DNA from: Actinomycetes bacterium
Lineage (GTDB): Bacteria; Actinomycetota; Aquicultoria; UBA3085; Oleimmundimicrobiaceae
Assembly: GCA_030614255.1 (NCBI GenBank)
Contig: JAUWKI010000004.1
Location: 4 to 64,003, forward strand
Length of the DNA stretch: 64,000 nucleotides
Direction: 5' to 3'
In this document: one piece after another, positions 1 to 64,000 of the stretch
Numbering within the stretch: position 1 is the first letter of the stretch
Layout: each line of letters begins with the position of its first letter
Notes under the pieces: generated by a model
What the model saw: only the letters and a program-made list of their open reading frames with translations
What the model was told of the DNA's origin: nothing
Databases searched by the model: none
Translations under genes and position numbers: made by a program

Positions 1-112
1 TCTGCCATCAGCCATCAGCCAAATAGTTTCTTAGTCGGGAGTTTGTTGGTTTTTTCCTTTACCCTCTCAACTTTCTATCAGCCATAAGCTATCTGCCATC
101 AGCCATCAGCCA
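1..112. repeat. Interspersed repeat copy: (CAGCCAT)n heptads plus a TAGTCGG...GTTTGTTGG module
   Basis: tctgccatcagccatcagcc at 1-20 and ctgccatcagccatcagccatcagcc at 85-110. Related to the copies listed below. Confidence 0.6.
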
Positions 113-1171
113 TCAGCCAAAATATTTCTTTCTCAAGACCGAAGAAAGCTCCGAAGTTAATCTGATGCTCTTTTTCGCCAATTCTTCCGGCATCGAACCG
201 GTACCACAATTTGGCGTGATTAAACTTGCCTCAAGGAGTTTTGTTTTATCTATCCCTTTGTCGACCAACAACCCAATTTTCTCTTCAAATCTGTCAAGAA
301 TACCGTCTAAGGTTTTGCTTGCTATCGCATCAGGACTTGGATAAGTAGATGGAACTATCCCCCACGCAAGAATTCCGTCTCTATTTAAAAATTCATTCAG
401 TTCCTTTGGGTAGAGCGCCACACTTTCGGTATGGTCATACGCATCAAAACTTATAATATCAACAGCAGTTTCCATTAAAATGCTCCAGTCGGTGCGACCG
501 CAACAATGAACACCACAAAGGCCTCCGACCGCATGGAAACACTCATTCAAATAGGATATGACTTCATCTTTATTCAATTTTATATAGGCTGAACCGTAAG
601 ACTGAAGATACGGCTCATCAAAGAAGATGACTGTTTTCACATCGGGGGACAACTTCTTAAATTGTCTCTCTTGCCATTTCGCCTTCATCGTGAGCGTCTT
701 TATGATAGCGTCTCTCAAGAAGTCATTGTAGAGAACCGCTTGTTTGTTTTGGTCGGTAACCGTTAAACCAAAGCTAATCGGACCAATTAGTTGACCTTTA
801 AGTAAAATCAAGTTGCTCGGCAGATTTTTTTCCAATATGCCAATCATGGTATGAAATCCTTGAGCATAATCCTTAGATATTCCGAAATAATTTAGATCTT
901 CAGCCAAGAACCTGTCATAGAATTTCTCAAGCTCCCAAGCCAAATTTTCTCTTGCTTCCACATGAATTTTCTTTTTCTCTTCATCTATTCTTACGCCAGG
1001 CATACCCTCCGAAACTTGAACGCACATGTTCTCCTTAAAAGAAAGGTTGGGAAGTTGTGGCCACGCCGGTATCTGTGGAGTATTCTTTAGAACAACTTCA
1101 CAAGCTTCGGTTGCATCTATCTGTGGCATGCTTCCGATTGTCATCGGGAGACAACGCGGTTTAAACTTCAT
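113..1171 (-). CDS. Core-MetE-like methyltransferase (Meth_synt_2 / cobalamin-independent methionine synthase C-terminal-domain family, ~350 aa short form)
   Basis: N-terminal LPMTIGSMPQ closely matches the MetE C-terminal-domain signature LPTTTIGSFPQT. A candidate His/Cys metal motif (GVHCCG) is present. Length fits short core-MetE proteins. The gene sits at the 3' end of the hdrCB operon. Confidence 0.55.
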   Translation of the reverse strand: MKFKPRCLPMTIGSMPQIDATEACEVVLKNTPQIPAWPQLPNLSFKENMCVQVSEGMPGVRIDEEKKKIHVEARENLAWELEKFYDRFLAEDLNYFGISKDYAQGFHTMIGILEKNLPSNLILLKGQLIGPISFGLTVTDQNKQAVLYNDFLRDAIIKTLTMKAKWQERQFKKLSPDVKTVIFFDEPYLQSYGSAYIKLNKDEVISYLNECFHAVGGLCGVHCCGRTDWSILMETAVDIISFDAYDHTESVALYPKELNEFLNRDGILAWGIVPSTYPSPDAIASKTLDGILDRFEEKIGLLVDKGIDKTKLLEASLITPNCGTGSMPEELAKKSIRLTSELSSVLRKKYFG

Positions 1172-2044
1172 CTACAAAATTCCCTTCTTTGTCAGGATTG
1201 GAAAAGGATCGACCATAAGACGCTTTAAGCCAACGTCTTCGGGACTCGCTCCCAAAGCAAGACCCATGAGCTGAGTAAAATATACCACCGGTATATCATA
1301 TTCGACGTTATATTTTTTCTCAATCTCTCCCTGTCTAGCATCAAGATTCGTTTGGCAAAGCGGGCAAGCCACCACAACCAAATCTACACCAAGCTTCTTT
1401 ATCTCCTCTAATAAATCATGACAAAGCTTGATGACAACATCCGTTCGACTAAGAGCAAAGCTTACACCACAACACTCGGTCTTATAGGGCCAATCGAGAC
1501 TTTCTGCACCTAGAGCTTTCACTATGTTGTCAAGACTCTCTGGGTCCTCAACCACATCAAAATCGGCAACTTTTGGTGGCCGAGTAAGCATGCAGCCGTA
1601 ATAACAAGCTATCTTCAGCCCTTTTAACGGCTTCTTTACAGCTTCCTTTATCCTTTTTAAACCAACTTCCTTCGTGAAAAATTCAACGATATTAAAGACT
1701 TCGACTTCACCATCATATTTCTTGCCGACAACACCTTCGGTCTTCGCTTTCAACTTCTCATCTTCCTCAATCTCCCTTATCGCGGTCTTTAGCCGCCAGG
1801 CACAAGCGATACACGGAGCCAGCAACCTCTTAAAACCAGCCTTATGAGTCGATATCAGTGTATGTAGGGGTAAAGCCGTCGCAAGTAGATGCGAGGTGTT
1901 GTGAGCCGACGAGGCACCACAACAAATCCAATCCTCAAGTTCTTCTATGTCAAGATTGAGGATATTGCAAACAGCGTCTATAGATTCTCCAAACTCTTTA
2001 GCTGTTCCGTCATATGAACATCCGGGATACAAACCATACTTCAT
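1172..2044 (-). CDS. hdrB: Heterodisulfide reductase subunit B-like (two CCG domains)
   Basis: Two CCG motifs (WICCGASSAH, TECCGVSF) plus ACPLCQ. Translationally abutted to hdrC. Confidence 0.8.
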   Translation of the reverse strand: MKYGLYPGCSYDGTAKEFGESIDAVCNILNLDIEELEDWICCGASSAHNTSHLLATALPLHTLISTHKAGFKRLLAPCIACAWRLKTAIREIEEDEKLKAKTEGVVGKKYDGEVEVFNIVEFFTKEVGLKRIKEAVKKPLKGLKIACYYGCMLTRPPKVADFDVVEDPESLDNIVKALGAESLDWPYKTECCGVSFALSRTDVVIKLCHDLLEEIKKLGVDLVVVACPLCQTNLDARQGEIEKKYNVEYDIPVVYFTQLMGLALGASPEDVGLKRLMVDPFPILTKKGIL

Positions 2045-2595
2045 TTTGACTCCAACTCTTTCACGTTGTTAAAAATTCTTCGCACCTCGTTTATGTTCTC
2101 CGCCTTGCGAGGCAAGAGACCGAACTTCCCCTTGAAGAACAGATGTAATCCCATCACCATATCCTTCGTGATTTGCTTGGTCTTAAGCTTAATTAGTGCC
2201 ACCAAACCAATTTCGTAGATACGTCCAAACCGTTCCACAAGGGAGAGAAAAGAACTGTTGAAAGCTGCTATTTCAGGCACGGGATTCTCATAACCTTCGC
2301 GCTCTGCAATTATTCGCGCGGCATCGGCTATCTTAACAAAGTCGAGACTCTGTGGGCAACGTGTCATGCATGTTTGGCATGAAAGACAAAGCCATATCGA
2401 CTGGTCTTTCAAGACCAAATCCTTCTGCCCCAACTGCATAGCTCTGATTAGTTGATGTGGCTTATACCTCATTGCGTATGCGGTAGGGCAACCAAGCGCA
2501 CACTTCTTGCATTGATAACACGAATAAACGTCCTCGCCACACTCTTTATTTATTTGTTCCGCGAAAATTGTATTCACTTTCAAAATCTCTCTCAT
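2041..2595 (-). CDS. hdrC: Heterodisulfide reductase subunit C-like, 2x[4Fe-4S]
   Basis: CYQCKKCALGCP and CLSCQTCMTRCP ferredoxin motifs. 4-nt overlap with hdrB. Confidence 0.8.
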   Translation of the reverse strand: MREILKVNTIFAEQINKECGEDVYSCYQCKKCALGCPTAYAMRYKPHQLIRAMQLGQKDLVLKDQSIWLCLSCQTCMTRCPQSLDFVKIADAARIIAEREGYENPVPEIAAFNSSFLSLVERFGRIYEIGLVALIKLKTKQITKDMVMGLHLFFKGKFGLLPRKAENINEVRRIFNNVKELESK

Positions 2596-2608
2596 TGAGA
2601 AACTCCTT

Positions 2609-2752
2609 TAGTCGGGTGTCTGTTAGTCGGTAGTGGAGAGTTTGTTAGTTTGTTGGATGGTTTGTTTGTTTTTCCGACTCTAAGCCCTCCACTCTAAGCT
2701 CTGTACACTCTTCACTTTTAACTATTAGCCATCTGCCATACGCCATCAGCCG
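2609..2752. repeat. Interspersed repeat copy (AGTCGG-TAG module + CCATCTGCCATACGCCATCAGCC module) in the metF-hdrC gap
   Basis: tagtcgggtgtctgttagtcggtag ... gccatctgccatacgccatcagcc. Confidence 0.6.
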
Positions 2753-3672
2753 ATTTTTGGCCTTGGCAAAAGTCCTGCTTTCTCAACTATCTCAGGCACA
2801 ACTTCCTCCCACTCGATAGCCATGACATGCACACCCGCTACACCTTTTATCTCTTTAACCTGGTTGATAACATCTACGCAGATATTTATACCTTCTTCCT
2901 TGGCTCTCTCTTTCCCGACAGCAGTCATCCTATTGATAACTTCGTCGGGAACATCCATGCCGGGCACATTGTTCTTCATATACCTGGCCATACCAACAGA
3001 TTTCAAAGGAGCAACCCCAGCAAGTATGTAAACTTTTTTATCTAAACCGAGCTCCCGAACCAGCTCCATCCATTTGGCAAACTTTTCAACGTTATAAACG
3101 ATTTGCGTCTGAACAAAGTCAATACCGGCGGTCACCTTCTTGGCAAGCATTAGCACCCTCAATTCAACCGGGTCAGCAAAGGGGCTTTCAGCTGCCCCTA
3201 TAAAGAAACGCGGCTCCACCTTTATCTCCTCGCCACATTGAAATACCTTTTCATCCCTCATATCTTTAACCATTTTGATAAGTTGAATCGAGTCAAGGTC
3301 AAAAACATTTTTCGACTGAGGATGGTTGCCAAATTTTTGGTGGTCCCCGGTAAGACAAAGAAGATTTTTTACCCCTAGAGCAGAGGCCCCCAAAAGATCA
3401 CTCTGTATCGCTATCCGATTTCTGTCTCGACAGGTCATCTGAGCTATTGGTTCAAGACCTTTTGAAATCAACATCGCCGCCGTGGCAATTGAAGACATCC
3501 TAACTATCGCCGTTTGGCAGTCGGTTATGTTTACAGCATCGGCACAGCCCTTTAAAATATCAGCTTTCTTGTAAACAACCTCGGCATCGGCACTCTTAGG
3601 GGGACCGAGTTCGGCAGTTACGGCAAATTTTCCGGCACTTAAAATTTTCTCAAGATTGCTTCCCGATTTCAC
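2746..3672 (-). CDS. metF: Methylenetetrahydrofolate reductase
   Basis: AVTAELGPPKS and other MTHFR signature regions. Coupled to metV. Confidence 0.85.
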   Translation of the reverse strand: MKSGSNLEKILSAGKFAVTAELGPPKSADAEVVYKKADILKGCADAVNITDCQTAIVRMSSIATAAMLISKGLEPIAQMTCRDRNRIAIQSDLLGASALGVKNLLCLTGDHQKFGNHPQSKNVFDLDSIQLIKMVKDMRDEKVFQCGEEIKVEPRFFIGAAESPFADPVELRVLMLAKKVTAGIDFVQTQIVYNVEKFAKWMELVRELGLDKKVYILAGVAPLKSVGMARYMKNNVPGMDVPDEVINRMTAVGKERAKEEGINICVDVINQVKEIKGVAGVHVMAIEWEEVVPEIVEKAGLLPRPKIG

Positions 3673-4337
3673 AGTTTCATGTCCTCCCTCACTATTTTTC
3701 TCGGACCACCATCTCGACCTGTTGACCAGTCTTTTGCGGGAGAAATCTTGGTTAAATTATCGAGCTTGCCGAGCACTTTTAATCTATCGTAGATGAGTTG
3801 CCAACCACAATCCACTTCGGGGTCAATTTCACACTTGCCATCTTGAGCGCCGCCGCAAGGACCGTTCAAAAGACTTTTTGAACATCTGACAATGGGACAA
3901 ATGCCACCGGTCTTATCGAGCACACAGTTTCCACACGCCCCACATCTTTCAGACCAAACTCCCTGCTCCTCAGGCAAACCCAAAAAAGTGGTGTTAACTG
4001 CAGGGTATACTACGGCCTCAGGATAACGCTCCACAAGCGTTTGAACGCCAATTCCGCAGGCCATCGAGAGAACTGTGTCAGAAACCTTAATCTTATCTTT
4101 TAACTCATCGACAAATTCCCATTCACACTGGCGAAGAGGCGTATGCTCTTGTATCTCAATCGGTTTTCCTTCTCTGTTCCGCGCCATCCTAATTGCGGAT
4201 GCAAGGATGCTTACTTCTTTATCTCCACCCGCCATACAGATGGCAACACAAGTGCCGCACCCAGCAATAAGAATTTTGTCATGTTCGCCAATCATGTCTA
4301 AAATCTCTTGTATCGGTTTTCTTTCTCCGATAATCAT
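3669..4337 (-). CDS. metV: MetV-like Fe-S / zinc-finger subunit of the MTHFR complex
   Basis: ~220 aa, Cys-rich (AGCGTCVAICMAGG; CGACGNC; CGWQ). Position between mvhD and metF, as in acetogen metFV-hdrABC-mvhD clusters. Confidence 0.65.
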   Translation of the reverse strand: MIIGERKPIQEILDMIGEHDKILIAGCGTCVAICMAGGDKEVSILASAIRMARNREGKPIEIQEHTPLRQCEWEFVDELKDKIKVSDTVLSMACGIGVQTLVERYPEAVVYPAVNTTFLGLPEEQGVWSERCGACGNCVLDKTGGICPIVRCSKSLLNGPCGGAQDGKCEIDPEVDCGWQLIYDRLKVLGKLDNLTKISPAKDWSTGRDGGPRKIVREDMKL

Positions 4338-4753
4338 AACTCTTTCCTCCCGGCGTTGGGTCCTAAATCTTTTAAGTTCTTGTAAAAAACGCGTAGGGTT
4401 CGTGCAAACTTAACCCCGTTAGAGGGTGCTAAAAAGTACATCTGGACTCTCTCTTTTTCGATGCCGATTTCCCTCAAAATTTTACTTATGTAAGTTACTT
4501 TTGCCTCTGTTCTTAAGTTTCCTCTCAAAAACTGGCAGGCTTCCTTGTGACAAGCAAAAATTGCGACACCATCGCCCTCTTCCAGCGCTCTCATTATGTG
4601 GATGGCTTCCACCTTGCCTGAACAAGGGATTTTTATTATGTTTACTCCTTCTGGATAAACAAATTCGGACTCGACCGCCATATCGGCTGATGGTAGCCCC
4701 GAGTGCTCGCAACAGAAAGCGGTTATTTTTGGCTCAAAATCCCTCTTCATCAA
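4334..4753 (-). CDS. mvhD: Methyl-viologen-reducing hydrogenase delta subunit (MvhD)-like electron-transfer protein
   Basis: 139 aa with FCCEHSG...PCSGKV...ACHKEAC cysteine pattern typical of MvhD. 4-nt overlaps on both sides. Confidence 0.75.
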   Translation of the reverse strand: MMKRDFEPKITAFCCEHSGLPSADMAVESEFVYPEGVNIIKIPCSGKVEAIHIMRALEEGDGVAIFACHKEACQFLRGNLRTEAKVTYISKILREIGIEKERVQMYFLAPSNGVKFARTLRVFYKNLKDLGPNAGRKEL

Positions 4754-6375
4754 CCCGCTTCACCTACCACATCATTTAATTGCCCGATGATTTGAGCATT
4801 GGTATAAAGCGGAAGTTCTATGGCCACAACCGGGCATTCGCTTACACATATCCCACATGACTGACAGGCCAGCGGTATCACCTTTGCCGTCTCTTCTTCT
4901 TGGTCAACAACTATTGCTCTATGAGGACATGTTCTAATACAAGTAAGACAAAGAATGCACTTATCCGAATCTATCTTTGCGGATGTTAAATCCAGTTCAA
5001 TTTCTTCCTTTGATAAAAACGAGAAAATCTCTGCTGCCGTTGCTCTCGCTTCCGAGAGTGTTTCATTTATATTTTGTGGTAGACGACAACCTCCAACAAA
5101 AAATATCCCTCGTCTGGATGAAAATGTGGGCAAAAGCTTCACGTTATCGCTCTGGAAAAAGCCCTTAGAATCGAGATCGACCGAGAGCGATTCGGCTAAA
5201 GCATTGGAACCTCTGCCAGGCATTATCTTCTCATTTACAACCAACAAATCGCTTTCAAAAACTAACTTTTCATGGGGGTAATCTTCATTTATCAAAGAAG
5301 TTTTAACAATTTCGTCAGAGAAGGCAATCTTTGGCTTCTTTGTATATTTAAAGAACAAAACACCGGCTTCTTGAGCTTTCTCATACAGCTTCTCTCCGCC
5401 ATCAAATGAAACCTTCAAATCTCTGCATAGACAGATTACGTCCGAGCCAAATTTTTCTTTAACGGCTAAAGCTTGCTTCAAAAGAACTTGTGTCGATATC
5501 TTTAAATCCTCATCAACCAAATCGATTAAAAAGCAGACACGCTGAGGCACATCTTTACTCAAAGATAGTCTGTTTTCCAAATCTTTCTGCCCTATGGCTA
5601 AAGAGCCGGAGCTTTCATCAAGTTCTTGAATAGGCAAAATTAGCTCATTGCCAGTTGCGACAACAACCGCTCCAACTTCAAATATCAATTTTTGTTCGCC
5701 TTCAACTCTAGCCGTAAACCTTCCCACGTGGCCATCCAAATCAACTAAATGCGAGGAATTAATAACCCTTACCTTTTTCTCGTTAACCAGAGCTTCAATT
5801 TTGCTCTTTACAAGACCTTTTAAATTTTCAACCGCAACAGCCCCGCCGCCAAGGTGAGAGGTTTCTTCTATTAAAATTACATCCAAACCACCCTCGGTAA
5901 GAGTAAGCGCTGTTTCGATTCCGGCGATGCCCCCTCCAAGAACGAGAACTTTTTGATTTAACAAAACTTTTTGAGTTCCAATGATCTCCTGCATTTCAAT
6001 CCATTTCGCTGCCTGAGTCACTAAATTAATGGCCTTTTCTGTAGCTTTCTTTTTCTCCTTATAACCAATTGCTTCATTAAGATTGACAAAGTTCACCCAG
6101 TAAGGGCTCAAGCCCACTTTTTTTAAAGAGTTTTTAAAAATTTGTTCTTTTGAGCGGGAATCGCAACCGGCAATCACCACCTTGAGCATCTCGTTATCCT
6201 TTAAATATTTTTCAAAATCGCTCATCGCTTCATTAAAGTGCGAGGCAGGGCTCTCAAAGCAAACGAATCCCAGGCCCTCGAGTTTTGAGCATACTTCACT
6301 GATACTTAAAACGTTCTTAAGCTTACTTTCACAGTCATAAATAAATATGCCTATTTTGGAAACTTCTCTTTTCAT
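4750..6375 (-). CDS. HdrA-like FAD/NAD(P)-binding oxidoreductase with C-terminal 2x[4Fe-4S] ferredoxin domain (second HdrA-like gene)
   Basis: GGGIAGIETA dinucleotide-binding motif. C-terminal CILCLTCIRTCP and CQSCGICVSECP. ATGA overlap with the upstream hdrA-like gene. Confidence 0.65.
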   Translation of the reverse strand: MKREVSKIGIFIYDCESKLKNVLSISEVCSKLEGLGFVCFESPASHFNEAMSDFEKYLKDNEMLKVVIAGCDSRSKEQIFKNSLKKVGLSPYWVNFVNLNEAIGYKEKKKATEKAINLVTQAAKWIEMQEIIGTQKVLLNQKVLVLGGGIAGIETALTLTEGGLDVILIEETSHLGGGAVAVENLKGLVKSKIEALVNEKKVRVINSSHLVDLDGHVGRFTARVEGEQKLIFEVGAVVVATGNELILPIQELDESSGSLAIGQKDLENRLSLSKDVPQRVCFLIDLVDEDLKISTQVLLKQALAVKEKFGSDVICLCRDLKVSFDGGEKLYEKAQEAGVLFFKYTKKPKIAFSDEIVKTSLINEDYPHEKLVFESDLLVVNEKIMPGRGSNALAESLSVDLDSKGFFQSDNVKLLPTFSSRRGIFFVGGCRLPQNINETLSEARATAAEIFSFLSKEEIELDLTSAKIDSDKCILCLTCIRTCPHRAIVVDQEEETAKVIPLACQSCGICVSECPVVAIELPLYTNAQIIGQLNDVVGEAG

Positions 6376-7442
6376 TGCTCCCTCAACATCTTTACAACTT
6401 CCGCCGCTGCCGCTCTTCCATGAGCCATAGACTCCTCAATGTCTTTCGGTCCCTGACAAGCTCCGGCAAGAAAAATACCGGGAGTGTTTGAAAGGTTTGT
6501 GCTTTGCTTTAGTCCTTTAAAAAAGTTGTGCTCATCGAGGTCAACTTTGAAAGTATTGGCTAAAAATTTCACATCATTCTGAGGAGACATCCCAACGGAC
6601 AGAACTATGAGGTCAAATTCGTCTTGAACGACCTCGCCCGTATTGTTATTTAAATTATTTACGCGCATAAAATCTGAATCGGCGTATCCATAAATCTTGG
6701 AGGGTAGATTTCTCACAAATTTTATTCCCATCTCTTCGCAGCTCTCGCGAAGTTTTAAAAAATCTTTTCCGGTGGGCTGAACGTCCATATAAAAAATTGT
6801 GATATCTGATTCAGGAATCTCCGATTTTACAAGCTTTGAAAGTTTTAGCGCATAAGAACAACAGACTTTGGAACAGTATCCCTTGCCAATACTTTCATCC
6901 CTACTCCCAACGCATTGAAAGAAAGTAATTTTTTCCGGAGCTGAACCATCCGTAGGTCGTGAAATTGCTCCGTTTGCGCGGATAGCCCTCTCAAAATCCG
7001 ATGCGGTAATAACGTTCTTGTACTTACCGTATCCATATTCCTTCTTCTCTTCCGCATTAAAAGGCATGAAGCCAGTCGCGATGACAATTGCTCCAATCTT
7101 TAACACCGACTCTTTAAAGAGCGACTCCTCTCCGCCAGCTTGAGAAATTCGCAGTTCAAAATCTCCAGGTTTACCCGAAAAAGACATCACCTCAGAGCCG
7201 GTTAAAACCCTTATCTTAGGATGTTGAGAAGCTTTTAAGACGAGCTCATCGGCAACACATACAAGGCACTTACTGCACTTGTCTGTAGCTTTGCAAGCGA
7301 AACTTGTTGCATGTCCACCCAGCTGAACATCTCTTTCAATTATGTGAACCATAAAACCTATATCGGTCAAAGCCACAGCCGCGCTTATGCCAGCAACACC
7401 ACCGCCGATGATGGCCACTTCTTTTGAGTTCATGTCGCCCAT
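6372..7442 (-). CDS. hdrA: HdrA-like FAD-dependent oxidoreductase (thioredoxin-reductase fold with Cys-rich inserts)
   Basis: IIGGGVAGISAA FAD motif. CKATDKCSKCLVC and CVGSRDESIGKGYCSKVCC cysteine clusters typical of HdrA. Confidence 0.7.
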   Translation of the reverse strand: MGDMNSKEVAIIGGGVAGISAAVALTDIGFMVHIIERDVQLGGHATSFACKATDKCSKCLVCVADELVLKASQHPKIRVLTGSEVMSFSGKPGDFELRISQAGGEESLFKESVLKIGAIVIATGFMPFNAEEKKEYGYGKYKNVITASDFERAIRANGAISRPTDGSAPEKITFFQCVGSRDESIGKGYCSKVCCSYALKLSKLVKSEIPESDITIFYMDVQPTGKDFLKLRESCEEMGIKFVRNLPSKIYGYADSDFMRVNNLNNNTGEVVQDEFDLIVLSVGMSPQNDVKFLANTFKVDLDEHNFFKGLKQSTNLSNTPGIFLAGACQGPKDIEESMAHGRAAAAEVVKMLREQ

Positions 7443-7462
7443 TCCTTTTAGATTTATTGGGA

Positions 7463-8806
7463 TTAAGCGCTCCAGTTTTTAAGATAAGATGGTATGTCCC
7501 CGGCTTCTCGCGGACCAACTTGTATTTCCCAATCGGGAAGTTCTTCTTCCAGCTCGCCACTTATCTGAGCCACATATCCCGGGATTACCATCTTGCGATG
7601 TTTAACTTTGTCGGTAATTCCACAACGCTTCATGAATGGGCCAATATTTTCAGGTATAAACTTACCAGCAGCCCAAGCAGTTAAAACTGATAGTCCCTCC
7701 ACATCCATTATGCAAATCCAGGACGGAATCTTACTCGCCTCCACTTCACCTGAAACGGTGAAGTAAGTTAAGGAAAAGTTTGTAGTAAGAAGCACGGGTG
7801 AATTTTCATCTGGCTCCCCGACGGGATAAATCCCTTCATCAACCTGCATTGGCTTCTGCGGATCGGTATAGATATTTTGGCGTAAAACATATAAGGGAAA
7901 CGCCTTCCATGGTTCAAGATCGCTTACGACAATAACTCCCGCATACTTCATTATGCCAACGCCAGCGGCCACCGCTTCCATGTAAGGATCGTCATACATC
8001 TCGCAAGGAAACGTGATGATTGGGTAACCGAGTGGTTTGTATTTTTTCTTAAGAGCCGCACGTCTTATGAAGGTTGCATCCCTTAAGCTATCCCTTATAT
8101 TCCTTGAGCCAGGGTCTAACACTATATCTTTAATCCCCTTGGCGGTTACTTTTTCCACTAAGTCCGAAAGCATGCTCAGATCTTTGGCAACAACCGCCAG
8201 CGGACAATTACTTTCTTTGGCAAAAGCAGTCATCTGCTCAAAATTGCTCTCATTGGCCGCATAAATAAGTGGCTTAGTTTGAGCACAAACAGAAAGAGCA
8301 GCTTTCATCATCTCAGGATTATCTGTGATTAGCACCAAAGGAAAACCGGTCTCCACGGCTCCCTTAACTAACTCGGTAAACTTAGTCGAATCATTTGAAG
8401 ATGACTTAACAGCCACCAAGTCGGCTCGAAGAAACTGGCCCACCCTTTCAAATTGGGAGTTCTTCAACTGGGCAAATTTTTCATCAATTTTCGCCTTATC
8501 CATTCCATCATCTACAAGAACAGCCAGACCCGGTTGGTGGTAGAAAGTCTTCTCGTGACGAAAGAGCACCGCCTCCTCACCAATTTTAAGAGCTTTATCC
8601 CCAACACCTATGGTCACAAGACGTATGGGTGGGGCCGAAGCCTCGGTTAGCTCAGTCTTTGCTTCCTCTGAAACGTAAGGGCATGCATCCAGCTGCGCTT
8701 GTCCTGCCACAAGTTTCATAGCAAAAGCAAGACAGGTAGGTATCCCGCATTCGCCACAATTTTTTTGAGGTAGTTTTTTGTAAATATCAAGTCCAGTTAA
8801 CGCCAT
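7463..8806 (-). CDS. acsC: Corrinoid iron-sulfur protein large subunit (CFeSP gamma, AcsC/CdhE)
   Basis: N-terminal CGECGIPTCLAFAMKL [4Fe-4S] motif. 447 aa. Adjacent to acsB. Confidence 0.9.
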   Translation of the reverse strand: MALTGLDIYKKLPQKNCGECGIPTCLAFAMKLVAGQAQLDACPYVSEEAKTELTEASAPPIRLVTIGVGDKALKIGEEAVLFRHEKTFYHQPGLAVLVDDGMDKAKIDEKFAQLKNSQFERVGQFLRADLVAVKSSSNDSTKFTELVKGAVETGFPLVLITDNPEMMKAALSVCAQTKPLIYAANESNFEQMTAFAKESNCPLAVVAKDLSMLSDLVEKVTAKGIKDIVLDPGSRNIRDSLRDATFIRRAALKKKYKPLGYPIITFPCEMYDDPYMEAVAAGVGIMKYAGVIVVSDLEPWKAFPLYVLRQNIYTDPQKPMQVDEGIYPVGEPDENSPVLLTTNFSLTYFTVSGEVEASKIPSWICIMDVEGLSVLTAWAAGKFIPENIGPFMKRCGITDKVKHRKMVIPGYVAQISGELEEELPDWEIQVGPREAGDIPSYLKNWSA

Positions 8807-8820
8807 ATAAAAAAATCTCC

Positions 8821-8912
8821 TTTCAGTCGATTTTAGCTACCAGCTATCAGTCGTCAGCTTCCAGGCGATACGCAATACTGCTGGCCCCTGGTGACTGGAT
8901 GCTGGGGGCTGA
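8821..8912. repeat. Interspersed repeat copy (CTACCAGCTATCAGTCGTCAGC variant) in the acsB-acsC gap
   Basis: Heptad-like CAGC-AT-CAG units matching the 1-112 and 2724-2752 modules. Confidence 0.5.
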
Positions 8913-11114
8913 TTAGAACATCGGTGGCATCTCCAAAGCTGGATGACTCACTTTCTGCATATGAGCTATAACCTCTTCTTCAGTAGTTGCCACGGTTTCA
9001 TCAGCTATCTTGTCAACAAAGTCAGAAACGCCCTCTTCTTCCGCACGTTTTTGAAGCTCTGAACGAAGAGTGTCTTTCAACTCTTTGGGCATCCAAACGA
9101 GTCTCTTTAAGCCACCATCGGCGGATATAAACTTCTTGCTGGTAATATACTGGCGACCTATACCGATGAATCCGGGTAGCTGAACACCGCCGCCGACCGT
9201 ACCGGCGAGGGTCGAAAATTTCATCCCGCAAGGAGTCATCTCGGGAAACTCCCTATTTACTATCATTACTCCGTTTGTCATCGGAAGAACCGCGACCACA
9301 CACTCAAAACAACCACACGAGGTCATCGGGTCTTCCATCATAGAATAGGCGTTAAAGCGCTCAAGAGACTGATTGGATTTTGCAAAGACAAACTCATTGA
9401 CATTTTTCCACTGGCCTTTGACCGCATCTATCGTATCGCCTTTTTTAACCGGCTGGTTAGGCCCCGTCGGATTGATTTCATAGGCTGCCTTGCCATCAAG
9501 CCAGTTATACGCCCCACAAAGACCCAGTCTCTCAGGCGTAATTATGCAGACGTGGTTCGGAGCAAAACTCTGACATAAGGTACAGGAATAAAAGGTATCA
9601 ACGTTTTCATCGGTCATACCGCGCACCCTTTCATCTCTGTGACGGTAGGTTTTTCTCGCTTCCTCCATCATCCGGTCAACCTTTTCAAGATCGGTGTAGA
9701 TTGTAACTTGAGCCTTATCCACAATTGCGGGGTAATCCGCGGCAAGTTTTGCGATAAGTATCTTTCCAAAGTGATGAAATTTAAAACCAGCATTCTTTGC
9801 CTTTTTGCTAACTCTTACCCATATGATGTTACGCTGACCCATATGAAATATTCCCTCAGCACCATTAATCATATGGTGAACTTGCCTCTCCAGAACCGAT
9901 TCAAAATCCTCTTGCATCTTTCTGCCAGCAACATCTATCACTACGCCGAGGGGAAGTCTTTCGCCTTCTTTGATATCATCTATATCTTTGCCAACTACCT
10001 CGATTTTGCCATTTTCCACCTCATCCATCTCTTTCATCCTCAAGAATTCGAAGGCGTGTGTCTTTGTTCCACCAAATTCTACGTAGGTATCTTCCCCTCT
10101 AATTCTCTCTCCTTCAAAAGCAGAGCCGTAGGCCACGGGTATATCAATCTTAGTAACCTGAACCTTAAGCCCTCTTACCTCAATTGCTCTTTCCACTAAT
10201 TTATCGTGGGGAATATTTGACACAACATGCTCGTAAGTACAGATTCCTGTTGGAAGAATCTGGGGAATATCAGTATCGGCAATGGTCGGAAAACCATAAT
10301 TTACAGCTCCCACCGCTTGAGCATATTTTTCATCTTCAACTTCGCCCAAAGCCAGAACGAAAGCAAAGATTCTGTTCTTGTTGTAGAGCAACACTTTCCT
10401 AAAATCTCCGGGCTTAACCCCACCGAAAGAAAGCGCAGCCCGAGTTGCAAAACCCGCGGAAAAAACGGTCGCGGTAATATCTTTGCCGAAGGGAACGAGG
10501 CGGGTTTCCCAACCCATCTGGATACCTTCTTCTTTGAGTTGCTCGGCCATGCTTTTTCCATCAGCCGAAGCCGACATGAAGACGTAAATATTTTTCTCCT
10601 GAAGCTCTCGAGCAATCTTTACCGCTATTTCATTTGTGGGAGCTGCTCCAACGCATGCGGCAAAACCGGGCGCTGAGCCATCAACAAATTCGATGCCTCT
10701 TTCTCTCATTATGACGTCATCGGCCGCACCCAACCAAAGATTATCATCAGTTGGTTCCGATGACATTGTATAAGGAGGGGACTCCACATACTTAATTGCC
10801 TCGATAATTTCATCCATAAAGAGCGTTGCCATACCGGCATCCAAAGCAGGAGCCAGATACGGCAGCCAGACTTTCTCCGATGGAACAGAAGGGAGCAAAC
10901 TCTTGGAATATGCCAAAACCTTCTCCATATCACCAAGAGTAGAAACTGCCATTCCGGTAATTCCATAAATTACAGGCAAATAATACCCCGTGTTTGGAAA
11001 CTCCACTTTTTTATCGGGTCCATGTTTCTTTAAAGCTTCTTTAAGATTTTCTTCCGCCCTCTTAGCTATCTTATGGGCGCCCCTTATGGCAGCCGAAGCG
11101 ATAATCTTAGACAA
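8913..11114 (-). CDS. acsB: Acetyl-CoA synthase (CODH/ACS A-cluster subunit)
   Basis: 733 aa. CGCFEC A-cluster motif, plus CTLCQSF and CGAYNW regions. Overlaps the cooS stop by 8 nt. Confidence 0.9.
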   Translation of the reverse strand: MSKIIASAAIRGAHKIAKRAEENLKEALKKHGPDKKVEFPNTGYYLPVIYGITGMAVSTLGDMEKVLAYSKSLLPSVPSEKVWLPYLAPALDAGMATLFMDEIIEAIKYVESPPYTMSSEPTDDNLWLGAADDVIMRERGIEFVDGSAPGFAACVGAAPTNEIAVKIARELQEKNIYVFMSASADGKSMAEQLKEEGIQMGWETRLVPFGKDITATVFSAGFATRAALSFGGVKPGDFRKVLLYNKNRIFAFVLALGEVEDEKYAQAVGAVNYGFPTIADTDIPQILPTGICTYEHVVSNIPHDKLVERAIEVRGLKVQVTKIDIPVAYGSAFEGERIRGEDTYVEFGGTKTHAFEFLRMKEMDEVENGKIEVVGKDIDDIKEGERLPLGVVIDVAGRKMQEDFESVLERQVHHMINGAEGIFHMGQRNIIWVRVSKKAKNAGFKFHHFGKILIAKLAADYPAIVDKAQVTIYTDLEKVDRMMEEARKTYRHRDERVRGMTDENVDTFYSCTLCQSFAPNHVCIITPERLGLCGAYNWLDGKAAYEINPTGPNQPVKKGDTIDAVKGQWKNVNEFVFAKSNQSLERFNAYSMMEDPMTSCGCFECVVAVLPMTNGVMIVNREFPEMTPCGMKFSTLAGTVGGGVQLPGFIGIGRQYITSKKFISADGGLKRLVWMPKELKDTLRSELQKRAEEEGVSDFVDKIADETVATTEEEVIAHMQKVSHPALEMPPMF

Positions 11115-13068
11115 TTTCCAAATCCCTCCTCATTTCCATATCGTAAAGCACTCTTTCTTTCTCGCGATCTATCCCTAAAGCTTTTCTCTTCTTATCTATA
11201 TTTTTAATTAATATCTTAGCCATCTCAACGGGATTGGGCTCGTAAAACCACTTGCCGCCCGTCGTCTCCTCAATCTCTTTAAAAAGATAATCGGACAACA
11301 CCTCGCTATTGGTTGTCGGAAAAGAGACACCAAAACCAACAGGAACTCCACTGGAAACAAAATACTGGCCAATGGCTACGGCTTTCTCGCTCATCCACTC
11401 GGGGGCGCAACCCGCGGCTGGAATTTCATCTAAGTCCTCACCAAGACCGCCCTCTTTAACTATCTCCGAAGCGGCCATGAGGATTCGGCTGTTGTCCACG
11501 CATGAACCGCAATGAAGCACGGGAGGAATACCTACTGCCTCGCAAACCTCTCGCAAACCGGCGCCCGCAAGCTCAGCGGCTTCGGGAATGAGCAATCCTT
11601 CTTTTGCGCAGCTTATCGCGGCGCACCCGGTCACCAGAACAAGCACGTTGTTTGCGATGAGCTCTTTAACCACCGTGGTATGCACGTAATCGTGTTTAAC
11701 CCGAGGGTTGTTACATCCCACAACACCAACAACACCCCTAATTCTGCCGTTAATTATATTATCGTTTAACGGCCTGTAAGAGGCGCGGAACCGTCCACCA
11801 AGCAAATACTTTATGGTCTCATGAGAAAAACCCGCAACAAGCTCGATTACTTCCTTGGGGATATCAACCTTGCCTCTCTTGGAATAATTTTTAATTGCTC
11901 GCCTGACAATGTCTTTTGCCACCTCCGGCGCCTTGTGATGATCAAATTCCATATGTGTGGCACCCAAAATTTTTCCCTTCGCCGAGGTAGTGATTACCTC
12001 AGTGTGATAACATTTAGCCACGGTGGGTAACGACTGCATGATGCATTGAACATCAACAACCATGGCATCGACCGCACCAGTACAGATAGCCAGCTCTTGT
12101 TGGAGAAAGTTACCGGCTACTGGAATACCTTTTCGCATCAAAAGCTCATTTGCCGTGCAACATATGCCGGCAATATTTATGCCCTTGGCGCCCGCCTTTT
12201 TAGCTTCTTTAATCAGCTCGGGGTCCCTCGCCGCCGCGACAATCATCTCAGAAAGTAACGGTTCATGACCGTGAACTATTAGATTAACTTGATTCTCCTT
12301 AAGAACTCCTAAGTTTACCTTTGACCTGACCGGAGTGGGAATACCAAAGAGGATATCCTGTAGTTCTGTCGCCATCATAGAACCGCCCCAACCATCGGCC
12401 AAAGAAGTTCGACAGCCATGAAGCAGGATGTTCTTATAATCCTGATCGACTCCCATGTGGGTTCGATGCATTGTTTCTACTATCTCGCGGTCCACCCCGC
12501 GAGGAGATATGCCTTCTCTTCTCCAGCGCTCCTGCCTCTTCTCCGGAGCTTGTTTTACAAGAGTTGTTTCACCTTGCTGCTTACCCATCTCGGCAAGAGC
12601 TTTCTCGCCCAGCTCCAGAGCTATCTGATTTTTATCCTTACCCTCTATATTGATATCAAAAACTTTAGCCAAAGCATGCAGCTTCGTCTCATTTTTTATC
12701 TCATAACCGGGTGCTTCACCCTTCGCCGTAGCGATAAAGGTAAATATAACCTCTCTTGCATGATCCGAATGCGCGGCCGCGCCGGCGGCTATCATTCGAG
12801 CAAAGTTTCTGGCCGCTACTGTAGAAGCGGTGGCACCGCAGACTCCCGTCCTCGTCTCGGTCACCCTACAAGGACCCATTGAACATATTTTGCAACACGT
12901 TCCGCCCGAGCCAAACGAACAGGACTTTAGAGAGGCAACTCTTTCAAAAGCAGTCTCTGCCCCATCCTTTTTGGCCTTATCTATCATTTTAGCACTTGCC
13001 GTACAGCTGGTTTGTGTGCTTGCCGCAGGGTAAAACTTGCTTTCTCCGTTTTTGCTTTGCTTTTTCAT
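11107..13068 (-). CDS. acsA: Ni-CO dehydrogenase catalytic subunit (CooS/AcsA)
   Basis: CCKICSMGPCR B/D-cluster motif, hybrid-cluster-like C-cluster ligands. 653 aa. Confidence 0.9.
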   Translation of the reverse strand: MKKQSKNGESKFYPAASTQTSCTASAKMIDKAKKDGAETAFERVASLKSCSFGSGGTCCKICSMGPCRVTETRTGVCGATASTVAARNFARMIAAGAAAHSDHAREVIFTFIATAKGEAPGYEIKNETKLHALAKVFDINIEGKDKNQIALELGEKALAEMGKQQGETTLVKQAPEKRQERWRREGISPRGVDREIVETMHRTHMGVDQDYKNILLHGCRTSLADGWGGSMMATELQDILFGIPTPVRSKVNLGVLKENQVNLIVHGHEPLLSEMIVAAARDPELIKEAKKAGAKGINIAGICCTANELLMRKGIPVAGNFLQQELAICTGAVDAMVVDVQCIMQSLPTVAKCYHTEVITTSAKGKILGATHMEFDHHKAPEVAKDIVRRAIKNYSKRGKVDIPKEVIELVAGFSHETIKYLLGGRFRASYRPLNDNIINGRIRGVVGVVGCNNPRVKHDYVHTTVVKELIANNVLVLVTGCAAISCAKEGLLIPEAAELAGAGLREVCEAVGIPPVLHCGSCVDNSRILMAASEIVKEGGLGEDLDEIPAAGCAPEWMSEKAVAIGQYFVSSGVPVGFGVSFPTTNSEVLSDYLFKEIEETTGGKWFYEPNPVEMAKILIKNIDKKRKALGIDREKERVLYDMEMRRDLEIV

Positions 13069-15614
13069 TTGTTGGCTCCTCCTTTTGAAATACTTACGGC
13101 AATGAGCCGGTGTTGCGGACTCTTTAATTTTGAATCTATGCTATCGCTTGCTAGAATACCCCGTTTATCGTGGCAACTGGGCATAAAAAACATCCCCTTG
13201 GGTAAGAAATCAAGTATCTTCGCCGAGGTTGTAACCTTGCCCCGTCTCGACTTAACCGTGACCTCGCAACCATCCTCGATTTTCAAAGACGTAGCATCCT
13301 CTGAGTTGAAAATGACATAATCTCCCGCATTCGGTTCAAGCCTGGATAGTTTGGAATTTTTTGTTCTAATCCCATCATAAAACCCAAATGTTGTTTCTCC
13401 AACAATTAAAGTATAAGGATATTTTTTATCGGGCTCTTCACCAGAAACCTTGGGTTCCACTAAGATAAAGCTATATGTATCTCTTTCGATTTTCTTTGGA
13501 ACGAAAACCAGAGACTTTATTTCCTTGGCAATCTCCTTTTCAGAAGAGTAGCCCATAGTATAATTCATTCTTTTAGACAAAGCGGTTACCGTCTTCCAAT
13601 CAGTTTCGGCCAAAGGTTCAATAACTGCCCTAACCTCTTTCGTTCGATATTCCATATTAACAATGGTTCCATTGCTCTCGGCTAAAGTTATCCCTGGCAA
13701 CACAACATCGGCCAACTTTGCGGTTTCCGTCAAAAAAGTATCTTGGGCCACCAGGAAGTCTAAGGATGAGAGCGACTTGGCCACACTGGAAGAGTTAGGA
13801 AATTGAGTAACCGGATCCGCTCCAACTATATACATCCCAAGAATAGATGAGCCCATTCCGTCCAACATTTCCTTAATAGAAAGTCCGGCCTTTTTAGGAA
13901 GTTTAACTCCCCAAGTCTTCTCAAAATCGTTCCTGGCTTCATCTATTTTTCTTACACCCGGATAAAATTCGGCCAAAGCTCCCATGTAAACCGTGCCCCG
14001 CAGATTAGAAGAGAGGAGGCACGGGAGAACGCTCGCTCTAGTTTTACCTGTTAAAAGAGAGATATTGGCAATCAATTCCATGGTTTGAGGGCTTACCGTC
14101 TCAGCCCCAAAGACTATAACCGTCTTTTTTCCTTCGCCATAGAGCTTTGCGGCTCTCTTTAAAACATCTTTAGAAATTCCCGACTCTTTTTCTACCATTT
14201 CCATCTTTAATTTACCAAGAGACTTCTTTAAATCCTCAAATTTCCCGCATTTCTTGGCAAATTCTTCATCGTAAACTTTACCGTCAAGTAACTCTTTCAA
14301 AAGCCCGCTTAAAATAAACTCGTCGGAGCCGGCCTTTGACTGAATATATATATCGGCTTTCTCGGAAATTTTTGTCCTTCCGGCATCTACAACTACCAGC
14401 TTTGCTCCGCTTGAAAGCGCTCTTTTTACGGCCACACCCACACGAGGATAGGCCACTGTAACATCCGCGTTCACGAGCAAGAGAGTATCGACTTCCTCAA
14501 TATCTTCCATTGAAACAACAGCTCCATCTCCCAGCGCTTCATATAAATCAATCAAAGCGGGGAAACCGAGAAGCCTGGCGGAGCTATCGATGTTGTTCGT
14601 CCCGATACCGGCCCTTAAAAACTTTTGGAATAAGTAAGCAACCTCGTTTGTATTCCCTGCGCCGATAAAGCCGCCAATGCTATTTGCCCCATGAGCTTTC
14701 TTTATATCAAGAAGACGCTCTGCCGCAAACTTAATGGCCTCTTCGTAAGTACTCTCAGTTAAAATTCCGTCCTTTTTAATCAAAGGTTTTATAATTCGCT
14801 TAGGGTTTTCCACAAAATCCCATCCAAATCTACCCTTTGCACAGAGAAAGTCTCCGGGGCTCTCGCCGGTTGTTCTCATAATCTGCCCATCCACGATGCC
14901 AAATACGAGGTCACAACCACAGCCACAATAGGAACAGACCGTTTTGGTCTCTTCCATCTCCCATTCTCGCCCACGAAAACGCCTGTCGACCTCGAGTAAC
15001 GCGCCAACGGGACAAACCGCAAGACAGCTTCCACAAAAATCACAGCCCGATTCCTGCAAGGGCTTATCCAACGGTGTTGCCACCTTGGTAATCATGCCTC
15101 GCTTTATAAAATCTATGATATCCGCCCCCTGCGTTTTGCAGATTCCCACACACCGTCCGCACAAAATACAGAGATTGTAATTCCTCTCTATAAAAGGATT
15201 GCTTTTATCTATCTCATAACCGGGATCTTTCATCGAGAAACTTGTTTTCTCAATGCCAAGCTCGTAAGCGTATTTCTGAAGCTCACAAGCACCGTTTTTA
15301 TCGCAACTCATACAATCGCCAGAGTGATTTGAAAGTATTAGCTCCAGAACAAAACGTCTCGCTTCCCGAACCTTTTCTGTATTGGTATTAATCACCATTC
15401 CATTCTTAACTTTTCGAGTACATGAGGCCACGAGCCCTTTTGCTCCCTCAACTTCGACTAAACAAACCCTACACGAGCCCGTGCTAGGCAGGCATTCACA
15501 GTAACAAAGATGGGGTATGTCAATCCCTGCCATCTTGGCCGCCTGAATAATAAGCGTTCCTTCGGAAACTTTTACTTCTTTTCCATTTATCGTTACGGTG
15601 ACTTGCTCACTCAA
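13065..15614 (-). CDS. NAD-dependent formate dehydrogenase alpha-like / NuoG-like molybdopterin-family protein with degenerate active site
   Basis: N-terminal 2Fe-2S domain. His-ligated [4Fe-4S] (HSGDCMSCDKNGAC). 2x[4Fe-4S] ferredoxin. MopB CSYCGCGC motif. Molybdopterin and dinucleotide-binding domains. The conserved VDCCARVUHGPS motif reads IDSSARLLGFPA, i.e. Sec/Cys to Leu and His to Gly. 4-nt overlap with cooS start. Confidence 0.75.
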   Translation of the reverse strand: MSEQVTVTINGKEVKVSEGTLIIQAAKMAGIDIPHLCYCECLPSTGSCRVCLVEVEGAKGLVASCTRKVKNGMVINTNTEKVREARRFVLELILSNHSGDCMSCDKNGACELQKYAYELGIEKTSFSMKDPGYEIDKSNPFIERNYNLCILCGRCVGICKTQGADIIDFIKRGMITKVATPLDKPLQESGCDFCGSCLAVCPVGALLEVDRRFRGREWEMEETKTVCSYCGCGCDLVFGIVDGQIMRTTGESPGDFLCAKGRFGWDFVENPKRIIKPLIKKDGILTESTYEEAIKFAAERLLDIKKAHGANSIGGFIGAGNTNEVAYLFQKFLRAGIGTNNIDSSARLLGFPALIDLYEALGDGAVVSMEDIEEVDTLLLVNADVTVAYPRVGVAVKRALSSGAKLVVVDAGRTKISEKADIYIQSKAGSDEFILSGLLKELLDGKVYDEEFAKKCGKFEDLKKSLGKLKMEMVEKESGISKDVLKRAAKLYGEGKKTVIVFGAETVSPQTMELIANISLLTGKTRASVLPCLLSSNLRGTVYMGALAEFYPGVRKIDEARNDFEKTWGVKLPKKAGLSIKEMLDGMGSSILGMYIVGADPVTQFPNSSSVAKSLSSLDFLVAQDTFLTETAKLADVVLPGITLAESNGTIVNMEYRTKEVRAVIEPLAETDWKTVTALSKRMNYTMGYSSEKEIAKEIKSLVFVPKKIERDTYSFILVEPKVSGEEPDKKYPYTLIVGETTFGFYDGIRTKNSKLSRLEPNAGDYVIFNSEDATSLKIEDGCEVTVKSRRGKVTTSAKILDFLPKGMFFMPSCHDKRGILASDSIDSKLKSPQHRLIAVSISKGGANK

Positions 15615-15631
15615 TTCCTCTCCTCCTTTGG

Positions 15632-16153
15632 CTATACAATTTCTATTGCACCAACTTCACAAACGGTTAAACATTGCCCGCACTTGGTGCATTTTTTATC
15701 TCTAACGTAATAGGGGTTATTGTCTGAAAGATAGGGAACCAGCTTCTCTCCCACAATTGCATCCTCGGGACAGACTTTTTTGCAAGCATCACACATCACA
15801 CATTTCTCCGGATCTATCCAGTAATTAATGAGAAGTTCACAGGAGTTATGAGAACAGTGACCATCTTTTATGTGCTCTTCATATTCATCTCTAGAAGAAG
15901 TCAAAGAGTCCTGTAAAAAATTTGCCGCGTCCTTGCCAAGCTTACATCGAGCGGTATCAATGATGTTGGAAGATGTTTTTTCTAGAACAACCATATCTCT
16001 CTCTTCACCCTCACTTTTTGTGATTCGTTCCAAGACATCGATTATCCGAGTTGTGCCAAGCATGCAAGGCAAACATTTGCCACACATCTTATCCTTGGCA
16101 AATCCCTTGAAAAATTCGAGCGTTATTAGAACGGAACAACCCTCGCTACTCAT
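15632..16153 (-). CDS. Small Fe-S protein: NuoF C-terminal-type [4Fe-4S] motif plus 2x[4Fe-4S] ferredoxin
   Basis: CGKCLPCMLGT (NADH_4Fe-4S-like) followed by CVMCDACKKVCP and CTKCGQCLTVCE. ATGA overlap with the nuoF-like gene. Confidence 0.55.
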   Translation of the reverse strand: MSSEGCSVLITLEFFKGFAKDKMCGKCLPCMLGTTRIIDVLERITKSEGEERDMVVLEKTSSNIIDTARCKLGKDAANFLQDSLTSSRDEYEEHIKDGHCSHNSCELLINYWIDPEKCVMCDACKKVCPEDAIVGEKLVPYLSDNNPYYVRDKKCTKCGQCLTVCEVGAIEIV

Positions 16154-18066
16154 GTGGCCACCCCCTGCTTGCCGGTAGGCAGGTTGGATGCAGTAGATGC
16201 GGTCTTTCGTTCAAATTCCCTGACGACACAACCGGTCGGGCACACACCAATACAAGCCCCGCATTTTTCGCAATATGACTCATCAATGTAGAATCTACTG
16301 CGCTCTTCCACAACTGCCTCATAAGAACACACTTCCTTACAAAGACCACAGAGAAGACATTCCTCCTCGATTATCCTATATCGACCGAGCGCGACGCACG
16401 CTCCGGCCGGACAATACTTATCCCTGATATGCGCCTCGTACTCATCTCTAAAATATCTGATGGTAGAGAGCACAGGGTTGGGCGCACTTTTGCCCAAACC
16501 ACAAAGGGCTGTTTCTTGAATATGTCTGCTAATACTTTCCAGGCGTTCAATATCTCCCTCTTCGCCCTTCCCCTCAACAATTCTCTCCAAAATCTTGAGC
16601 ATCTCATACGTCCCAATTCTGCAAGGCGGACACTTCCCGCAGGACTCCACCTGAGTGAAAGAGAGAAAATATCTGGAAATTTCTACCATGCAATCGGACT
16701 CATCCATCACGACAAGCCCTCCGGAACCCATCATGGCTCCAACCTCATTTAATGAATCAAAGTCAACGGGCAAATCCAGATATTCTTTTGGAATACAACC
16801 GCCACTAGGCCCTCCTATCTGAACAGCTTTAAACTCTTTGTCTCCTAAAATCCCACCGCCTATATCGTAGACAATTTCTCGAATGGTGATCCCCATCGGG
16901 ACTTCGATTAGCCCCGTGTTTTTAACCTTCCCGGTAAGAGCAAATATTTTTGTTCCCGGGGAGCTCTTCGTGCCAATGGAGGTATACCATTTAGCCCCCT
17001 TGACCAATATCGGAGGAATATTCGCAAGGGTCTCGACGTTATTTAAGACCGTCGGCTTACCCCAGAGACCCTTCTCCACCGAACGAGGAGGTGTCGTTCG
17101 AGGCATGCCCCTCTTGCCTTCAACAGAAAACATCAGCGCGGTGGATTCTCCACATATAAAAGCACCCGCTCCACGTTTTATTTCCAAATCGAAATCAAAA
17201 CCACTTCCGAGTATGTTCTCACCCAAAAGACCAAGTTCCCTTGCTTGGTTAATAGCTATCGTTAGATTCTTAACCGCCAAGGGATATTCTTGTCTTACAT
17301 ATATAAACCCCTCTTTGCAATTGCCCAGAGCATAGGCTCCTATTATCATGCCTTCGATGACAGAATGAGGGTCACCTTCCAAAACGCTTCTATCCATGAA
17401 AGCACCAGGGTCACCTTCGTCGCCGTTGCAAACGATGTACTTCACGTCGCTCTCTGTTTTTCGGCCTCCCTCCCACTTTCTTCCCGTCGGGAAACCCGCT
17501 CCACCTCGACCCCTCAGGTTGGATTTCTTAATCTTTTCTATAACTTCATCGGGAGCCATATCATTTAGCACCTTTGCCAGCGCTCCATAACCACCAACCG
17601 TGATATAATCATCCATACTGGTGGGATCAATATGGCCACAATTTCTTAAAACTATGCGCTGTTGTTTGCCGTAAAATAGAATTTCTTCCTCCTTAACAGC
17701 AAGTTCTCCGGTGATGGGGTCAACCACCTGTAGTCGGTCGATAACCTTGCCACGATTTACGGTGAGATCAATTATTTTTGCTGTATCGAACGGATCGACC
17801 TTTTGATAAAAGACATCCAACGGCTCTACGATTACAATGGGACCCTTCTCGCACAAACCCTGACAGCCCGTAGGCCTTATCTCAAAATCAATGCCTTGTT
17901 TTATAGCTTCCGCTTTAAAAGCTTCCACAACCTCTTGCGCACCGGAAGCGCGACACCCAGTCCCACTACAGACTCGAATTATTTTCTTTTTTTGTTTAGC
18001 CCGTTCACTACATATCTTCTCTCTTAAGACACCTAGCTCTTTAGTCTTTTTGAGTCTACTCATCAT
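16150..18066 (-). CDS. NuoF-like NAD(P)H-binding flavoprotein (HydB/HndC/FdhB type) with N-terminal thioredoxin-like 2Fe-2S domain and C-terminal ferredoxin domains
   Basis: GRGGAGFPTGRKWE FMN/NADH motif. ESCGKCPPCRIG [4Fe-4S]. Two C-terminal CxxCxxCxxxCP motifs. Confidence 0.85.
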   Translation of the reverse strand: MMSRLKKTKELGVLREKICSERAKQKKKIIRVCSGTGCRASGAQEVVEAFKAEAIKQGIDFEIRPTGCQGLCEKGPIVIVEPLDVFYQKVDPFDTAKIIDLTVNRGKVIDRLQVVDPITGELAVKEEEILFYGKQQRIVLRNCGHIDPTSMDDYITVGGYGALAKVLNDMAPDEVIEKIKKSNLRGRGGAGFPTGRKWEGGRKTESDVKYIVCNGDEGDPGAFMDRSVLEGDPHSVIEGMIIGAYALGNCKEGFIYVRQEYPLAVKNLTIAINQARELGLLGENILGSGFDFDLEIKRGAGAFICGESTALMFSVEGKRGMPRTTPPRSVEKGLWGKPTVLNNVETLANIPPILVKGAKWYTSIGTKSSPGTKIFALTGKVKNTGLIEVPMGITIREIVYDIGGGILGDKEFKAVQIGGPSGGCIPKEYLDLPVDFDSLNEVGAMMGSGGLVVMDESDCMVEISRYFLSFTQVESCGKCPPCRIGTYEMLKILERIVEGKGEEGDIERLESISRHIQETALCGLGKSAPNPVLSTIRYFRDEYEAHIRDKYCPAGACVALGRYRIIEEECLLCGLCKEVCSYEAVVEERSRFYIDESYCEKCGACIGVCPTGCVVREFERKTASTASNLPTGKQGVAT

Positions 18067-18571
18067 CCTCTTCCCCTTTATTTTTAAGGGTAGCGATTAT
18101 CTTTTTTGGATTTCTTTCCTTTGAAACATTCTCGTTTACCACCACAACGGGGGCAAGTGCGCAACACCCCACACAACTCACTGTTTCAAGCGTGAACTCA
18201 AAGTCATCGGTCGTTTCACCGGCTTCTATGCCAAGCTCTTCTTCCAGCCCATCAAGAATTACTTTTGAACCACGAACGTGACAGGCAGTACCCGTGCAAA
18301 CTTTAATTACGTTTTTGCCTCGAGGAGTGAAATAAAAGTGTGCATAAAATGAAGCGACTCCGTAAACATGGGCTAGGGGGAGATCAAGTTTCTCGGCAAT
18401 AATCCTGAATGCTTCTTCAGGCAAAAAACTAAATTCCTTTTGAATATCCTGAAGGGCGTGCACAAGCACTCCCCTTTTGCCCTCATGCTTTTCCAGCAAC
18501 TCAAAAATACGGTTGGCATCTATTTGAATCTTCGTCTCCTCTTTTTTTGTACCGCAAACGCAATTAGACAT
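18056..18571 (-). CDS. NuoE-like thioredoxin-fold [2Fe-2S] protein (HydC/HndA/FdhG type)
   Basis: CTGTACHVRGS ... SCVGCCALAP 2Fe-2S ligands. 171 aa. Confidence 0.85.
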   Translation of the reverse strand: MSNCVCGTKKEETKIQIDANRIFELLEKHEGKRGVLVHALQDIQKEFSFLPEEAFRIIAEKLDLPLAHVYGVASFYAHFYFTPRGKNVIKVCTGTACHVRGSKVILDGLEEELGIEAGETTDDFEFTLETVSCVGCCALAPVVVVNENVSKERNPKKIIATLKNKGEEDDE

Positions 18572-18586
18572 TACGCTTCCTCCAAA

Positions 18587-19525
18587 CTAGCCCATTAACT
18601 CATCAATGAACCTTTTTGTTAATTTAACAGCTTCAGGATGCCTCATAACTAAGATATCGCCCCCAGCTATTAACATGCTAACCGCGGTCATAAACTCCCA
18701 GAGAATCCCCCTCTTTTCGGGATCTCCCCAGTTTGAATCATCTTCTGTTTTCACTTCTTTGGTTTTCCAAACTTCTCTGCCAAAATCGCATAACGTCGGC
18801 ATTTGAGTCATCTCATCATTCTGTTGAAGAGCTGCGAGTCTTAATCTCTCGATGATTGAGTAGACATACTCCAATCCATAACCTAAGGCCGCACCGCTTG
18901 GGTCCATCACCAATCTATCAGCGTCCAAGCCTAGCTGAGTCATCAATATATTTAACTGCTTGGCCATATTTACATCAATTGGGGAAAGCCCTGAAACATT
19001 GTGTTTGTAACCAATGGCCGCAGCCGTTATTGATTTGTAGTTGTCTTCCTGAGATGGGCCCAATATAACTCTCTGCCCTTCTGCAACCTCGGCAACTTTC
19101 TTTAAAACCTCTCCGTCACTCTCAACGTTACCGCTTCCATAGACACATACCGGAACAGATACTACTTCCAGAATCGCCTTGGCCATCTCGGCAGCTTTTG
19201 CGGGATCCTTATTCTCGCCATTTGGATCGGTGCTAACAAGCCGCAATAAAATCATATCCGCCCCATACTCATCCTGGCACTTTTTGGCCCAAGCAACGGG
19301 GTCATTCAATACATCCTTGAATGGTTTAAGAACAGCACCTGGCCAATTATCTGGAGCTATATCATAAACCTCCATAGCTATAACCGGTCTTCTTGGCATC
19401 TCACCTTCAAAAAAGTGAAATGGAAGTGTGGCCTCTCCGCCGACCACAACCTGGTTGCTTTCTTTACCCACAGCAACCTCGCGAACCTTTCCTTGATATG
19501 TATCCACTGGTGCCTGAAATGCCAT
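18587..19525 (-). CDS. acsD: Corrinoid iron-sulfur protein small subunit (CFeSP delta, AcsD/CdhD)
   Basis: VVVGGEATLPFHFFEG region typical of AcsD TIM-barrel subunit. 312 aa. Confidence 0.85.
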   Translation of the reverse strand: MAFQAPVDTYQGKVREVAVGKESNQVVVGGEATLPFHFFEGEMPRRPVIAMEVYDIAPDNWPGAVLKPFKDVLNDPVAWAKKCQDEYGADMILLRLVSTDPNGENKDPAKAAEMAKAILEVVSVPVCVYGSGNVESDGEVLKKVAEVAEGQRVILGPSQEDNYKSITAAAIGYKHNVSGLSPIDVNMAKQLNILMTQLGLDADRLVMDPSGAALGYGLEYVYSIIERLRLAALQQNDEMTQMPTLCDFGREVWKTKEVKTEDDSNWGDPEKRGILWEFMTAVSMLIAGGDILVMRHPEAVKLTKRFIDELMG

Positions 19526-19575
19526 TTTGTATCTCCTTCCAAAACCAAATTTTTTCCTTATATCTCTCTACAACT

Positions 19576-20424
19576 TTATGCCTGCATTCTAGCTGCTTTA
19601 ATCGTATTTTTTAAGAGCATCGTTATGGTCATCGGGCCAACTCCACCGGGGACGGGAGTAATGGCCGAAGCCTTCACGCTCACGCTTTCAAAATCAACAT
19701 CTCCCGCAAGCTTCCCGTTCTCAAGCCGATTTACCCCGACATCGATTACAACAGCGCCTTCTTTTATCATCTCGCCTTTAATCATTTTCGGTTTGCCCAC
19801 TGCGGCCACCAGCACGTCTGCTCTTTTGGTGTGGAAACTTAAGTCTTTGGTCTTTGAATGGCAGATGGTAACTGTCGCGCTCTTCGATAACAACATGAGT
19901 GAAATCGGTTTTCCAACAATGTTGCTCCTTCCAACAACCACAGCTTCTTTCCCCTTCAAATCTATTCCCGCACGCTCAAGTAAGATCATTATTCCGTGCG
20001 GCGTACAAGGAAGAAATGTCTCTTCTCCTATAACTAGCTTTCCGATATTTTCCGGATGAAAACCATCCACATCTTTAGCAGGATTTATGGCATAAAGGAC
20101 CTTTTTTTCATTAATTTGCTTGGGCAAAGGGAGTTGCGCCAATATTCCATTTATCTTGTCGTCCACATTTAATTTATTGACCAAAACCAGCAATTCTTCC
20201 TCGGAAACATCCGCGGGCAAAACGTATTTCTCCGAGTAAATGCCAGTTTGAGCACAGCCTTTCTCTTTTTGCCCAACATAAACTTTAGAAGCAGGATCAT
20301 CTCCGACAATAACAACCGCCAACCCCGGCACGATACCTTCTTTCTTTAGCTGTGCTACCTCTTCTGTCATCTCTTGACGAAGCGAGGCAGCAATTGCCTT
20401 CCCATCAATAATCTTTGCTGACAT
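19576..20424 (-). CDS. folD: Bifunctional methylene-THF dehydrogenase / methenyl-THF cyclohydrolase
   Basis: KIIDGKAIA ... PGLAVVIVGDDPAS ... DVDGFHP motifs. 282 aa. Confidence 0.9.
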   Translation of the reverse strand: MSAKIIDGKAIAASLRQEMTEEVAQLKKEGIVPGLAVVIVGDDPASKVYVGQKEKGCAQTGIYSEKYVLPADVSEEELLVLVNKLNVDDKINGILAQLPLPKQINEKKVLYAINPAKDVDGFHPENIGKLVIGEETFLPCTPHGIMILLERAGIDLKGKEAVVVGRSNIVGKPISLMLLSKSATVTICHSKTKDLSFHTKRADVLVAAVGKPKMIKGEMIKEGAVVIDVGVNRLENGKLAGDVDFESVSVKASAITPVPGGVGPMTITMLLKNTIKAARMQA

Positions 20425-20443
20425 CTATTTACTCCTTTCGAGT

Positions 20444-21214
20444 TTAAAGATTAAGCTTCTCAATGAGCCCAGAAATTGCTCGAAAAGCACAAGAGTCACC
20501 GGGCAATTCCAAAATCGGTCTTTTCTTCAAATCCATCTCTAAAATCTGCTCGTCTAATGGAAGGGTCCCCAGAAGATTAAGGTTCAACTTATCTATCTCC
20601 TCCTTTAAAATGGGACTCAGCCCTTCTTTGGGAACACGATTTATTATCAAATATGTTTCTTCGACTTTAAGCTCAAGCTCTTTGACTAAATCTCTAATTC
20701 TGGCGGCTGCCCAAATGCCTCGAGGGCTTGTATCCGATATTAATAAAAGACGCTCCACCCCATAAGTCGTTCTCCTACTTAAATGTTCCATTCCGGCTTC
20801 ATTGTCCATAATCACATAACGATAATTTTTCGCCAGTATGTCCATATATCTCCGTAAAATATTATTTACATAACAGTAGCAACCGGGCCCTTCGGGCCTA
20901 CCCATGGTCAACAAATCAAATCCTGATGCCTCAACCAAAATTTCTTGGATTTTAAGCTCCAGATAAGCATCTTTGGACATCCCGGACGGGATTGAGCTAA
21001 CGTTCTTGGTTATCTCTTCTCTTACCCCACCGATGGAATCTACCACCTTAACACCTAAAACTTCATTCAAATTGGAGTTAGCATCAGCGTCCACCGCAAG
21101 AATCGGAGTCATTTTCTTTTCAAGTAAGTATTTAATTATCAAGGCACTTATGGTCGTCTTTCCTGTACCGCCCTTGCCCGCAACCGCTATCGTAAAAGCC
21201 ATCAAGTTCACCAC
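20444..21214 (-). CDS. cooC: CODH/ACS nickel-insertion ATPase (CooC/AcsF family)
   Basis: IAVAGKGGTGKTT deviant Walker A. 256 aa. Between RACo and folD. Confidence 0.85.
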   Translation of the reverse strand: MVNLMAFTIAVAGKGGTGKTTISALIIKYLLEKKMTPILAVDADANSNLNEVLGVKVVDSIGGVREEITKNVSSIPSGMSKDAYLELKIQEILVEASGFDLLTMGRPEGPGCYCYVNNILRRYMDILAKNYRYVIMDNEAGMEHLSRRTTYGVERLLLISDTSPRGIWAAARIRDLVKELELKVEETYLIINRVPKEGLSPILKEEIDKLNLNLLGTLPLDEQILEMDLKKRPILELPGDSCAFRAISGLIEKLNL

Positions 21215-21217
21215 TTG

Positions 21218-23137
21218 TTACTTATTTTTCAACTCTCTCATCACCGTCGGAAACAGCTCTACATTCGTGTGAGGCAAAAATAAAGCCGAAATATATTTAT
21301 CCATAAACTTAGCATCGGCGCTTAACTCCACATAAGCCATCTTCTCGGCCACCTCTTCCGCCTCCAATAAAATTTCTTTCGACAATGAACCGAGGCTTGC
21401 CCCTGCAAGAGAACCGTTGCCTACAAACTTCACCTTCTCAAACGGACATTCAGGCAAAAGACCTATTATTTGAACCCGTTCAATTTCAAGATAGTTGCCA
21501 AAGGCGCCGGCAATAAAAATCTCTTCAATATCTGATACATTTACGCTGGCGTTCTCTAATAAAACACTTATCCCGGCGAAAACAGCCGCTTTTGCTCTTA
21601 TTAAATTATCAATATCTACTTCTGTAACTACTATGTCCTTGCCATTAGCGGTTTCATTAGCCCATACTAAAACATACTCGGGACAATGCTTCCCTTTTCT
21701 AACTCTCGGACAATCAATGTTCATATTTATTTTGCCCCTCTGATCCACCACCTTGTTTAAGAACATCTCGGCTAAAACATCAATGAGACCGGACCCGCAA
21801 ATACCGGCGGGCTTTGTTTGCCCAATAGTTAAAATCATTGGTTCATAAGTATCCTTGTCAATACGAATCTGCTCGATAGCCCCCTTAGTCGCTCTCATGC
21901 CATGTTTGACACCGCCTCCCTCAAAAGCAGGGCCAGCCGAACAAGAGCAAGCAAGCAACCAATCAGCATTCCCCAAAACAATCTCCCCGTTAGTCCCAAC
22001 ATCTATAAATAACGTTAGCTTATTTGAACGAGACATCCCCGAGGCAATAACGCCAGCGACCACATCCCCACCAATATAACTGGCAACACAAGGGAAACAA
22101 TAAGCATAGACCTCTTCAAGAATATTCATCCCGAAGTCTTTCGTTTTAATCCAGGGAAAATTCGTCGCAGTAGGAACATAGGGAGCTTCTCTTATATATT
22201 TGGGGCTTAATCCAAAAAGCAGGTGAGTCATAATTGTATTGCCGGCTAGAATTAAACAAGAAATATCGGAAAGTTCAATTCCTGCTTTACTCACCAACTT
22301 CGCTATAAGCTCGCTTATCGTGTTTACAATCAACGATTGCAATTTAACAAGCCCGTCTTTTTTACAAGAAAAGATCATCCTTGAAATTACATCTGCTCCA
22401 CAGCTGGCTTGAGCGTTATAATCGGAACCCTGGGCCACAGCCACTCGCTCGCTTAAATTTATTAAACGGGCACCGACGGTGGTTGTCCCAATATCTACAG
22501 CTACAACATAGTTTTTCCCAGTGGTATCCCCGGCTTCAACTTTGACAATCTTAGCATGGGAATCAGACTCAACTAAAGTTACCGTGACTCGCCAACTTGC
22601 CTCCCTGAGAACCCGAGCCATATACTTTGAGACCGAGAGATCGATATCCATTTTCTCTTTTAAACCGTGAGTTTTGCTTAGAGTGCGCTTTATTCTTCGC
22701 AAATCGTCCGCATTATCATCTAAGGTAGGCGGAGACATCTCAATATAAAGTTTTTGAACTTGGGGGCGCTTCTTCCAACTCGAGAGATGCTCTTCCCAAC
22801 TCCGCGCAGATAACATGTGTGAGGTGGGAGCTTTTTCTCTTTCGATAAATTCCCCCAAGCGAGATTCAGGCGGAATCTTTACCTCCAAATCGCTCTTAAC
22901 TGTCGAGAGACAGGCAAGCACATAGCCCTGCTCAATTTCTTCAGTTGTCAATCTGCTAGTCGATCGCTGCTCAACGATACCCTTCTCTATAATCATCCGA
23001 CATTTTCCACAGGTTCCATCTCCACCACAGGAAGCGCTTATGCAAACCTCAGCAGCCATTGCGGCACGCAAGAGATTTTCTCCTTCTTCCACTTCAACTT
23101 GCCTATTATCCGGATAGAAGGTTACTTTACACTTCAT
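21218..23137 (-). CDS. Reductive activator of corrinoid iron-sulfur protein (RACo-like; 2Fe-2S ferredoxin + ASKHA ATPase)
   Basis: N-terminal plant-type 2Fe-2S (CISASCGGDGTCGKC). ~640 aa. Confidence 0.75.
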   Translation of the reverse strand: MKCKVTFYPDNRQVEVEEGENLLRAAMAAEVCISASCGGDGTCGKCRMIIEKGIVEQRSTSRLTTEEIEQGYVLACLSTVKSDLEVKIPPESRLGEFIEREKAPTSHMLSARSWEEHLSSWKKRPQVQKLYIEMSPPTLDDNADDLRRIKRTLSKTHGLKEKMDIDLSVSKYMARVLREASWRVTVTLVESDSHAKIVKVEAGDTTGKNYVVAVDIGTTTVGARLINLSERVAVAQGSDYNAQASCGADVISRMIFSCKKDGLVKLQSLIVNTISELIAKLVSKAGIELSDISCLILAGNTIMTHLLFGLSPKYIREAPYVPTATNFPWIKTKDFGMNILEEVYAYCFPCVASYIGGDVVAGVIASGMSRSNKLTLFIDVGTNGEIVLGNADWLLACSCSAGPAFEGGGVKHGMRATKGAIEQIRIDKDTYEPMILTIGQTKPAGICGSGLIDVLAEMFLNKVVDQRGKINMNIDCPRVRKGKHCPEYVLVWANETANGKDIVVTEVDIDNLIRAKAAVFAGISVLLENASVNVSDIEEIFIAGAFGNYLEIERVQIIGLLPECPFEKVKFVGNGSLAGASLGSLSKEILLEAEEVAEKMAYVELSADAKFMDKYISALFLPHTNVELFPTVMRELKNK

Positions 23138-23155
23138 TTAAACACCCTTTTCCTT

Positions 23156-24850
23156 CTAGAATAAACCAACTATTTTGCCGTTCTCATCGATATCAATTTT
23201 TGTTCCAGCGGGCACAGAAGGGAGCCCCGGCATCGTCCTCATATCACCACACAACGGATACAAGAAACCAGCACCAACCGATGGACGAATATCCCGGACA
23301 GGTAAACGAAAGTTGCGCGGCCTTCCTTTTAACATGGGATCATGAGATAGCGAAAGGTGTGTTTTAGCCATACAAATTGGGAACTTGTCCCATCCATATT
23401 CGGCATATAGTTTAATTTTCTTTTCTGCAACAGGAGAAAAATCGACTCCATCCGCACCATATATTTTAGTTGCAATAGTTTCAATCTTCTCTTTAATTGA
23501 GACATCGTCAGGATAAAGAAACTTAAAGTTCGATGGCTTTTCACAAGCTTTTGCAACCGCTCCCGCAAGCTCTTTTCCGCCCTCTCCACCTTTAGCCCAA
23601 ACTTCACTTTTAACAGCATCCTCGGCCCCGGCAGTTACCGCTCGCTCGCGTATCAAATTTATTTCTTTCTCAGTATCAGTTACAAATTTATTGACAGCGA
23701 CAACTATCGGCACCCCAAAATTCTTTAAATTCTCGATGTGTGCTTCTAAATTCTCAATACCCTTGGAGAGAGAGTCCAAATCTTCTCTGATTAGAGCCGG
23801 GTCAAGCGGCCTTCCGGCAACTACCGTAAATCTGCCGCTGTGCATTTTGAGCGCCCGAACTGTAGCAACAACTACCACGCAGTTCGGCTTTAAGCCACTT
23901 ATACGACACTTGATATTCATAAATTTTTCAGCTCCGCAATCAGCCCCAAAGCCGCTTTCTGTGACCACGTAATCTGCAAGTTTTAAAGCAATTTTATCAG
24001 CAATTATTGAGTTGTTGCCATGAGCAATGTTGGCAAAAGGTCCAGCATGCACAAGACACGGAGTATTTTCTGTCGTTTGAATAAGGGTTGGTTTTATTGC
24101 ATCTTTCATTAGAACGGCCATTGCACCGGCACACTTTAGCTCCTCGGCCGTCACGGGTTTGCCATCGTGAGTGAAGGCAACAACTATCCTGCCTAAGCGC
24201 TCCCGTAAATCCTTCAAGTCGCTCGCAAGAGCCAAAATCGCCATTACTTCAGAAGCAACGGAAATGTCGAAACCGGCCTCTCTTGGGATACCATTGACTT
24301 TACCGCCCAATCCGATAACTATGTTGCGCAAAGCTCTGTCGCTTATATCAACAACTCTGTTCCAACTAACGGTGTTCGGGTCGATATTTAGCTTGTTCCC
24401 CTTAAGAATATGATTATCAATAAAAGCAGCAAGCAAATTGTTGGCGAGACTTACAGCATGAACATCGCCCGTAAAATGCAAATTGAAATCTTCCATAGGC
24501 AAAACTTGAGAATAACCACCGCCAGCCGCTCCGCCTTTTATGCCAAAGACGGGACCCAGAGAGGGTTGCCTTATGCATGTCATTACTTTCTTGCCAATCG
24601 CATTTAACCCAAGAGAAAGCCCAATTGTTGTTACCGTCTTGCCTTCACCTAACGGGGTTGGTGTAATGGCAGTAACATCAATATATTTACCATTAGGCTT
24701 ATTTTTTAATCTGCTCAAAACACCCAGATCTATTTTAGCTTTATACTTACCATATAGCTCAATTTCGTCTTCTGTTAAACCAAGATTGTTGGCAATTTTC
24801 TCAATTGGCCAAAGTTTCGCTTCTTGTGCAATTTCCAAATCGCTCTTCAC
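23156..24850 (-). CDS. fhs: Formate--tetrahydrofolate ligase
   Basis: PTPLGEGKTVTTIGL motif. ORF track begins at 24874 with a weak TTG start; an in-frame GTG at 24848-24850 has a strong AAAGGGGGA RBS and is the more likely start. Confidence 0.9.
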   Translation of the reverse strand: MKSDLEIAQEAKLWPIEKIANNLGLTEDEIELYGKYKAKIDLGVLSRLKNKPNGKYIDVTAITPTPLGEGKTVTTIGLSLGLNAIGKKVMTCIRQPSLGPVFGIKGGAAGGGYSQVLPMEDFNLHFTGDVHAVSLANNLLAAFIDNHILKGNKLNIDPNTVSWNRVVDISDRALRNIVIGLGGKVNGIPREAGFDISVASEVMAILALASDLKDLRERLGRIVVAFTHDGKPVTAEELKCAGAMAVLMKDAIKPTLIQTTENTPCLVHAGPFANIAHGNNSIIADKIALKLADYVVTESGFGADCGAEKFMNIKCRISGLKPNCVVVVATVRALKMHSGRFTVVAGRPLDPALIREDLDSLSKGIENLEAHIENLKNFGVPIVVAVNKFVTDTEKEINLIRERAVTAGAEDAVKSEVWAKGGEGGKELAGAVAKACEKPSNFKFLYPDDVSIKEKIETIATKIYGADGVDFSPVAEKKIKLYAEYGWDKFPICMAKTHLSLSHDPMLKGRPRNFRLPVRDIRPSVGAGFLYPLCGDMRTMPGLPSVPAGTKIDIDENGKIVGLF

Positions 24851-25000
24851 AATAAATCCCCCTTTAATTGGCAAACAAAAGTAACTATAGATGAGATTAT
24901 TTTAGTTTGACCTCTTAAAAATAACAACCACTTTGCCCTCAACGATACAAATTTGAAGGTAAGTGGCCAAATAATGCATTCACTGGTATGGATTTTAAAC

Positions 25001-25744
25001 TTACATACCCAAAATTGATTTTAGCTCCGAAGCTTTTCTTCGACTGACCGGAACTTCAATTTCTCCCGAAAGACGCAAGATAAAACTTCCATGAAACATC
25101 GGTATAATTTCTTTAGCTTTATGTATATTGACAAGATAACTTCGGTGAGTTCTAAAGAAGCCCCTACTCAAGAGACGGGATTCCAATTCCTTCAAATTGG
25201 AAGAGGCAGGATAAACACCGCCCGTCGCGTGAACAAAAATTCGCTCATTCTGAGCATGTATATAAGCAATATCATTGATTGGCAGTAGAATCATTTTCCC
25301 TTTCTCTTGCACGGGCAAGAGATCCACTCCCGTCTTCTCCCCCTTGACCTTCTTCTTGTGCCCGAGTCTTTTGGGGTCCGCTTTATATCGAGAAACTTTC
25401 TCTATGGTTTGAACAAGACGCTTCTCCTCAAATGGTTTAACCAGATAATCGAGGGCATCGAGCTCAAATGCTTTTACCGCATATTCTCCATAAGCGGTAA
25501 CGAAGACAACCGCTGGCGATGAAGGAAGCTCCTTAATGATTTCGGCTACTTGCAGACCAGTTAACCCCTGCATCTGAATATCCAGGAAGACCACATCATA
25601 ACTTAATGCTTTTATGAGCTCGATTGCTTCATCCGCGTTTGTAGCTTCGCCAACCACCTCGACATTGCTTATCTCTTGCAGCATATATCTGAGCTCTGAG
25701 CGAGCAGGCACCTCATCGTCAACTATTAATGCTTTAATTTTCAT
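25001..25744 (-). CDS. LytTR-family two-component response regulator
   Basis: Receiver domain (LIVDDE..D) and C-terminal LytTR DNA-binding domain. Overlaps the kinase gene stop. Confidence 0.85.
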   Translation of the reverse strand: MKIKALIVDDEVPARSELRYMLQEISNVEVVGEATNADEAIELIKALSYDVVFLDIQMQGLTGLQVAEIIKELPSSPAVVFVTAYGEYAVKAFELDALDYLVKPFEEKRLVQTIEKVSRYKADPKRLGHKKKVKGEKTGVDLLPVQEKGKMILLPINDIAYIHAQNERIFVHATGGVYPASSNLKELESRLLSRGFFRTHRSYLVNIHKAKEIIPMFHGSFILRLSGEIEVPVSRRKASELKSILGM

Positions 25745-27059
25745 TTTTCCCTCCCATTATGGGAATGCGCATCGTAACCTTAGTACCTTTATTCTCTGCG
25801 CTGATTACTTCCAATGCATACTCTTCGCCGTAGAGATTTTTTAGCCTTTCATTTACATTACTTAAACCTATCCCCATCCCCTTACCAAACCCCGGAGATA
25901 GAACTCTACTCAAATCTTCCTCGCTAATACCTTTACCATTATCGCATACTTGAACCGTCATCTCTGAATTATGAATTTTCGCCACTACCCTTATTTTGAT
26001 ATGCCCCTCCGATGTTCCTCCGTGTTTAATCGCATTTTCAACTAGGGGCTGTATAATTAGGGCCGGCATCTTAATCCCCAGGGCTTCTTTGTCTACATCT
26101 TCCAACACCTGGAGATTCTTTCCAAACCTAGCCTTTTCGAAAAACAAATACGAGTCAACGTAATCGATCTCTTCCTCCAAGGTAACCAAGTCCGATTCCC
26201 GTTTAAGTGATTGTCTAAAAAAATCAGCAAATTGGATTATGAGCCGTCTGGCTTTTTTGGAGTCGGTTCTACATAAACTAGCAATAGTGTTTAGGGTGTT
26301 GAAAAGAAAATGCGGGTTTATTTGAGCCTGTAACGCCTTAAGTTCAGCATTACAAGCAAGTTTCTCTTGCCTGTCGATTTCCGAGAGCTCAAGCTGGGTA
26401 CTCAATAGTTTGGCCAATCCTTCAGCAAGTGTTATTCTGCTCTCGGTCAATTCTTCTTTATCAGGATAATAAAATTTTAAAGTGCCAACCGCCTTGCCGC
26501 TCACCTCCAAAGGAACGACTATGGCTGCTCTTAAGGGGCAATCGGAAACGGGGCAACCTATCTCTTCTTTGCTCTCCAAGATTCTTACTTCGTTGTGTTC
26601 CAGAGCTTCTTTGGTTGCCTCCGTTAAAATCGGCCCACCTGTCTTGTGGTGATCCTCCCCTACGCCGGAGAAAGCCAATACCACTGTCAGATCCGTAAGT
26701 GCCACGGCCATCGAGTCGGTTTTTCCCCTCAATATTGCCACAACTTCGCTTCCCGATTCTTCATTAAGACCTGTTCGAAGATACGGCAAAGTAGCATTTG
26801 CTATCTCAAAAACCTGATGTGAGTATATAGCTTTAAAATGCTCGGACTCGCCTTTCTCTACCCATGTCTTCAAAACCACGAATATCACAAGTGCCACAAA
26901 CGGCCCTAATAAAATCAAGCCCCATCCTTCAGAGATTGCTCCGAAACGAGACAGTATCCATCCAAAGACCATGGTGATAAATCCTACGAACATGCTCATC
27001 AGTATCATCTGACGTTTAAATTTATCCGCCCCAAGATGCTCTTTATGTTTAATAACCAT
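25734..27059 (-). CDS. Sensor histidine kinase (LytS/YehU-type His_kinase + HATPase, with TM segments and GAF-like domain)
   Basis: NPHFLFNTLN H-box of the LytS family. C-terminal ATPase G-boxes. Two N-terminal TM helices. Confidence 0.8.
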   Translation of the reverse strand: MVIKHKEHLGADKFKRQMILMSMFVGFITMVFGWILSRFGAISEGWGLILLGPFVALVIFVVLKTWVEKGESEHFKAIYSHQVFEIANATLPYLRTGLNEESGSEVVAILRGKTDSMAVALTDLTVVLAFSGVGEDHHKTGGPILTEATKEALEHNEVRILESKEEIGCPVSDCPLRAAIVVPLEVSGKAVGTLKFYYPDKEELTESRITLAEGLAKLLSTQLELSEIDRQEKLACNAELKALQAQINPHFLFNTLNTIASLCRTDSKKARRLIIQFADFFRQSLKRESDLVTLEEEIDYVDSYLFFEKARFGKNLQVLEDVDKEALGIKMPALIIQPLVENAIKHGGTSEGHIKIRVVAKIHNSEMTVQVCDNGKGISEEDLSRVLSPGFGKGMGIGLSNVNERLKNLYGEEYALEVISAENKGTKVTMRIPIMGGKNEN

Positions 27060-27134
27060 ATTTTATCCTCAAGTATTAAATACCATTATTATACAATATT
27101 TAATATCTACGTGCCGGGGGATACGTTTTGAAAA

Positions 27135-27344
27135 TTGCACTCTTTGCAAGCTTTTTTGGGAGGAGTGGTTGCATCGGTAATTGGGATGTTGGTGGCAATC
27201 ACGTTGAATTTTGGAAAGCTAAATTTGGTAGACCTTAAAACATATACACTTTTTGGTGGCTCACTCATAGCCCTCGTTTACTTCGACATAGAATCAGTAT
27301 ACGTCATCCTTATAAGCTGTATAATCTCGCTTATTATTTTCTAA
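27135..27344 (+). CDS. Hypothetical small two-TM membrane protein
   Basis: 69-aa hydrophobic ORF, the only plus-strand ORF in this region. Weak call. Confidence 0.25.
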   Translation: MHSLQAFLGGVVASVIGMLVAITLNFGKLNLVDLKTYTLFGGSLIALVYFDIESVYVILISCIISLIIF

Positions 27345-27350
27345 CAACTA

Positions 27351-29129
27351 TCAAATATCCTTCGCGATACACGTTCTGTTACGTCCGCCTTTTTTGGCTT
27401 GATACATAGCTTGATCCGCCATATCAAATAATAACAAGGGGTCATTCGTCTCCCGGGAAAAAGCAGCGACTCCGAGACTTAAAGTTATGGGAATACGTTT
27501 TTGCCCAAAAATGAATTTGAATTCTTCGGTCTTGTGACGCAACTTTTCCGCAACTGCAAAAGCTTCCGTCTTTCTAATCTGTGGCAAAATTATCGCAAAT
27601 TCATCTCCTCCTTGACGAGCAGAAATATCGGCTTCACGTAAATTATCACATAATATTTTTGCCACCAATTTTAGGACTTCGTCTCCTCTTACGTGTCCAT
27701 AGGTATCATTTATTAGCTTAAACCGGTCGACATCGAAGACTATAATGGATAACTCCGAGCTATAACGCTGGGCTCTCTTTATCTCTTTCTCAAGCGTGCG
27801 AGTAAACCCATAATGATTGAGCAACTCTGTAATTGCATCTATCATGGATATCTTTTCCGCTTTTTCTTTTACTTGAGCCATGAGCTTCTTCTGATGAGGA
27901 AAACATGCGCTCCAATTGGTCATTCCTCGGTGTATAGCACTTGCGTTTTCATCACATGTTCCGTACCCACAAACACCACAATTAAGCTCGTCCTCAAGCG
28001 TAAAAATATCCGCCTCCACCAACAACCCTTTTAGCTCCTCTTTTGTGGGAGAAGCCGTGGAAATTGCTTTGTTGGCGAAAGTTCTTCTCAGCTCTATTTT
28101 GGGTAAGTTAGGAAATATCTCGGAAGAGCTGGGCCACCCAATCTTCTTTCTCTCTTTTCTGTAGCTTCGCTGTATTTGATTCTTTAAGAGATATAAACTT
28201 CTCCCATCGGCCAAACCGTTTCTCATTGCAGGGCCATCGATGCAACCCTTACAGCTTAAAGCATCCACAAAATGCGCTCGAACCTCGTTTTTGCTTAAGG
28301 CTTCCGCTAGAGTTTGAGTTTCCCACGTACTTCTAGTTATCCTAAGTTTACGGTTAATGGTGCTCGTTTTCGCCATAAATTGCCGAGGCAATCCCCCTGG
28401 CAAAGAATCCGCGCGCAAAACACGCTCAACCGGCTCCATTCTTGCCTCGGATAATAATTTGAGGTCAATCTCGTTTTCCTCAAACATCTTTTTTAACTCA
28501 GAGAAGGTTATTACCGTATCGATAGCATCCATGATGGGTCCGTCCATCGCCTCGGCCTTCTGGGCAACACACGATGTCACATAGACAGTGTAAGCTCCTT
28601 CATATAGCGCTTTACAAAGGCGTCCCTGTGCAACCATTGGTGACACAACAGGCACGAGACAGGGGATAAGATCAGGAAAGTACTTTTCTACTAAGTTTGT
28701 GACGACGGGACAAGTGGAGCGAATTATCGGAAAATCTTCATCTTGGCTCAGAATTTTCATATATTCAGCAGCTACAAGTTCCTCCCCTAGAATAGTGCCT
28801 TCGATAGCATCAAACCCTAGCCTTATGAGACCAGCCGTAATTTCAGTGGAACCGAACGGATGAAAAGCTGCAAGGTATTCGGGAGACAAAATTGCAATGG
28901 CCTTCTTTTTTTTATTAACAAGACTGTACACCTTCTGAGTGTCGTCCTTATACGTCAACGCTCCTTGAGAACAAGCTATTATACATTCGCCGCAATATAC
29001 GCATGCTTCGTCCAAAACCTCGACACAATTACCGTTTAACTTTATGCTCTTAACAGGGCATGAACGGATACAACTATAGCATTCCTTGCATTTGTCGGGG
29101 TGGTTTTCTATGGCTTTTATGGGTTCCAT
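27351..29129 (-). CDS. Sensory [FeFe]-hydrogenase-like (H-cluster domain) protein fused to GGDEF diguanylate cyclase
   Basis: N-terminal 2x[4Fe-4S]. Fe_hyd_lg_C-like region retains H-cluster Cys ligands (STCP, SCVAQKAE, SCKGC-GP) but has TCP where catalytic enzymes have TSCCP. Extra Cys cluster CGVCGYGTC. C-terminal GGDEF with RxxD I-site. Confidence 0.7.
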   Translation of the reverse strand: MEPIKAIENHPDKCKECYSCIRSCPVKSIKLNGNCVEVLDEACVYCGECIIACSQGALTYKDDTQKVYSLVNKKKKAIAILSPEYLAAFHPFGSTEITAGLIRLGFDAIEGTILGEELVAAEYMKILSQDEDFPIIRSTCPVVTNLVEKYFPDLIPCLVPVVSPMVAQGRLCKALYEGAYTVYVTSCVAQKAEAMDGPIMDAIDTVITFSELKKMFEENEIDLKLLSEARMEPVERVLRADSLPGGLPRQFMAKTSTINRKLRITRSTWETQTLAEALSKNEVRAHFVDALSCKGCIDGPAMRNGLADGRSLYLLKNQIQRSYRKERKKIGWPSSSEIFPNLPKIELRRTFANKAISTASPTKEELKGLLVEADIFTLEDELNCGVCGYGTCDENASAIHRGMTNWSACFPHQKKLMAQVKEKAEKISMIDAITELLNHYGFTRTLEKEIKRAQRYSSELSIIVFDVDRFKLINDTYGHVRGDEVLKLVAKILCDNLREADISARQGGDEFAIILPQIRKTEAFAVAEKLRHKTEEFKFIFGQKRIPITLSLGVAAFSRETNDPLLLFDMADQAMYQAKKGGRNRTCIAKDI

Positions 29130-29231
29130 AATGTTTCCTTAATAATTTTCACCATCTCTACATAAACGAATTTCACAGCATTATGGTGAGTCCAAAAAAA
29201 ATATCAATGTTTCTAAAAAACTTCTGAAGTC

Positions 29232-29738
29232 CTAACCCTCCGTTAAGTTATAAGCCTCGGCGCATGCTGCTTCCTTCAAATCCGAAGCTCTCATTTTAAG
29301 AACAGTATTTAGCTCGCCCGCGCTAGTATAAATGACATTTTGCATATTTAACTCCTCATCCATAATCGTACGTATCGAGACTTTGTGAGCAACTGGCGGC
29401 GTTGCCCCGAGCATATAGCCCGTAATATCTACAAGTTCTTGAGGAGTTGCAAGTCTTAGACTTGAAGCCTCAACAGCTCTCTTTAGCTTCTTGTAACAAA
29501 CTCTCTTTTTAGCGGATAAGAGCACCAACAATGGCCCGCCATCAATTATAAAAAGAACGGACTTGATGACCGCAGAGGGAGAAAGATTCAGTATTTCCGA
29601 CATCCTCTCAGCAGATGATGTCGGGCATGAAAGAGGGATAACTTCATGAGGAATATTCTTCTCACCAAGAACATTGTGAACATCTACAACCGTCTTCATA
29701 TGTTCCCTTTCAACCGCAAAGACGCTCCTTGAAACCAA
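29232..29738 (-). CDS. YbaK/ProX-family aminoacyl-tRNA deacylase-like protein
   Basis: TGYMLGATPP matches the YbaK TGYxxGGxSP region. 168 aa. Confidence 0.5.
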   Translation of the reverse strand: MVSRSVFAVEREHMKTVVDVHNVLGEKNIPHEVIPLSCPTSSAERMSEILNLSPSAVIKSVLFIIDGGPLLVLLSAKKRVCYKKLKRAVEASSLRLATPQELVDITGYMLGATPPVAHKVSIRTIMDEELNMQNVIYTSAGELNTVLKMRASDLKEAACAEAYNLTEG

Positions 29739-29799
29739 TCTCAGTATACCATCGAAGAAATGGTCTGGAAATAACCCATGATAAAAATAGCTTCTGACC

Positions 29800-30118
29800 T
29801 CTAGCCATCAGCCAAATAGCTTGACCTTACGACCTCGATAGCCGATAGCTCAAACCATTTACCATCAGTCCAAAACTAGCTAATTATTCAAAGTTGGTTG
29901 GATAGTTTTTTCCATATGCCATAAGCTACCAGGAAAATTAAAAACTTTTTATTGATTTTGGTTTTCAAAACCCAAGTGGGTTGCTCATGAGGCGACTGTG
30001 CGGCCGACCGTTAAACCTGCCCGCCAATGCCTAACGGCATAATAGGCGTAGGCAGGCGGGTGAATGAGACTTGAATACCTGCGGCACCGTGCCTACCAGC
30101 AGGCAGACCGGTAGGCAG
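29800..30118. repeat. Interspersed repeat cluster: CAGCCATCAGCC module, hairpin module B (CCTGCCCGCCAATGCCTAACGGCATAATAGGCGTAGGCAGGCGGG), module C (CACCGTGCCTACCAGCAGGCAGACCGGTAGGCAG)
   Basis: Module B at 30016-30060 and module C at 30085-30118. Both recur elsewhere in the window. Confidence 0.65.
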
Positions 30119-30151
30119 ATTAGTTAAGCTGGCAATTTAAAACACTAATTC

Positions 30152-30616
30152 TCAGCGAGCAAAGCGAAGGGCTTCTTTGATTGCATCAGAGGGATCTCTT
30201 ACAAGAATAATTGACTCGATGGGCTTCCCTTTTTTGCTCAGTTCCCAGGTGTCTATCCCCACGACAGGCTTTTTCATCTTTAGGGCGAGCCCTATTTCCG
30301 AAAGAGTACCGAACTCTCCCCCAACAGCTATAACTACATCTGAAGTGCCAACCACAAGCGCATTGCGTGCCTCAGCCATCCCTGTTGGAATAGCGACATC
30401 AATGAAAGGATTCGCATATTTTCTGGTCTTAGAGGGTAAAATGCCAACCGTTAAACCCCCTGCATCTTTAGCCCCCTTGCAAGCAGCCTCCATTACCCCG
30501 CCTAGTCCTCCACAAACAAGAATTGCGCCGCTCTTAGCTATATTCCCCCCAACCTCATAGGCAATCTTAGCCACCTCGCCATCGCACTGCCCCGAACCGA
30601 TAACACCGATATACAT
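30152..30616 (-). CDS. TIGR00725/LOG-like Rossmann-fold protein
   Basis: GGxGxMEA and VGGEFGTLSE motifs of the LOG/DprA-like fold. 154 aa. Confidence 0.55.
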   Translation of the reverse strand: MYIGVIGSGQCDGEVAKIAYEVGGNIAKSGAILVCGGLGGVMEAACKGAKDAGGLTVGILPSKTRKYANPFIDVAIPTGMAEARNALVVGTSDVVIAVGGEFGTLSEIGLALKMKKPVVGIDTWELSKKGKPIESIILVRDPSDAIKEALRFAR

Positions 30617-30653
30617 TTCAAGCCTCCCATCACCTTCCGCGCTCTATAAATAA

Positions 30654-31562
30654 TTAATCGGTAGTCCCTGGATGATTATGTGGTAAATGTTCTCTATACG
30701 GGTTAACGTGTACCAATACATCGGCAACGTTGTTCATTCTTTTTATTATTCTTCGTCTTACTTCAACCGCTATATCATGCCCCTTAGCAACAGTAATTTT
30801 TGGGTCAGCTTCAATTTTTATGTCCACAAGTAAAAATTGGCCGGCGTAACGCGCTTTAACCTCGTGCACATGCTCAACCCCTTCAATCTCCTCGGCAATC
30901 AAAGTAATCTCTCTTAAAATTGGCTCCTCGGGTAAGGTATCCATAAGCTGATGAGAAGCATTTAGTAATATAAAATAACCAATTCTAATTATAAAAAAGG
31001 AGACAAGACCTGCAGCAATGGGGTCAAAAATAGGATAACCTAATCTTGCGGCAGTTACACCAACTATAACCGAAAAAGAGGCCAAAACATCTGAGCGATG
31101 GTCTCGCGCCTTTGCCATCACAGCGGGGCTGTTTGTCTCCCTGCCTACCTTGTAAACATAACGAAACATCCCCTCTTTAACTAAGACGGTTAAAAGGGCA
31201 GCAAACAGCGCTATTAATTCAGGTTTTACATACGAGCGGGTGAAAATCGAGCGGCTCGCTGAAAAAAAGATAAAAGCGCCGGTCCCCATGATAAACAGAC
31301 CAACGAGAAACGCGGAAATCGCCTCCGCTTTACCATGACCATAGGGATGATTTGTATCAATTGGTTTTTTGGCAATCCTCAAGCTAAATATGGTCACAAT
31401 ATCCGTAACAACATCCGCAAGCGAATTCACCGCATCCGCTACAACTGCTTGGCTTTTGCCAACGATTCCGGCAAATAACTTTATGAAAGCCAACCCCAAA
31501 TTACCACAGATACCTAGGCGAGCAGCTCGTTCAGCTATAAGGAATCTTTCGCTGTGTTCCAT
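30654..31562 (-). CDS. Cation diffusion facilitator family metal efflux transporter
   Basis: Six-TM CDF pattern and C-terminal cytoplasmic domain. 302 aa. Confidence 0.85.
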   Translation of the reverse strand: MEHSERFLIAERAARLGICGNLGLAFIKLFAGIVGKSQAVVADAVNSLADVVTDIVTIFSLRIAKKPIDTNHPYGHGKAEAISAFLVGLFIMGTGAFIFFSASRSIFTRSYVKPELIALFAALLTVLVKEGMFRYVYKVGRETNSPAVMAKARDHRSDVLASFSVIVGVTAARLGYPIFDPIAAGLVSFFIIRIGYFILLNASHQLMDTLPEEPILREITLIAEEIEGVEHVHEVKARYAGQFLLVDIKIEADPKITVAKGHDIAVEVRRRIIKRMNNVADVLVHVNPYREHLPHNHPGTTD

Positions 31563-31583
31563 ATAAATCAGGCCCCAAAGAGA

Positions 31584-32600
31584 CTAAAGGAGTTTACGTT
31601 CTATTAAAACTTCTGCAATCTGAACAGCATTCAGGGCAGCTCCCTTGCGCAGATTGTCTGACACAATCCAAAGGTTGAGTCCATTTTTAATCGATTCATC
31701 CTCACGGATACGCCCAACGTAACACGCATCCTTACCGGCAGCAAAAATTGGGGTTGGATAAGCATACTTTTCAGGTTCATCGATAACCTCAATACCCGGA
31801 GCATTTTTTAATATTTTTTTTGCCTCCGCAGAAGTAATTTTCTTTTCGGTCTCAATATTTACCGCCTCGGCATGGGATATTAAAATGGGGACTCTAACAC
31901 ACGTTGCCGATATGCCAATTTCCGAATCCCCCATAATCTTTCGAGTCTCGTTTACCATCTTCATCTCTTCTTTGGTGTAATCATTTTTCAAAAAAATATC
32001 GATATGGGGAAGCACATTGAAGGCTATCTGATGAGGATAAACATCTGCCTTTACTTTGTTCTCTCCCGAAAGTACCTTTTTTGACTGAGTCAAAAGCTCC
32101 TCGATAGCATTCTTGCCCGTACCCGATACAGCTTGATACGTTGAGACAACTATTCGCTTAATTCTGGACCTATTATAAAGGGGTTTAAGCACGACGACCA
32201 TCTGTATTGTAGAACAGTTCGGATTAGCAATGATTCCATTGTGAGCGCCCACATCATCCGGATTTACCTCCGGGACCACTAAAGGAACTTCTTTATCCAT
32301 TCGAAAAGCGCTACTGTTGTCTATAACAATCGCTCCTGCTTTTACAGCATGAGAAGCGAATTTCTTGCTTATGGCGCCTCCTGCCGAAAATAAAGCGATG
32401 TCAATCCCTTTGAAAGAATCCTCAGCTAACTCTTCAACCGTTACGCCCATTCTTTTAAAAGTTAGGCGACGTCCCGCAGACCTAGCTGAGGCAAGCAATT
32501 TAAGCTTTTTTACAGGGAACTTCCTCTGTTCAAGCACTCTGCGCATCTCCTCGCCCACTGCACCGGTCGCTCCAACTATCGCCACATTATATTCTTTCAC
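31584..32600 (-). CDS. asd: Aspartate-semialdehyde dehydrogenase
   Basis: VAIVGATGAVG NAD motif. Active-site Cys region. Confidence 0.9.
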   Translation of the reverse strand: MKEYNVAIVGATGAVGEEMRRVLEQRKFPVKKLKLLASARSAGRRLTFKRMGVTVEELAEDSFKGIDIALFSAGGAISKKFASHAVKAGAIVIDNSSAFRMDKEVPLVVPEVNPDDVGAHNGIIANPNCSTIQMVVVLKPLYNRSRIKRIVVSTYQAVSGTGKNAIEELLTQSKKVLSGENKVKADVYPHQIAFNVLPHIDIFLKNDYTKEEMKMVNETRKIMGDSEIGISATCVRVPILISHAEAVNIETEKKITSAEAKKILKNAPGIEVIDEPEKYAYPTPIFAAGKDACYVGRIREDESIKNGLNLWIVSDNLRKGAALNAVQIAEVLIERKLL

Positions 32601-32753
32601 TCTCTCTTGCCTCCGGTTTAGTTATTAGCCCTTTTTAAATTAAAAAGTTTTCAGATATTGGTATTATATAAATCTTTTAAGACATTTTTAATTTAAAATT
32701 CTAGTTTTTATTTTTTCATTCTCCATTTTTCATTTAATTATACTCTCTACTCA

Positions 32754-33977
32754 TTACCCTTTATTGCTGCCCAGGCCAAACTTCTCATGCAGAGCTTTTA
32801 CGGCCGACTCCACATCTTTCTCACTGATAACACACGATATCTTAATCGAAGATGTGCTTATCATCTCAATGTTTATATTGTTCTCGGCCAAAACCGAGAA
32901 CATATCAGCAGCAACTCCAGGGTGTGTTTTCATACCAGCCCCAATTAAGGAAATTTTCGCTATTCCTTCATCACATGTTGAGCCTCTCGCTTTAAGCTCG
33001 ACAGTTATTTTATCAACTACATCTTTCGCCCTGTCTAAATCATCTTTTACAACAGTAAAGGATATGTCCGCGCAACCCTTTTCGCTAACATTTTGAATAA
33101 TCATATCGACGTTTACATTGGCATCTGCTAAAGTCCTAAAAACTTTCGCAGCAATGCCCGGCCTGTCGGGAACGCCCAAAATTGTAATTTTAGCTTCATC
33201 AACATCGTGTGTAACTCCGCTTATTATGGCTTTCTCCATGATTTTACCTGCCTCCTCAATTAATGTGCCGGGCTCATCCGAAAAGCTCGAGCGGACATGT
33301 ATAGCTACACCGTGATTTCGACCAAACTCTACGGATCTTGCCTGCAAAACTTTTGCTCCGGTTGCCGCCATCTCCAGCATTTCATCAAAAGATATCTCGG
33401 CAATCTTGGAAGCACTCGGGGCAATGTGCGGATCAGCAGTATAGACTCCATCAACATCAGTATATATCTCACAGATATCCGCTTTAAGTTTTGCCGCAAG
33501 AGCAACAGCCGTAGTATCTGAACCACCCCGACCCAAAGTAGTTATATCATTATCTCCAGTTACTCCTTGAAAACCGGCAACGATAACTATTTTGCCCTCT
33601 TCAATTGCACTTAAAATGCGCTCAGAGTGAATGTCTAAGATTTTTGCCTTGGTGTGAACCGCATCGGTAACAATACCAACCTGCTGCCCGGTAAAAGAAA
33701 TAGCCTCGTGCCCCAAAGAGTGAATGGCCATACTTAGAAGCGCGACCGACACCTGCTCCCCCGTCGCCAAAAGCATATCAAGCTCCCTCTCGGGGGGCAA
33801 AGAGGTCATCTTGTAAGCCATTTCCAAAAGATTATCAGTAGTATCTCCCAAAGCAGATACGACAACAACCACGGAATTACCCTGGTTTTTGGTTTTAACT
33901 ATACGTTTGGCTACATCTTTTATCCGCTCGATATCAGCAACCGAGCTTCCACCATATTTCTGAACAATTATGCCCAA
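32754..33977 (-). CDS. lysC: Aspartate kinase (with C-terminal ACT domains)
   Basis: VQKYGGSSV kinase signature. Tandem ACT domains. Confidence 0.9.
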
Positions 33978-34184
33978 AGAACAACCTCACTTAAAGATTT
34001 ATCCTATTCTAACAACTTGTAAGGGGCAAAACAACTTTACTTAATTACTTAATCGGAAGATTAAAAAAGTGTGGCAATCGGCAACAAGCTTAAGCCTCTC
34101 GCTTAAATCGCCAAAGCTAACCAAGAGAAAATTATTTAAAAGAGATCCACTAGCCGATTGTCTGTAAACATTTTACGGTCAACC

Positions 34185-34212
34185 ATTATCGTATTAACGT
34201 TAATACGATAAT
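34185..34212. promoter_or_regulatory. 28-bp perfect palindrome ATTATCGTATTAACGTTAATACGATAAT between the por operon and lysC
   Basis: Verified base by base. ~210 bp upstream of the lysC start. Confidence 0.4.
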
Positions 34213-34332
34213 ATCCTGGTTAATTGGTATGTTTTAACAACGGTCAGCGTAAAAGTACTCTCTGGTAAGAATTCTTTCTCTTACAATTTAAACATAATTT
34301 AATTACTCAGCAAAATTTGTCTTTTGAATAAG

Positions 34333-34366
34333 AAAACCCCCGTCCTAAGGAACGAGGGTTTTGTTT
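34333..34366. terminator. Bidirectional rho-independent terminator hairpin (AAAACCC...GGGTTTT) downstream of porB
   Basis: GC stem with flanking A-run and T-run. Sits 25 bp after the porB stop (minus strand). Confidence 0.55.
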
Positions 34367-34388
34367 AATATTTTTATGTAACAATATC

Positions 34389-35309
34389 TTATGCTTCTCC
34401 GCAAAGCTTAAGAAGTCTTTCCCAGTCTTTATCTACTTTAGCCTGAAGTTCCTCGATAATATGCTCATTTTCCGGTTTAAAGAGATGCTTAAATCTCCCT
34501 TGGGTCTTGAGCCACTCGGCCAAAGGTTTTTTCTCCTTAGGTTTATAATTTAACTTCCACTCGCCATCCTCAACTTCGTAGAGAGGCCAGAAGCATGTTT
34601 CGACGGCAAGTTTTGCTATTCTAAGAGCCTGGTCAGAAGGATGCCGCCACCCACGTGGACAAGGAGCGATTACATTTAAGAAAGCCGGCCCTTTAATATC
34701 AAAAGCTTTTGTTGATTTCTTCACCAAGTCCTTCCAAGAAGAAGGAGAGGATTGGGCTACGTAAGGAATATCATGAGCAGCGATACAAGCGGTTAAATTC
34801 TTACGGTTTTGCTTCTTACCTGGTTCAGCTTTTCCCACTTGGGAAGTAGTGGTCCACGCGCCCCTTGGAGTCGAACTCGAACGCTGAATTCCGGTGTTCA
34901 TATAAGCCTCATTGTCATAACAGACATAAACCATATCGTGCCCGCGTTCCATCGCTCCCGAAAGAGACTGAAATCCGATATCATAAGTTCCTCCGTCGCC
35001 ACCAAAAGCAACGAACTTTATTTCCTTATCCAACTTTCCTTGACGCTTTAAAGATTGATAAGCCGCCTCTACCCCACTTATTGTCGCTCCAACATTCTCA
35101 AAAGCAGAATGTATGTATGGCGTATCCCATGCGGTTGAGGGATATATCGTAGTTGAGACCTCAAGACATCCTGTGGAGCAACCAACAACCACGGGTTTAT
35201 CTGTTCCCATAAGAATTTGTCTAACCACAATTGGTGCCCCGCAACCGGCACAGAGCCTATGCCCGGAGGTGAGTCTTTCTTTCTTTTCCGTCAAATCTTT
35301 TATCTTCAT
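34389..35309 (-). CDS. porB: Pyruvate/2-oxoacid:ferredoxin oxidoreductase beta subunit (TPP-binding)
   Basis: GHRLCAGCG and GGDGG TPP-binding motifs. Confidence 0.85.
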   Translation of the reverse strand: MKIKDLTEKKERLTSGHRLCAGCGAPIVVRQILMGTDKPVVVGCSTGCLEVSTTIYPSTAWDTPYIHSAFENVGATISGVEAAYQSLKRQGKLDKEIKFVAFGGDGGTYDIGFQSLSGAMERGHDMVYVCYDNEAYMNTGIQRSSSTPRGAWTTTSQVGKAEPGKKQNRKNLTACIAAHDIPYVAQSSPSSWKDLVKKSTKAFDIKGPAFLNVIAPCPRGWRHPSDQALRIAKLAVETCFWPLYEVEDGEWKLNYKPKEKKPLAEWLKTQGRFKHLFKPENEHIIEELQAKVDKDWERLLKLCGEA

Positions 35310-36517
35310 ACCAGCACCTCCACTTCTTTAAGCCCAAGATAACCTAAGGTTTTCTTAATTTTACCGGTTTTTGCAACAGTCATTAGCTCTTCAAATGCCT
35401 TTCGCGCTTCGTGCAAGGTATAGTCTCTACCTCCAAGACCATAAATAAAGTTAATCACCTTTGGTCTCGTCTCCAAATTAAAGAGAGCAGTTTGAACTTC
35501 GCTGAAGAGCGGTCCGACAAAACCAGAAGATAGCGCCCGGTCAAGAACGGCTACAGCTTTCAAATGTTTTAAAGCTTCAGCAAGTTCTTTGGCGGGGAAG
35601 GGTCTAAACACCCTGAGCTTAAGCAGCCCTACCGGAAGACCCTCGGCTCGAAGCTCATTTATCACATGCTTGGTGGTGCCAGCCGAAGAATTTAGAGTAA
35701 CGATAGCAATCTCCGCATCGTCTAACAGATACTCCTCGAAGAATCCGTATTTCCTGCCAGAAATTTTGGCAAAATCCTCAGCTGCTTCTAAGATGACATC
35801 CCGCGCTCTTTCCATTGCATCGGCCTGGTTTTTCTTATGCTCCATAAAATAGCCCCCAAGGCCATCAAATGGTCCATAGGTTACCGGATTATCTACATCT
35901 AGAAGCGGTAAAAAGGGTTTTCTTTCTCCCACAAAACTTTTGACTTTTCGGTCCTCAATAAACTCGGCTTTCTCGATTCCATGGCTGATGATAAAACCAT
36001 CAAGATTCACCATCACAGGAAGCAGCACTTTCTTGTTTTCGGCAATGCGTACCGCCTGAATGGTATTATCGTAGGCCTCCTGAGCATTCTCGGAATAAAG
36101 TTGTATCCATCCCGTATCTCTTGCACCCATACTGTCGCTGTGATCGCAGTGGATGTTAATGGGAGCGCTTAAAGCCCTGTTAACATTGGGCATAATAATT
36201 GGAAGACGTGAGCCTGCCGCGATATAGAGCATCTCATGCATCAGAGCCAACCCTTGAGAAGAAGTTGCCGTCATAACACGAGCTCCCGCAGCAGAGGCAC
36301 CAATGCAGGCACTCATGGAAGAATGTTCGCTCTCCACGGTCACATACTCAGAGTCAACCGCACCATCCGCAACAAACTGCGAAAAATCTTGAACAATAGC
36401 CGTTTGTGGGGTTATGGGATAAGCGACCAAAACATCGGGGTTTATCTGCTTCATAGCTTCAGCCACAGCACCATTTCCTGTTGTGGCCACAACTCTTTTT
36501 TTACTTATATTCTTCAT
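35306..36517 (-). CDS. porA: Pyruvate/2-oxoacid:ferredoxin oxidoreductase alpha subunit
   Basis: 403 aa POR alpha domain. Overlaps porB start. Confidence 0.85.
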   Translation of the reverse strand: MKNISKKRVVATTGNGAVAEAMKQINPDVLVAYPITPQTAIVQDFSQFVADGAVDSEYVTVESEHSSMSACIGASAAGARVMTATSSQGLALMHEMLYIAAGSRLPIIMPNVNRALSAPINIHCDHSDSMGARDTGWIQLYSENAQEAYDNTIQAVRIAENKKVLLPVMVNLDGFIISHGIEKAEFIEDRKVKSFVGERKPFLPLLDVDNPVTYGPFDGLGGYFMEHKKNQADAMERARDVILEAAEDFAKISGRKYGFFEEYLLDDAEIAIVTLNSSAGTTKHVINELRAEGLPVGLLKLRVFRPFPAKELAEALKHLKAVAVLDRALSSGFVGPLFSEVQTALFNLETRPKVINFIYGLGGRDYTLHEARKAFEELMTVAKTGKIKKTLGYLGLKEVEVLV

Positions 36518-36793
36518 CTAACCTCCCACCATCTCAATGACCTCAAAGGGACATTCGGCAACACAAATACCACATCCTTTGCAATAATCCATATCTATGC
36601 CCCTCACTTTACCGTCTTTTACCAAAACCGCACCCTCAGGGCACGATATCCAACAAATCAAACACTGCTTACACTTCTCTTCATCCCACTTGGGAGTAGC
36701 GGAGCGCCATCCACCTGTTTTGTACTCCCTCGCTGTGCCACCTTTGGGGATAATTGCGCCTGGCATAAGCTTATTCGCTCGCCAATCCTTCAT
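36518..36793 (-). CDS. porD: Pyruvate/2-oxoacid:ferredoxin oxidoreductase delta subunit (2x[4Fe-4S])
   Basis: CKQCLICWISCP and CKGCGICVAECP. Confidence 0.8.
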   Translation of the reverse strand: MKDWRANKLMPGAIIPKGGTAREYKTGGWRSATPKWDEEKCKQCLICWISCPEGAVLVKDGKVRGIDMDYCKGCGICVAECPFEVIEMVGG

Positions 36794-37362
36794 TCCCCCC
36801 TCACCTCCTTATAAGCACGCTTGATTGCTTCCACGTTTCCTTTAAGAATCTGTTGGCTAAACTTTTTGCTAAAAGACTCTGTAAAATAATCGGTGGTGTC
36901 ACCTAAAGACACTAAACCGGTAACTTTTACCAAGGCGCCGATCATGGGGGTGTTTGGGATTGGTTTACCCAATGTATCTAACGCTATCGAAGTTGCATCA
37001 ACAGTATAGACCTTCCCTTTTTTTGTACCCAATTTTTTTCGCACATCTGCAGGATCGTCGAGAGTATTTATTAAAATCACGCCATCTTTTGATAAACCCT
37101 TAGCGACTTCGACAATGTCTAATAAGGTCTCATCCAGAACTACGACTATGTTAGGATTTTCTACAGGACAATAAATGCTGATTGGTGCGGAAGATATTCT
37201 CGTAAATGCCTGGATAGGGGCTCCCATTCTCTCTGGACCATACTCCGGAAACGCCTGGATATTTTTCCCGCCAGCAAGCGCCGTCCCCGCCAAAAACTTG
37301 GCGGCCGTAACTGCTCCTTGGCCACCGCGGCCATGCCACCGAACCTCGATGCATTTCTCCAT
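36790..37362 (-). CDS. porG: Pyruvate/2-oxoacid:ferredoxin oxidoreductase gamma subunit
   Basis: GRGGQG motif. 190 aa. Confidence 0.8.
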   Translation of the reverse strand: MEKCIEVRWHGRGGQGAVTAAKFLAGTALAGGKNIQAFPEYGPERMGAPIQAFTRISSAPISIYCPVENPNIVVVLDETLLDIVEVAKGLSKDGVILINTLDDPADVRKKLGTKKGKVYTVDATSIALDTLGKPIPNTPMIGALVKVTGLVSLGDTTDYFTESFSKKFSQQILKGNVEAIKRAYKEVRGE

Positions 37363-37502
37363 TTCCTCACCCCTTCACTTTTCTACCTTTTGCTTTCCCA
37401 AATACAATAAAAAAATATACTCCAAATAAAGTGTAAAAACCGCTAATTTTCAATAAGCGGTCGATTTATTACGGCCAACGGTTAAATTTTAGCCACCTTG
37501 GT

Positions 37503-38099
37503 TCACATCTCTCTTCTCCCTTCCAATGCCTTGCCTAAAGTAACCTCATCCGCATACTCTAAGTCTCCCCCAACCGGCAAACCACTGGCTATTCTTGTAA
37601 CTTTCACCCCAAGAGGCTTAACCAGTTTAGCAAGGTACATGGCCGTGGCTTCACCCTCAATATTGGGATTTGTAGCAATTACTATCTCTTTAACTTTTTC
37701 ATCCTTCAAACGATCCAACAGCTCACGTATTTTTAAGTCATCGGGGCCAATGCCATCAATGGGTGAGATTGCTCCCCCTAAAACATGATAACGCCCCTTG
37801 AAACTACTTGTTTTCTCAATAGCAATAATGTCACGTGGCTCTTCAACCACGCAAATCAATGAATCATCCCGATCAAAATCGCAACACAGTTCGCACATAT
37901 CACCCTCGGTTATGTTGAAGCAAACGTTGCAAAACCCAATTTTATCTTTGACATTCATGATGGCATCGGCCAAATCTTTAGCATTCTCGGGAGAGATTTT
38001 TAAAAGATAAAAAGCCAACCTTTGAGCAGATTTTGGTCCAATGCCCGGAAGTTTTGTTAATTCATCAATCAAAATTGCAACTGGCGCCGCATAATACAC
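37503..38099 (-). CDS. recR: Recombination protein RecR
   Basis: [14 protein letters not shown] HhH motif, C4 zinc finger, Toprim. Confidence 0.9.
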
Positions 38100-38290
38100 A
38101 AAATCACTCCTTTGACCATTAACAATTTACATAAATCAGACTTCAGACACTAGGCTTCAGTTGCTTTGAAATTAATGGTCTTATTCTTAATCTCTACTTA
38201 ATTACTACCTAATCACAACTTAATCTCCTGTACATTTCCAACTTGCTTCTTAATCCTTACCGCTTAATCCTTTACCCTTTACCCTCTACT

Positions 38291-38449
38291 AATCAGTCGG
38301 TAGTCTCTTGGTGGGAAGTCGGTAGTTTGTCGGCCAGATTGCTGGTCTTATTACAACACTCCATACCCTGTTTGCCATCTGCCATAAGCCATCCGCCCCG
38401 CCACCTGCCCGCCAATGCCTAACGGCATCATAGGCGTAGGTAGGCGGGG
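38291..38449. repeat. Composite repeat element D-A-B (AGTCGGTAG module, GCCATCTGCCATAAGCC module, CCTGCCCGCC...GGCGGG hairpin module)
   Basis: Near-identical to the inverted copy at 60876-61018. Confidence 0.7.
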
Positions 38450-38478
38450 AGGCGAGCAAGCATCTGTCATTTACAATA

Positions 38479-38787
38479 TTATGTCAAGCCCGGTATACCC
38501 ATGCCACCCGCAACACTGTTAAGTCTTTGTGAAGCCAAGTCTCTGCTCTGCTCAAGAGCTTCATTGGCCGCGGCAAGAACCAAGTCTTGAAGCATTTCTA
38601 CATCGTCAGAATCTACAACGCTTGGATCGATTTTTACTTCAAGCAATTCTTGCTTTCCGTTCACTACAACCCTGACAACTCCCCCTCCGGCACTCGCTTC
38701 CACTTGCTTCTCGGCTAGCTCTTCCTGAATTTTGGCCATCTCTTGCTGCATTTTTTTGGCCTGCTTCATCAGCTTACCCATATCCAT
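38479..38787 (-). CDS. ybaB: YbaB/EbfC nucleoid-associated protein
   Basis: 102 aa. MQQEMAKIQEEL pattern. Confidence 0.85.
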   Translation of the reverse strand: MDMGKLMKQAKKMQQEMAKIQEELAEKQVEASAGGGVVRVVVNGKQELLEVKIDPSVVDSDDVEMLQDLVLAAANEALEQSRDLASQRLNSVAGGMGIPGLT

Positions 38788-38841
38788 AAATTCATCTCTC
38801 CTTTATCGATTAAAAACCTCTATTAACAAACTATCGTGTTC

Positions 38842-40632
38842 TCATTCTTTACCAAGATCGCTTTCCTCTGTGATTTCCGCATCGAAGTCTCTCTGCACAA
38901 GCTCGATGATATTTTCGCTATCGAGTACTTTATCGTCTTCTTTTTCTGCCTCCGCCTGAATTGGTTCCCCACCCGTATCCAAAACACAATTTATTCTAAT
39001 CTTAAATCCTAAAACCTCTTCTAAGGATTCCCTCACAAGTTCAAGGTTTTGGACTTTTTCAATCTCGCTTTTATGAAAACCTGCTTTCTGATTGAACTTG
39101 AGAGTCAATTTTGAGTCCTCAATCCCGACCGGTTGGCACTCAAGCAAGAGGGCGTAGGTGGATATCTTCTTCTTCTTAACTTTGTCTAAAATTATGGGCC
39201 AGGCACGTTTTACTCTGTCGGAATCCGTCGAACCACCAGCCGTATCTAATTTCTGACGCTTGATTTCTTTATCTTCTTTCTTCTCTTTTGCGTCCTTTGA
39301 TTTTAAATCAACATCGTCTGATTTTCCGCTCCTTTTCTTCTCCGCATCCTCTGATTTCTTATGTTCGTTCTGGCTTTTAATATGTGTATGCTCAATTTTT
39401 TTCTTTTCCTTAATTGAGACCGGCTCCACAGTTTTTTCTACATTTGAACTCTCTGTTCTCATCTTAACAGTTTTAATTTCTTGCCCTTCAACTAACCCTT
39501 CAATCTTCTCAACCCTGCGGGACAACCCCTCCATAGATAGGTCTGTTTCCGGCCTTGTAAGTTTTACTAAAGTCATCTCCAGCACAAGTCTTGCATCAGG
39601 ATTCCAGCGCATTTGACCGTGAGCTATGCTTAAGACATCTAGAAATCGCATAAGTTCAGTGTTCTGGAAACGAGTAGCTTGAGCTTCCATCTTGGCAAAA
39701 ACCTCTGGCGTTGCATTGATTATTTCGCTTGCCATTTCGGAGTTTTTGATTACAAAAAGAGCCCGAACATATTCGATTAAATCCTTAGCAAACTGCTTGG
39801 GGTCCCTGCCACTTACAACCAACTTCTCGATACACTCGAAAGCGGAGGCGACATCCTCTTTGCCTAAAATTTCCACAACATCGAAAAGAAGTTCCCTATC
39901 AGACATTCCCAATAGAGTAATTACATCTTGGGCTTTTATATTCTTTCCTGTAAAAGAGGCCAGTTGGTCCAGGGTACCTAGAGCATCCCGCAAACTGCCC
40001 TGAGCATGTCTAGCAATTAACGGCAGGGCCGTTTCCTCTACCTTGATGTCCTCAGTTTTAGCTACAAATAACAACCTTGTTACCATGTCGGATGTTAGAA
40101 TTCGCTTAAAATCAAATCGCTGACAGCGAGATAAAATGGTAGGCAAAACTTTGTGTGGCTCGGTTGTGGCTAAAACGAAGATTACGTGAGAAGGAGGCTC
40201 CTCCAGTGTTTTAAGAAGTGCGTTGAATGCTTCAGGAGTAAGCATATGCACTTCATCTATTATGTAGACCTTCATGTGCCCTTCGGTGGGCGAGAAATGA
40301 ACTTTTTCTCTAAGATCGCGAATCTCATCAATCCCGCGGTTAGAAGCAGCATCTATCTCGAGGACATCGAGAAAGCTTCCGTTATTAATCTGGTTACAAG
40401 CATCACATTTATTACAAGGGGTCGGGGTGGGAGCATCTTTGCAATTAACCACCTTCGCTAAAATCTTGGCCACACTAGTCTTTCCGGTTCCTCTCGGGCC
40501 ACAAAAAAGATAGGCATGAGATATTTTGCTCTGCTTAACTGCATTAGAAAGCGTGTGTGTGATGTGCTCCTGGCCAACCACTTCCTCAAGTGTTTGAGGT
40601 CGATATTTTCTATAAAGAGAGATATAAGCCAC
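38842..40632 (-). CDS. dnaX: DNA polymerase III subunits gamma/tau
   Basis: YRPQTLEEVVGQ, GPRGTGKTS Walker A, zinc module CNKCDAC. Confidence 0.9.
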   Translation of the reverse strand: MAYISLYRKYRPQTLEEVVGQEHITHTLSNAVKQSKISHAYLFCGPRGTGKTSVAKILAKVVNCKDAPTPTPCNKCDACNQINNGSFLDVLEIDAASNRGIDEIRDLREKVHFSPTEGHMKVYIIDEVHMLTPEAFNALLKTLEEPPSHVIFVLATTEPHKVLPTILSRCQRFDFKRILTSDMVTRLLFVAKTEDIKVEETALPLIARHAQGSLRDALGTLDQLASFTGKNIKAQDVITLLGMSDRELLFDVVEILGKEDVASAFECIEKLVVSGRDPKQFAKDLIEYVRALFVIKNSEMASEIINATPEVFAKMEAQATRFQNTELMRFLDVLSIAHGQMRWNPDARLVLEMTLVKLTRPETDLSMEGLSRRVEKIEGLVEGQEIKTVKMRTESSNVEKTVEPVSIKEKKKIEHTHIKSQNEHKKSEDAEKKRSGKSDDVDLKSKDAKEKKEDKEIKRQKLDTAGGSTDSDRVKRAWPIILDKVKKKKISTYALLLECQPVGIEDSKLTLKFNQKAGFHKSEIEKVQNLELVRESLEEVLGFKIRINCVLDTGGEPIQAEAEKEDDKVLDSENIIELVQRDFDAEITEESDLGKE

Positions 40633-40720
40633 CTAGATTTTTACACCACCTAAAAGAGGATACTTTAACAAAAGATAGCATAAACAAACCAAAAATTCAT
40701 CCACCACTCAAAGCAAAAAA

Positions 40721-41926
40721 TTACTTAGGCGGCATAAAAAGGATAAATAAAATTGCCGCCGATAAAGCCATCACACCACCGTAAATGAAAGGCGCCGACG
40801 GTCCGATGTATGTCCAAAGTAAGCCCGCAATCAAGCTGGCTGCAAATGTTACCAACCCAACCGCTGTATGATAAAGACCCAGTGCAGTGCCCCTTTTTTC
40901 CGGTTGCGCCATGTCAGTTACCAGGGCCCTGCTTACACCCTCTGTAGCTGCGATATACACACCATATACGGCAAAAAGCGGCCAGATATAGCTGGACTTA
41001 GATATAAAAGCGAGGGCAAAATAAACGCCGGAAAACACCAAAAAACCGCCGACCATAAGTCTCTTTCTTCCCACTCTGTCCGAAAGCACGCCTGCTGGAG
41101 TTGAAAAAGCTGCGTAAACCACATTGTAGAGGACATAGGCCAAAACAACCAAGGTAGCCGAAAGCCCCAGATTCTTTGCTCTAAGAATCAGAAAAGCGTC
41201 GCTGGAGTTGCCGAGCCCAAAAACAACTATGATTAAAAGGAGCGTTTTAAAATTCTTGTCAAAGCCGGCCAAGCTTAAACGCGGCGCTTCTTTCGAGCCA
41301 GAAACATGCTTTTTTTTCTCTTTCACAAAGAAAAAGAGAAGAGCAACACCTAAGACAGCCGGAAAGAAAGAAAGCAAAAAAATCAATCGATATTGTTCCT
41401 TTAAGACCACCATCAAAACCAAAGCAATTAGGGGGCCAATGACCGCACCAGTTGAATCCATCGCCCTGTGAAGACCAAACGCTTTCCCCCGATTGGCGGA
41501 GTCTGTCTCATCGGCAATTAGAGCATCCCTCGCCGAGGTTCTAACCCCTTTCCCCAAACGGTCTATAAAGCGAGCCATTAAAACCGTGGGCCAGACGAAG
41601 GCCACCCCTAAAAGAAGTTTTCCTAAGGCGGAAAGAGAATACCCTCCCAATACAAATGGTTTTCTTCTCTCAAGCTTATCCGAAAGCCAGCCGGAAAAAG
41701 TTTTTAAAATGCTCGCGGTGCTCTCCGCAAAGCCTTCAATTAAGCCGACAATTGCAACTGGCGCCCCCAAAACGCTGGTCAAGAAAATAGGAACAAGAGG
41801 ATATATCATCTCGCTGCTTATATCCGTAAAGAGGCTGACTAACCCTAGAACAAAGACATTCTTTTTTATGCCGGGAATTAAAAAATCTCTTTCTTTGTTC
41901 TCCACTTCAACTCCCCAATCACGCAT
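40721..41926 (-). CDS. MFS transporter
   Basis: 12-TM pattern. GKxxDRxGRK-like loop motifs. Confidence 0.8.
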   Translation of the reverse strand: MRDWGVEVENKERDFLIPGIKKNVFVLGLVSLFTDISSEMIYPLVPIFLTSVLGAPVAIVGLIEGFAESTASILKTFSGWLSDKLERRKPFVLGGYSLSALGKLLLGVAFVWPTVLMARFIDRLGKGVRTSARDALIADETDSANRGKAFGLHRAMDSTGAVIGPLIALVLMVVLKEQYRLIFLLSFFPAVLGVALLFFFVKEKKKHVSGSKEAPRLSLAGFDKNFKTLLLIIVVFGLGNSSDAFLILRAKNLGLSATLVVLAYVLYNVVYAAFSTPAGVLSDRVGRKRLMVGGFLVFSGVYFALAFISKSSYIWPLFAVYGVYIAATEGVSRALVTDMAQPEKRGTALGLYHTAVGLVTFAASLIAGLLWTYIGPSAPFIYGGVMALSAAILFILFMPPK

Positions 41927-42241
41927 TTAAAAAATTCTGACGAAGCAGTATCGTTGAATAAAACATTGTAATCTTTTTAAAATTATGCTATTAATTTGTC
42001 TAGCTTATTATAGAGCAACCCGAAGGTTGTAGCTTTGTAAATTAGAACTTTTTCCGAAATTAGGCCACGAAGGTCTTAACCAGCTCAAAAGCTGGATGAG
42101 ATTTTTGTGGTCTTTTTTATTTGGTAACAATTATCGAAAACTGTTTTGTTTACCAAGGAGGTGAAAATCAAAAAGCTAAATTCGGACTTAAGCTTGCAAT
42201 GTTGTTAATATAAATAAAAATCTGAAAGGAGCGCAATCTAC

Positions 42242-43942
42242 GTGAAATATAAAAAAAGATTGGTAAAAATAATCGGCATTATACTTTCTGTGGCTTTCAT
42301 CATGCCCCTTCTGAGCGGCTGTTCGGAAAAGAAGGATGTCGCAAAATTAGAATCGGTTCTATTTACCAGAACGGGAGCAGTTCTTGTTTTAAGCGAAGCG
42401 CGCGATGTCTCAGAAGTTAAAGTAGCCGACAAAAAGGTTGATTTCACTCAGCCAAACACAATGACCATACTGGCCTCCTTCGAATGGGAACCAAGTAAGA
42501 AATGCGCCATCACGATAAAATCAGAGGAAGGAGTAATAAATGAGGAGACCGTGTCCCCAAAGAAACCTTCCGCCTATAAGCTTGGGGAAGCAAAACTTGG
42601 CTCCTTAGAAAAATTTCCCCAGGTAGAAAGCTGGAAAGATGTTCCTTCCGAGGAAACAATCATTTCACCGGATGGAAAATATATCGCGATGGCAAGTTTC
42701 GACGGGAAGTTCTACGTCTTCGACAACGCCGGAAAGAAGCTCTGGAACTACCAGGTTCCCGACGGAGTCGGCAAAAAGGTTGCTTTCTCTGGCAACGGCG
42801 AGATACTTCTCGCTGGCGAAGCAAGCGCCGATGGTTATCTTTATGCTTTCAACACCAAAACCGGTGAAGAGATTTGGAAATATAAAGTATCAGATGACGT
42901 GGGAACGAGCACCGACAGCTACTGGTACTACCGCCCCATGATTTATAGTCTGACCGTTTCAGGAGATACGGCTTTCGCCGCGGGACAACTGAAACAAAAA
43001 GAAAAAAAGATGGTGGAAGACAAAGAAGTAACCGTTTACAAAACCAAGTGCTTCATCTACGCGTTTGATGTGGAATCCGGCAAAACAAAGTGGCGGTTCC
43101 CAGAAGACGAACCCATGGATACAGGCGTACCGAAGGTGGTAGCCACCCCGGATGGAAACAAGGTGATGTTCGTCAATCAGAGCTGGAACTACGGCGCTGT
43201 TCAGGAAAAATATCCTGATGGCACAATCCGTCTCTTAAACGGAGAAACCGGAAAGGAAATGGCCGCCTACAAGGTCGATGCCCTGGAGCCATACTTTAAA
43301 TTCGTGGGAATTTGGGATGGTATCTGCATCTCTCCAGACGGCAATCATTTCACGGCCATGGCAGGAGATGGAAGAGGATTTCTCTTCGACTTAACTAAAG
43401 CGAAAGAGACCAGCGAGCTCAGGCTCGTGTGGATGAAGGAAATTTCCAAGATTCAGGAGGTAAGCGGGGTTCCCATTTATGCCTATGGCAACGGCACCCA
43501 TGTGGACAATGAGGGCAACGCCGTCTTTGCCACCAGCGTCACTTACTCCGCGGATAAGACAAAATGTTCCGGTACACCGCCTGCGGTTCATCCGGACGCC
43601 ACAACCATATTTGCCTATTCCAATGAAGGGAAACTTCAGTGGAAATGGAAAGCCGAGGGGAAAATCGGTTGTCCGCTATTCTCTCAAGATAATCGATACA
43701 TGGTGGTTGGAGTGGCTCATGACTGGGTAAGTCAAAACAAAGACATGGCCGGCGTGCAGTGCTTCGACCTAACAAAAGAAGGCAACGCTAGCGACAAATT
43801 GTGCTGGTTCTATCCCGTGGAGGGCATCTGCGCCATTGCCACAATTTCAAACAACGGAGAGAGCATCGCCGCAATTGAAGCGCCAATTCAAATGGAAGAT
43901 AAGAGTATAAGTGGAAATCACAAAATCCATTTCGTTAGGTAG
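42242..43942 (+). CDS. PQQ-like beta-propeller repeat lipoprotein
   Basis: Lipobox LLSGC after signal peptide. Repeated G..Y.FD...G..LW motifs typical of PQQ/BamB-like propellers. GTG start with AAAGGAG RBS. Confidence 0.6.
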   Translation: MKYKKRLVKIIGIILSVAFIMPLLSGCSEKKDVAKLESVLFTRTGAVLVLSEARDVSEVKVADKKVDFTQPNTMTILASFEWEPSKKCAITIKSEEGVINEETVSPKKPSAYKLGEAKLGSLEKFPQVESWKDVPSEETIISPDGKYIAMASFDGKFYVFDNAGKKLWNYQVPDGVGKKVAFSGNGEILLAGEASADGYLYAFNTKTGEEIWKYKVSDDVGTSTDSYWYYRPMIYSLTVSGDTAFAAGQLKQKEKKMVEDKEVTVYKTKCFIYAFDVESGKTKWRFPEDEPMDTGVPKVVATPDGNKVMFVNQSWNYGAVQEKYPDGTIRLLNGETGKEMAAYKVDALEPYFKFVGIWDGICISPDGNHFTAMAGDGRGFLFDLTKAKETSELRLVWMKEISKIQEVSGVPIYAYGNGTHVDNEGNAVFATSVTYSADKTKCSGTPPAVHPDATTIFAYSNEGKLQWKWKAEGKIGCPLFSQDNRYMVVGVAHDWVSQNKDMAGVQCFDLTKEGNASDKLCWFYPVEGICAIATISNNGESIAAIEAPIQMEDKSISGNHKIHFVR

Positions 43943-43954
43943 TGCGACCCATTT

Positions 43955-44005
43955 TGAGAGAAGAGGAACCATCATATCCATTTCCTCTTCTCTCGATTTC
44001 TTTTA
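43955..44005 (+). terminator. Rho-independent terminator after the propeller lipoprotein gene
   Basis: 13-bp perfect stem GAGAGAAGAGGAA/TTCCTCTTCTCTC followed by a T-rich tract. Confidence 0.6.
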
Positions 44006-44026
44006 ATGTGAAAAGGTTGGAGGCTT

Positions 44027-45943
44027 GTGAGAAAACTCAAAATAATTCTCATTTTAGTTCTGGTTGTCTTTTTATTTTCGGGTTGCCAGGGTAAAGGGGA
44101 GAAAGATTTAAAAATAAAAACTGTTGAGTTTGGACACCATAGGGCCGTAATTGAGCTTTCAAGAGAAACCCCAATATCCTCGGTGAGCGTTTTTGACCAG
44201 GATGGATCGCTCATAACCACAGTCACCATTGGTTCAGAAGTTTCAAAACAAGCCATCCTCTTTTTTGATTGGGAGGAGGCTCGGCCTTACTTATTCCAAA
44301 TCAATCTCAAGAACGGAAATATGATAGAAAAAGAGGTAAAATCTCCGGCCAAGCCGACCTCCGTTGCTAAATTCTGTATTCAGGCCCCCTACGGAATGAG
44401 AGAAAGCGACGAGAGGAGCCTTGTTGCCAAAGGAAGCAAAGTCACGGCCACCGTTTTTTTAGAAAGTTACTCCGGCAATCCTCTGCAAGCAAGCGTAAAA
44501 CTGACTTTGCCAAAAGAGTTCAAGCTGGTTCGAACACCTTCAATTTTTAAGGCAAAAGAGACGAGAGAAGGTCACATCCTTACGGCCGAATGCAAACTGG
44601 TAACAGAATTTGACAATTTCAACGAATTGCTGGAATTTGAGGTGCTGTCCACTCTCGCCGAAGACATCTACAAAATCGAGGGAGAAGCCACCGTTGAAGA
44701 AATAATAAACGGCGAGCGCAAGGTCACGCAGTTCCAAAAAGAAAAAGAACTGCGCGTAATCTCTTTAAAAGAGGCGAAGAACCTGGCTCATATAGCTGGA
44801 ATCAAAGTACCCACCAATGACGAGGGAGATTTTGATTCTCGTAAGAAAGAAAATACCCTGGCCCTAAGCGTAGATGGTAACAATTTCTTAAAAAGAATCC
44901 TTGGAACCGGCAACAAAGAGATTGATTACCTCGAGCACCCCCTTGCCTTTGCCACCACCACGGTCAGGAATGAAAATCAAGATAACGTGGTCTTTCTTGT
45001 AACATCCAAAGTGCTGGACCCCAAGACAAAAAAGATAGCCCAGGCCTTTCGGGTTCCTCCCAACAAAAGCGGTGGCACAGGAGTGAGTTACGCCGTAGTT
45101 TCGGTGCCCGGGAAATCGGAAGCAAAAGCAACCCTTCCTATTTATGTCAATGAAGCTGAGGTCTTGGGGGGTAAATATATTTTGGAGAGCGAAATTAAAA
45201 TATTCGGGACAGACAAAGCCATCTCTAAAAAACAAAAAGAGATCGATGTCATCACCAGAAACCCAGTCCCCGGGCTCATCACCCTCGCCGCTTTTTTAAT
45301 CACGGTGATAGGGCTTGGATATCTTGCAATTTGTCAAAAGGCATTTTTTAAAGGATTTAAGACCAAATGGCTGGTAATAATAGCTCTTTTTGGCACGGCC
45401 ACTTTCATTACGGTCAATGTGCCCGGCACCCTCCTTTGGGACTTCCTCCATGTCATCCTGGGCCCCTTTAGCTTCTTAATCACGGGAATCTTTTATGAAA
45501 TTATTCTTTACGCTCTCATCATGTCTCTTGTGGTCCTCATTCCCAGGCCGGGAGTGGTGACCCTCGCTTTGGGTGTAAGTTTTCTTTTAGGAGGAGTGGT
45601 GCTCGGCAATTTTAGCCCCGTCACCCTCATGTGGAAAGCATCTCTGATTTTTTTGCTCGAGACCACCCTATATCTCTTTGGCGTGACCAGGAAAAACGGC
45701 ATTCTGACGGATATCGGCGCGGAAAAGAGATGGCGCGTTCTCGCCACGGCGGGAATTGCCTGCGCGTTGGCTGATACCCTTTCCGTTTACATAAATTTCG
45801 GCACCACGATATTTTTATACAGACTTTACTACGCGACCTGGTACATTCATACTTATGCGGTAATCGATGGCTTCTTATACACCCTGGTGGGCGCCTTGGT
45901 GGGAACAAGATTAGGATTCAGTTTAAGAAAAATTATAGAATAG
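44027..45943 (+). CDS. Lipoprotein with ~400-aa extracytoplasmic domain fused to a C-terminal ~6-TM domain (candidate substrate-capture S-component of the downstream ECF transporter)
   Basis: Lipobox FSGC. C-terminal ~230 aa strongly hydrophobic with about 6 helices. Immediately upstream of the EcfA/EcfT genes. Confidence 0.45.
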   Translation: MRKLKIILILVLVVFLFSGCQGKGEKDLKIKTVEFGHHRAVIELSRETPISSVSVFDQDGSLITTVTIGSEVSKQAILFFDWEEARPYLFQINLKNGNMIEKEVKSPAKPTSVAKFCIQAPYGMRESDERSLVAKGSKVTATVFLESYSGNPLQASVKLTLPKEFKLVRTPSIFKAKETREGHILTAECKLVTEFDNFNELLEFEVLSTLAEDIYKIEGEATVEEIINGERKVTQFQKEKELRVISLKEAKNLAHIAGIKVPTNDEGDFDSRKKENTLALSVDGNNFLKRILGTGNKEIDYLEHPLAFATTTVRNENQDNVVFLVTSKVLDPKTKKIAQAFRVPPNKSGGTGVSYAVVSVPGKSEAKATLPIYVNEAEVLGGKYILESEIKIFGTDKAISKKQKEIDVITRNPVPGLITLAAFLITVIGLGYLAICQKAFFKGFKTKWLVIIALFGTATFITVNVPGTLLWDFLHVILGPFSFLITGIFYEIILYALIMSLVVLIPRPGVVTLALGVSFLLGGVVLGNFSPVTLMWKASLIFLLETTLYLFGVTRKNGILTDIGAEKRWRVLATAGIACALADTLSVYINFGTTIFLYRLYYATWYIHTYAVIDGFLYTLVGALVGTRLGFSLRKIIE

Positions 45944-45952
45944 GTGTTTTAA

Positions 45953-47647
45953 ATGAGAGGTTCTTTATCCATTGACAATTTAAAATTCACATACACAGGC
46001 AGAGAAAAACCGACCATCAAAGGAATTAACTTGAGCGTTCAGCCAGGGGAGTTCGTGCTGCTTACAGGCCCCACAGGTTGTGGCAAGAGTACTTTGCTTA
46101 AAACCTTAAACGGCATCATCCCTCATCAATCAGGAGGGAAGATGGAGGGAACCGTTAAAGTAAACGGCTTGGATACCAATACCGCCGAGATGCAAGACAT
46201 TTGTAAACAAGTGGGCATGGTCTTCCAAAGCCCGGACGACCAGCTCTTTTCAACCGTCATCGAGGACGAAGTGGCCTTCGGCCTGGAAAATCTGTGCCTT
46301 GGTAAAAACGAAATAGATAGAGGCATCGACTTGGCTCTTCGGAAAGTGGGTATGAAAAACCTGCGTCAAGCTCAGATAGGCACTCTTTCGGGAGGACAAA
46401 AGCAAAGGGTGGCCATAGCATCGGTTCTGGCCATGGAGCCCCGCATCCTCGCTTTAGATGAACCCCTAAGCCAATTGGACCCCGTGGGAGCCAAAGAAGT
46501 TTTAGATGTCATAAAGCGGCTCAATGTAGAGCAAAACATCACGGTGATTTTAGTCGAGCACAGGATTCACGAGATAGCGCATATGGCCTCTCGCATCCTC
46601 GTGATGGATGAAGGGAAATTGGTTCTCGATAAGCCCACAGGAAAAGCCTTTGCCAAGCTCGAGATATTCGAAAAACTGGGCCTGAGGGTCCCTGAGCCCA
46701 TTAAACTCTTCTGCGCTCTCGGTTTCTCGGAAAGACCGTTGACAAACAAGCAAGCGATAGAGACGGTGCAAGATAGGATTGAAAACGGCTTCCTCAAAAA
46801 AATAACGAGCGTTAACCGCGATAGACTTCCCCGGAGGCTGGGAAATGAGGTCGTCTCAGCAAAAGATGTTTCTTTCTCTTATTCGAAGAAGGGAGAGTGT
46901 GTTCTTAAAAATATCGACCTAAGCATCAGGGAAGGTGAAGTAGTGGCCCTCATGGGAAGCAACGGCTCCGGCAAAACCACCCTTCTTCTTCACTTGGCGG
47001 CCATACTTAAACCGTCTTCGGGAAGGATTGAGGTATTTAACGCGGATACTTGCAAAATTAGCCCCTACTCTTTAGCAAGCCAAGTAGGGGTGGTATTCCA
47101 AAATCCGGACCTTATGCTTCTTTCTGATACCGTTTGGGGTGAAGCGATGTTTGGTCCCCAGAATCTCCACCTGGAAAAGGCGGATGAGCTAGCCAGGCAA
47201 TCTTTGGAGGCAATGTCCATCGGGAAGTTAATGACCGACTCCCCCCTTGCTTTAAGCCGGGGCCAAAGGCTTCGGACTGCCGTGGCCTCCATCATTTCGA
47301 TGCAACCGAAGTTAATTCTCTTAGACGAACCCACCACAGGACAAGACAGGATCCACATTGAAGAGATGATGGCCTACTTGATCCCAAAGGACGGGGGAAA
47401 GACCGTCGTCTTTTGCACCCACGATGTCCAAACGGCGATACGATACGCCGATACCATCTTGGTTATGGATAAGGGAGTTATAGCTCAGGGTTCGCCGGAA
47501 AGTGTCTTTGAACAGGAAGACATCTTACGCCGAGCAAACTTAAGCGCCCCCGACTCTTACCACATCGCCAAAAAACTGGGCCTTGAGTCAATCTTTATGG
47601 TAGAAGAACTGGAGGATACGCTCAAATGTTTAATACTGCCTCACTGA
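45953..47647 (+). CDS. ECF-type (CbiO-like) transporter ATPase, duplicated A1-A2 fusion
   Basis: Two Walker A motifs (GPTGCGKST, GSNGSGKTT) and two ABC signatures (LSGGQKQR, LSRGQRLR). Confidence 0.85.
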   Translation: MRGSLSIDNLKFTYTGREKPTIKGINLSVQPGEFVLLTGPTGCGKSTLLKTLNGIIPHQSGGKMEGTVKVNGLDTNTAEMQDICKQVGMVFQSPDDQLFSTVIEDEVAFGLENLCLGKNEIDRGIDLALRKVGMKNLRQAQIGTLSGGQKQRVAIASVLAMEPRILALDEPLSQLDPVGAKEVLDVIKRLNVEQNITVILVEHRIHEIAHMASRILVMDEGKLVLDKPTGKAFAKLEIFEKLGLRVPEPIKLFCALGFSERPLTNKQAIETVQDRIENGFLKKITSVNRDRLPRRLGNEVVSAKDVSFSYSKKGECVLKNIDLSIREGEVVALMGSNGSGKTTLLLHLAAILKPSSGRIEVFNADTCKISPYSLASQVGVVFQNPDLMLLSDTVWGEAMFGPQNLHLEKADELARQSLEAMSIGKLMTDSPLALSRGQRLRTAVASIISMQPKLILLDEPTTGQDRIHIEEMMAYLIPKDGGKTVVFCTHDVQTAIRYADTILVMDKGVIAQGSPESVFEQEDILRRANLSAPDSYHIAKKLGLESIFMVEELEDTLKCLILPH

Positions 47648-48519
47648 TCCAACCATCCATAAAAAAAACGTTCATCCATCGAATCGACCCCCGGGCAAAG
47701 ATAACTTTCTTGCTCTGCGCGTCGATTCTTGCGGTTAGTCTCGACAAACCGAAATCGCTCTTTATCCTATTTATGGTCGCCATTTCATCTTGCATATTCG
47801 CCAAACTGCCTTGGGACAAGGTAGGGTTGCTGGCTATCTTCGTGATTTTGGGAATGTGGGGGACGATGTTCAGTCAAGCCCTGTTCTACGCGGGACACCC
47901 CCGAACAATAATTTTCGTCCTCATCTCCTCAAAGACACCTATTTTGGGAGCCATAACCGATGGACTTTACGTCTACCGGGAGGGCTTCATCCACGGCGCC
48001 GTTCAAGCGCTGCGTTTCTCTTCGATGATTTGCCTGGGATTGCTCACATGCTGGACCACCGAGCCCCGTGATTTGCTTACAGGGTTGGTGAAGTTAAAAA
48101 TCCCTTACAATTTCGCTTTCATGACGATAACCGCTTTAAGGTTCATACCTACGGTGCTTACCGAGACCAAGACGGTGATTGCTGTGGAAAGACTGAAAGG
48201 TTTTAAACCCACCAAGGTGGGAATATTCTCTTCGCTTAAAACGGCGGTCTCCACCTTGCGCCCCATCTTGGCAAACTCCGTCCGCCGGGCAAGCACCCTG
48301 GCACTATCCATAGAGAGTAGAGCGTTTAACCCAACGGCTCCCCGAAGCCACTTGAGAGACCTCCGATATAAATTCAGCGATTTTCTAATTACGGGAGGGG
48401 CAATCTCGGGAAGTTTGGCGGTAGCCACGATTAAAATAATGTATTTGCTTTATATAAACGAGATATTTTATTCATCTTCTTTAAGACATATATATCAGTT
48501 GGCGGGAAAGGTCCTGTAA
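47626..48519 (+). CDS. ECF transporter transmembrane T component (EcfT/CbiQ family)
   Basis: Multi-TM protein overlapping the ATPase stop. CbiQ-like length and topology. Confidence 0.7.
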   Translation: MFNTASLIQPSIKKTFIHRIDPRAKITFLLCASILAVSLDKPKSLFILFMVAISSCIFAKLPWDKVGLLAIFVILGMWGTMFSQALFYAGHPRTIIFVLISSKTPILGAITDGLYVYREGFIHGAVQALRFSSMICLGLLTCWTTEPRDLLTGLVKLKIPYNFAFMTITALRFIPTVLTETKTVIAVERLKGFKPTKVGIFSSLKTAVSTLRPILANSVRRASTLALSIESRAFNPTAPRSHLRDLRYKFSDFLITGGAISGSLAVATIKIMYLLYINEIFYSSSLRHIYQLAGKVL

Positions 48520-48546
48520 AAAATAATTTGAAAGGAGAATGAGAAA

Positions 48547-50907
48547 ATGATAAAAGTGGGCTCCATCATGTGGGGAAGCCACGTTTCCACACTCGTTCAA
48601 GCAAGCAAGGAGCTCGATTTCGTACAGCTTGAGCTCCGTTCCATGCGCGACTTAGAGGATGAGCTGGTACAAGAGAAGTTTCTGGAGTATCTGCGACAAG
48701 AGGCGGATGTCCTTCTTCTCTATCCGTCCGCAAACGAAGTCTGGAGCGAGATGCTCCCCGAAATTGAAAAAATTAGAAAGGCCGTACCCACCGTCTCCTT
48801 CGGTCACGACCCCTCTTTCTGGAGTCTCTCTACCGTAGATCCCGAGACGGTGGCCACGGCCTATAAATATCTGGTAACCGACGGCTTGGAAAACATGAAA
48901 AGCCTGCTATCCTATATTGCCCGCGAGGTTCTCGATATCGAGATGGAGGTCGAGCCGCTTAAGGAAACGCCATGGCAGGGAATATATCATCCCAACGCCT
49001 CATCGCACTTTGACAACCCTGAAGATTACCTCAAATGGCACAAAAAATTCGACCCCTCCTGCCCCACCGCGGGTATCCTCTTTTATCGCTCTTACTGGAT
49101 AAACGGAAACCTCGAAGTAGAAAACGCTCTTATCCGCGCATTTGAGGATAGGAAAATTAACGTTGTGCCGGTCTTCTCCCACGGCTTTAAAGAAAATGAG
49201 CTGGGGGCCAAAGGAAATGACGTGGCGATCCCCGCTCTACTAACAAGGGATGGCGAGCCAATCGTCGACATCCTGCTCAATTTGCAATCTTTCTTTCTGG
49301 TAACCCTGCCGGAAGGCTCCGATGTCGGCTGCGCTGAGGCGGGTGTAGAACTACTTAAAAAACTGGATGTCCCGGTCATCGACCCCTTGGTTTCCTACCG
49401 CAAAACCGAAGAGGAGTGGAGAGCCGATGTTCAAGGTCTTGCCGAAAACATAGTCTGGTCGGTGGCCATGCCGGAATTTGATGGAATAATTGAGCCGCTG
49501 GTAATCGGGGTTCAAACAAGAGCAAGCGACGAGGAAACCGGGGTTACCCTCGAACGATACATGCCCATCCCGGAGCGGGTCAATCACATCGTTGAGCGGG
49601 CCAAGAAATGGATTCGCCTCCGAAGGAAACCGCCTCAAGAACGAAAGGTCGTCTTCGTTCTGCACAATAATCCATGCGCTGGTGTGGAGGCCACTGTGGG
49701 CAGCGGAGCAAACTTAGATACCTTGGAAAGCGTAGCTAAAACCATGCAAAAGATGAAGGAGCAAGGATACAAGGTCGAAAAAAACCCGTCTGAGGGGAAG
49801 AAGTTAATCGAGACCATCATGGAAAGAAAAGCCATCTCCGAATTCAGATGGACCCCTGTGGAAGAGATTGTAGCAAAAGGCGGGGCACACACCCTCCTTC
49901 CCTTGGAAAAATATCTGGTGTGGTGGAACAAGTTGCCGGAAAATGTGAGAGAGAAGATGGTCTCCACCTGGGGGGAACCGCCCGGCGAAGGGATGGTCCA
50001 CGAAGGAAAAATTGTGCTCACGGGGGTAGAATATGGAAATGTCATGGTTTGTGTCCAACCCAAACGGGGATGCTATGGGGCACGCTGCGACGGACAGGTC
50101 TGCAAGATACTCCACGATCCCGACTGTCCCCCCACTCACCAATACCTGGCCACTTACAGATATCTGGAGGATATCTGGGGAGCCGATGCCGTAGTGCACG
50201 TGGGAACCCACGGCAATTTGGAGTTTTTGCCCGGAAAGGCAGTGGGGCTTTCCGATTCTTGCTATCCCGACATAGGAATCGGCACCCTCCCCCATCTCTA
50301 CATATACAACGCCGACAATCCACCGGAGGGGACCATCGCCAAGCGAAGAAGTTACGCCACGCTGATCGACCACATGCAGACGGTGATGACCGAAAGCGGT
50401 CTCTATGAAAGTTTAAAGGAGTTGGAGGGATATCTGGCCGAATATAACCAGGCTAAAATCTCCAATCCGGCCCATGCTCACGCCCTGGAGCATCTCATCG
50501 TGGACAAAATAAAGGAGTCCAAATTAGAGAAAGAGATAGGGATCGAGGAAAAAGATATTCATGGAGAAGAATCCCTCGACAAAACCGTCAAACGGGCCCA
50601 CGAAGTTTTAACTCGCCTGAGAGAGACCCAAATTCAAGACGGCATGCACATCTTCGGGGAGCTCCCTCAAAGCGACGCCCGAGTAGAGTTCATAAACTCC
50701 ATTCTTCGTTACGACTCGGATGAAGAATTCTCTTTCCGGAAGACAATCTTTGAGCTCATGGACTTAAACTACAATTACGCCTTGAACAACCCCGCCGAAT
50801 ATTACGATGACTTCGGTAAAACCTATGGGGAGCTGCTCGAAGAGGCCCAAGGATACTCAAAGGAGTTCATTAGGGAGTTTCTCGCACACGAAGAGGAGGT
50901 AAATTAA
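48547..50907 (+). CDS. cobN: CobN-like chelatase, N-terminal portion (786 aa)
   Basis: CobN/Mg-chelatase H family motifs (HVGTHGNLEFLPGK, YIYNADNPPEG). Ends at an in-frame TAA. Confidence 0.8.
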   Translation: MIKVGSIMWGSHVSTLVQASKELDFVQLELRSMRDLEDELVQEKFLEYLRQEADVLLLYPSANEVWSEMLPEIEKIRKAVPTVSFGHDPSFWSLSTVDPETVATAYKYLVTDGLENMKSLLSYIAREVLDIEMEVEPLKETPWQGIYHPNASSHFDNPEDYLKWHKKFDPSCPTAGILFYRSYWINGNLEVENALIRAFEDRKINVVPVFSHGFKENELGAKGNDVAIPALLTRDGEPIVDILLNLQSFFLVTLPEGSDVGCAEAGVELLKKLDVPVIDPLVSYRKTEEEWRADVQGLAENIVWSVAMPEFDGIIEPLVIGVQTRASDEETGVTLERYMPIPERVNHIVERAKKWIRLRRKPPQERKVVFVLHNNPCAGVEATVGSGANLDTLESVAKTMQKMKEQGYKVEKNPSEGKKLIETIMERKAISEFRWTPVEEIVAKGGAHTLLPLEKYLVWWNKLPENVREKMVSTWGEPPGEGMVHEGKIVLTGVEYGNVMVCVQPKRGCYGARCDGQVCKILHDPDCPPTHQYLATYRYLEDIWGADAVVHVGTHGNLEFLPGKAVGLSDSCYPDIGIGTLPHLYIYNADNPPEGTIAKRRSYATLIDHMQTVMTESGLYESLKELEGYLAEYNQAKISNPAHAHALEHLIVDKIKESKLEKEIGIEEKDIHGEESLDKTVKRAHEVLTRLRETQIQDGMHIFGELPQSDARVEFINSILRYDSDEEFSFRKTIFELMDLNYNYALNNPAEYYDDFGKTYGELLEEAQGYSKEFIREFLAHEEEVN

Positions 50908-52458
50908 GTGGAAATAAAATTGGATCAGCGGTTAAAGGAGTTTGAAAACCTCGCCACAAACATCATGGGCGACAGATTCATAAATCCCGAAGCACTCGAA
51001 AAACTCTCGGTTCTAAAGTCGAAAGTTTTGGACATCTCCGCCAGGATTGAGGCCTCAAAGGAAATCGAAAGCCTGCTTCACGGACTCTCCGGCGGCTACA
51101 TCGAAAGCGGGCCCTCGGGACTTATCACCCGAGGGAGGGCAGACATCCTTCCCACCGGAAGAAATTTTTACTCTCTCGACCCTTATAAGGTTCCCACCAA
51201 GGCCGCTTGGAGGGTGGGAAGAAGCCTTGCAAACGGTTTAATTGAAAAATATGTGGCAGACACGGAAGAGATGCCCGAGAACTGCGGCATGGTGCTCTTC
51301 TGCACCGATATTATGTGGTCAGATGGCGAGGAAGTATCGCAGATTCTCTATCTTTTGGGCGTGGAGCCGAAATGGTTGAGCAACGGCCGGGTGAAGGGTT
51401 TTCGGATAATCCCTTTGGAAGAGCTCGGCCGGCCCAGAATAGACGTGACCATCCGTATCGGGGGCATAACACGAGATTGCTTCCCCAATATCATGGAGTA
51501 TCTGGACGAGGCAATAACGGCGGTTGCCTCCCTGGATGAACCCTTGGAGCTCAACTTCGTCCGCAAACACGCCCTCGAGCAACTCGACGGCTCTTTGGAC
51601 CCGCAAGCGTGGAGAGAGGCCACTTCCCGCATCTTCGGCAGTCGCCCGGGAACCTACGGCTCCGGCGTAAATCTTGCCGTCTACGCCAGCGCGTGGAAAG
51701 AGGAAGAGGACCTGGCAGATGTCTTTACTTATTGGAGCGGCTACGCCTACGGCAAGGAGATGTTTGGTAAAGAATCCCATGAAACCTTCTTCAAACAGCT
51801 CAAGTCGGTTGATTTGACTTATAATAAGACGGTAACCGACGAATATGATTTATTCGGCTGTTGCTGCTATTTCTCCTATCAAGGAGGACTGACGGCAGCG
51901 GCTAAAAATGCCTCGGGGAAAGAGGTAAAAACCTACTATGGCGACACAAGAAACCCGGCCAAGATCGAAGTAAGGGATTTGGCCGATGAAATTAGGCGCG
52001 TAGTGCGGACAAAGCTTCTCAACCCAAAATGGATCGAGGGAATGAAGCGTCACGGCTACAAAGGAGCCGGTGATATCTCCAAAAGAATAGGTAGGGTCTA
52101 CGGATGGGAAGCGACCACCGAACAGGTCGACGATTGGATATTCGACGAAATCGCCGAAACATTCGTATTAAATGAAGAGAACCGAAAGTTCTTCGAGGAA
52201 AATAACCCCTGGGCCCTGGAAGAAGTGGGTCGAAGGCTTTTGGAGGCCGAACAAAGGGACCTATGGGATGCCAATCCAGAGGTCTTGCAACAATTAAAAC
52301 AAGCTTATCTCGAAATAGAGGGTTGGATGGAAGAAAAAACCGGTGACGTCCAAGGCGAATTTCAAGGAGGAGCGGTGGATGTAATTACGATGGATGAGGT
52401 CGAAGACTGGGGAGAAAAGATGAAGAAGTTAAAGAAAAAATTGCATGGTGGAGGATAA
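50908..52458 (+). CDS. cobN: CobN-like chelatase, C-terminal portion (516 aa), same frame as the upstream ORF
   Basis: CobN C-terminal motifs (ADILPTGRNFYSLDP). GTG start 8 nt after a GGAGG RBS, directly after the TAA. Confidence 0.8.
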   Translation: MEIKLDQRLKEFENLATNIMGDRFINPEALEKLSVLKSKVLDISARIEASKEIESLLHGLSGGYIESGPSGLITRGRADILPTGRNFYSLDPYKVPTKAAWRVGRSLANGLIEKYVADTEEMPENCGMVLFCTDIMWSDGEEVSQILYLLGVEPKWLSNGRVKGFRIIPLEELGRPRIDVTIRIGGITRDCFPNIMEYLDEAITAVASLDEPLELNFVRKHALEQLDGSLDPQAWREATSRIFGSRPGTYGSGVNLAVYASAWKEEEDLADVFTYWSGYAYGKEMFGKESHETFFKQLKSVDLTYNKTVTDEYDLFGCCCYFSYQGGLTAAAKNASGKEVKTYYGDTRNPAKIEVRDLADEIRRVVRTKLLNPKWIEGMKRHGYKGAGDISKRIGRVYGWEATTEQVDDWIFDEIAETFVLNEENRKFFEENNPWALEEVGRRLLEAEQRDLWDANPEVLQQLKQAYLEIEGWMEEKTGDVQGEFQGGAVDVITMDEVEDWGEKMKKLKKKLHGGG

Positions 52459-52464
52459 GCTCAA

Positions 52465-53463
52465 TTGGATAAAATAATTGAAGCAAGAGAACTAACAAAA
52501 TACTATGATGGCAATCTGGCGGTAGATGATATCAACCTCGAAATCCCAAGAGGTGAAGCTTTTGGTTTACTCGGGCCCAACGGCGCGGGAAAGACCACCA
52601 CGGTGCTCATGCTCACCACCCTGCTCAAACAAAGCGGGGGGAAAGCATCAGTCTGTGGATTCGATATAGCAAAAGAGGCTCGCGGAGTAAGAAAACATAT
52701 AAGTTACGTGCCTCAAGGATTGGCCGTAGATGATGCTCTCACGGCGCGGGAAAGCCTGGAGCTCTTCGGCTCCCTTTACGGCATACCCCCCGCCAAACGA
52801 AAACAAAGGATGGATTACTTCCTCGAGTTCTTCGAACTTTCCATGGTTGCAGATAATCCCGCTGCCACTTACTCTGGCGGAATGAAGAGGAAGCTGGAGT
52901 TAGCTCAAGCCCTCATCCATCAACCGGAAGTCGTCTTCCTGGACGAGCCCACCATCGGTCTAGACGTCACCGCCCGCCATAAGATATGGGAATTCATCCT
53001 CAGACTAAAAGAAGAAAAGAAGGTTACCTTCTTTATCACCACCCATTACATGGACGAAGCGGCGGTGCTTTGCGACAGGGTGGCCATAATCACCAAGGGA
53101 AAAATCGTTTGCTCGGGCTCCCCAAGCACGTTATCCAGTCAAATTGGAGGAGATGTAATTAGAATACGTATAGAGAAAGAGGACGTGGAGAAAGCTTCTG
53201 AAGCGCTGGAAGGAATGGAGAAAATTAAAAGTAAAAAATGCATTAAAACGGAATTGGAACTAATAGTGGAAGAGGGCGACAAGTTCTTGCCTGAGGTCAT
53301 GCAAGTTTTAACTTCAAAGGAAATCACCATCAACTCGGTTTTGATGAAGCAAGCCGGCTTGGACGAGGTGTTCATTAAATACACGGATGATACCGAAGAG
53401 AGCCCAAGCCCCAAAGAGGCCAGAAAACACAAAAAAATTATAAGAAAGCTAATGAGAGGGTGA
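52465..53463 (+). CDS. ABC transporter ATP-binding protein (ABC-2/DrrA-like)
   Basis: GPNGAGKTT, YSGGMKRKL, Walker B VVFLDEPT. Confidence 0.85.
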   Translation: MDKIIEARELTKYYDGNLAVDDINLEIPRGEAFGLLGPNGAGKTTTVLMLTTLLKQSGGKASVCGFDIAKEARGVRKHISYVPQGLAVDDALTARESLELFGSLYGIPPAKRKQRMDYFLEFFELSMVADNPAATYSGGMKRKLELAQALIHQPEVVFLDEPTIGLDVTARHKIWEFILRLKEEKKVTFFITTHYMDEAAVLCDRVAIITKGKIVCSGSPSTLSSQIGGDVIRIRIEKEDVEKASEALEGMEKIKSKKCIKTELELIVEEGDKFLPEVMQVLTSKEITINSVLMKQAGLDEVFIKYTDDTEESPSPKEARKHKKIIRKLMRG

Positions 53464-54209
53464 TGTTGTTGTTTAATGCCTTCATAAAAATCTGTAAACG
53501 CGATATCAAGATATTATTTAGACTCAAAATAAACTTAATTGCCTCAATAGTCGGCCCCGTCGCCTGGTTGGCGGTGCTCGGCTCTTTGCCCATGTCAACA
53601 AATTCAGGAAGGTATTTGGATTATGTAACTCCCGGCATAATGGTGATGTCCGTCATGATGCCCTCACTTCAAAGCGGCTTGCTCACCTCGGCCGACAAAA
53701 TCTATGGTTATTTAAAGAAGATATTCGCAACCCCCACTCCGCGGCCGGTGATAGTCATGGGCAAAATTACGGCGGCCATGAGCAAGGGAATGATTCATCT
53801 CTCGGCCGTCCTTGCCACCGCGTGGATTCTCGGCGCGAGAATGGAAGGTGGTCTTGCTGGTCTTCTACTGGTATTTGGATGCGCCCTCTTCTTTGCCATG
53901 GGCCTCTCGGCCCTTTCAATATTTATCGCCTTCAAGGTGGCCGATTTGCACGGTTTCGGTGCAATTATAAGCTTAGTTAGCTTGCCGCTTTTCTTGGCCA
54001 GTTCGGCCCTGATGCCTTTGGACAAGATGCCGGCATGGTTGCGATGTGTGGCATCAATAAATCCGGTCACTTACATCATCGACATCTCAAGAAAAATAAT
54101 GCTCACCGGGAACATATCGGGCTGCGGTTTGATCTTATTGATTCTGATATCATTGGCCTTGAGTATGATAATCTTATGTATGCGCACCTTTGAAAAAGGT
54201 TTTGAGTAA
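53460..54209 (+). CDS. ABC-2 family transporter permease
   Basis: Six-TM hydrophobic protein overlapping the ATPase stop. Confidence 0.7.
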   Translation: MMLLFNAFIKICKRDIKILFRLKINLIASIVGPVAWLAVLGSLPMSTNSGRYLDYVTPGIMVMSVMMPSLQSGLLTSADKIYGYLKKIFATPTPRPVIVMGKITAAMSKGMIHLSAVLATAWILGARMEGGLAGLLLVFGCALFFAMGLSALSIFIAFKVADLHGFGAIISLVSLPLFLASSALMPLDKMPAWLRCVASINPVTYIIDISRKIMLTGNISGCGLILLILISLALSMIILCMRTFEKGFE

Positions 54210-54229
54210 ATAAACGAGGAGGACAATAA

Positions 54230-56245
54230 ATGAGTTGTTTAGCTGGTAAAGTATATTCCTTCACCGCAATTGTGGGACAGGACAAGATGAAAAAGGCCCT
54301 GATTTTAAATGTCATCAACCCCAAGCTCGGCGGGGTACTCATCAAGGGCCAAAAAGGAACTGCCAAATCAACCGCCGTTCGCGCTCTTGCCGACCTTTTG
54401 CCCGAAATAGAAGTGGTCGAGGGCTGCCCCTTTGGCTGTAATCCTCACACTGAAGCAGAAATGTGTCCCCACTGTCTTGAAAAAAAGCTAATTGAAGACA
54501 AACTGCCCCTCTCCCACCGGAAAATGAAGGTGGTTACCCTCCCCATCAATGCCACGGAGGATAGAGTAGTAGGAACGTTGGACATAGAGCGCGCGATAAA
54601 ACATGGCGAAAAACGTTTTGAGCCGGGGATTCTGGCGGATTCCCACCGCGGCTTCCTTTATGTTGACGAGGTGAACTTGCTCGATGACCACATAGTTGAC
54701 ATTCTGCTGGACTCCGCCGCGATGGGAGTCAACACCGTCGAGAGAGAGGGGATCTCCTTCTCACACCCCGCCCACTTTATACTGGTGGGAACGATGAACC
54801 CCGAAGAAGGAGATTTAAGGCCACAACTTTTGGACAGGTTCGCACTCTGTGTCGAAGTCGAGGGCATAAGCGATACAAAAGAAAGGGTGGAGATAATTAA
54901 GAGGCGAATGAGCTATGAAAACGACCCTCATTCCTTCGGCCATCGCTGGGAAGACACTCAAGAAAATTTGCGCCGTCAAGTCCTGGCCGCCGAAGCACTC
55001 CTGCCTAAGACAGAGATATCCGACGATATGCTGCACTTAATAGCCGAAATCTGCGTGGGGATGGACGTGCACGGACACAGAGCCGACATCGTGATGATGA
55101 AGACGGCTAAAACTATCGCCGCCTTTCATCAAAGAAGGGAAGTAACCGAGAAAGATGTGAAAGAAGCTGCTGAGCTCGCCCTGCCTCACAGGATGAAGAG
55201 AAAGCCGTTCGAGGAGCAAAAACTGGACCAAGAAAAGTTGGAGCAAACCATCGAAAAACATAAGAAAAATCGGAGCGAACCCGAGCAAGCCGAGCAAGAA
55301 CAGAAAGAACCTCAAGAATCATCACACCGTGCCTACCGACAGGCAGGAAATCAGGATGACCAAAAGGAGGCTCCGGATAATTCGTCTTCAAAAACCTTTG
55401 ATGTCGGAACCCCCTTTAAAACAAGGGATATCAAGATGCCAAAAGACAAGCTTCCTCGCACGGGTGGCGGAAGGAGGGCAAAGAGCGTTACGGGCTCGAA
55501 GTCCGGCAAATATGTTCGGAGCACCATCCCCAAAGACAAGACAACGGACATCGCCCTCGACGCAACCATAAGAGCCGCCGCCATCAGACCGTGCCTACCG
55601 GCAGGCAGGAACGGAAAAAATGAGACCGGAAAGACTGGTTTAAAAATTGAAAAACCCGATTTACGCCAGAAGGTAAGAGAAAAGAAGGTCGGCGCATCCA
55701 TCCTCTTTGTGGTCGACGCCAGCGGCTCCATGGGCGCGAAAGAGAGGATGGTGGTGGCCAAAGGAGCTGTGCTTTCGCTCCTAATCGACGCCTATCAAAG
55801 ACGGGATAAGGTCGGGCTCATAGCTTTCAGGAGAAAGAGCGCGGAGCTCTTGCTTCCATTAACAGACAGCGCTGAAACCGCCCAAAGTTATCTCAGAGAG
55901 CTTCCAACGGGAGGAAAAACCCCTTTGTCCCATGGGCTAACCCTCACGCTTGAGACATTCAATAAAGAAAGGGCCAAAAACAAAAAGGTCCTTCCTCTTA
56001 TGGTTTTAATAACCGACGGGAAAGCCAACGTTTCTTTGAGCGAGAAAAATGCAGTTGAAGAAGCCGGGGAAATCGCGGAAAAATTTGCCGAAGCAAAAAT
56101 AAAAAGCTTGATTATCGACACAGAAAACGACTTCTTGAACCTGGGGCTCGCCAAAGAAATAGCGAACGCCTGTGATGGCGAATATATAAAGCTGGAGGAG
56201 CTTGAAGCGGAGAAATTGGCTCATATGGTTAAGGAAATAAACTAG
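54230..56245 (+). CDS. ChlI/ChlD-like chelatase subunit (AAA+ ATPase fused to vWA/MIDAS domain)
   Basis: N-terminal AAA+ (GQKGTAKST). Acidic/Pro-rich linker. C-terminal vWA with DASGSM MIDAS. Confidence 0.8.
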
Positions 56246-56273
56246 CTAAAAATCAACGAGTGGGCAATGGGGG

Positions 56274-57143
56274 TCAGGTCTTGTTTTTTGACATTTCTTC
56301 TTCTTTTGTGATTCTGCTTATCGTCGAATAGTGCATCTTGAGATGATTGGCAATTTCTTTCTGGCTGTAGCCATATTGCTCTGTTGCCTCCACTATCTTC
56401 TTATTTCTCATCTGTTTATTCTCCAATATTCTTTTCTTAAACAAACTTTCAAGACTTGGTCTGCCAACATATCTTTGGTGCTTAGGAATATCCTTTATTT
56501 TTTCCTGTCCTTTTAAATAACTTTTAAATTCCTCAACAAAATCATTATCGCCAAGCAGGATTTGTCCTTTTGCCTTTATCCAAATTGATTCTTCTTCTAT
56601 TCCTGCCTTAACAAACTCTCTGTATCTTTTCCTTGCCGGTTTTATCTTTGGGCCAAATTGAGCTAAAACCCAGTTTGTTGTGAGGCAGGGATGAGGTTTT
56701 TCCAAGCCGGCAGTAGCACGATAACTGCCATATCTCCATTCTTCGGGGTCTTTAACCAGCTTTGCTCTTATGGGGTTTAAGACCACGTATCTGCAGACCT
56801 CAAGAAGATGGCTTTCTTTCTGGATGAGTATGGCTTTGTATCTTCCTTGAAAGATGTGACCCACCCTGTGATGCTTTTTATTGAAGGTCTGTGTGTATAC
56901 CCCGTTTAGTTGTCTCATGCCCTTGGAGAGATTTCCATCGGGAGTTTCGATAATTAGATGGTAGTGGTTATTCATCAGACAATAAGCGTGGCAGATAAAA
57001 TTGTATTTCTTGTTTACACTTTTGAGAACGTTTAGAAAGATTTCTTGGTCTTTTTCATCATAAAATATGGGCTTCTTTTCATTGCCTCTTGATGTTATGT
57101 GATATATAGCTCCGCTGTATTCTATCCTTAAAGGTCTTGCCAT
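56274..57143 (-). mobile_element. RAYT/IS200-like Y1 transposase (HuH) with C-terminal HTH domain, flanked by imperfect inverted repeats
   Basis: NHYHLII HuH motif and RYVVLNP Tyr region. Inverted repeats GGGGTCAGGTCTT...GACAT at 56270-56294 and 57173-57197. Confidence 0.7.
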
Positions 57144-57228
57144 GAAATACTTGTAACATATCTAATGATTTAATGTCAAGATTAAAGACCTGACCCCTTT
57201 TGCTTTTGTGCTTTTGCAAACTCTGATA

Positions 57229-58434
57229 TTACTCATACCTTAAGGCTTCAATCGGGTCTAGCTTTGAGGCCTTAAAGGCAGGATAGACTCCAAAAAATAT
57301 GCCAACGGCAAATGAAAAAAAGAAAGCCAGAACGATAGACCAGAAAGTGATGCTGCTTGGCAAGAACTGCCCAAGCACCACTGAGCCGACGGCCCCGAAA
57401 ATGATTCCGAGCGCGCCACCCACAACACTTAATGTTATGGCCTCAATAACAAATTGAGACAGGATATCAAACGTCCTGGCACCAACGGCCTTACGAATGC
57501 CAATCTCCCTTGTCCGCTCCGTCACCGAAACAAGCATTATGTTCATAATCCCTATGCCGCCAACGAGAAGAGAAATGCCCGCGATACCTCCCAACATCAG
57601 AGTGAGCGTTCCCATCATCGACTGAAAAGTTGCCAAAAGCTCATCTTGCGCAAGAATAGTAAAGTCGTTCTCCTCAAGCTTTTTTAATAGCACCCGTTCT
57701 GTCTCTTTTACGGCCAAATCCATATCTTCTTGTCTCTCAGCTTGAACCAAAATTAAACTAACGTTTTTCGTACCTAAAATCCTTTGGGCAACGGTTACGG
57801 GAATAAAAACTTGATTATCCATGTCTATTCCCATGCCTCCCGCACCTTTTTTGCTCATGACTCCGATTACAGTAAACTTCTGCCCGCTGATGGTAATCTT
57901 CTCCCCAATGGGATCACGAAAGCCAAAGAAGTCTTCCGCAACAGTTTGACCTATCGTGCAGACCCTCTTTAAACCTTCGACATCGGTTTCGGCAAAAAAT
58001 CTTCCCTTTTCCACAGGAGAGTTTCTTGCAATAGGATATTCTGGCGTCGTGCCCATCAAATCGGCCGTCCTCGAAAGGTTACCGAATTTAACGGAGACCA
58101 CCCCACTTATAGTCGGAAGCACATCTTTAACGTGTTGAGCCCCGTTTTTAATATCTTCAACATGCTCAAGCTCAAGTTTGTTGGTCGTCCCCATTGGACC
58201 GCCCGAGTGCCCACTACCGGGCTCCATTTCAATTTTTCCCGGCATGACCATAGCTATATTTGAACCAAGCCCCATAATTTGGCTGGAGATATCCGCCTGA
58301 ACACCGCTTCCAATTGAAACTAAAAGTATGACAGCCGAGACACCTATAATCATACCCAACATTGTTAACGCTGAGCGCATCTTGTTGGCCAATAAGCTAT
58401 TTATTGCGACTCTAAAACTCTCAAGAATGTTCAT
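57229..58434 (-). CDS. MacB/FtsX-family ABC transporter permease
   Basis: MacB periplasmic core plus FtsX C-terminal TMs. The ORF track extends to 58509 but overlaps the ATPase gene by 89 nt; internal Met (MNILESF) is the likelier start. Confidence 0.75.
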
Positions 58435-59167
58435 TATTCTCTTCCTTCTCGGCAATTTCAGCCAGAATCTCTTTGGCTTTTTTTCTGTTGGAAACCGCTC
58501 TATCGGCAACTATCTTTCCGTCCAAAATCTGAATGATTCTTTGAGCATGTTCAGCAACATAGAGCTCGTGAGTAACCAAAATTACCGTTCTTCCTTCGTC
58601 ATGTAATTTTTGCAAAATCGCCATTACCTCAGCTCCAGATTTTGAATCGAGGTTCCCTGTGGGCTCATCAGCTAAAATGATTGAGGGATCATTTACCAAC
58701 GCGCGAGCAATTGCAACCCTCTGTTGTTGCCCGCCGGAAAGCTGCGTTGGTCTATGGTAAAGCCGATCACCGAGCCCAACCGCCTCCAATACCTCTTTGG
58801 CTTTCTTTGTGCGCTCCTTCAAACCGATGCCCGCATATACCATAGGAAGCTCAACGTTGGCAATCGCTGTAGCCCTGGGAAGTAAGTTGAAAAACTGAAA
58901 CACGAAGCCAATCTTTTTGTTTCTAAGCACAGCAAGCTCATTTTCGCTTAAATCAATCGTATCCTGACCTTCAATTTTAACGTCACCGGTGGTAGGTTTG
59001 TCGAGACAACCAATTAAATGCATGAGCGTGGACTTTCCCGAACCCGACGGGCCCATTATAGACACAGATTCCCCTGCTTTTATAGAGAATGAAATTCCCC
59101 TAAGCGCAGGAACTTCCACATCCTCAATTTTGTAGATTTTTTTCAAATCTTTAGTTTCTATCAACAT
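58421..59167 (-). CDS. ABC transporter ATP-binding protein (MacB/LolD type)
   Basis: [35 protein letters not shown]. Confidence 0.85.
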
Positions 59168-59212
59168 CTTGGGCCACTACCTTTACCTACAAAATCTTAC
59201 AAATGGTCCGCA

Positions 59213-60292
59213 TCAGTTCGTATCTTTATCCGTCTTTACCTTGTCACCATCTTTTAATTTTTCGGTTCCCGAGATGATAACCTCATCACCGATTTTTATA
59301 TCTCTTCTTATCTCAACATGCGTATCGTCGGAAAGACCCACTTCAACTTCCCGCTCCTCGACAACGTTATCCTTTAAAACAAAAACTACATCTTTCCCGT
59401 CTCTTTCCAACACCGCCTCTATCGGCACCGTGACAACATTATCTTTTGTGGTCTCTATAACATCTGCACTACCATTCATGCCAATTTTTAAATCGAGAGG
59501 CGTCGATTCAAGCTCAATCTCAACGGGGAAAACTGTAGCACCCGTGGCCGTAACTGAGGATATGGAGCCAATCTTAACTACCTTCCCTCCAACAAGTTCG
59601 TTTGGATACGCGTCTATTACAACCTCGGCCTCTTGCCCCATTTCTATCCTTCCGACATCGGTTTCATCCACATTTGCAACAAAATTCATCTTGCTTAAAT
59701 CAGCTACGGTAAAAAGGACTTGCCCTTGTTGGACAGCACTTCCAATAATCAATTCGCCACCCTGTCCCATCGTTCCCGAAGTCGATGTCGAGTAGATAAG
59801 AATTCCATCTATTGGAGCTGTTATTTTTACATTCGCAAGGTTCTTTTTGGCAATCTCATAAGCCATCTCGGCTTGCTCAACCTGAGCTTCGGCCGCATCT
59901 AACTCCTCGTCAGAGGTTCGTGGAATCGAATCCAGTTTTTCCAAATTTGCCTTGGCGGAAAGATGCGCTGCATATGCCTGCTTCTCCGCAAAATTTAATT
60001 GCTCCTCATCTAATTCGAGAATCATATCATCCTTTTTTACTTTGGAGCCATCCTTGGCAAGAAGTGCTTTAATTGTGCCACTTACATTCGCCGTCACTTC
60101 TTCTTGATTTCTCGCTTCGAGTTCCCCTGATGCGGAAACAACAATAGAGATGGTGCCCTTCGTTGCTTTTGCCACCTCTACCTCAGTCACACCATTTCTA
60201 AGGAAGAAAAATCCAACCAGTCCAATTAAAATTAAAGCAATCAAAACAGAAATAATCACCCAAGTCTTTTTCTTCATATTAATCCTCCCCAT
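59213..60292 (-). CDS. Efflux periplasmic adaptor protein (HlyD/MacA family)
   Basis: N-terminal TM anchor, coiled-coil and beta-barrel/lipoyl-like segments. Overlaps the marR stop. Confidence 0.8.
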   Translation of the reverse strand: MGRINMKKKTWVIISVLIALILIGLVGFFFLRNGVTEVEVAKATKGTISIVVSASGELEARNQEEVTANVSGTIKALLAKDGSKVKKDDMILELDEEQLNFAEKQAYAAHLSAKANLEKLDSIPRTSDEELDAAEAQVEQAEMAYEIAKKNLANVKITAPIDGILIYSTSTSGTMGQGGELIIGSAVQQGQVLFTVADLSKMNFVANVDETDVGRIEMGQEAEVVIDAYPNELVGGKVVKIGSISSVTATGATVFPVEIELESTPLDLKIGMNGSADVIETTKDNVVTVPIEAVLERDGKDVVFVLKDNVVEEREVEVGLSDDTHVEIRRDIKIGDEVIISGTEKLKDGDKVKTDKDTN

Positions 60293-60743
60293 GATTTCTT
60301 AAACCGGCTACAATAGCAGGCGATATCCTCTGACAAATTGCAAATAAATCCTCAAAATCTTCATCATTAATTTTTTCAAGCAAAGACACAAGTCTTTCTC
60401 GCCGCTTCTCCTGCACCTTTACAATGACACTCTTCCCTTTGTCGGTTAGATAAACGCGGACAACTCTTCTGTCTTTTTCATCCCGCTGGCGTTTAAGATA
60501 GCCGTCGCGAACGAGTCGGTCGACTATGCCCGTTGCCGTTCCAAAGTTTAAAGAGAGCAGCTCCGCAAGCTCGCTCATCTTACGGCTACCTTTTGCATCA
60601 ATCATCATCATGACAAAAAACTGAGGCATGGTTAGCCCCACCTCAGTAGCCAAGATTTTTTCTTTTCCCCTAAAATCGTGAAAGAAATTCGTTAAAAAAG
60701 TGTCTAGTTTTTCTGCATAAATTTCAGCTCTTTTTCTATCCAT
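60279..60743 (-). CDS. MarR-family transcriptional regulator
   Basis: 154-aa winged-helix MarR pattern. First gene of the efflux operon. Confidence 0.85.
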   Translation of the reverse strand: MDRKRAEIYAEKLDTFLTNFFHDFRGKEKILATEVGLTMPQFFVMMMIDAKGSRKMSELAELLSLNFGTATGIVDRLVRDGYLKRQRDEKDRRVVRVYLTDKGKSVIVKVQEKRRERLVSLLEKINDEDFEDLFAICQRISPAIVAGLRNHGED

Positions 60744-60875
60744 TTTCCCTCATTTATTTGAATTGCAAATATTTTGTATTCCAAAGTATATCTCTTCGAA
60801 GAGGTAGCGTCAAGGGGAAGTGTCCAGCCTCCAGAGAACCAGTTGAAGTAAAGTTTTAATAGAAGATTGCTTGTG

Positions 60876-61153
60876 CCTGCCCGCCTCTGGCGGGGCTGAT
60901 AGCGTATGGCAGATAGCAGATGGTGAATGGAATACAGAGTATAGAATGTGGAATATAGTAAAATCAGTAATTTGGCCGGCAAACTACCGACTTCCCACTA
61001 AGAGACTACCGACTGATTGGTAATGGGTATAGTTAAATGAAAAATGGAGAATGAAAAAATAAAAATGTCTTTAAGGATTTTTGTAAGACCAGCAATCTAG
61101 AAAACTTTTTCATTTTTCTATGTAGTTCTACCTGCCCACTGATAGGCACGGTG
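60876..61153. repeat. Composite repeat element B-A-D in inverted orientation, plus module C (inverted) at 61131-61153
   Basis: Reverse complement of 60974-61018 is CCAATCAGTCGGTAGTCTCTTAGTGGGAAGTCGGTAGTTTGCCGGCC, matching 38291-38336. Confidence 0.7.
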
Positions 61154-61205
61154 TTTTTAGTTTTTATTTTATGCCGGCAACTGGAAGCTGGTGGCTGAGA
61201 GATAG

Positions 61206-61475
61206 ATGACCGTGCACCCGCCTTCGACATTAAACTACAAGCGAAATCCCGACAGTTAACTCCAGTCAGGTGAACCTGCGGCACCCGGTAGTTCTTGCTT
61301 ACCGCTGCTTCCTTCCGGACCTGACGGGGTTCACAAGCTGCCGTCGCACAGGACCCAACCTTCAATGCCACTTATCAAAATTCCGTTCTCATAGCCAATG
61401 CCTCCGGAGGGAATTCAGTCCCGCTATAGCGGATTGCGGGTACAGGGCACCGCTAACTCCCCACTTAGCACGGTC
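61206..61475 (-). ncRNA. ffs: Signal recognition particle RNA, long (Bacillus/archaeal type with Alu domain)
   Basis: Minus-strand sequence contains CAGGTCCGGAAGGAAGCAGC (domain IV). The 5' region GGTGCCCTGTACCCGCAATCCGC aligns with the B. subtilis scRNA Alu domain. Ends GACCGTGC/GCACGGTC pair. Confidence 0.75.
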
Positions 61476-61508
61476 AAAGAAATTATAACATCTTTTGTTT
61501 TTATAATT

Positions 61509-61602
<94 letters not shown>

Positions 61603-61758
61603 CGACCCCTCCCAAAAACAGCTAATAGTTTATAGTTTCCAGTCATAAATTTCGAGTATCCACAGGATTAGAAGTGAATGGTAAAAACTGCTTTTATTTC
61701 TTGCTTTTCACTCTTTGCTCTCATCTACCGACTGTCGACTCCTCACTACCAACTAAAT

Positions 61759-61852
61759 TGGCGGAGAGGGAGGGATTCGAACCCTCGTCCCGCCGTAAGG
61801 CAGGAAACGGTTTTCGAGACCGCCGCACTCGGCCAGACTATGCGACCTCTCC
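61759..61852 (-). tRNA. tRNA-Ser (anticodon CGA), CCA encoded, long variable arm
   Basis: 94 nt. Acceptor GGAGAGG/CCTCTCC. Anticodon loop CTCGAAA. T-loop GGTTCGAATCC. Confidence 0.85.
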
Positions 61853-61862
61853 AAGGGCTATT

Positions 61863-62309
61863 TTAGCGTCTTTTCCTGAAAAAGTCTTGCAAGAGTTTGC
61901 GGCATTCTTCTTCGCAAACTCCAGAGATTACGGTGGTTTGATGATTCAATCGCGCGTCATTTGTAATGTTGTAAAGAGTGCCTGCCGCGCCGGCTTTTAT
62001 GTCAGGCGCTCCATAAATCAACTCATCCACCCGTGCCTGAAAAATAGCTCCCGCGCACATTGGGCAAGGTTCTTTGGTAACAAAGAGCTTACAATCCGAA
62101 AGCCGCCAACTTCCTAAATGCTTTGCCGCCCGCTGGATAGCTAAAATTTCGGCATGGGCCGTGGGATCTTGTCTCTTTTCGCATTCGTTGCGCGCTTTCG
62201 CAATAATATCGCCCTTAAAAACAACAATGGCGCTTACCGGCACCTCATCTTCAGAAGCTGCTTTTTTCGCTTCTCCTATGGCAATTTCCATGTATTCTTC
62301 ATCCGTCAT
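61863..62309 (-). CDS. tadA: tRNA-specific adenosine deaminase
   Basis: HAE...PCPMCAGA CDA zinc motifs. 148 aa. Confidence 0.9.
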   Translation of the reverse strand: MTDEEYMEIAIGEAKKAASEDEVPVSAIVVFKGDIIAKARNECEKRQDPTAHAEILAIQRAAKHLGSWRLSDCKLFVTKEPCPMCAGAIFQARVDELIYGAPDIKAGAAGTLYNITNDARLNHQTTVISGVCEEECRKLLQDFFRKRR

Positions 62310-62448
62310 ATTTCAACCCAACTAAATTTTGCCAGCCCTAAAAAACTCGCGAATTTCCCTAACACTTCCGCATTCGATAAATCTGTTTTTTGCTCCCGAC
62401 TCCTCACTGCTAACTATCAACTATTTGCTTTGCAAATTTATTGGTGCG

Positions 62449-62500
62449 CCTGACAGGAGTCGAACCTGCAACCTTTGGATCCGTAGTCCGTTCAGATAGC
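62449..62500 (-). other. tRNA-like 3' fragment (T-arm + acceptor 3' strand + ACCA) without a matching 5' half
   Basis: Minus-strand GCAGGTTCGACTCCTGTCAGGCGCACCA. No complementary GCGCCTG 5' acceptor or D/anticodon arms could be found upstream. Confidence 0.4.
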
Positions 62501-63212
62501 TCACGGTTAAATCAGTTAGAGCCAACCACCCGTTTTAAGTGCGAAAATTAAAACAAGCTTCCCGAACAAATGTTTGGAAAATGGCTAAATCTGAAAATTT
62601 TGTTACTTTTTTGGTGCTATCAGATATCAATTTCCAAAGTTCAAACGCGCTAAAATATAGTAGCAGAATTCGAGCATAAAAAAAAGAAGCTCTGGGGAGA
62701 CTGAAGAAAATCCTTACTTAGAGATTTTGTTACTATGATGTTACCCCTAACGCCTGCCATCACCAGTGGGCGGGGCTAACTGGACTATCTTCGAACTTTT
62801 AAGCGAGCATATTTCCAATAATCCGATAGATGAGAAGGTGCTGGATTTTTTGCTTGAGGTGGCGTAAAAATAAGGATTTACAGGATTTTGAAGTATCAGT
62901 TTCCTTTACAAAATACTCCCCGAGAGCTTCTTCCTTATTTAAAGACTGAACATAAAACTCCAGCTAAACGGATTAATGAGAGCACTTTAAAGCAGTCTTT
63001 AGAGGCGGATTAATGGTTTAGTATGGGGAAATTAAAGAAAAAAACGAACTACTGTGCTTTAATTCTTTTCTTACTCATTCTCTGTGGTTGTTTATTCGAA
63101 AAAACAGCGTTTGGATCTTTGTATCCAAGTGCTGTTCATTTCAAAAAGTGTGCTATGCTCTGTTTGAAAAACTGTGAATAGACACAAATATTTTAACATT
63201 CTTCTCGTTCCT

Positions 63213-63536
63213 TTAAGACAAATCAAGATGAGTTTTAATTGCCTCACCTATTTTTAGCATATCTTCAGACGAAAGAACTCCAAATCGACCGGTCAAGCGC
63301 TTTTTACTTACAGTCGCCAACTGATCCGCCATTGCTTTGCTTTTTGTCTTATTCACGATAACGTAAGCTTCACTGGGATAGCAACGCTCAATATTGCTGG
63401 TTACCGGAACAACCTGGACACGATTGAGAAATTTATTTGCTGCGTTATTACTCACTATAACGGCTGGGCGTTTCTTTTGAATCTCTCCCCCTATTGATGG
63501 CTCAAAATTGACCCACCAGACTTCACCACGCTTCAT
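63213..63536 (-). CDS. mazF: MazF/PemK-family endoribonuclease toxin
   Basis: 107 aa. GEVWWVNF...KRPAVIVS...VPVTS signature. Confidence 0.8.
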   Translation of the reverse strand: MKRGEVWWVNFEPSIGGEIQKKRPAVIVSNNAANKFLNRVQVVPVTSNIERCYPSEAYVIVNKTKSKAMADQLATVSKKRLTGRFGVLSSEDMLKIGEAIKTHLDLS

Positions 63537-63753
63537 TGTAACTATCTCCGAAAGTGGCTTCCGCCCATCCTAATGCCTCTTTTTCTCGCCCTACATCTTT
63601 TGACATTTGCTTGTAAGCTAATCCAAGATTTTCTTTTATTACGTATGGACGAACTAAGCCCTCAATAAATTTACCGATTTTCCCTCGCCCTATCCGTGCG
63701 TGGAGACCTTCATAAACTTTTTCATCAATTGTAATTGTAAGCTTCTTTTGCAT
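63523..63753 (-). CDS. Putative cognate antitoxin (RHH-like N-terminus)
   Basis: 76 aa. Overlaps toxin start by 14 nt. N-terminal LTITIDEKVYEGL beta-strand/helix pattern. Confidence 0.45.
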   Translation of the reverse strand: MQKKLTITIDEKVYEGLHARIGRGKIGKFIEGLVRPYVIKENLGLAYKQMSKDVGREKEALGWAEATFGDSYNEAW

Positions 63754-63816
63754 GACCTTAAGACTCCTTTCATTTTTATACGTACATTATACGTATAATC
63801 TTAGTTGATGTCAAGA
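63753..63816 (-). promoter_or_regulatory. Sigma70-type promoter and palindromic operator of the toxin-antitoxin operon
   Basis: On the minus strand: TTGACA (63809-63814), 17-nt spacer, TATAAT (63786-63791). Overlapping inverted repeat TATACGTA-CAT-TACGTATA. AAAGGAG RBS before the ATG. Confidence 0.5.
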
Positions 63817-64000
63817 TTTACAACAGCTGAAAAGAGGGGAAATAAATTTGAAAAAATTTTAGAGTAAAGATATTGTGAAATTAAATGGTCTATCTTCTTT
63901 CAACTTTAGAGGGAAATTGATAAAAGTTGTTGAAAATTAACAACGATCTGTTTGTAAAAGAAGCTTGATAGCTTAGTTTGTGTTAAGGATATAGTTTACA

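Follow-up and report, generated by a model that had tools for sequence, protein, structure and literature searches.

The tail of the analysed stretch (hereafter the window, 64,000 nucleotides from the uncultured actinobacterial lineage Ca. Oleimmundimicrobium, Actinomycetota) is very probably an at least partly decayed boundary of an island inserted in a tRNA gene (tDNA), with the displaced 3' end of tRNA-Arg(ACG) left beside tadA. It is a genomic scar of a well-known kind, an ordinary tDNA island boundary and not a new system, and it leaves the current knowledge of how such islands work unchanged. What it does provide is the exact edge of an island and, in this lineage, an integration hot spot that has been in use, tRNA-Arg(ACG) beside tadA, with links to a family of integrases that target tRNAs and to a conjugative element. 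It also helps to explain why assemblies break at this tRNA and to correct the genome annotation: the fragment is not to be labelled a tRNA gene, and the tail belongs to the accessory DNA. The features discussed below are located in Table 1.

Table 1 Features at the boundary and in the DNA beyond it (positions in the window; a point marks features given without strand)
Feature	Position	Strand	Description
tadA, tRNA adenosine(34) deaminase	61863..62309	-	Chromosomal flank beside the fragment; NCBIfam NF008113, 156.7 bits vs cut-off 150
Displaced tRNA-Arg(ACG) 3' fragment	62437..62489	-	48 nt at 62442-62489 plus 5 nt (ATAAA) beyond CCA; 53-bp identity block
Island-side DNA adjoining the fragment	62490..62680	.	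35% GC; carries ATTTTGTTACT, recurring at 62725
Tyrosine-integrase gene stub	62681..62744	+	Last 13 codons (KKEALGRLKKILT, then stop) and conserved 23-nt spacer after the stop codon
Orphan copy of a ~100-nt lineage-specific module	62766..62867	+	Encodes a conserved 32-aa C-terminal peptide; low-coordinate end of the MazEF block
MazEF cassette block	62779..63848	-	1070 bp; promoter, antitoxin and toxin genes, about 430 nt of 3' region, module
PemK/MazF-family toxin gene	63213..63536	-	107 aa; Pfam PF02452 (PemK_toxin), 95.2 bits vs cut-off 23.1
Putative antitoxin gene	63523..63753	-	76 aa; upstream of the toxin gene, 14-nt overlap
Promoter and palindrome	63776..63814	-	TTGACA-17-TATAAT at 63814..63786, 12/12 consensus; palindrome 63776-63798
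AT-rich DNA running off the window	63849..64000	.	Not common to L001 or L002

The fragment corresponds to the final 48 nt of a tRNA-Arg(ACG) gene, from the anticodon stem through CCA. Its successive segments read GGA, CUACGGA, UCCAA, AGGUU, GCAGG-UUCGACU-CCUGU, CAGGCGC, A and CCA, and hold 3 bp of the anticodon stem, the Arg(ACG) anticodon loop, the variable loop, the T arm, the acceptor 3' strand, the discriminator and CCA. The identity begins at tRNA position 29, 3 bp ahead of the anticodon loop, and the resulting 53-nt block (GGACTACGGATCCAAAGGTTGCAGGTTCGACTCCTGTCAGGCGCACCAATAAA) is 100% identical to the intact tRNA-Arg(ACG) of relatives (loci L009-L016); no chance match of the fragment's length was obtained in shuffled sequences (0/100). 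The preliminary description had recognized a perfect T arm, acceptor 3' strand and ACCA in a 28-mer. This sequence is present, although at 62442-62469 (-), 7 nt to the left of where it had been placed, and the 3' tRNA fragment to which it belongs is real but extends over 48 nt instead of 28, the similarity reaching 62489, and can be identified as Arg(ACG). The 5' half, already reported as missing, was not found anywhere in the 64 kb when up to 3 mismatches were allowed, nor did ARAGORN and Rfam detect a complete tRNA or tmRNA at 62449-62800. The fragment is an end piece, not an internal piece, of a tRNA gene, and no complete tRNA overlaps it.

Another interpretation of this sequence is that an entire RNA gene of unusual form lies within 62442-62800: a tRNA interrupted by a long intron, a tmRNA that is permuted or made of two pieces, or a larger RNA with a tRNA-like 3' end. 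An encoded ACCA and a perfect T arm are indeed typical of tmRNA too and, when introns are permitted and the threshold is set to 80%, ARAGORN proposes a 'tRNA-Ser' with a 134-nt intron at 62442-62648. Nevertheless, this call is one of several scattered, low-score ones that appear at lowered thresholds and it conflicts with the Arg(ACG) anticodon loop. With default settings and with introns of up to 2 kb, ARAGORN detected only two tRNA-Ser genes in the window and nothing in this region, and Rfam retrieved no tRNA, tmRNA or group I intron at the fragment, either at the gathering threshold or at E values up to 10. The charging of tmRNA with alanine requires a G3:U70 pair, whereas the acceptor 3' strand CAGGCGC implies G3:C70. 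In addition, the fragment and its upstream DNA fold no better than shuffled sequences (z +0.41), whereas the intact gene of the relatives folds as a cloverleaf in the same comparison, and an ordinary 77-nt tRNA sits at the fragment's position in these relatives. A hidden RNA gene is thus extremely improbable.

The relatives also provide both the empty and the occupied versions of the site. In three related Ca. Oleimmundimicrobium lineages, an intact tRNA-Arg(ACG) is found at the syntenic spot immediately upstream of tadA, the gene order being tRNA-Ser, tRNA-Ser, tRNA-Arg, tadA. The corresponding empty sites (attB), with the intact gene between tRNA-Ser(GCT) and tadA, are those of L012/L013/L009 (86% identity), L019, L020 (74% identity), L019 being a 341-kb contig. 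The gene coding for TadA, an enzyme whose substrate is tRNA-Arg(ACG), is syntenic and 86-88% identical in L009, L012, L013 and L019. Homology between the empty-site relatives and the window ends at 62489 in every case, and the relatives have their intact tRNA there; therefore, the foreign DNA extends toward higher coordinates, as had been suggested from the orientation of the fragment. The occupied sites (L011, L014 and L015) are located on contigs from the same populations as the empty-site relatives. In these contigs, tRNA-Arg(ACG) is followed by a 67-nt spacer with a terminator and by a convergent 359-aa tyrosine integrase (PF00589), with genes for HTH_17, a T4SS pilin, TrbL, PrgI and a VirB11-like ATPase further inward; the occupied and empty versions split 5 nt past CCA. 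Since a tyrosine integrase and conjugation genes come after this tRNA in relatives, it has served as an integration site. The ICE-like element that the Ca. Oleimmundimicrobium contigs L014/L015 carry at tRNA-Arg(ACG) shares with the window the tRNA target, the identical 53-bp block and the host lineage, but it has no nucleotide similarity to 62490-64000 outside this block and the integrase stub of the window is nearer to the tRNA-Lys-associated P0002.

Several assemblies are interrupted at this very place. The contig of the relative UBA3085 stops exactly at the nucleotide equivalent to 62489, and L010, L011 and L013, which come from one sample, share a 99-nt overlap across the tRNA and then branch. 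Such breaks would reflect population heterogeneity. They may also raise the suspicion that the junction is a metagenome assembly chimera, with unrelated DNA attached to the tadA flank by way of the tRNA sequence that they share: a metagenome contig is the probable source, and the 62489/62490 junction rests on one assembly, the independent locus L003 covering 62796-63917 only. Yet, a join through the shared tRNA would normally retain the whole gene, and here the 5' half is missing; the break coincides with an att-type boundary; and beyond it the DNA contains the stub of an integrase gene that belongs to the expected family, and the tail of this DNA is 100% identical in an independent run (L003). 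A chimera is therefore highly unlikely. As for the other side of the putative island, the window lacks tRNA-Ser(GCT), tRNA-Ser(TGA), ubiA and serS, the genes found upstream of this tRNA in relatives, and the UbiA orthologues of the expected far flank belong only to island-free relatives or to contigs that end within the tRNA cluster. In none of the relatives was a complete element with both repeats found, all the contigs of the integrase family being cut 1.3-11 kb from the integrase. The relatives of this integrase family in IMG/VR have only 29-35% identity, and a search of viral contigs with three DNA patterns gave no match.

These empty and occupied sites, together with the integrase stub inside the boundary, strongly support the earlier suggestion that the fragment is the att-site remnant of an integrase-mediated insertion. 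In that case, a tyrosine-integrase element would have recombined with tRNA-Arg(ACG) at or beside the anticodon loop. The element would have carried its own copy of the 3' part of the tRNA, so that a complete tRNA would have been regenerated at the far, integrase-proximal end, beyond 64000, and the original 3' part would have remained as an attR-type scar beside tadA; all the DNA from 62490 on would then belong to the island. The window, which ends 1.5 kb into the island, contains no intact tRNA-Arg(ACG), second copy of the 53-bp block or intact integrase. An integrase gene has been deleted save for its last 13 codons and the visible part is no longer a working element end; the separately mobile MazF/PemK cassette next to the stub may help to retain the DNA by post-segregational killing.

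The position of the break matches the anticodon-centred class of tDNA attachment sites (PMC4383910): among Islander islands, 2083 of 3919 have anticodon-centred sites and 3760 have left a 3' fragment (PMC4383910). The window resembles these tRNA/tmRNA islands (PMC4383910) in its displaced 3' tDNA end beside the original downstream gene, its break in the anticodon region and its deviant composition, as well as in the same-family integrases that converge on tRNA 3' ends in relatives; it differs from them in that only one end is visible, with an integrase stub of only 13 codons. Alternatively, the tRNA gene could have been cut by a non-site-specific event (a deletion, an IS-mediated rearrangement or illegitimate recombination), without any integrase crossover, and the fragment would be a dead pseudogene. 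The region is plainly rearranged: the integrase stub is cut at both ends, the gene-end module is an orphan, and elsewhere an IS200-type transposase adjoins the cassette. The window also has no second copy of the core. Nevertheless, the break falls at the anticodon stem-loop, a preferred crossover position (PMC4383910). Moreover, a related species has a contig that stops at the identical nucleotide, and relatives have an integrase element inserted at the same tRNA. Finally, tadA is intact, and since its product acts on tRNA-Arg(ACG), the loss of this tRNA without a regenerated copy would be unlikely. Taken together, a non-site-specific truncation seems improbable.

The integrase stub argues for the site-specific insertion of an island, and it also shows how far the visible end has decayed. 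It spans 64 nt and is located ~190 nt inside the boundary at 62489. It is 89% identical over these 64 nt to L017 and L018 (integrase P0002, beside tRNA-Lys; E 4e-17) and 80% identical to L026 and L027 (integrase P0003, beside tRNA-Met), the match of the stub peptide alone being weak (E 0.08). Members of its integrase family are found beside tRNA-Arg, tRNA-Lys and tRNA-Met with the same layout, the closest relative of the stub adjoining tRNA-Lys and not tRNA-Arg. A tblastn search of the 64 kb with 60 members of the family (E up to 1e-3) recovered no relative other than the stub. Past the stub, the DNA from 62745 on lacks the terminator and the tRNA core that would be expected there; therefore, at least one further rearrangement must be assumed. 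The ~190 nt that separate the boundary from the stub had no BLAST match at word size 7 among the fetched loci and could possibly be an arm of an old attachment site.

The DNA on the island side is also distinct as a whole. From 62490 to 64000 it is non-syntenic with relatives and has a GC content of 0.367, against 0.447 for the whole window, which is below all 625 sliding 1.5-kb windows; the AT-rich tract mentioned in the preliminary description is accordingly real and, with 36.7% GC, the lowest of the window. The GC content falls to 28% at 63754-64000. The visible 1.5 kb is a decayed mosaic and not the tidy end of a single element. Two explanations for parts of this mosaic were rejected: the insertion of the MazEF block into an integrase-tRNA spacer, as the similarity to this spacer past 63848, where it should resume, is not significant (p about 0.12), and a transposon end at the junction hairpin (62740-62780), which is no better than shuffles (z -0.52). 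Cis-mobilisable elements (CIMEs) and the tandem accretion of integrative elements have been described for Streptococcus thermophilus ICESt3 (summarised in ICEberg 2.0, PMC6323972). A CIME is defined as keeping both attL and attR intact. Like a CIME, the tail of the window would be a remnant devoid of integration and transfer genes which is still at the attachment site of an integrative conjugative element family, and an older integrase stub just inside the outer att scar is what would be expected after accretion and decay. It differs from a CIME in that the window shows one attR-type scar and an integrase reduced to a stub.

The MazEF block that occupies most of the tail matches L001 and L002 at 98.1% identity, and there it has other sequences on both flanks and is abutted by an IS200-type tnpA. 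It is also 100% identical in L003, an independent run that spans only 62796-63917. To judge from these comparisons, the block behaves as a discrete unit with a history of its own. The module at its low-coordinate end is found in two copies in L001, in two copies in L035 and once in L002 and L036. Its conservation ends exactly at the stop codon and it looks coding; the cassettes in L001 and L035 lie between direct repeats of the module, and a start codon is present only in the L035 copy that lies beside dapB. Two identities proposed for the module were discarded. It is not an integron attC site, as neither strand folds beyond shuffles (z +0.2 to +1.25), and it is not a piece of a known large protein, as it has no Pfam or NCBIfam match and no long homologue; no longer parent protein was found among 1.84 billion representative proteins, the long matches in the protein search being summed low-complexity repeats. 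A rather doubtful possibility is that the module represents the 3' end of a gene (40 aa) used in Ca. Oleimmundimicrobium as a second integration site, reserved for cassettes. If so, cassettes for toxin-antitoxin systems (MazEF, in the window and in L001) and for abortive infection (AbiEi/AbiEii, in L035) would insert at the module and every insertion would duplicate the last 32 codons of the gene, just as tRNA-targeting islands duplicate the 3' end of a tRNA, resulting in cassette arrays without integron attC sites.

The cassette itself had been described as a toxin-antitoxin pair with its own consensus promoter, and the match of the toxin to PF02452, the overlapping 76-aa ORF and the 12/12 promoter all agree with this. 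The toxin does not reach the NCBIfam cut-offs for the MazF and ChpB equivalogs (NF007386, 44 bits vs cut-off 120); by its profile matches it is a member of the PemK/MazF family and not an equivalog of the E. coli-type MazF. The 76-aa ORF has no Pfam match even at E values up to 10, and its match to NCBIfam MazE reaches only E 0.17 (12 bits vs cut-off 65); its order relative to the toxin gene and the 14-nt overlap do suit an antitoxin. In plasmid collections there is weak mazF similarity only, and nothing matched in phage collections. Compared with the PemK/MazF type II modules known from mobile DNA, the cassette has in common the PemK-fold toxin, the small overlapping upstream partner gene, a strong promoter with a palindromic (predicted) operator and its location on horizontally moving DNA, and it differs in that its antitoxin matches no described family and its toxin remains below the MazF/ChpB equivalog cut-offs. 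The palindrome, which has 9-bp arms and overlaps the -10 hexamer, folds better than expected from composition (z -3.36, 0/200 shuffles as good) and is likely an operator for autoregulation.

The orphan tRNA 28-mer that the preliminary description took to mark a possible edge of an island is real, and tRNA-like sequence reaches beyond it for a total of 48 nt. This fragment opens with the last three base pairs of the anticodon stem, a loop with the arginine anticodon ACG and the opposite stem strand; a 5-nt variable loop, the entire T arm, the 3' strand of the acceptor stem, the discriminator and an encoded CCA follow. It is next to impossible that a complete RNA gene is hidden at this site. The only genes that ARAGORN recovers across the window are two tRNA-Ser, and it reports no tRNA at the fragment with introns of up to 2 kb permitted; an ARAGORN run had been named beforehand as the check, and a complete tRNA or tmRNA as the refuting outcome. 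In Rfam searches, neither a tRNA or tmRNA nor a group I intron appears at the fragment (gathering threshold and E up to 10). The reported lack of a 5' half also held, as the 5' half of the relatives' gene was not found in the 64 kb with up to three mismatches allowed. In folding, the fragment plus its upstream DNA does not surpass shuffled sequences (z +0.41); the relatives' 77-nt tRNA-Arg gene forms a cloverleaf. With lowered thresholds, ARAGORN yielded scattered low-score calls over 3 kb, including an intron-containing "tRNA-Ser" at 62442-62648, which was rejected as being at odds with the arginine anticodon loop.

The T arm and acceptor 28-mer has six matches in a scan of representative genomes. 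Five are intact tRNA-Arg genes of unrelated bacteria; the remaining one falls within the last 912 nt of a contig (72,912 nt) from Ca. Oleimmundimicrobium americanum UBA3085, whose genus is placed in the class Ca. Aquicultoria of the Actinomycetota. This terminal stretch is 86% identical to 61842-62489 and the contig ends at exactly the nucleotide equivalent to 62489. In a metagenome scan, a 44-mer was found in four contigs. Two of the related loci (L012 and L013) carry, according to ARAGORN and BLAST, tRNA-Ser(TGA), tRNA-Ser(GCT), an intact tRNA-Arg(ACG), tadA, tRNA-Ser(CGA), tRNA-Ser(GGA) and the SRP RNA, the order of window 61210-62489, but in the window the Arg gene is reduced to its final 48 nt. 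The same intact arrangement is present in two loci found through the neighbouring ubiA gene: L019, on a 341-kb contig (86-88% identity), and L020 (74% identity). NCBIfam NF008113 (156.7 bits, cut-off 150) identifies the gene beside the fragment as a genuine tadA. The similarity to the window ends at 62489 in every relative compared, and the genes upstream of their tRNA (two other tRNA-Ser, ubiA and serS) were not found in the window. An assembly chimera at the 62489/62490 junction is very improbable, as such a join would normally leave the tRNA whole; nevertheless, the junction lies outside L003, a copy of the neighbouring cassette from an independent run, which spans only 62796-63917. In the neighbourhood running from serS to the SRP RNA (window 61210-62489, L014 and L019), tadA adjoins the gene of its substrate tRNA, an arrangement reminiscent of the serS/tadA/scr region of Bacillus subtilis.

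The same tRNA gene is used by an integrase in relatives. On a 1453-nt contig (L011), from the sample that also gave L010 and L013, an intact tRNA-Arg(ACG) is followed by a terminator hairpin and then by a tyrosine-recombinase ORF that converges on the tRNA and spans 366 aa (359 aa in the gene as called). Two other contigs, L014 and L015, both of them longer, encode the identical protein (P0001). Behind its gene come an excisionase-like HTH_17 gene, two HTH_3 genes and genes for a T4SS pilin, TrbL_3 and PrgI, together with two T2SSF genes, a ParA/CbiA-like gene and one for a VirB11/T2SSE-type ATPase. They make up an ICE-like element at tRNA-Arg(ACG) that exceeds 11 kb and is truncated by the contig ends. 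The occupied versions (L011, L014) and the empty ones (L012, L019, window) are the same through the tRNA and split 5 nt past the CCA; together with the window boundary at tRNA position 29, this delimits a 53-bp block. L010, L011 and L013 share an overlap of 17+77+5 = 99 nt and then branch, which suggests that the assembly graph forks, within one population, into tRNA-to-tadA and tRNA-to-integrase versions. P0001 and two further integrases, P0002 and P0003, are 72-75% identical to one another and converge on tRNA-Arg(ACG), tRNA-Lys(CTT) and tRNA-Met(CAT), respectively, with a common layout: stop codon, conserved spacer (GATTTTGTTAC...), terminator hairpin and tRNA 3' end. They form a small integrase family that switched tRNA targets and kept its architecture. 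A random truncation of the tRNA is unlikely: it would not account for the position of the break around the anticodon, for another species' contig stopping at the same nucleotide or for this integrase family at the site.

Beyond the fragment, 62490-64000 has a GC content of 36.7%; the window mean is 44.7%, and each of the 625 sliding 1.5-kb windows taken across the 64 kb has a higher value. Five pieces make up this mosaic stretch, the last three being an orphan copy of a 100-nt module, the MazEF cassette block and AT-rich DNA with no assigned feature. The first, 62490-62680, has no relative among the fetched loci. It is followed by a stub with 89% identity over 64 nt (E 4e-17) to the end of the P0002 gene in L017 and L018, matching the last 40 nt of the gene and 23 nt past the stop codon; identity to the same part of P0003 (L026, L027) is 80%. 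Its translation, KKEALGRLKKILT up to the stop, is by itself a weak peptide match (E 0.08). Both ends of the stub are truncated: the remainder of the gene is lost, and the expected terminator and tRNA core are absent. A tblastn search with 60 family members (E up to 1e-3) found no other integrase relative in the window. The 11-mer ATTTTGTTACT from the spacer occurs again at 62598 and could be an arm-type binding site.

In tDNA islands, the island restores the gene and a displaced fragment marks its end; 3760 of 3919 islands leave a 3' fragment, and 2083 of the 3919 have an anticodon-centred site (PMC4383910). The pattern in the window and its relatives fits this description, and with the tRNA on the minus strand the island must extend from the fragment towards higher coordinates, as had been proposed. 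The most economical reading would involve three steps. An integrative element of the P0001-P0003 family would have entered tRNA-Arg(ACG), the displaced 3' fragment staying beside tadA. This element, or the innermost of a tandem series, would have lost almost everything between its distal arm and the final 40 nt of the integrase. The region adjoining the stub would then have been replaced or interrupted by DNA with the MazEF cassette. Because tadA is intact, and given the general rule for tDNA islands, a regenerated tRNA would lie past 64000. The remnant is similar to what has been described for ICEs (PMC6323972), namely tandem accretions and integrase-less, decayed remnants (CIMEs); the single att scar visible here is too little to class it as a CIME. 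The original observation is confirmed and its interpretation as an island edge supported; the boundary is that of an ordinary tDNA island, in a partly decayed state, and the lineage carrying it has been little studied.

Coordinates of the features discussed (L numbers are comparison loci)
Feature	Locus	Position	Strand	Sequence
tRNA-Arg 3' fragment, 48 nt	window	62442-62489	-	GGA / CUACGGA / UCCAA / AGGUU / GCAGG-UUCGACU-CCUGU / CAGGCGC / A / CCA
Orphan 28-mer	window	62442-62469	-	
53-bp block	window	62437-62489		
Integrase stub	window	62681-62744	+	
Orphan copy of the 100-nt module, ORF	window	62766-62867	+	GGANWTIFELLSEHISNNPIDEKVLDFLLEVA, stop
Other module copies	L001	141-272, 1829-1931		
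	L035	6025-6123, 8013-8114		
	L036	1509-1623		
MazEF cassette block	window	62779-63848		
52-aa ORF	window	63023-63181	+	
Weak RsaE (RoxS) match	window	63026-63136		
AT-rich DNA without assigned feature	window	63849-64000		
tRNA-Lys(CTT) integrase site	L017	3926-4001		
tRNA-Met(CAT) integrase site	L026	2506-2582		
ICE-like element	L014	1-11080		
	L015	1-4065		
15.3-kb segment	window	41906-57228		
CobN-type chelatase ORFs	window	48547-50907, 50908-52458		
IS200-like Y1 transposase gene	window	56274-57143	-	
~55-nt repeat	window	41-111, 38292-38330, 60874-60924		
	L017	4411-4467, 4864-4920		
	L035	123-195		
Short motifs	window	61736-61755, 62397-62416		CGACTCCTCACT...
29-nt tRNA-Arg 3' end copy	L004	5590-5618		
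Intact tRNA-Arg(TCG)	L004	5702-5776		

The 1070-bp cassette block is 98.1% identical in L001 and L002, where both flanks differ from the window and an IS200-type tnpA adjoins the promoter side, and 100% identical in L003. The toxin-antitoxin pair noted earlier corresponds to a PemK/MazF-family toxin gene and an overlapping upstream ORF of 76 aa, for which no family match was found; its consensus promoter is a sigma-70 promoter (12/12 match), whose -10 hexamer is overlapped by a palindrome with 9-bp arms (z -3.36). In the cassette's 3' region, an ORF of 52 aa bears a lipoprotein-like signal (LILCGC); it is kept in L001-L003, although L001 and L002 have LILYDC, which breaks the motif. The RsaE (RoxS) Rfam match over this ORF (23.9 bits against a gathering threshold of 79, E 0.32) is probably due to chance.

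The module at the low-coordinate end of the block is a repeat of about 100 nt with a conserved 32-aa C-terminal peptide. Other copies occur in L001 (two), L002, L035 (two) and L036; the last two loci come from GCA_030651595.1, whose proteins are labelled Ca. Oleimmundimicrobium sp., and this genus is the only source label seen for the module. Across five aligned copies, conservation runs from GG..TGG to exactly the stop codon and the upstream sequence differs in each. The window copy and L001 copy A show 10 differences, none at second codon positions (counted from the alignment). Direct module repeats flank the IS200 tnpA and MazEF in L001 and an AbiEi/AbiEii cassette in L035, a terminator-like hairpin precedes four of the six copies, and an ATG start is present only in the L035 copy beside dapB, giving a 40-aa ORF. 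When 1.84 billion representative proteins were scanned in full with phmmer, only ORFs of 40-60 aa matching at the C-terminus came up and no long parent protein, the long matches being repeat artefacts. Cassettes may use the module as a second integration site, one inside a protein gene of 40 aa; an integron attC site was considered and rejected, the fold being unlike attC.

A second variable region of the genome is a 15.3-kb segment standing in place of 1.3-2.9 kb in L013 and L019. It carries genes for a PQQ-type beta-propeller protein, ECF/ABC transporters, a ChlI/VWA protein, a CobN-type chelatase split into two ORFs and a 289-aa IS200-like Y1 transposase. An interspersed repeat of about 55 nt is common to the window and related genomes (85-91% identity) and lies in spacers between tRNA genes in L017. 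After the tRNA-Ser(CGA) gene, and again after the tRNA-Arg fragment, come similar short motifs. Finally, in an unrelated Bacteroidetes MAG (L004), an intact tRNA-Arg(TCG) is followed after about 85 nt by a 29-nt copy of the tRNA-Arg 3' end seen in the window, probably another attachment-site scar.
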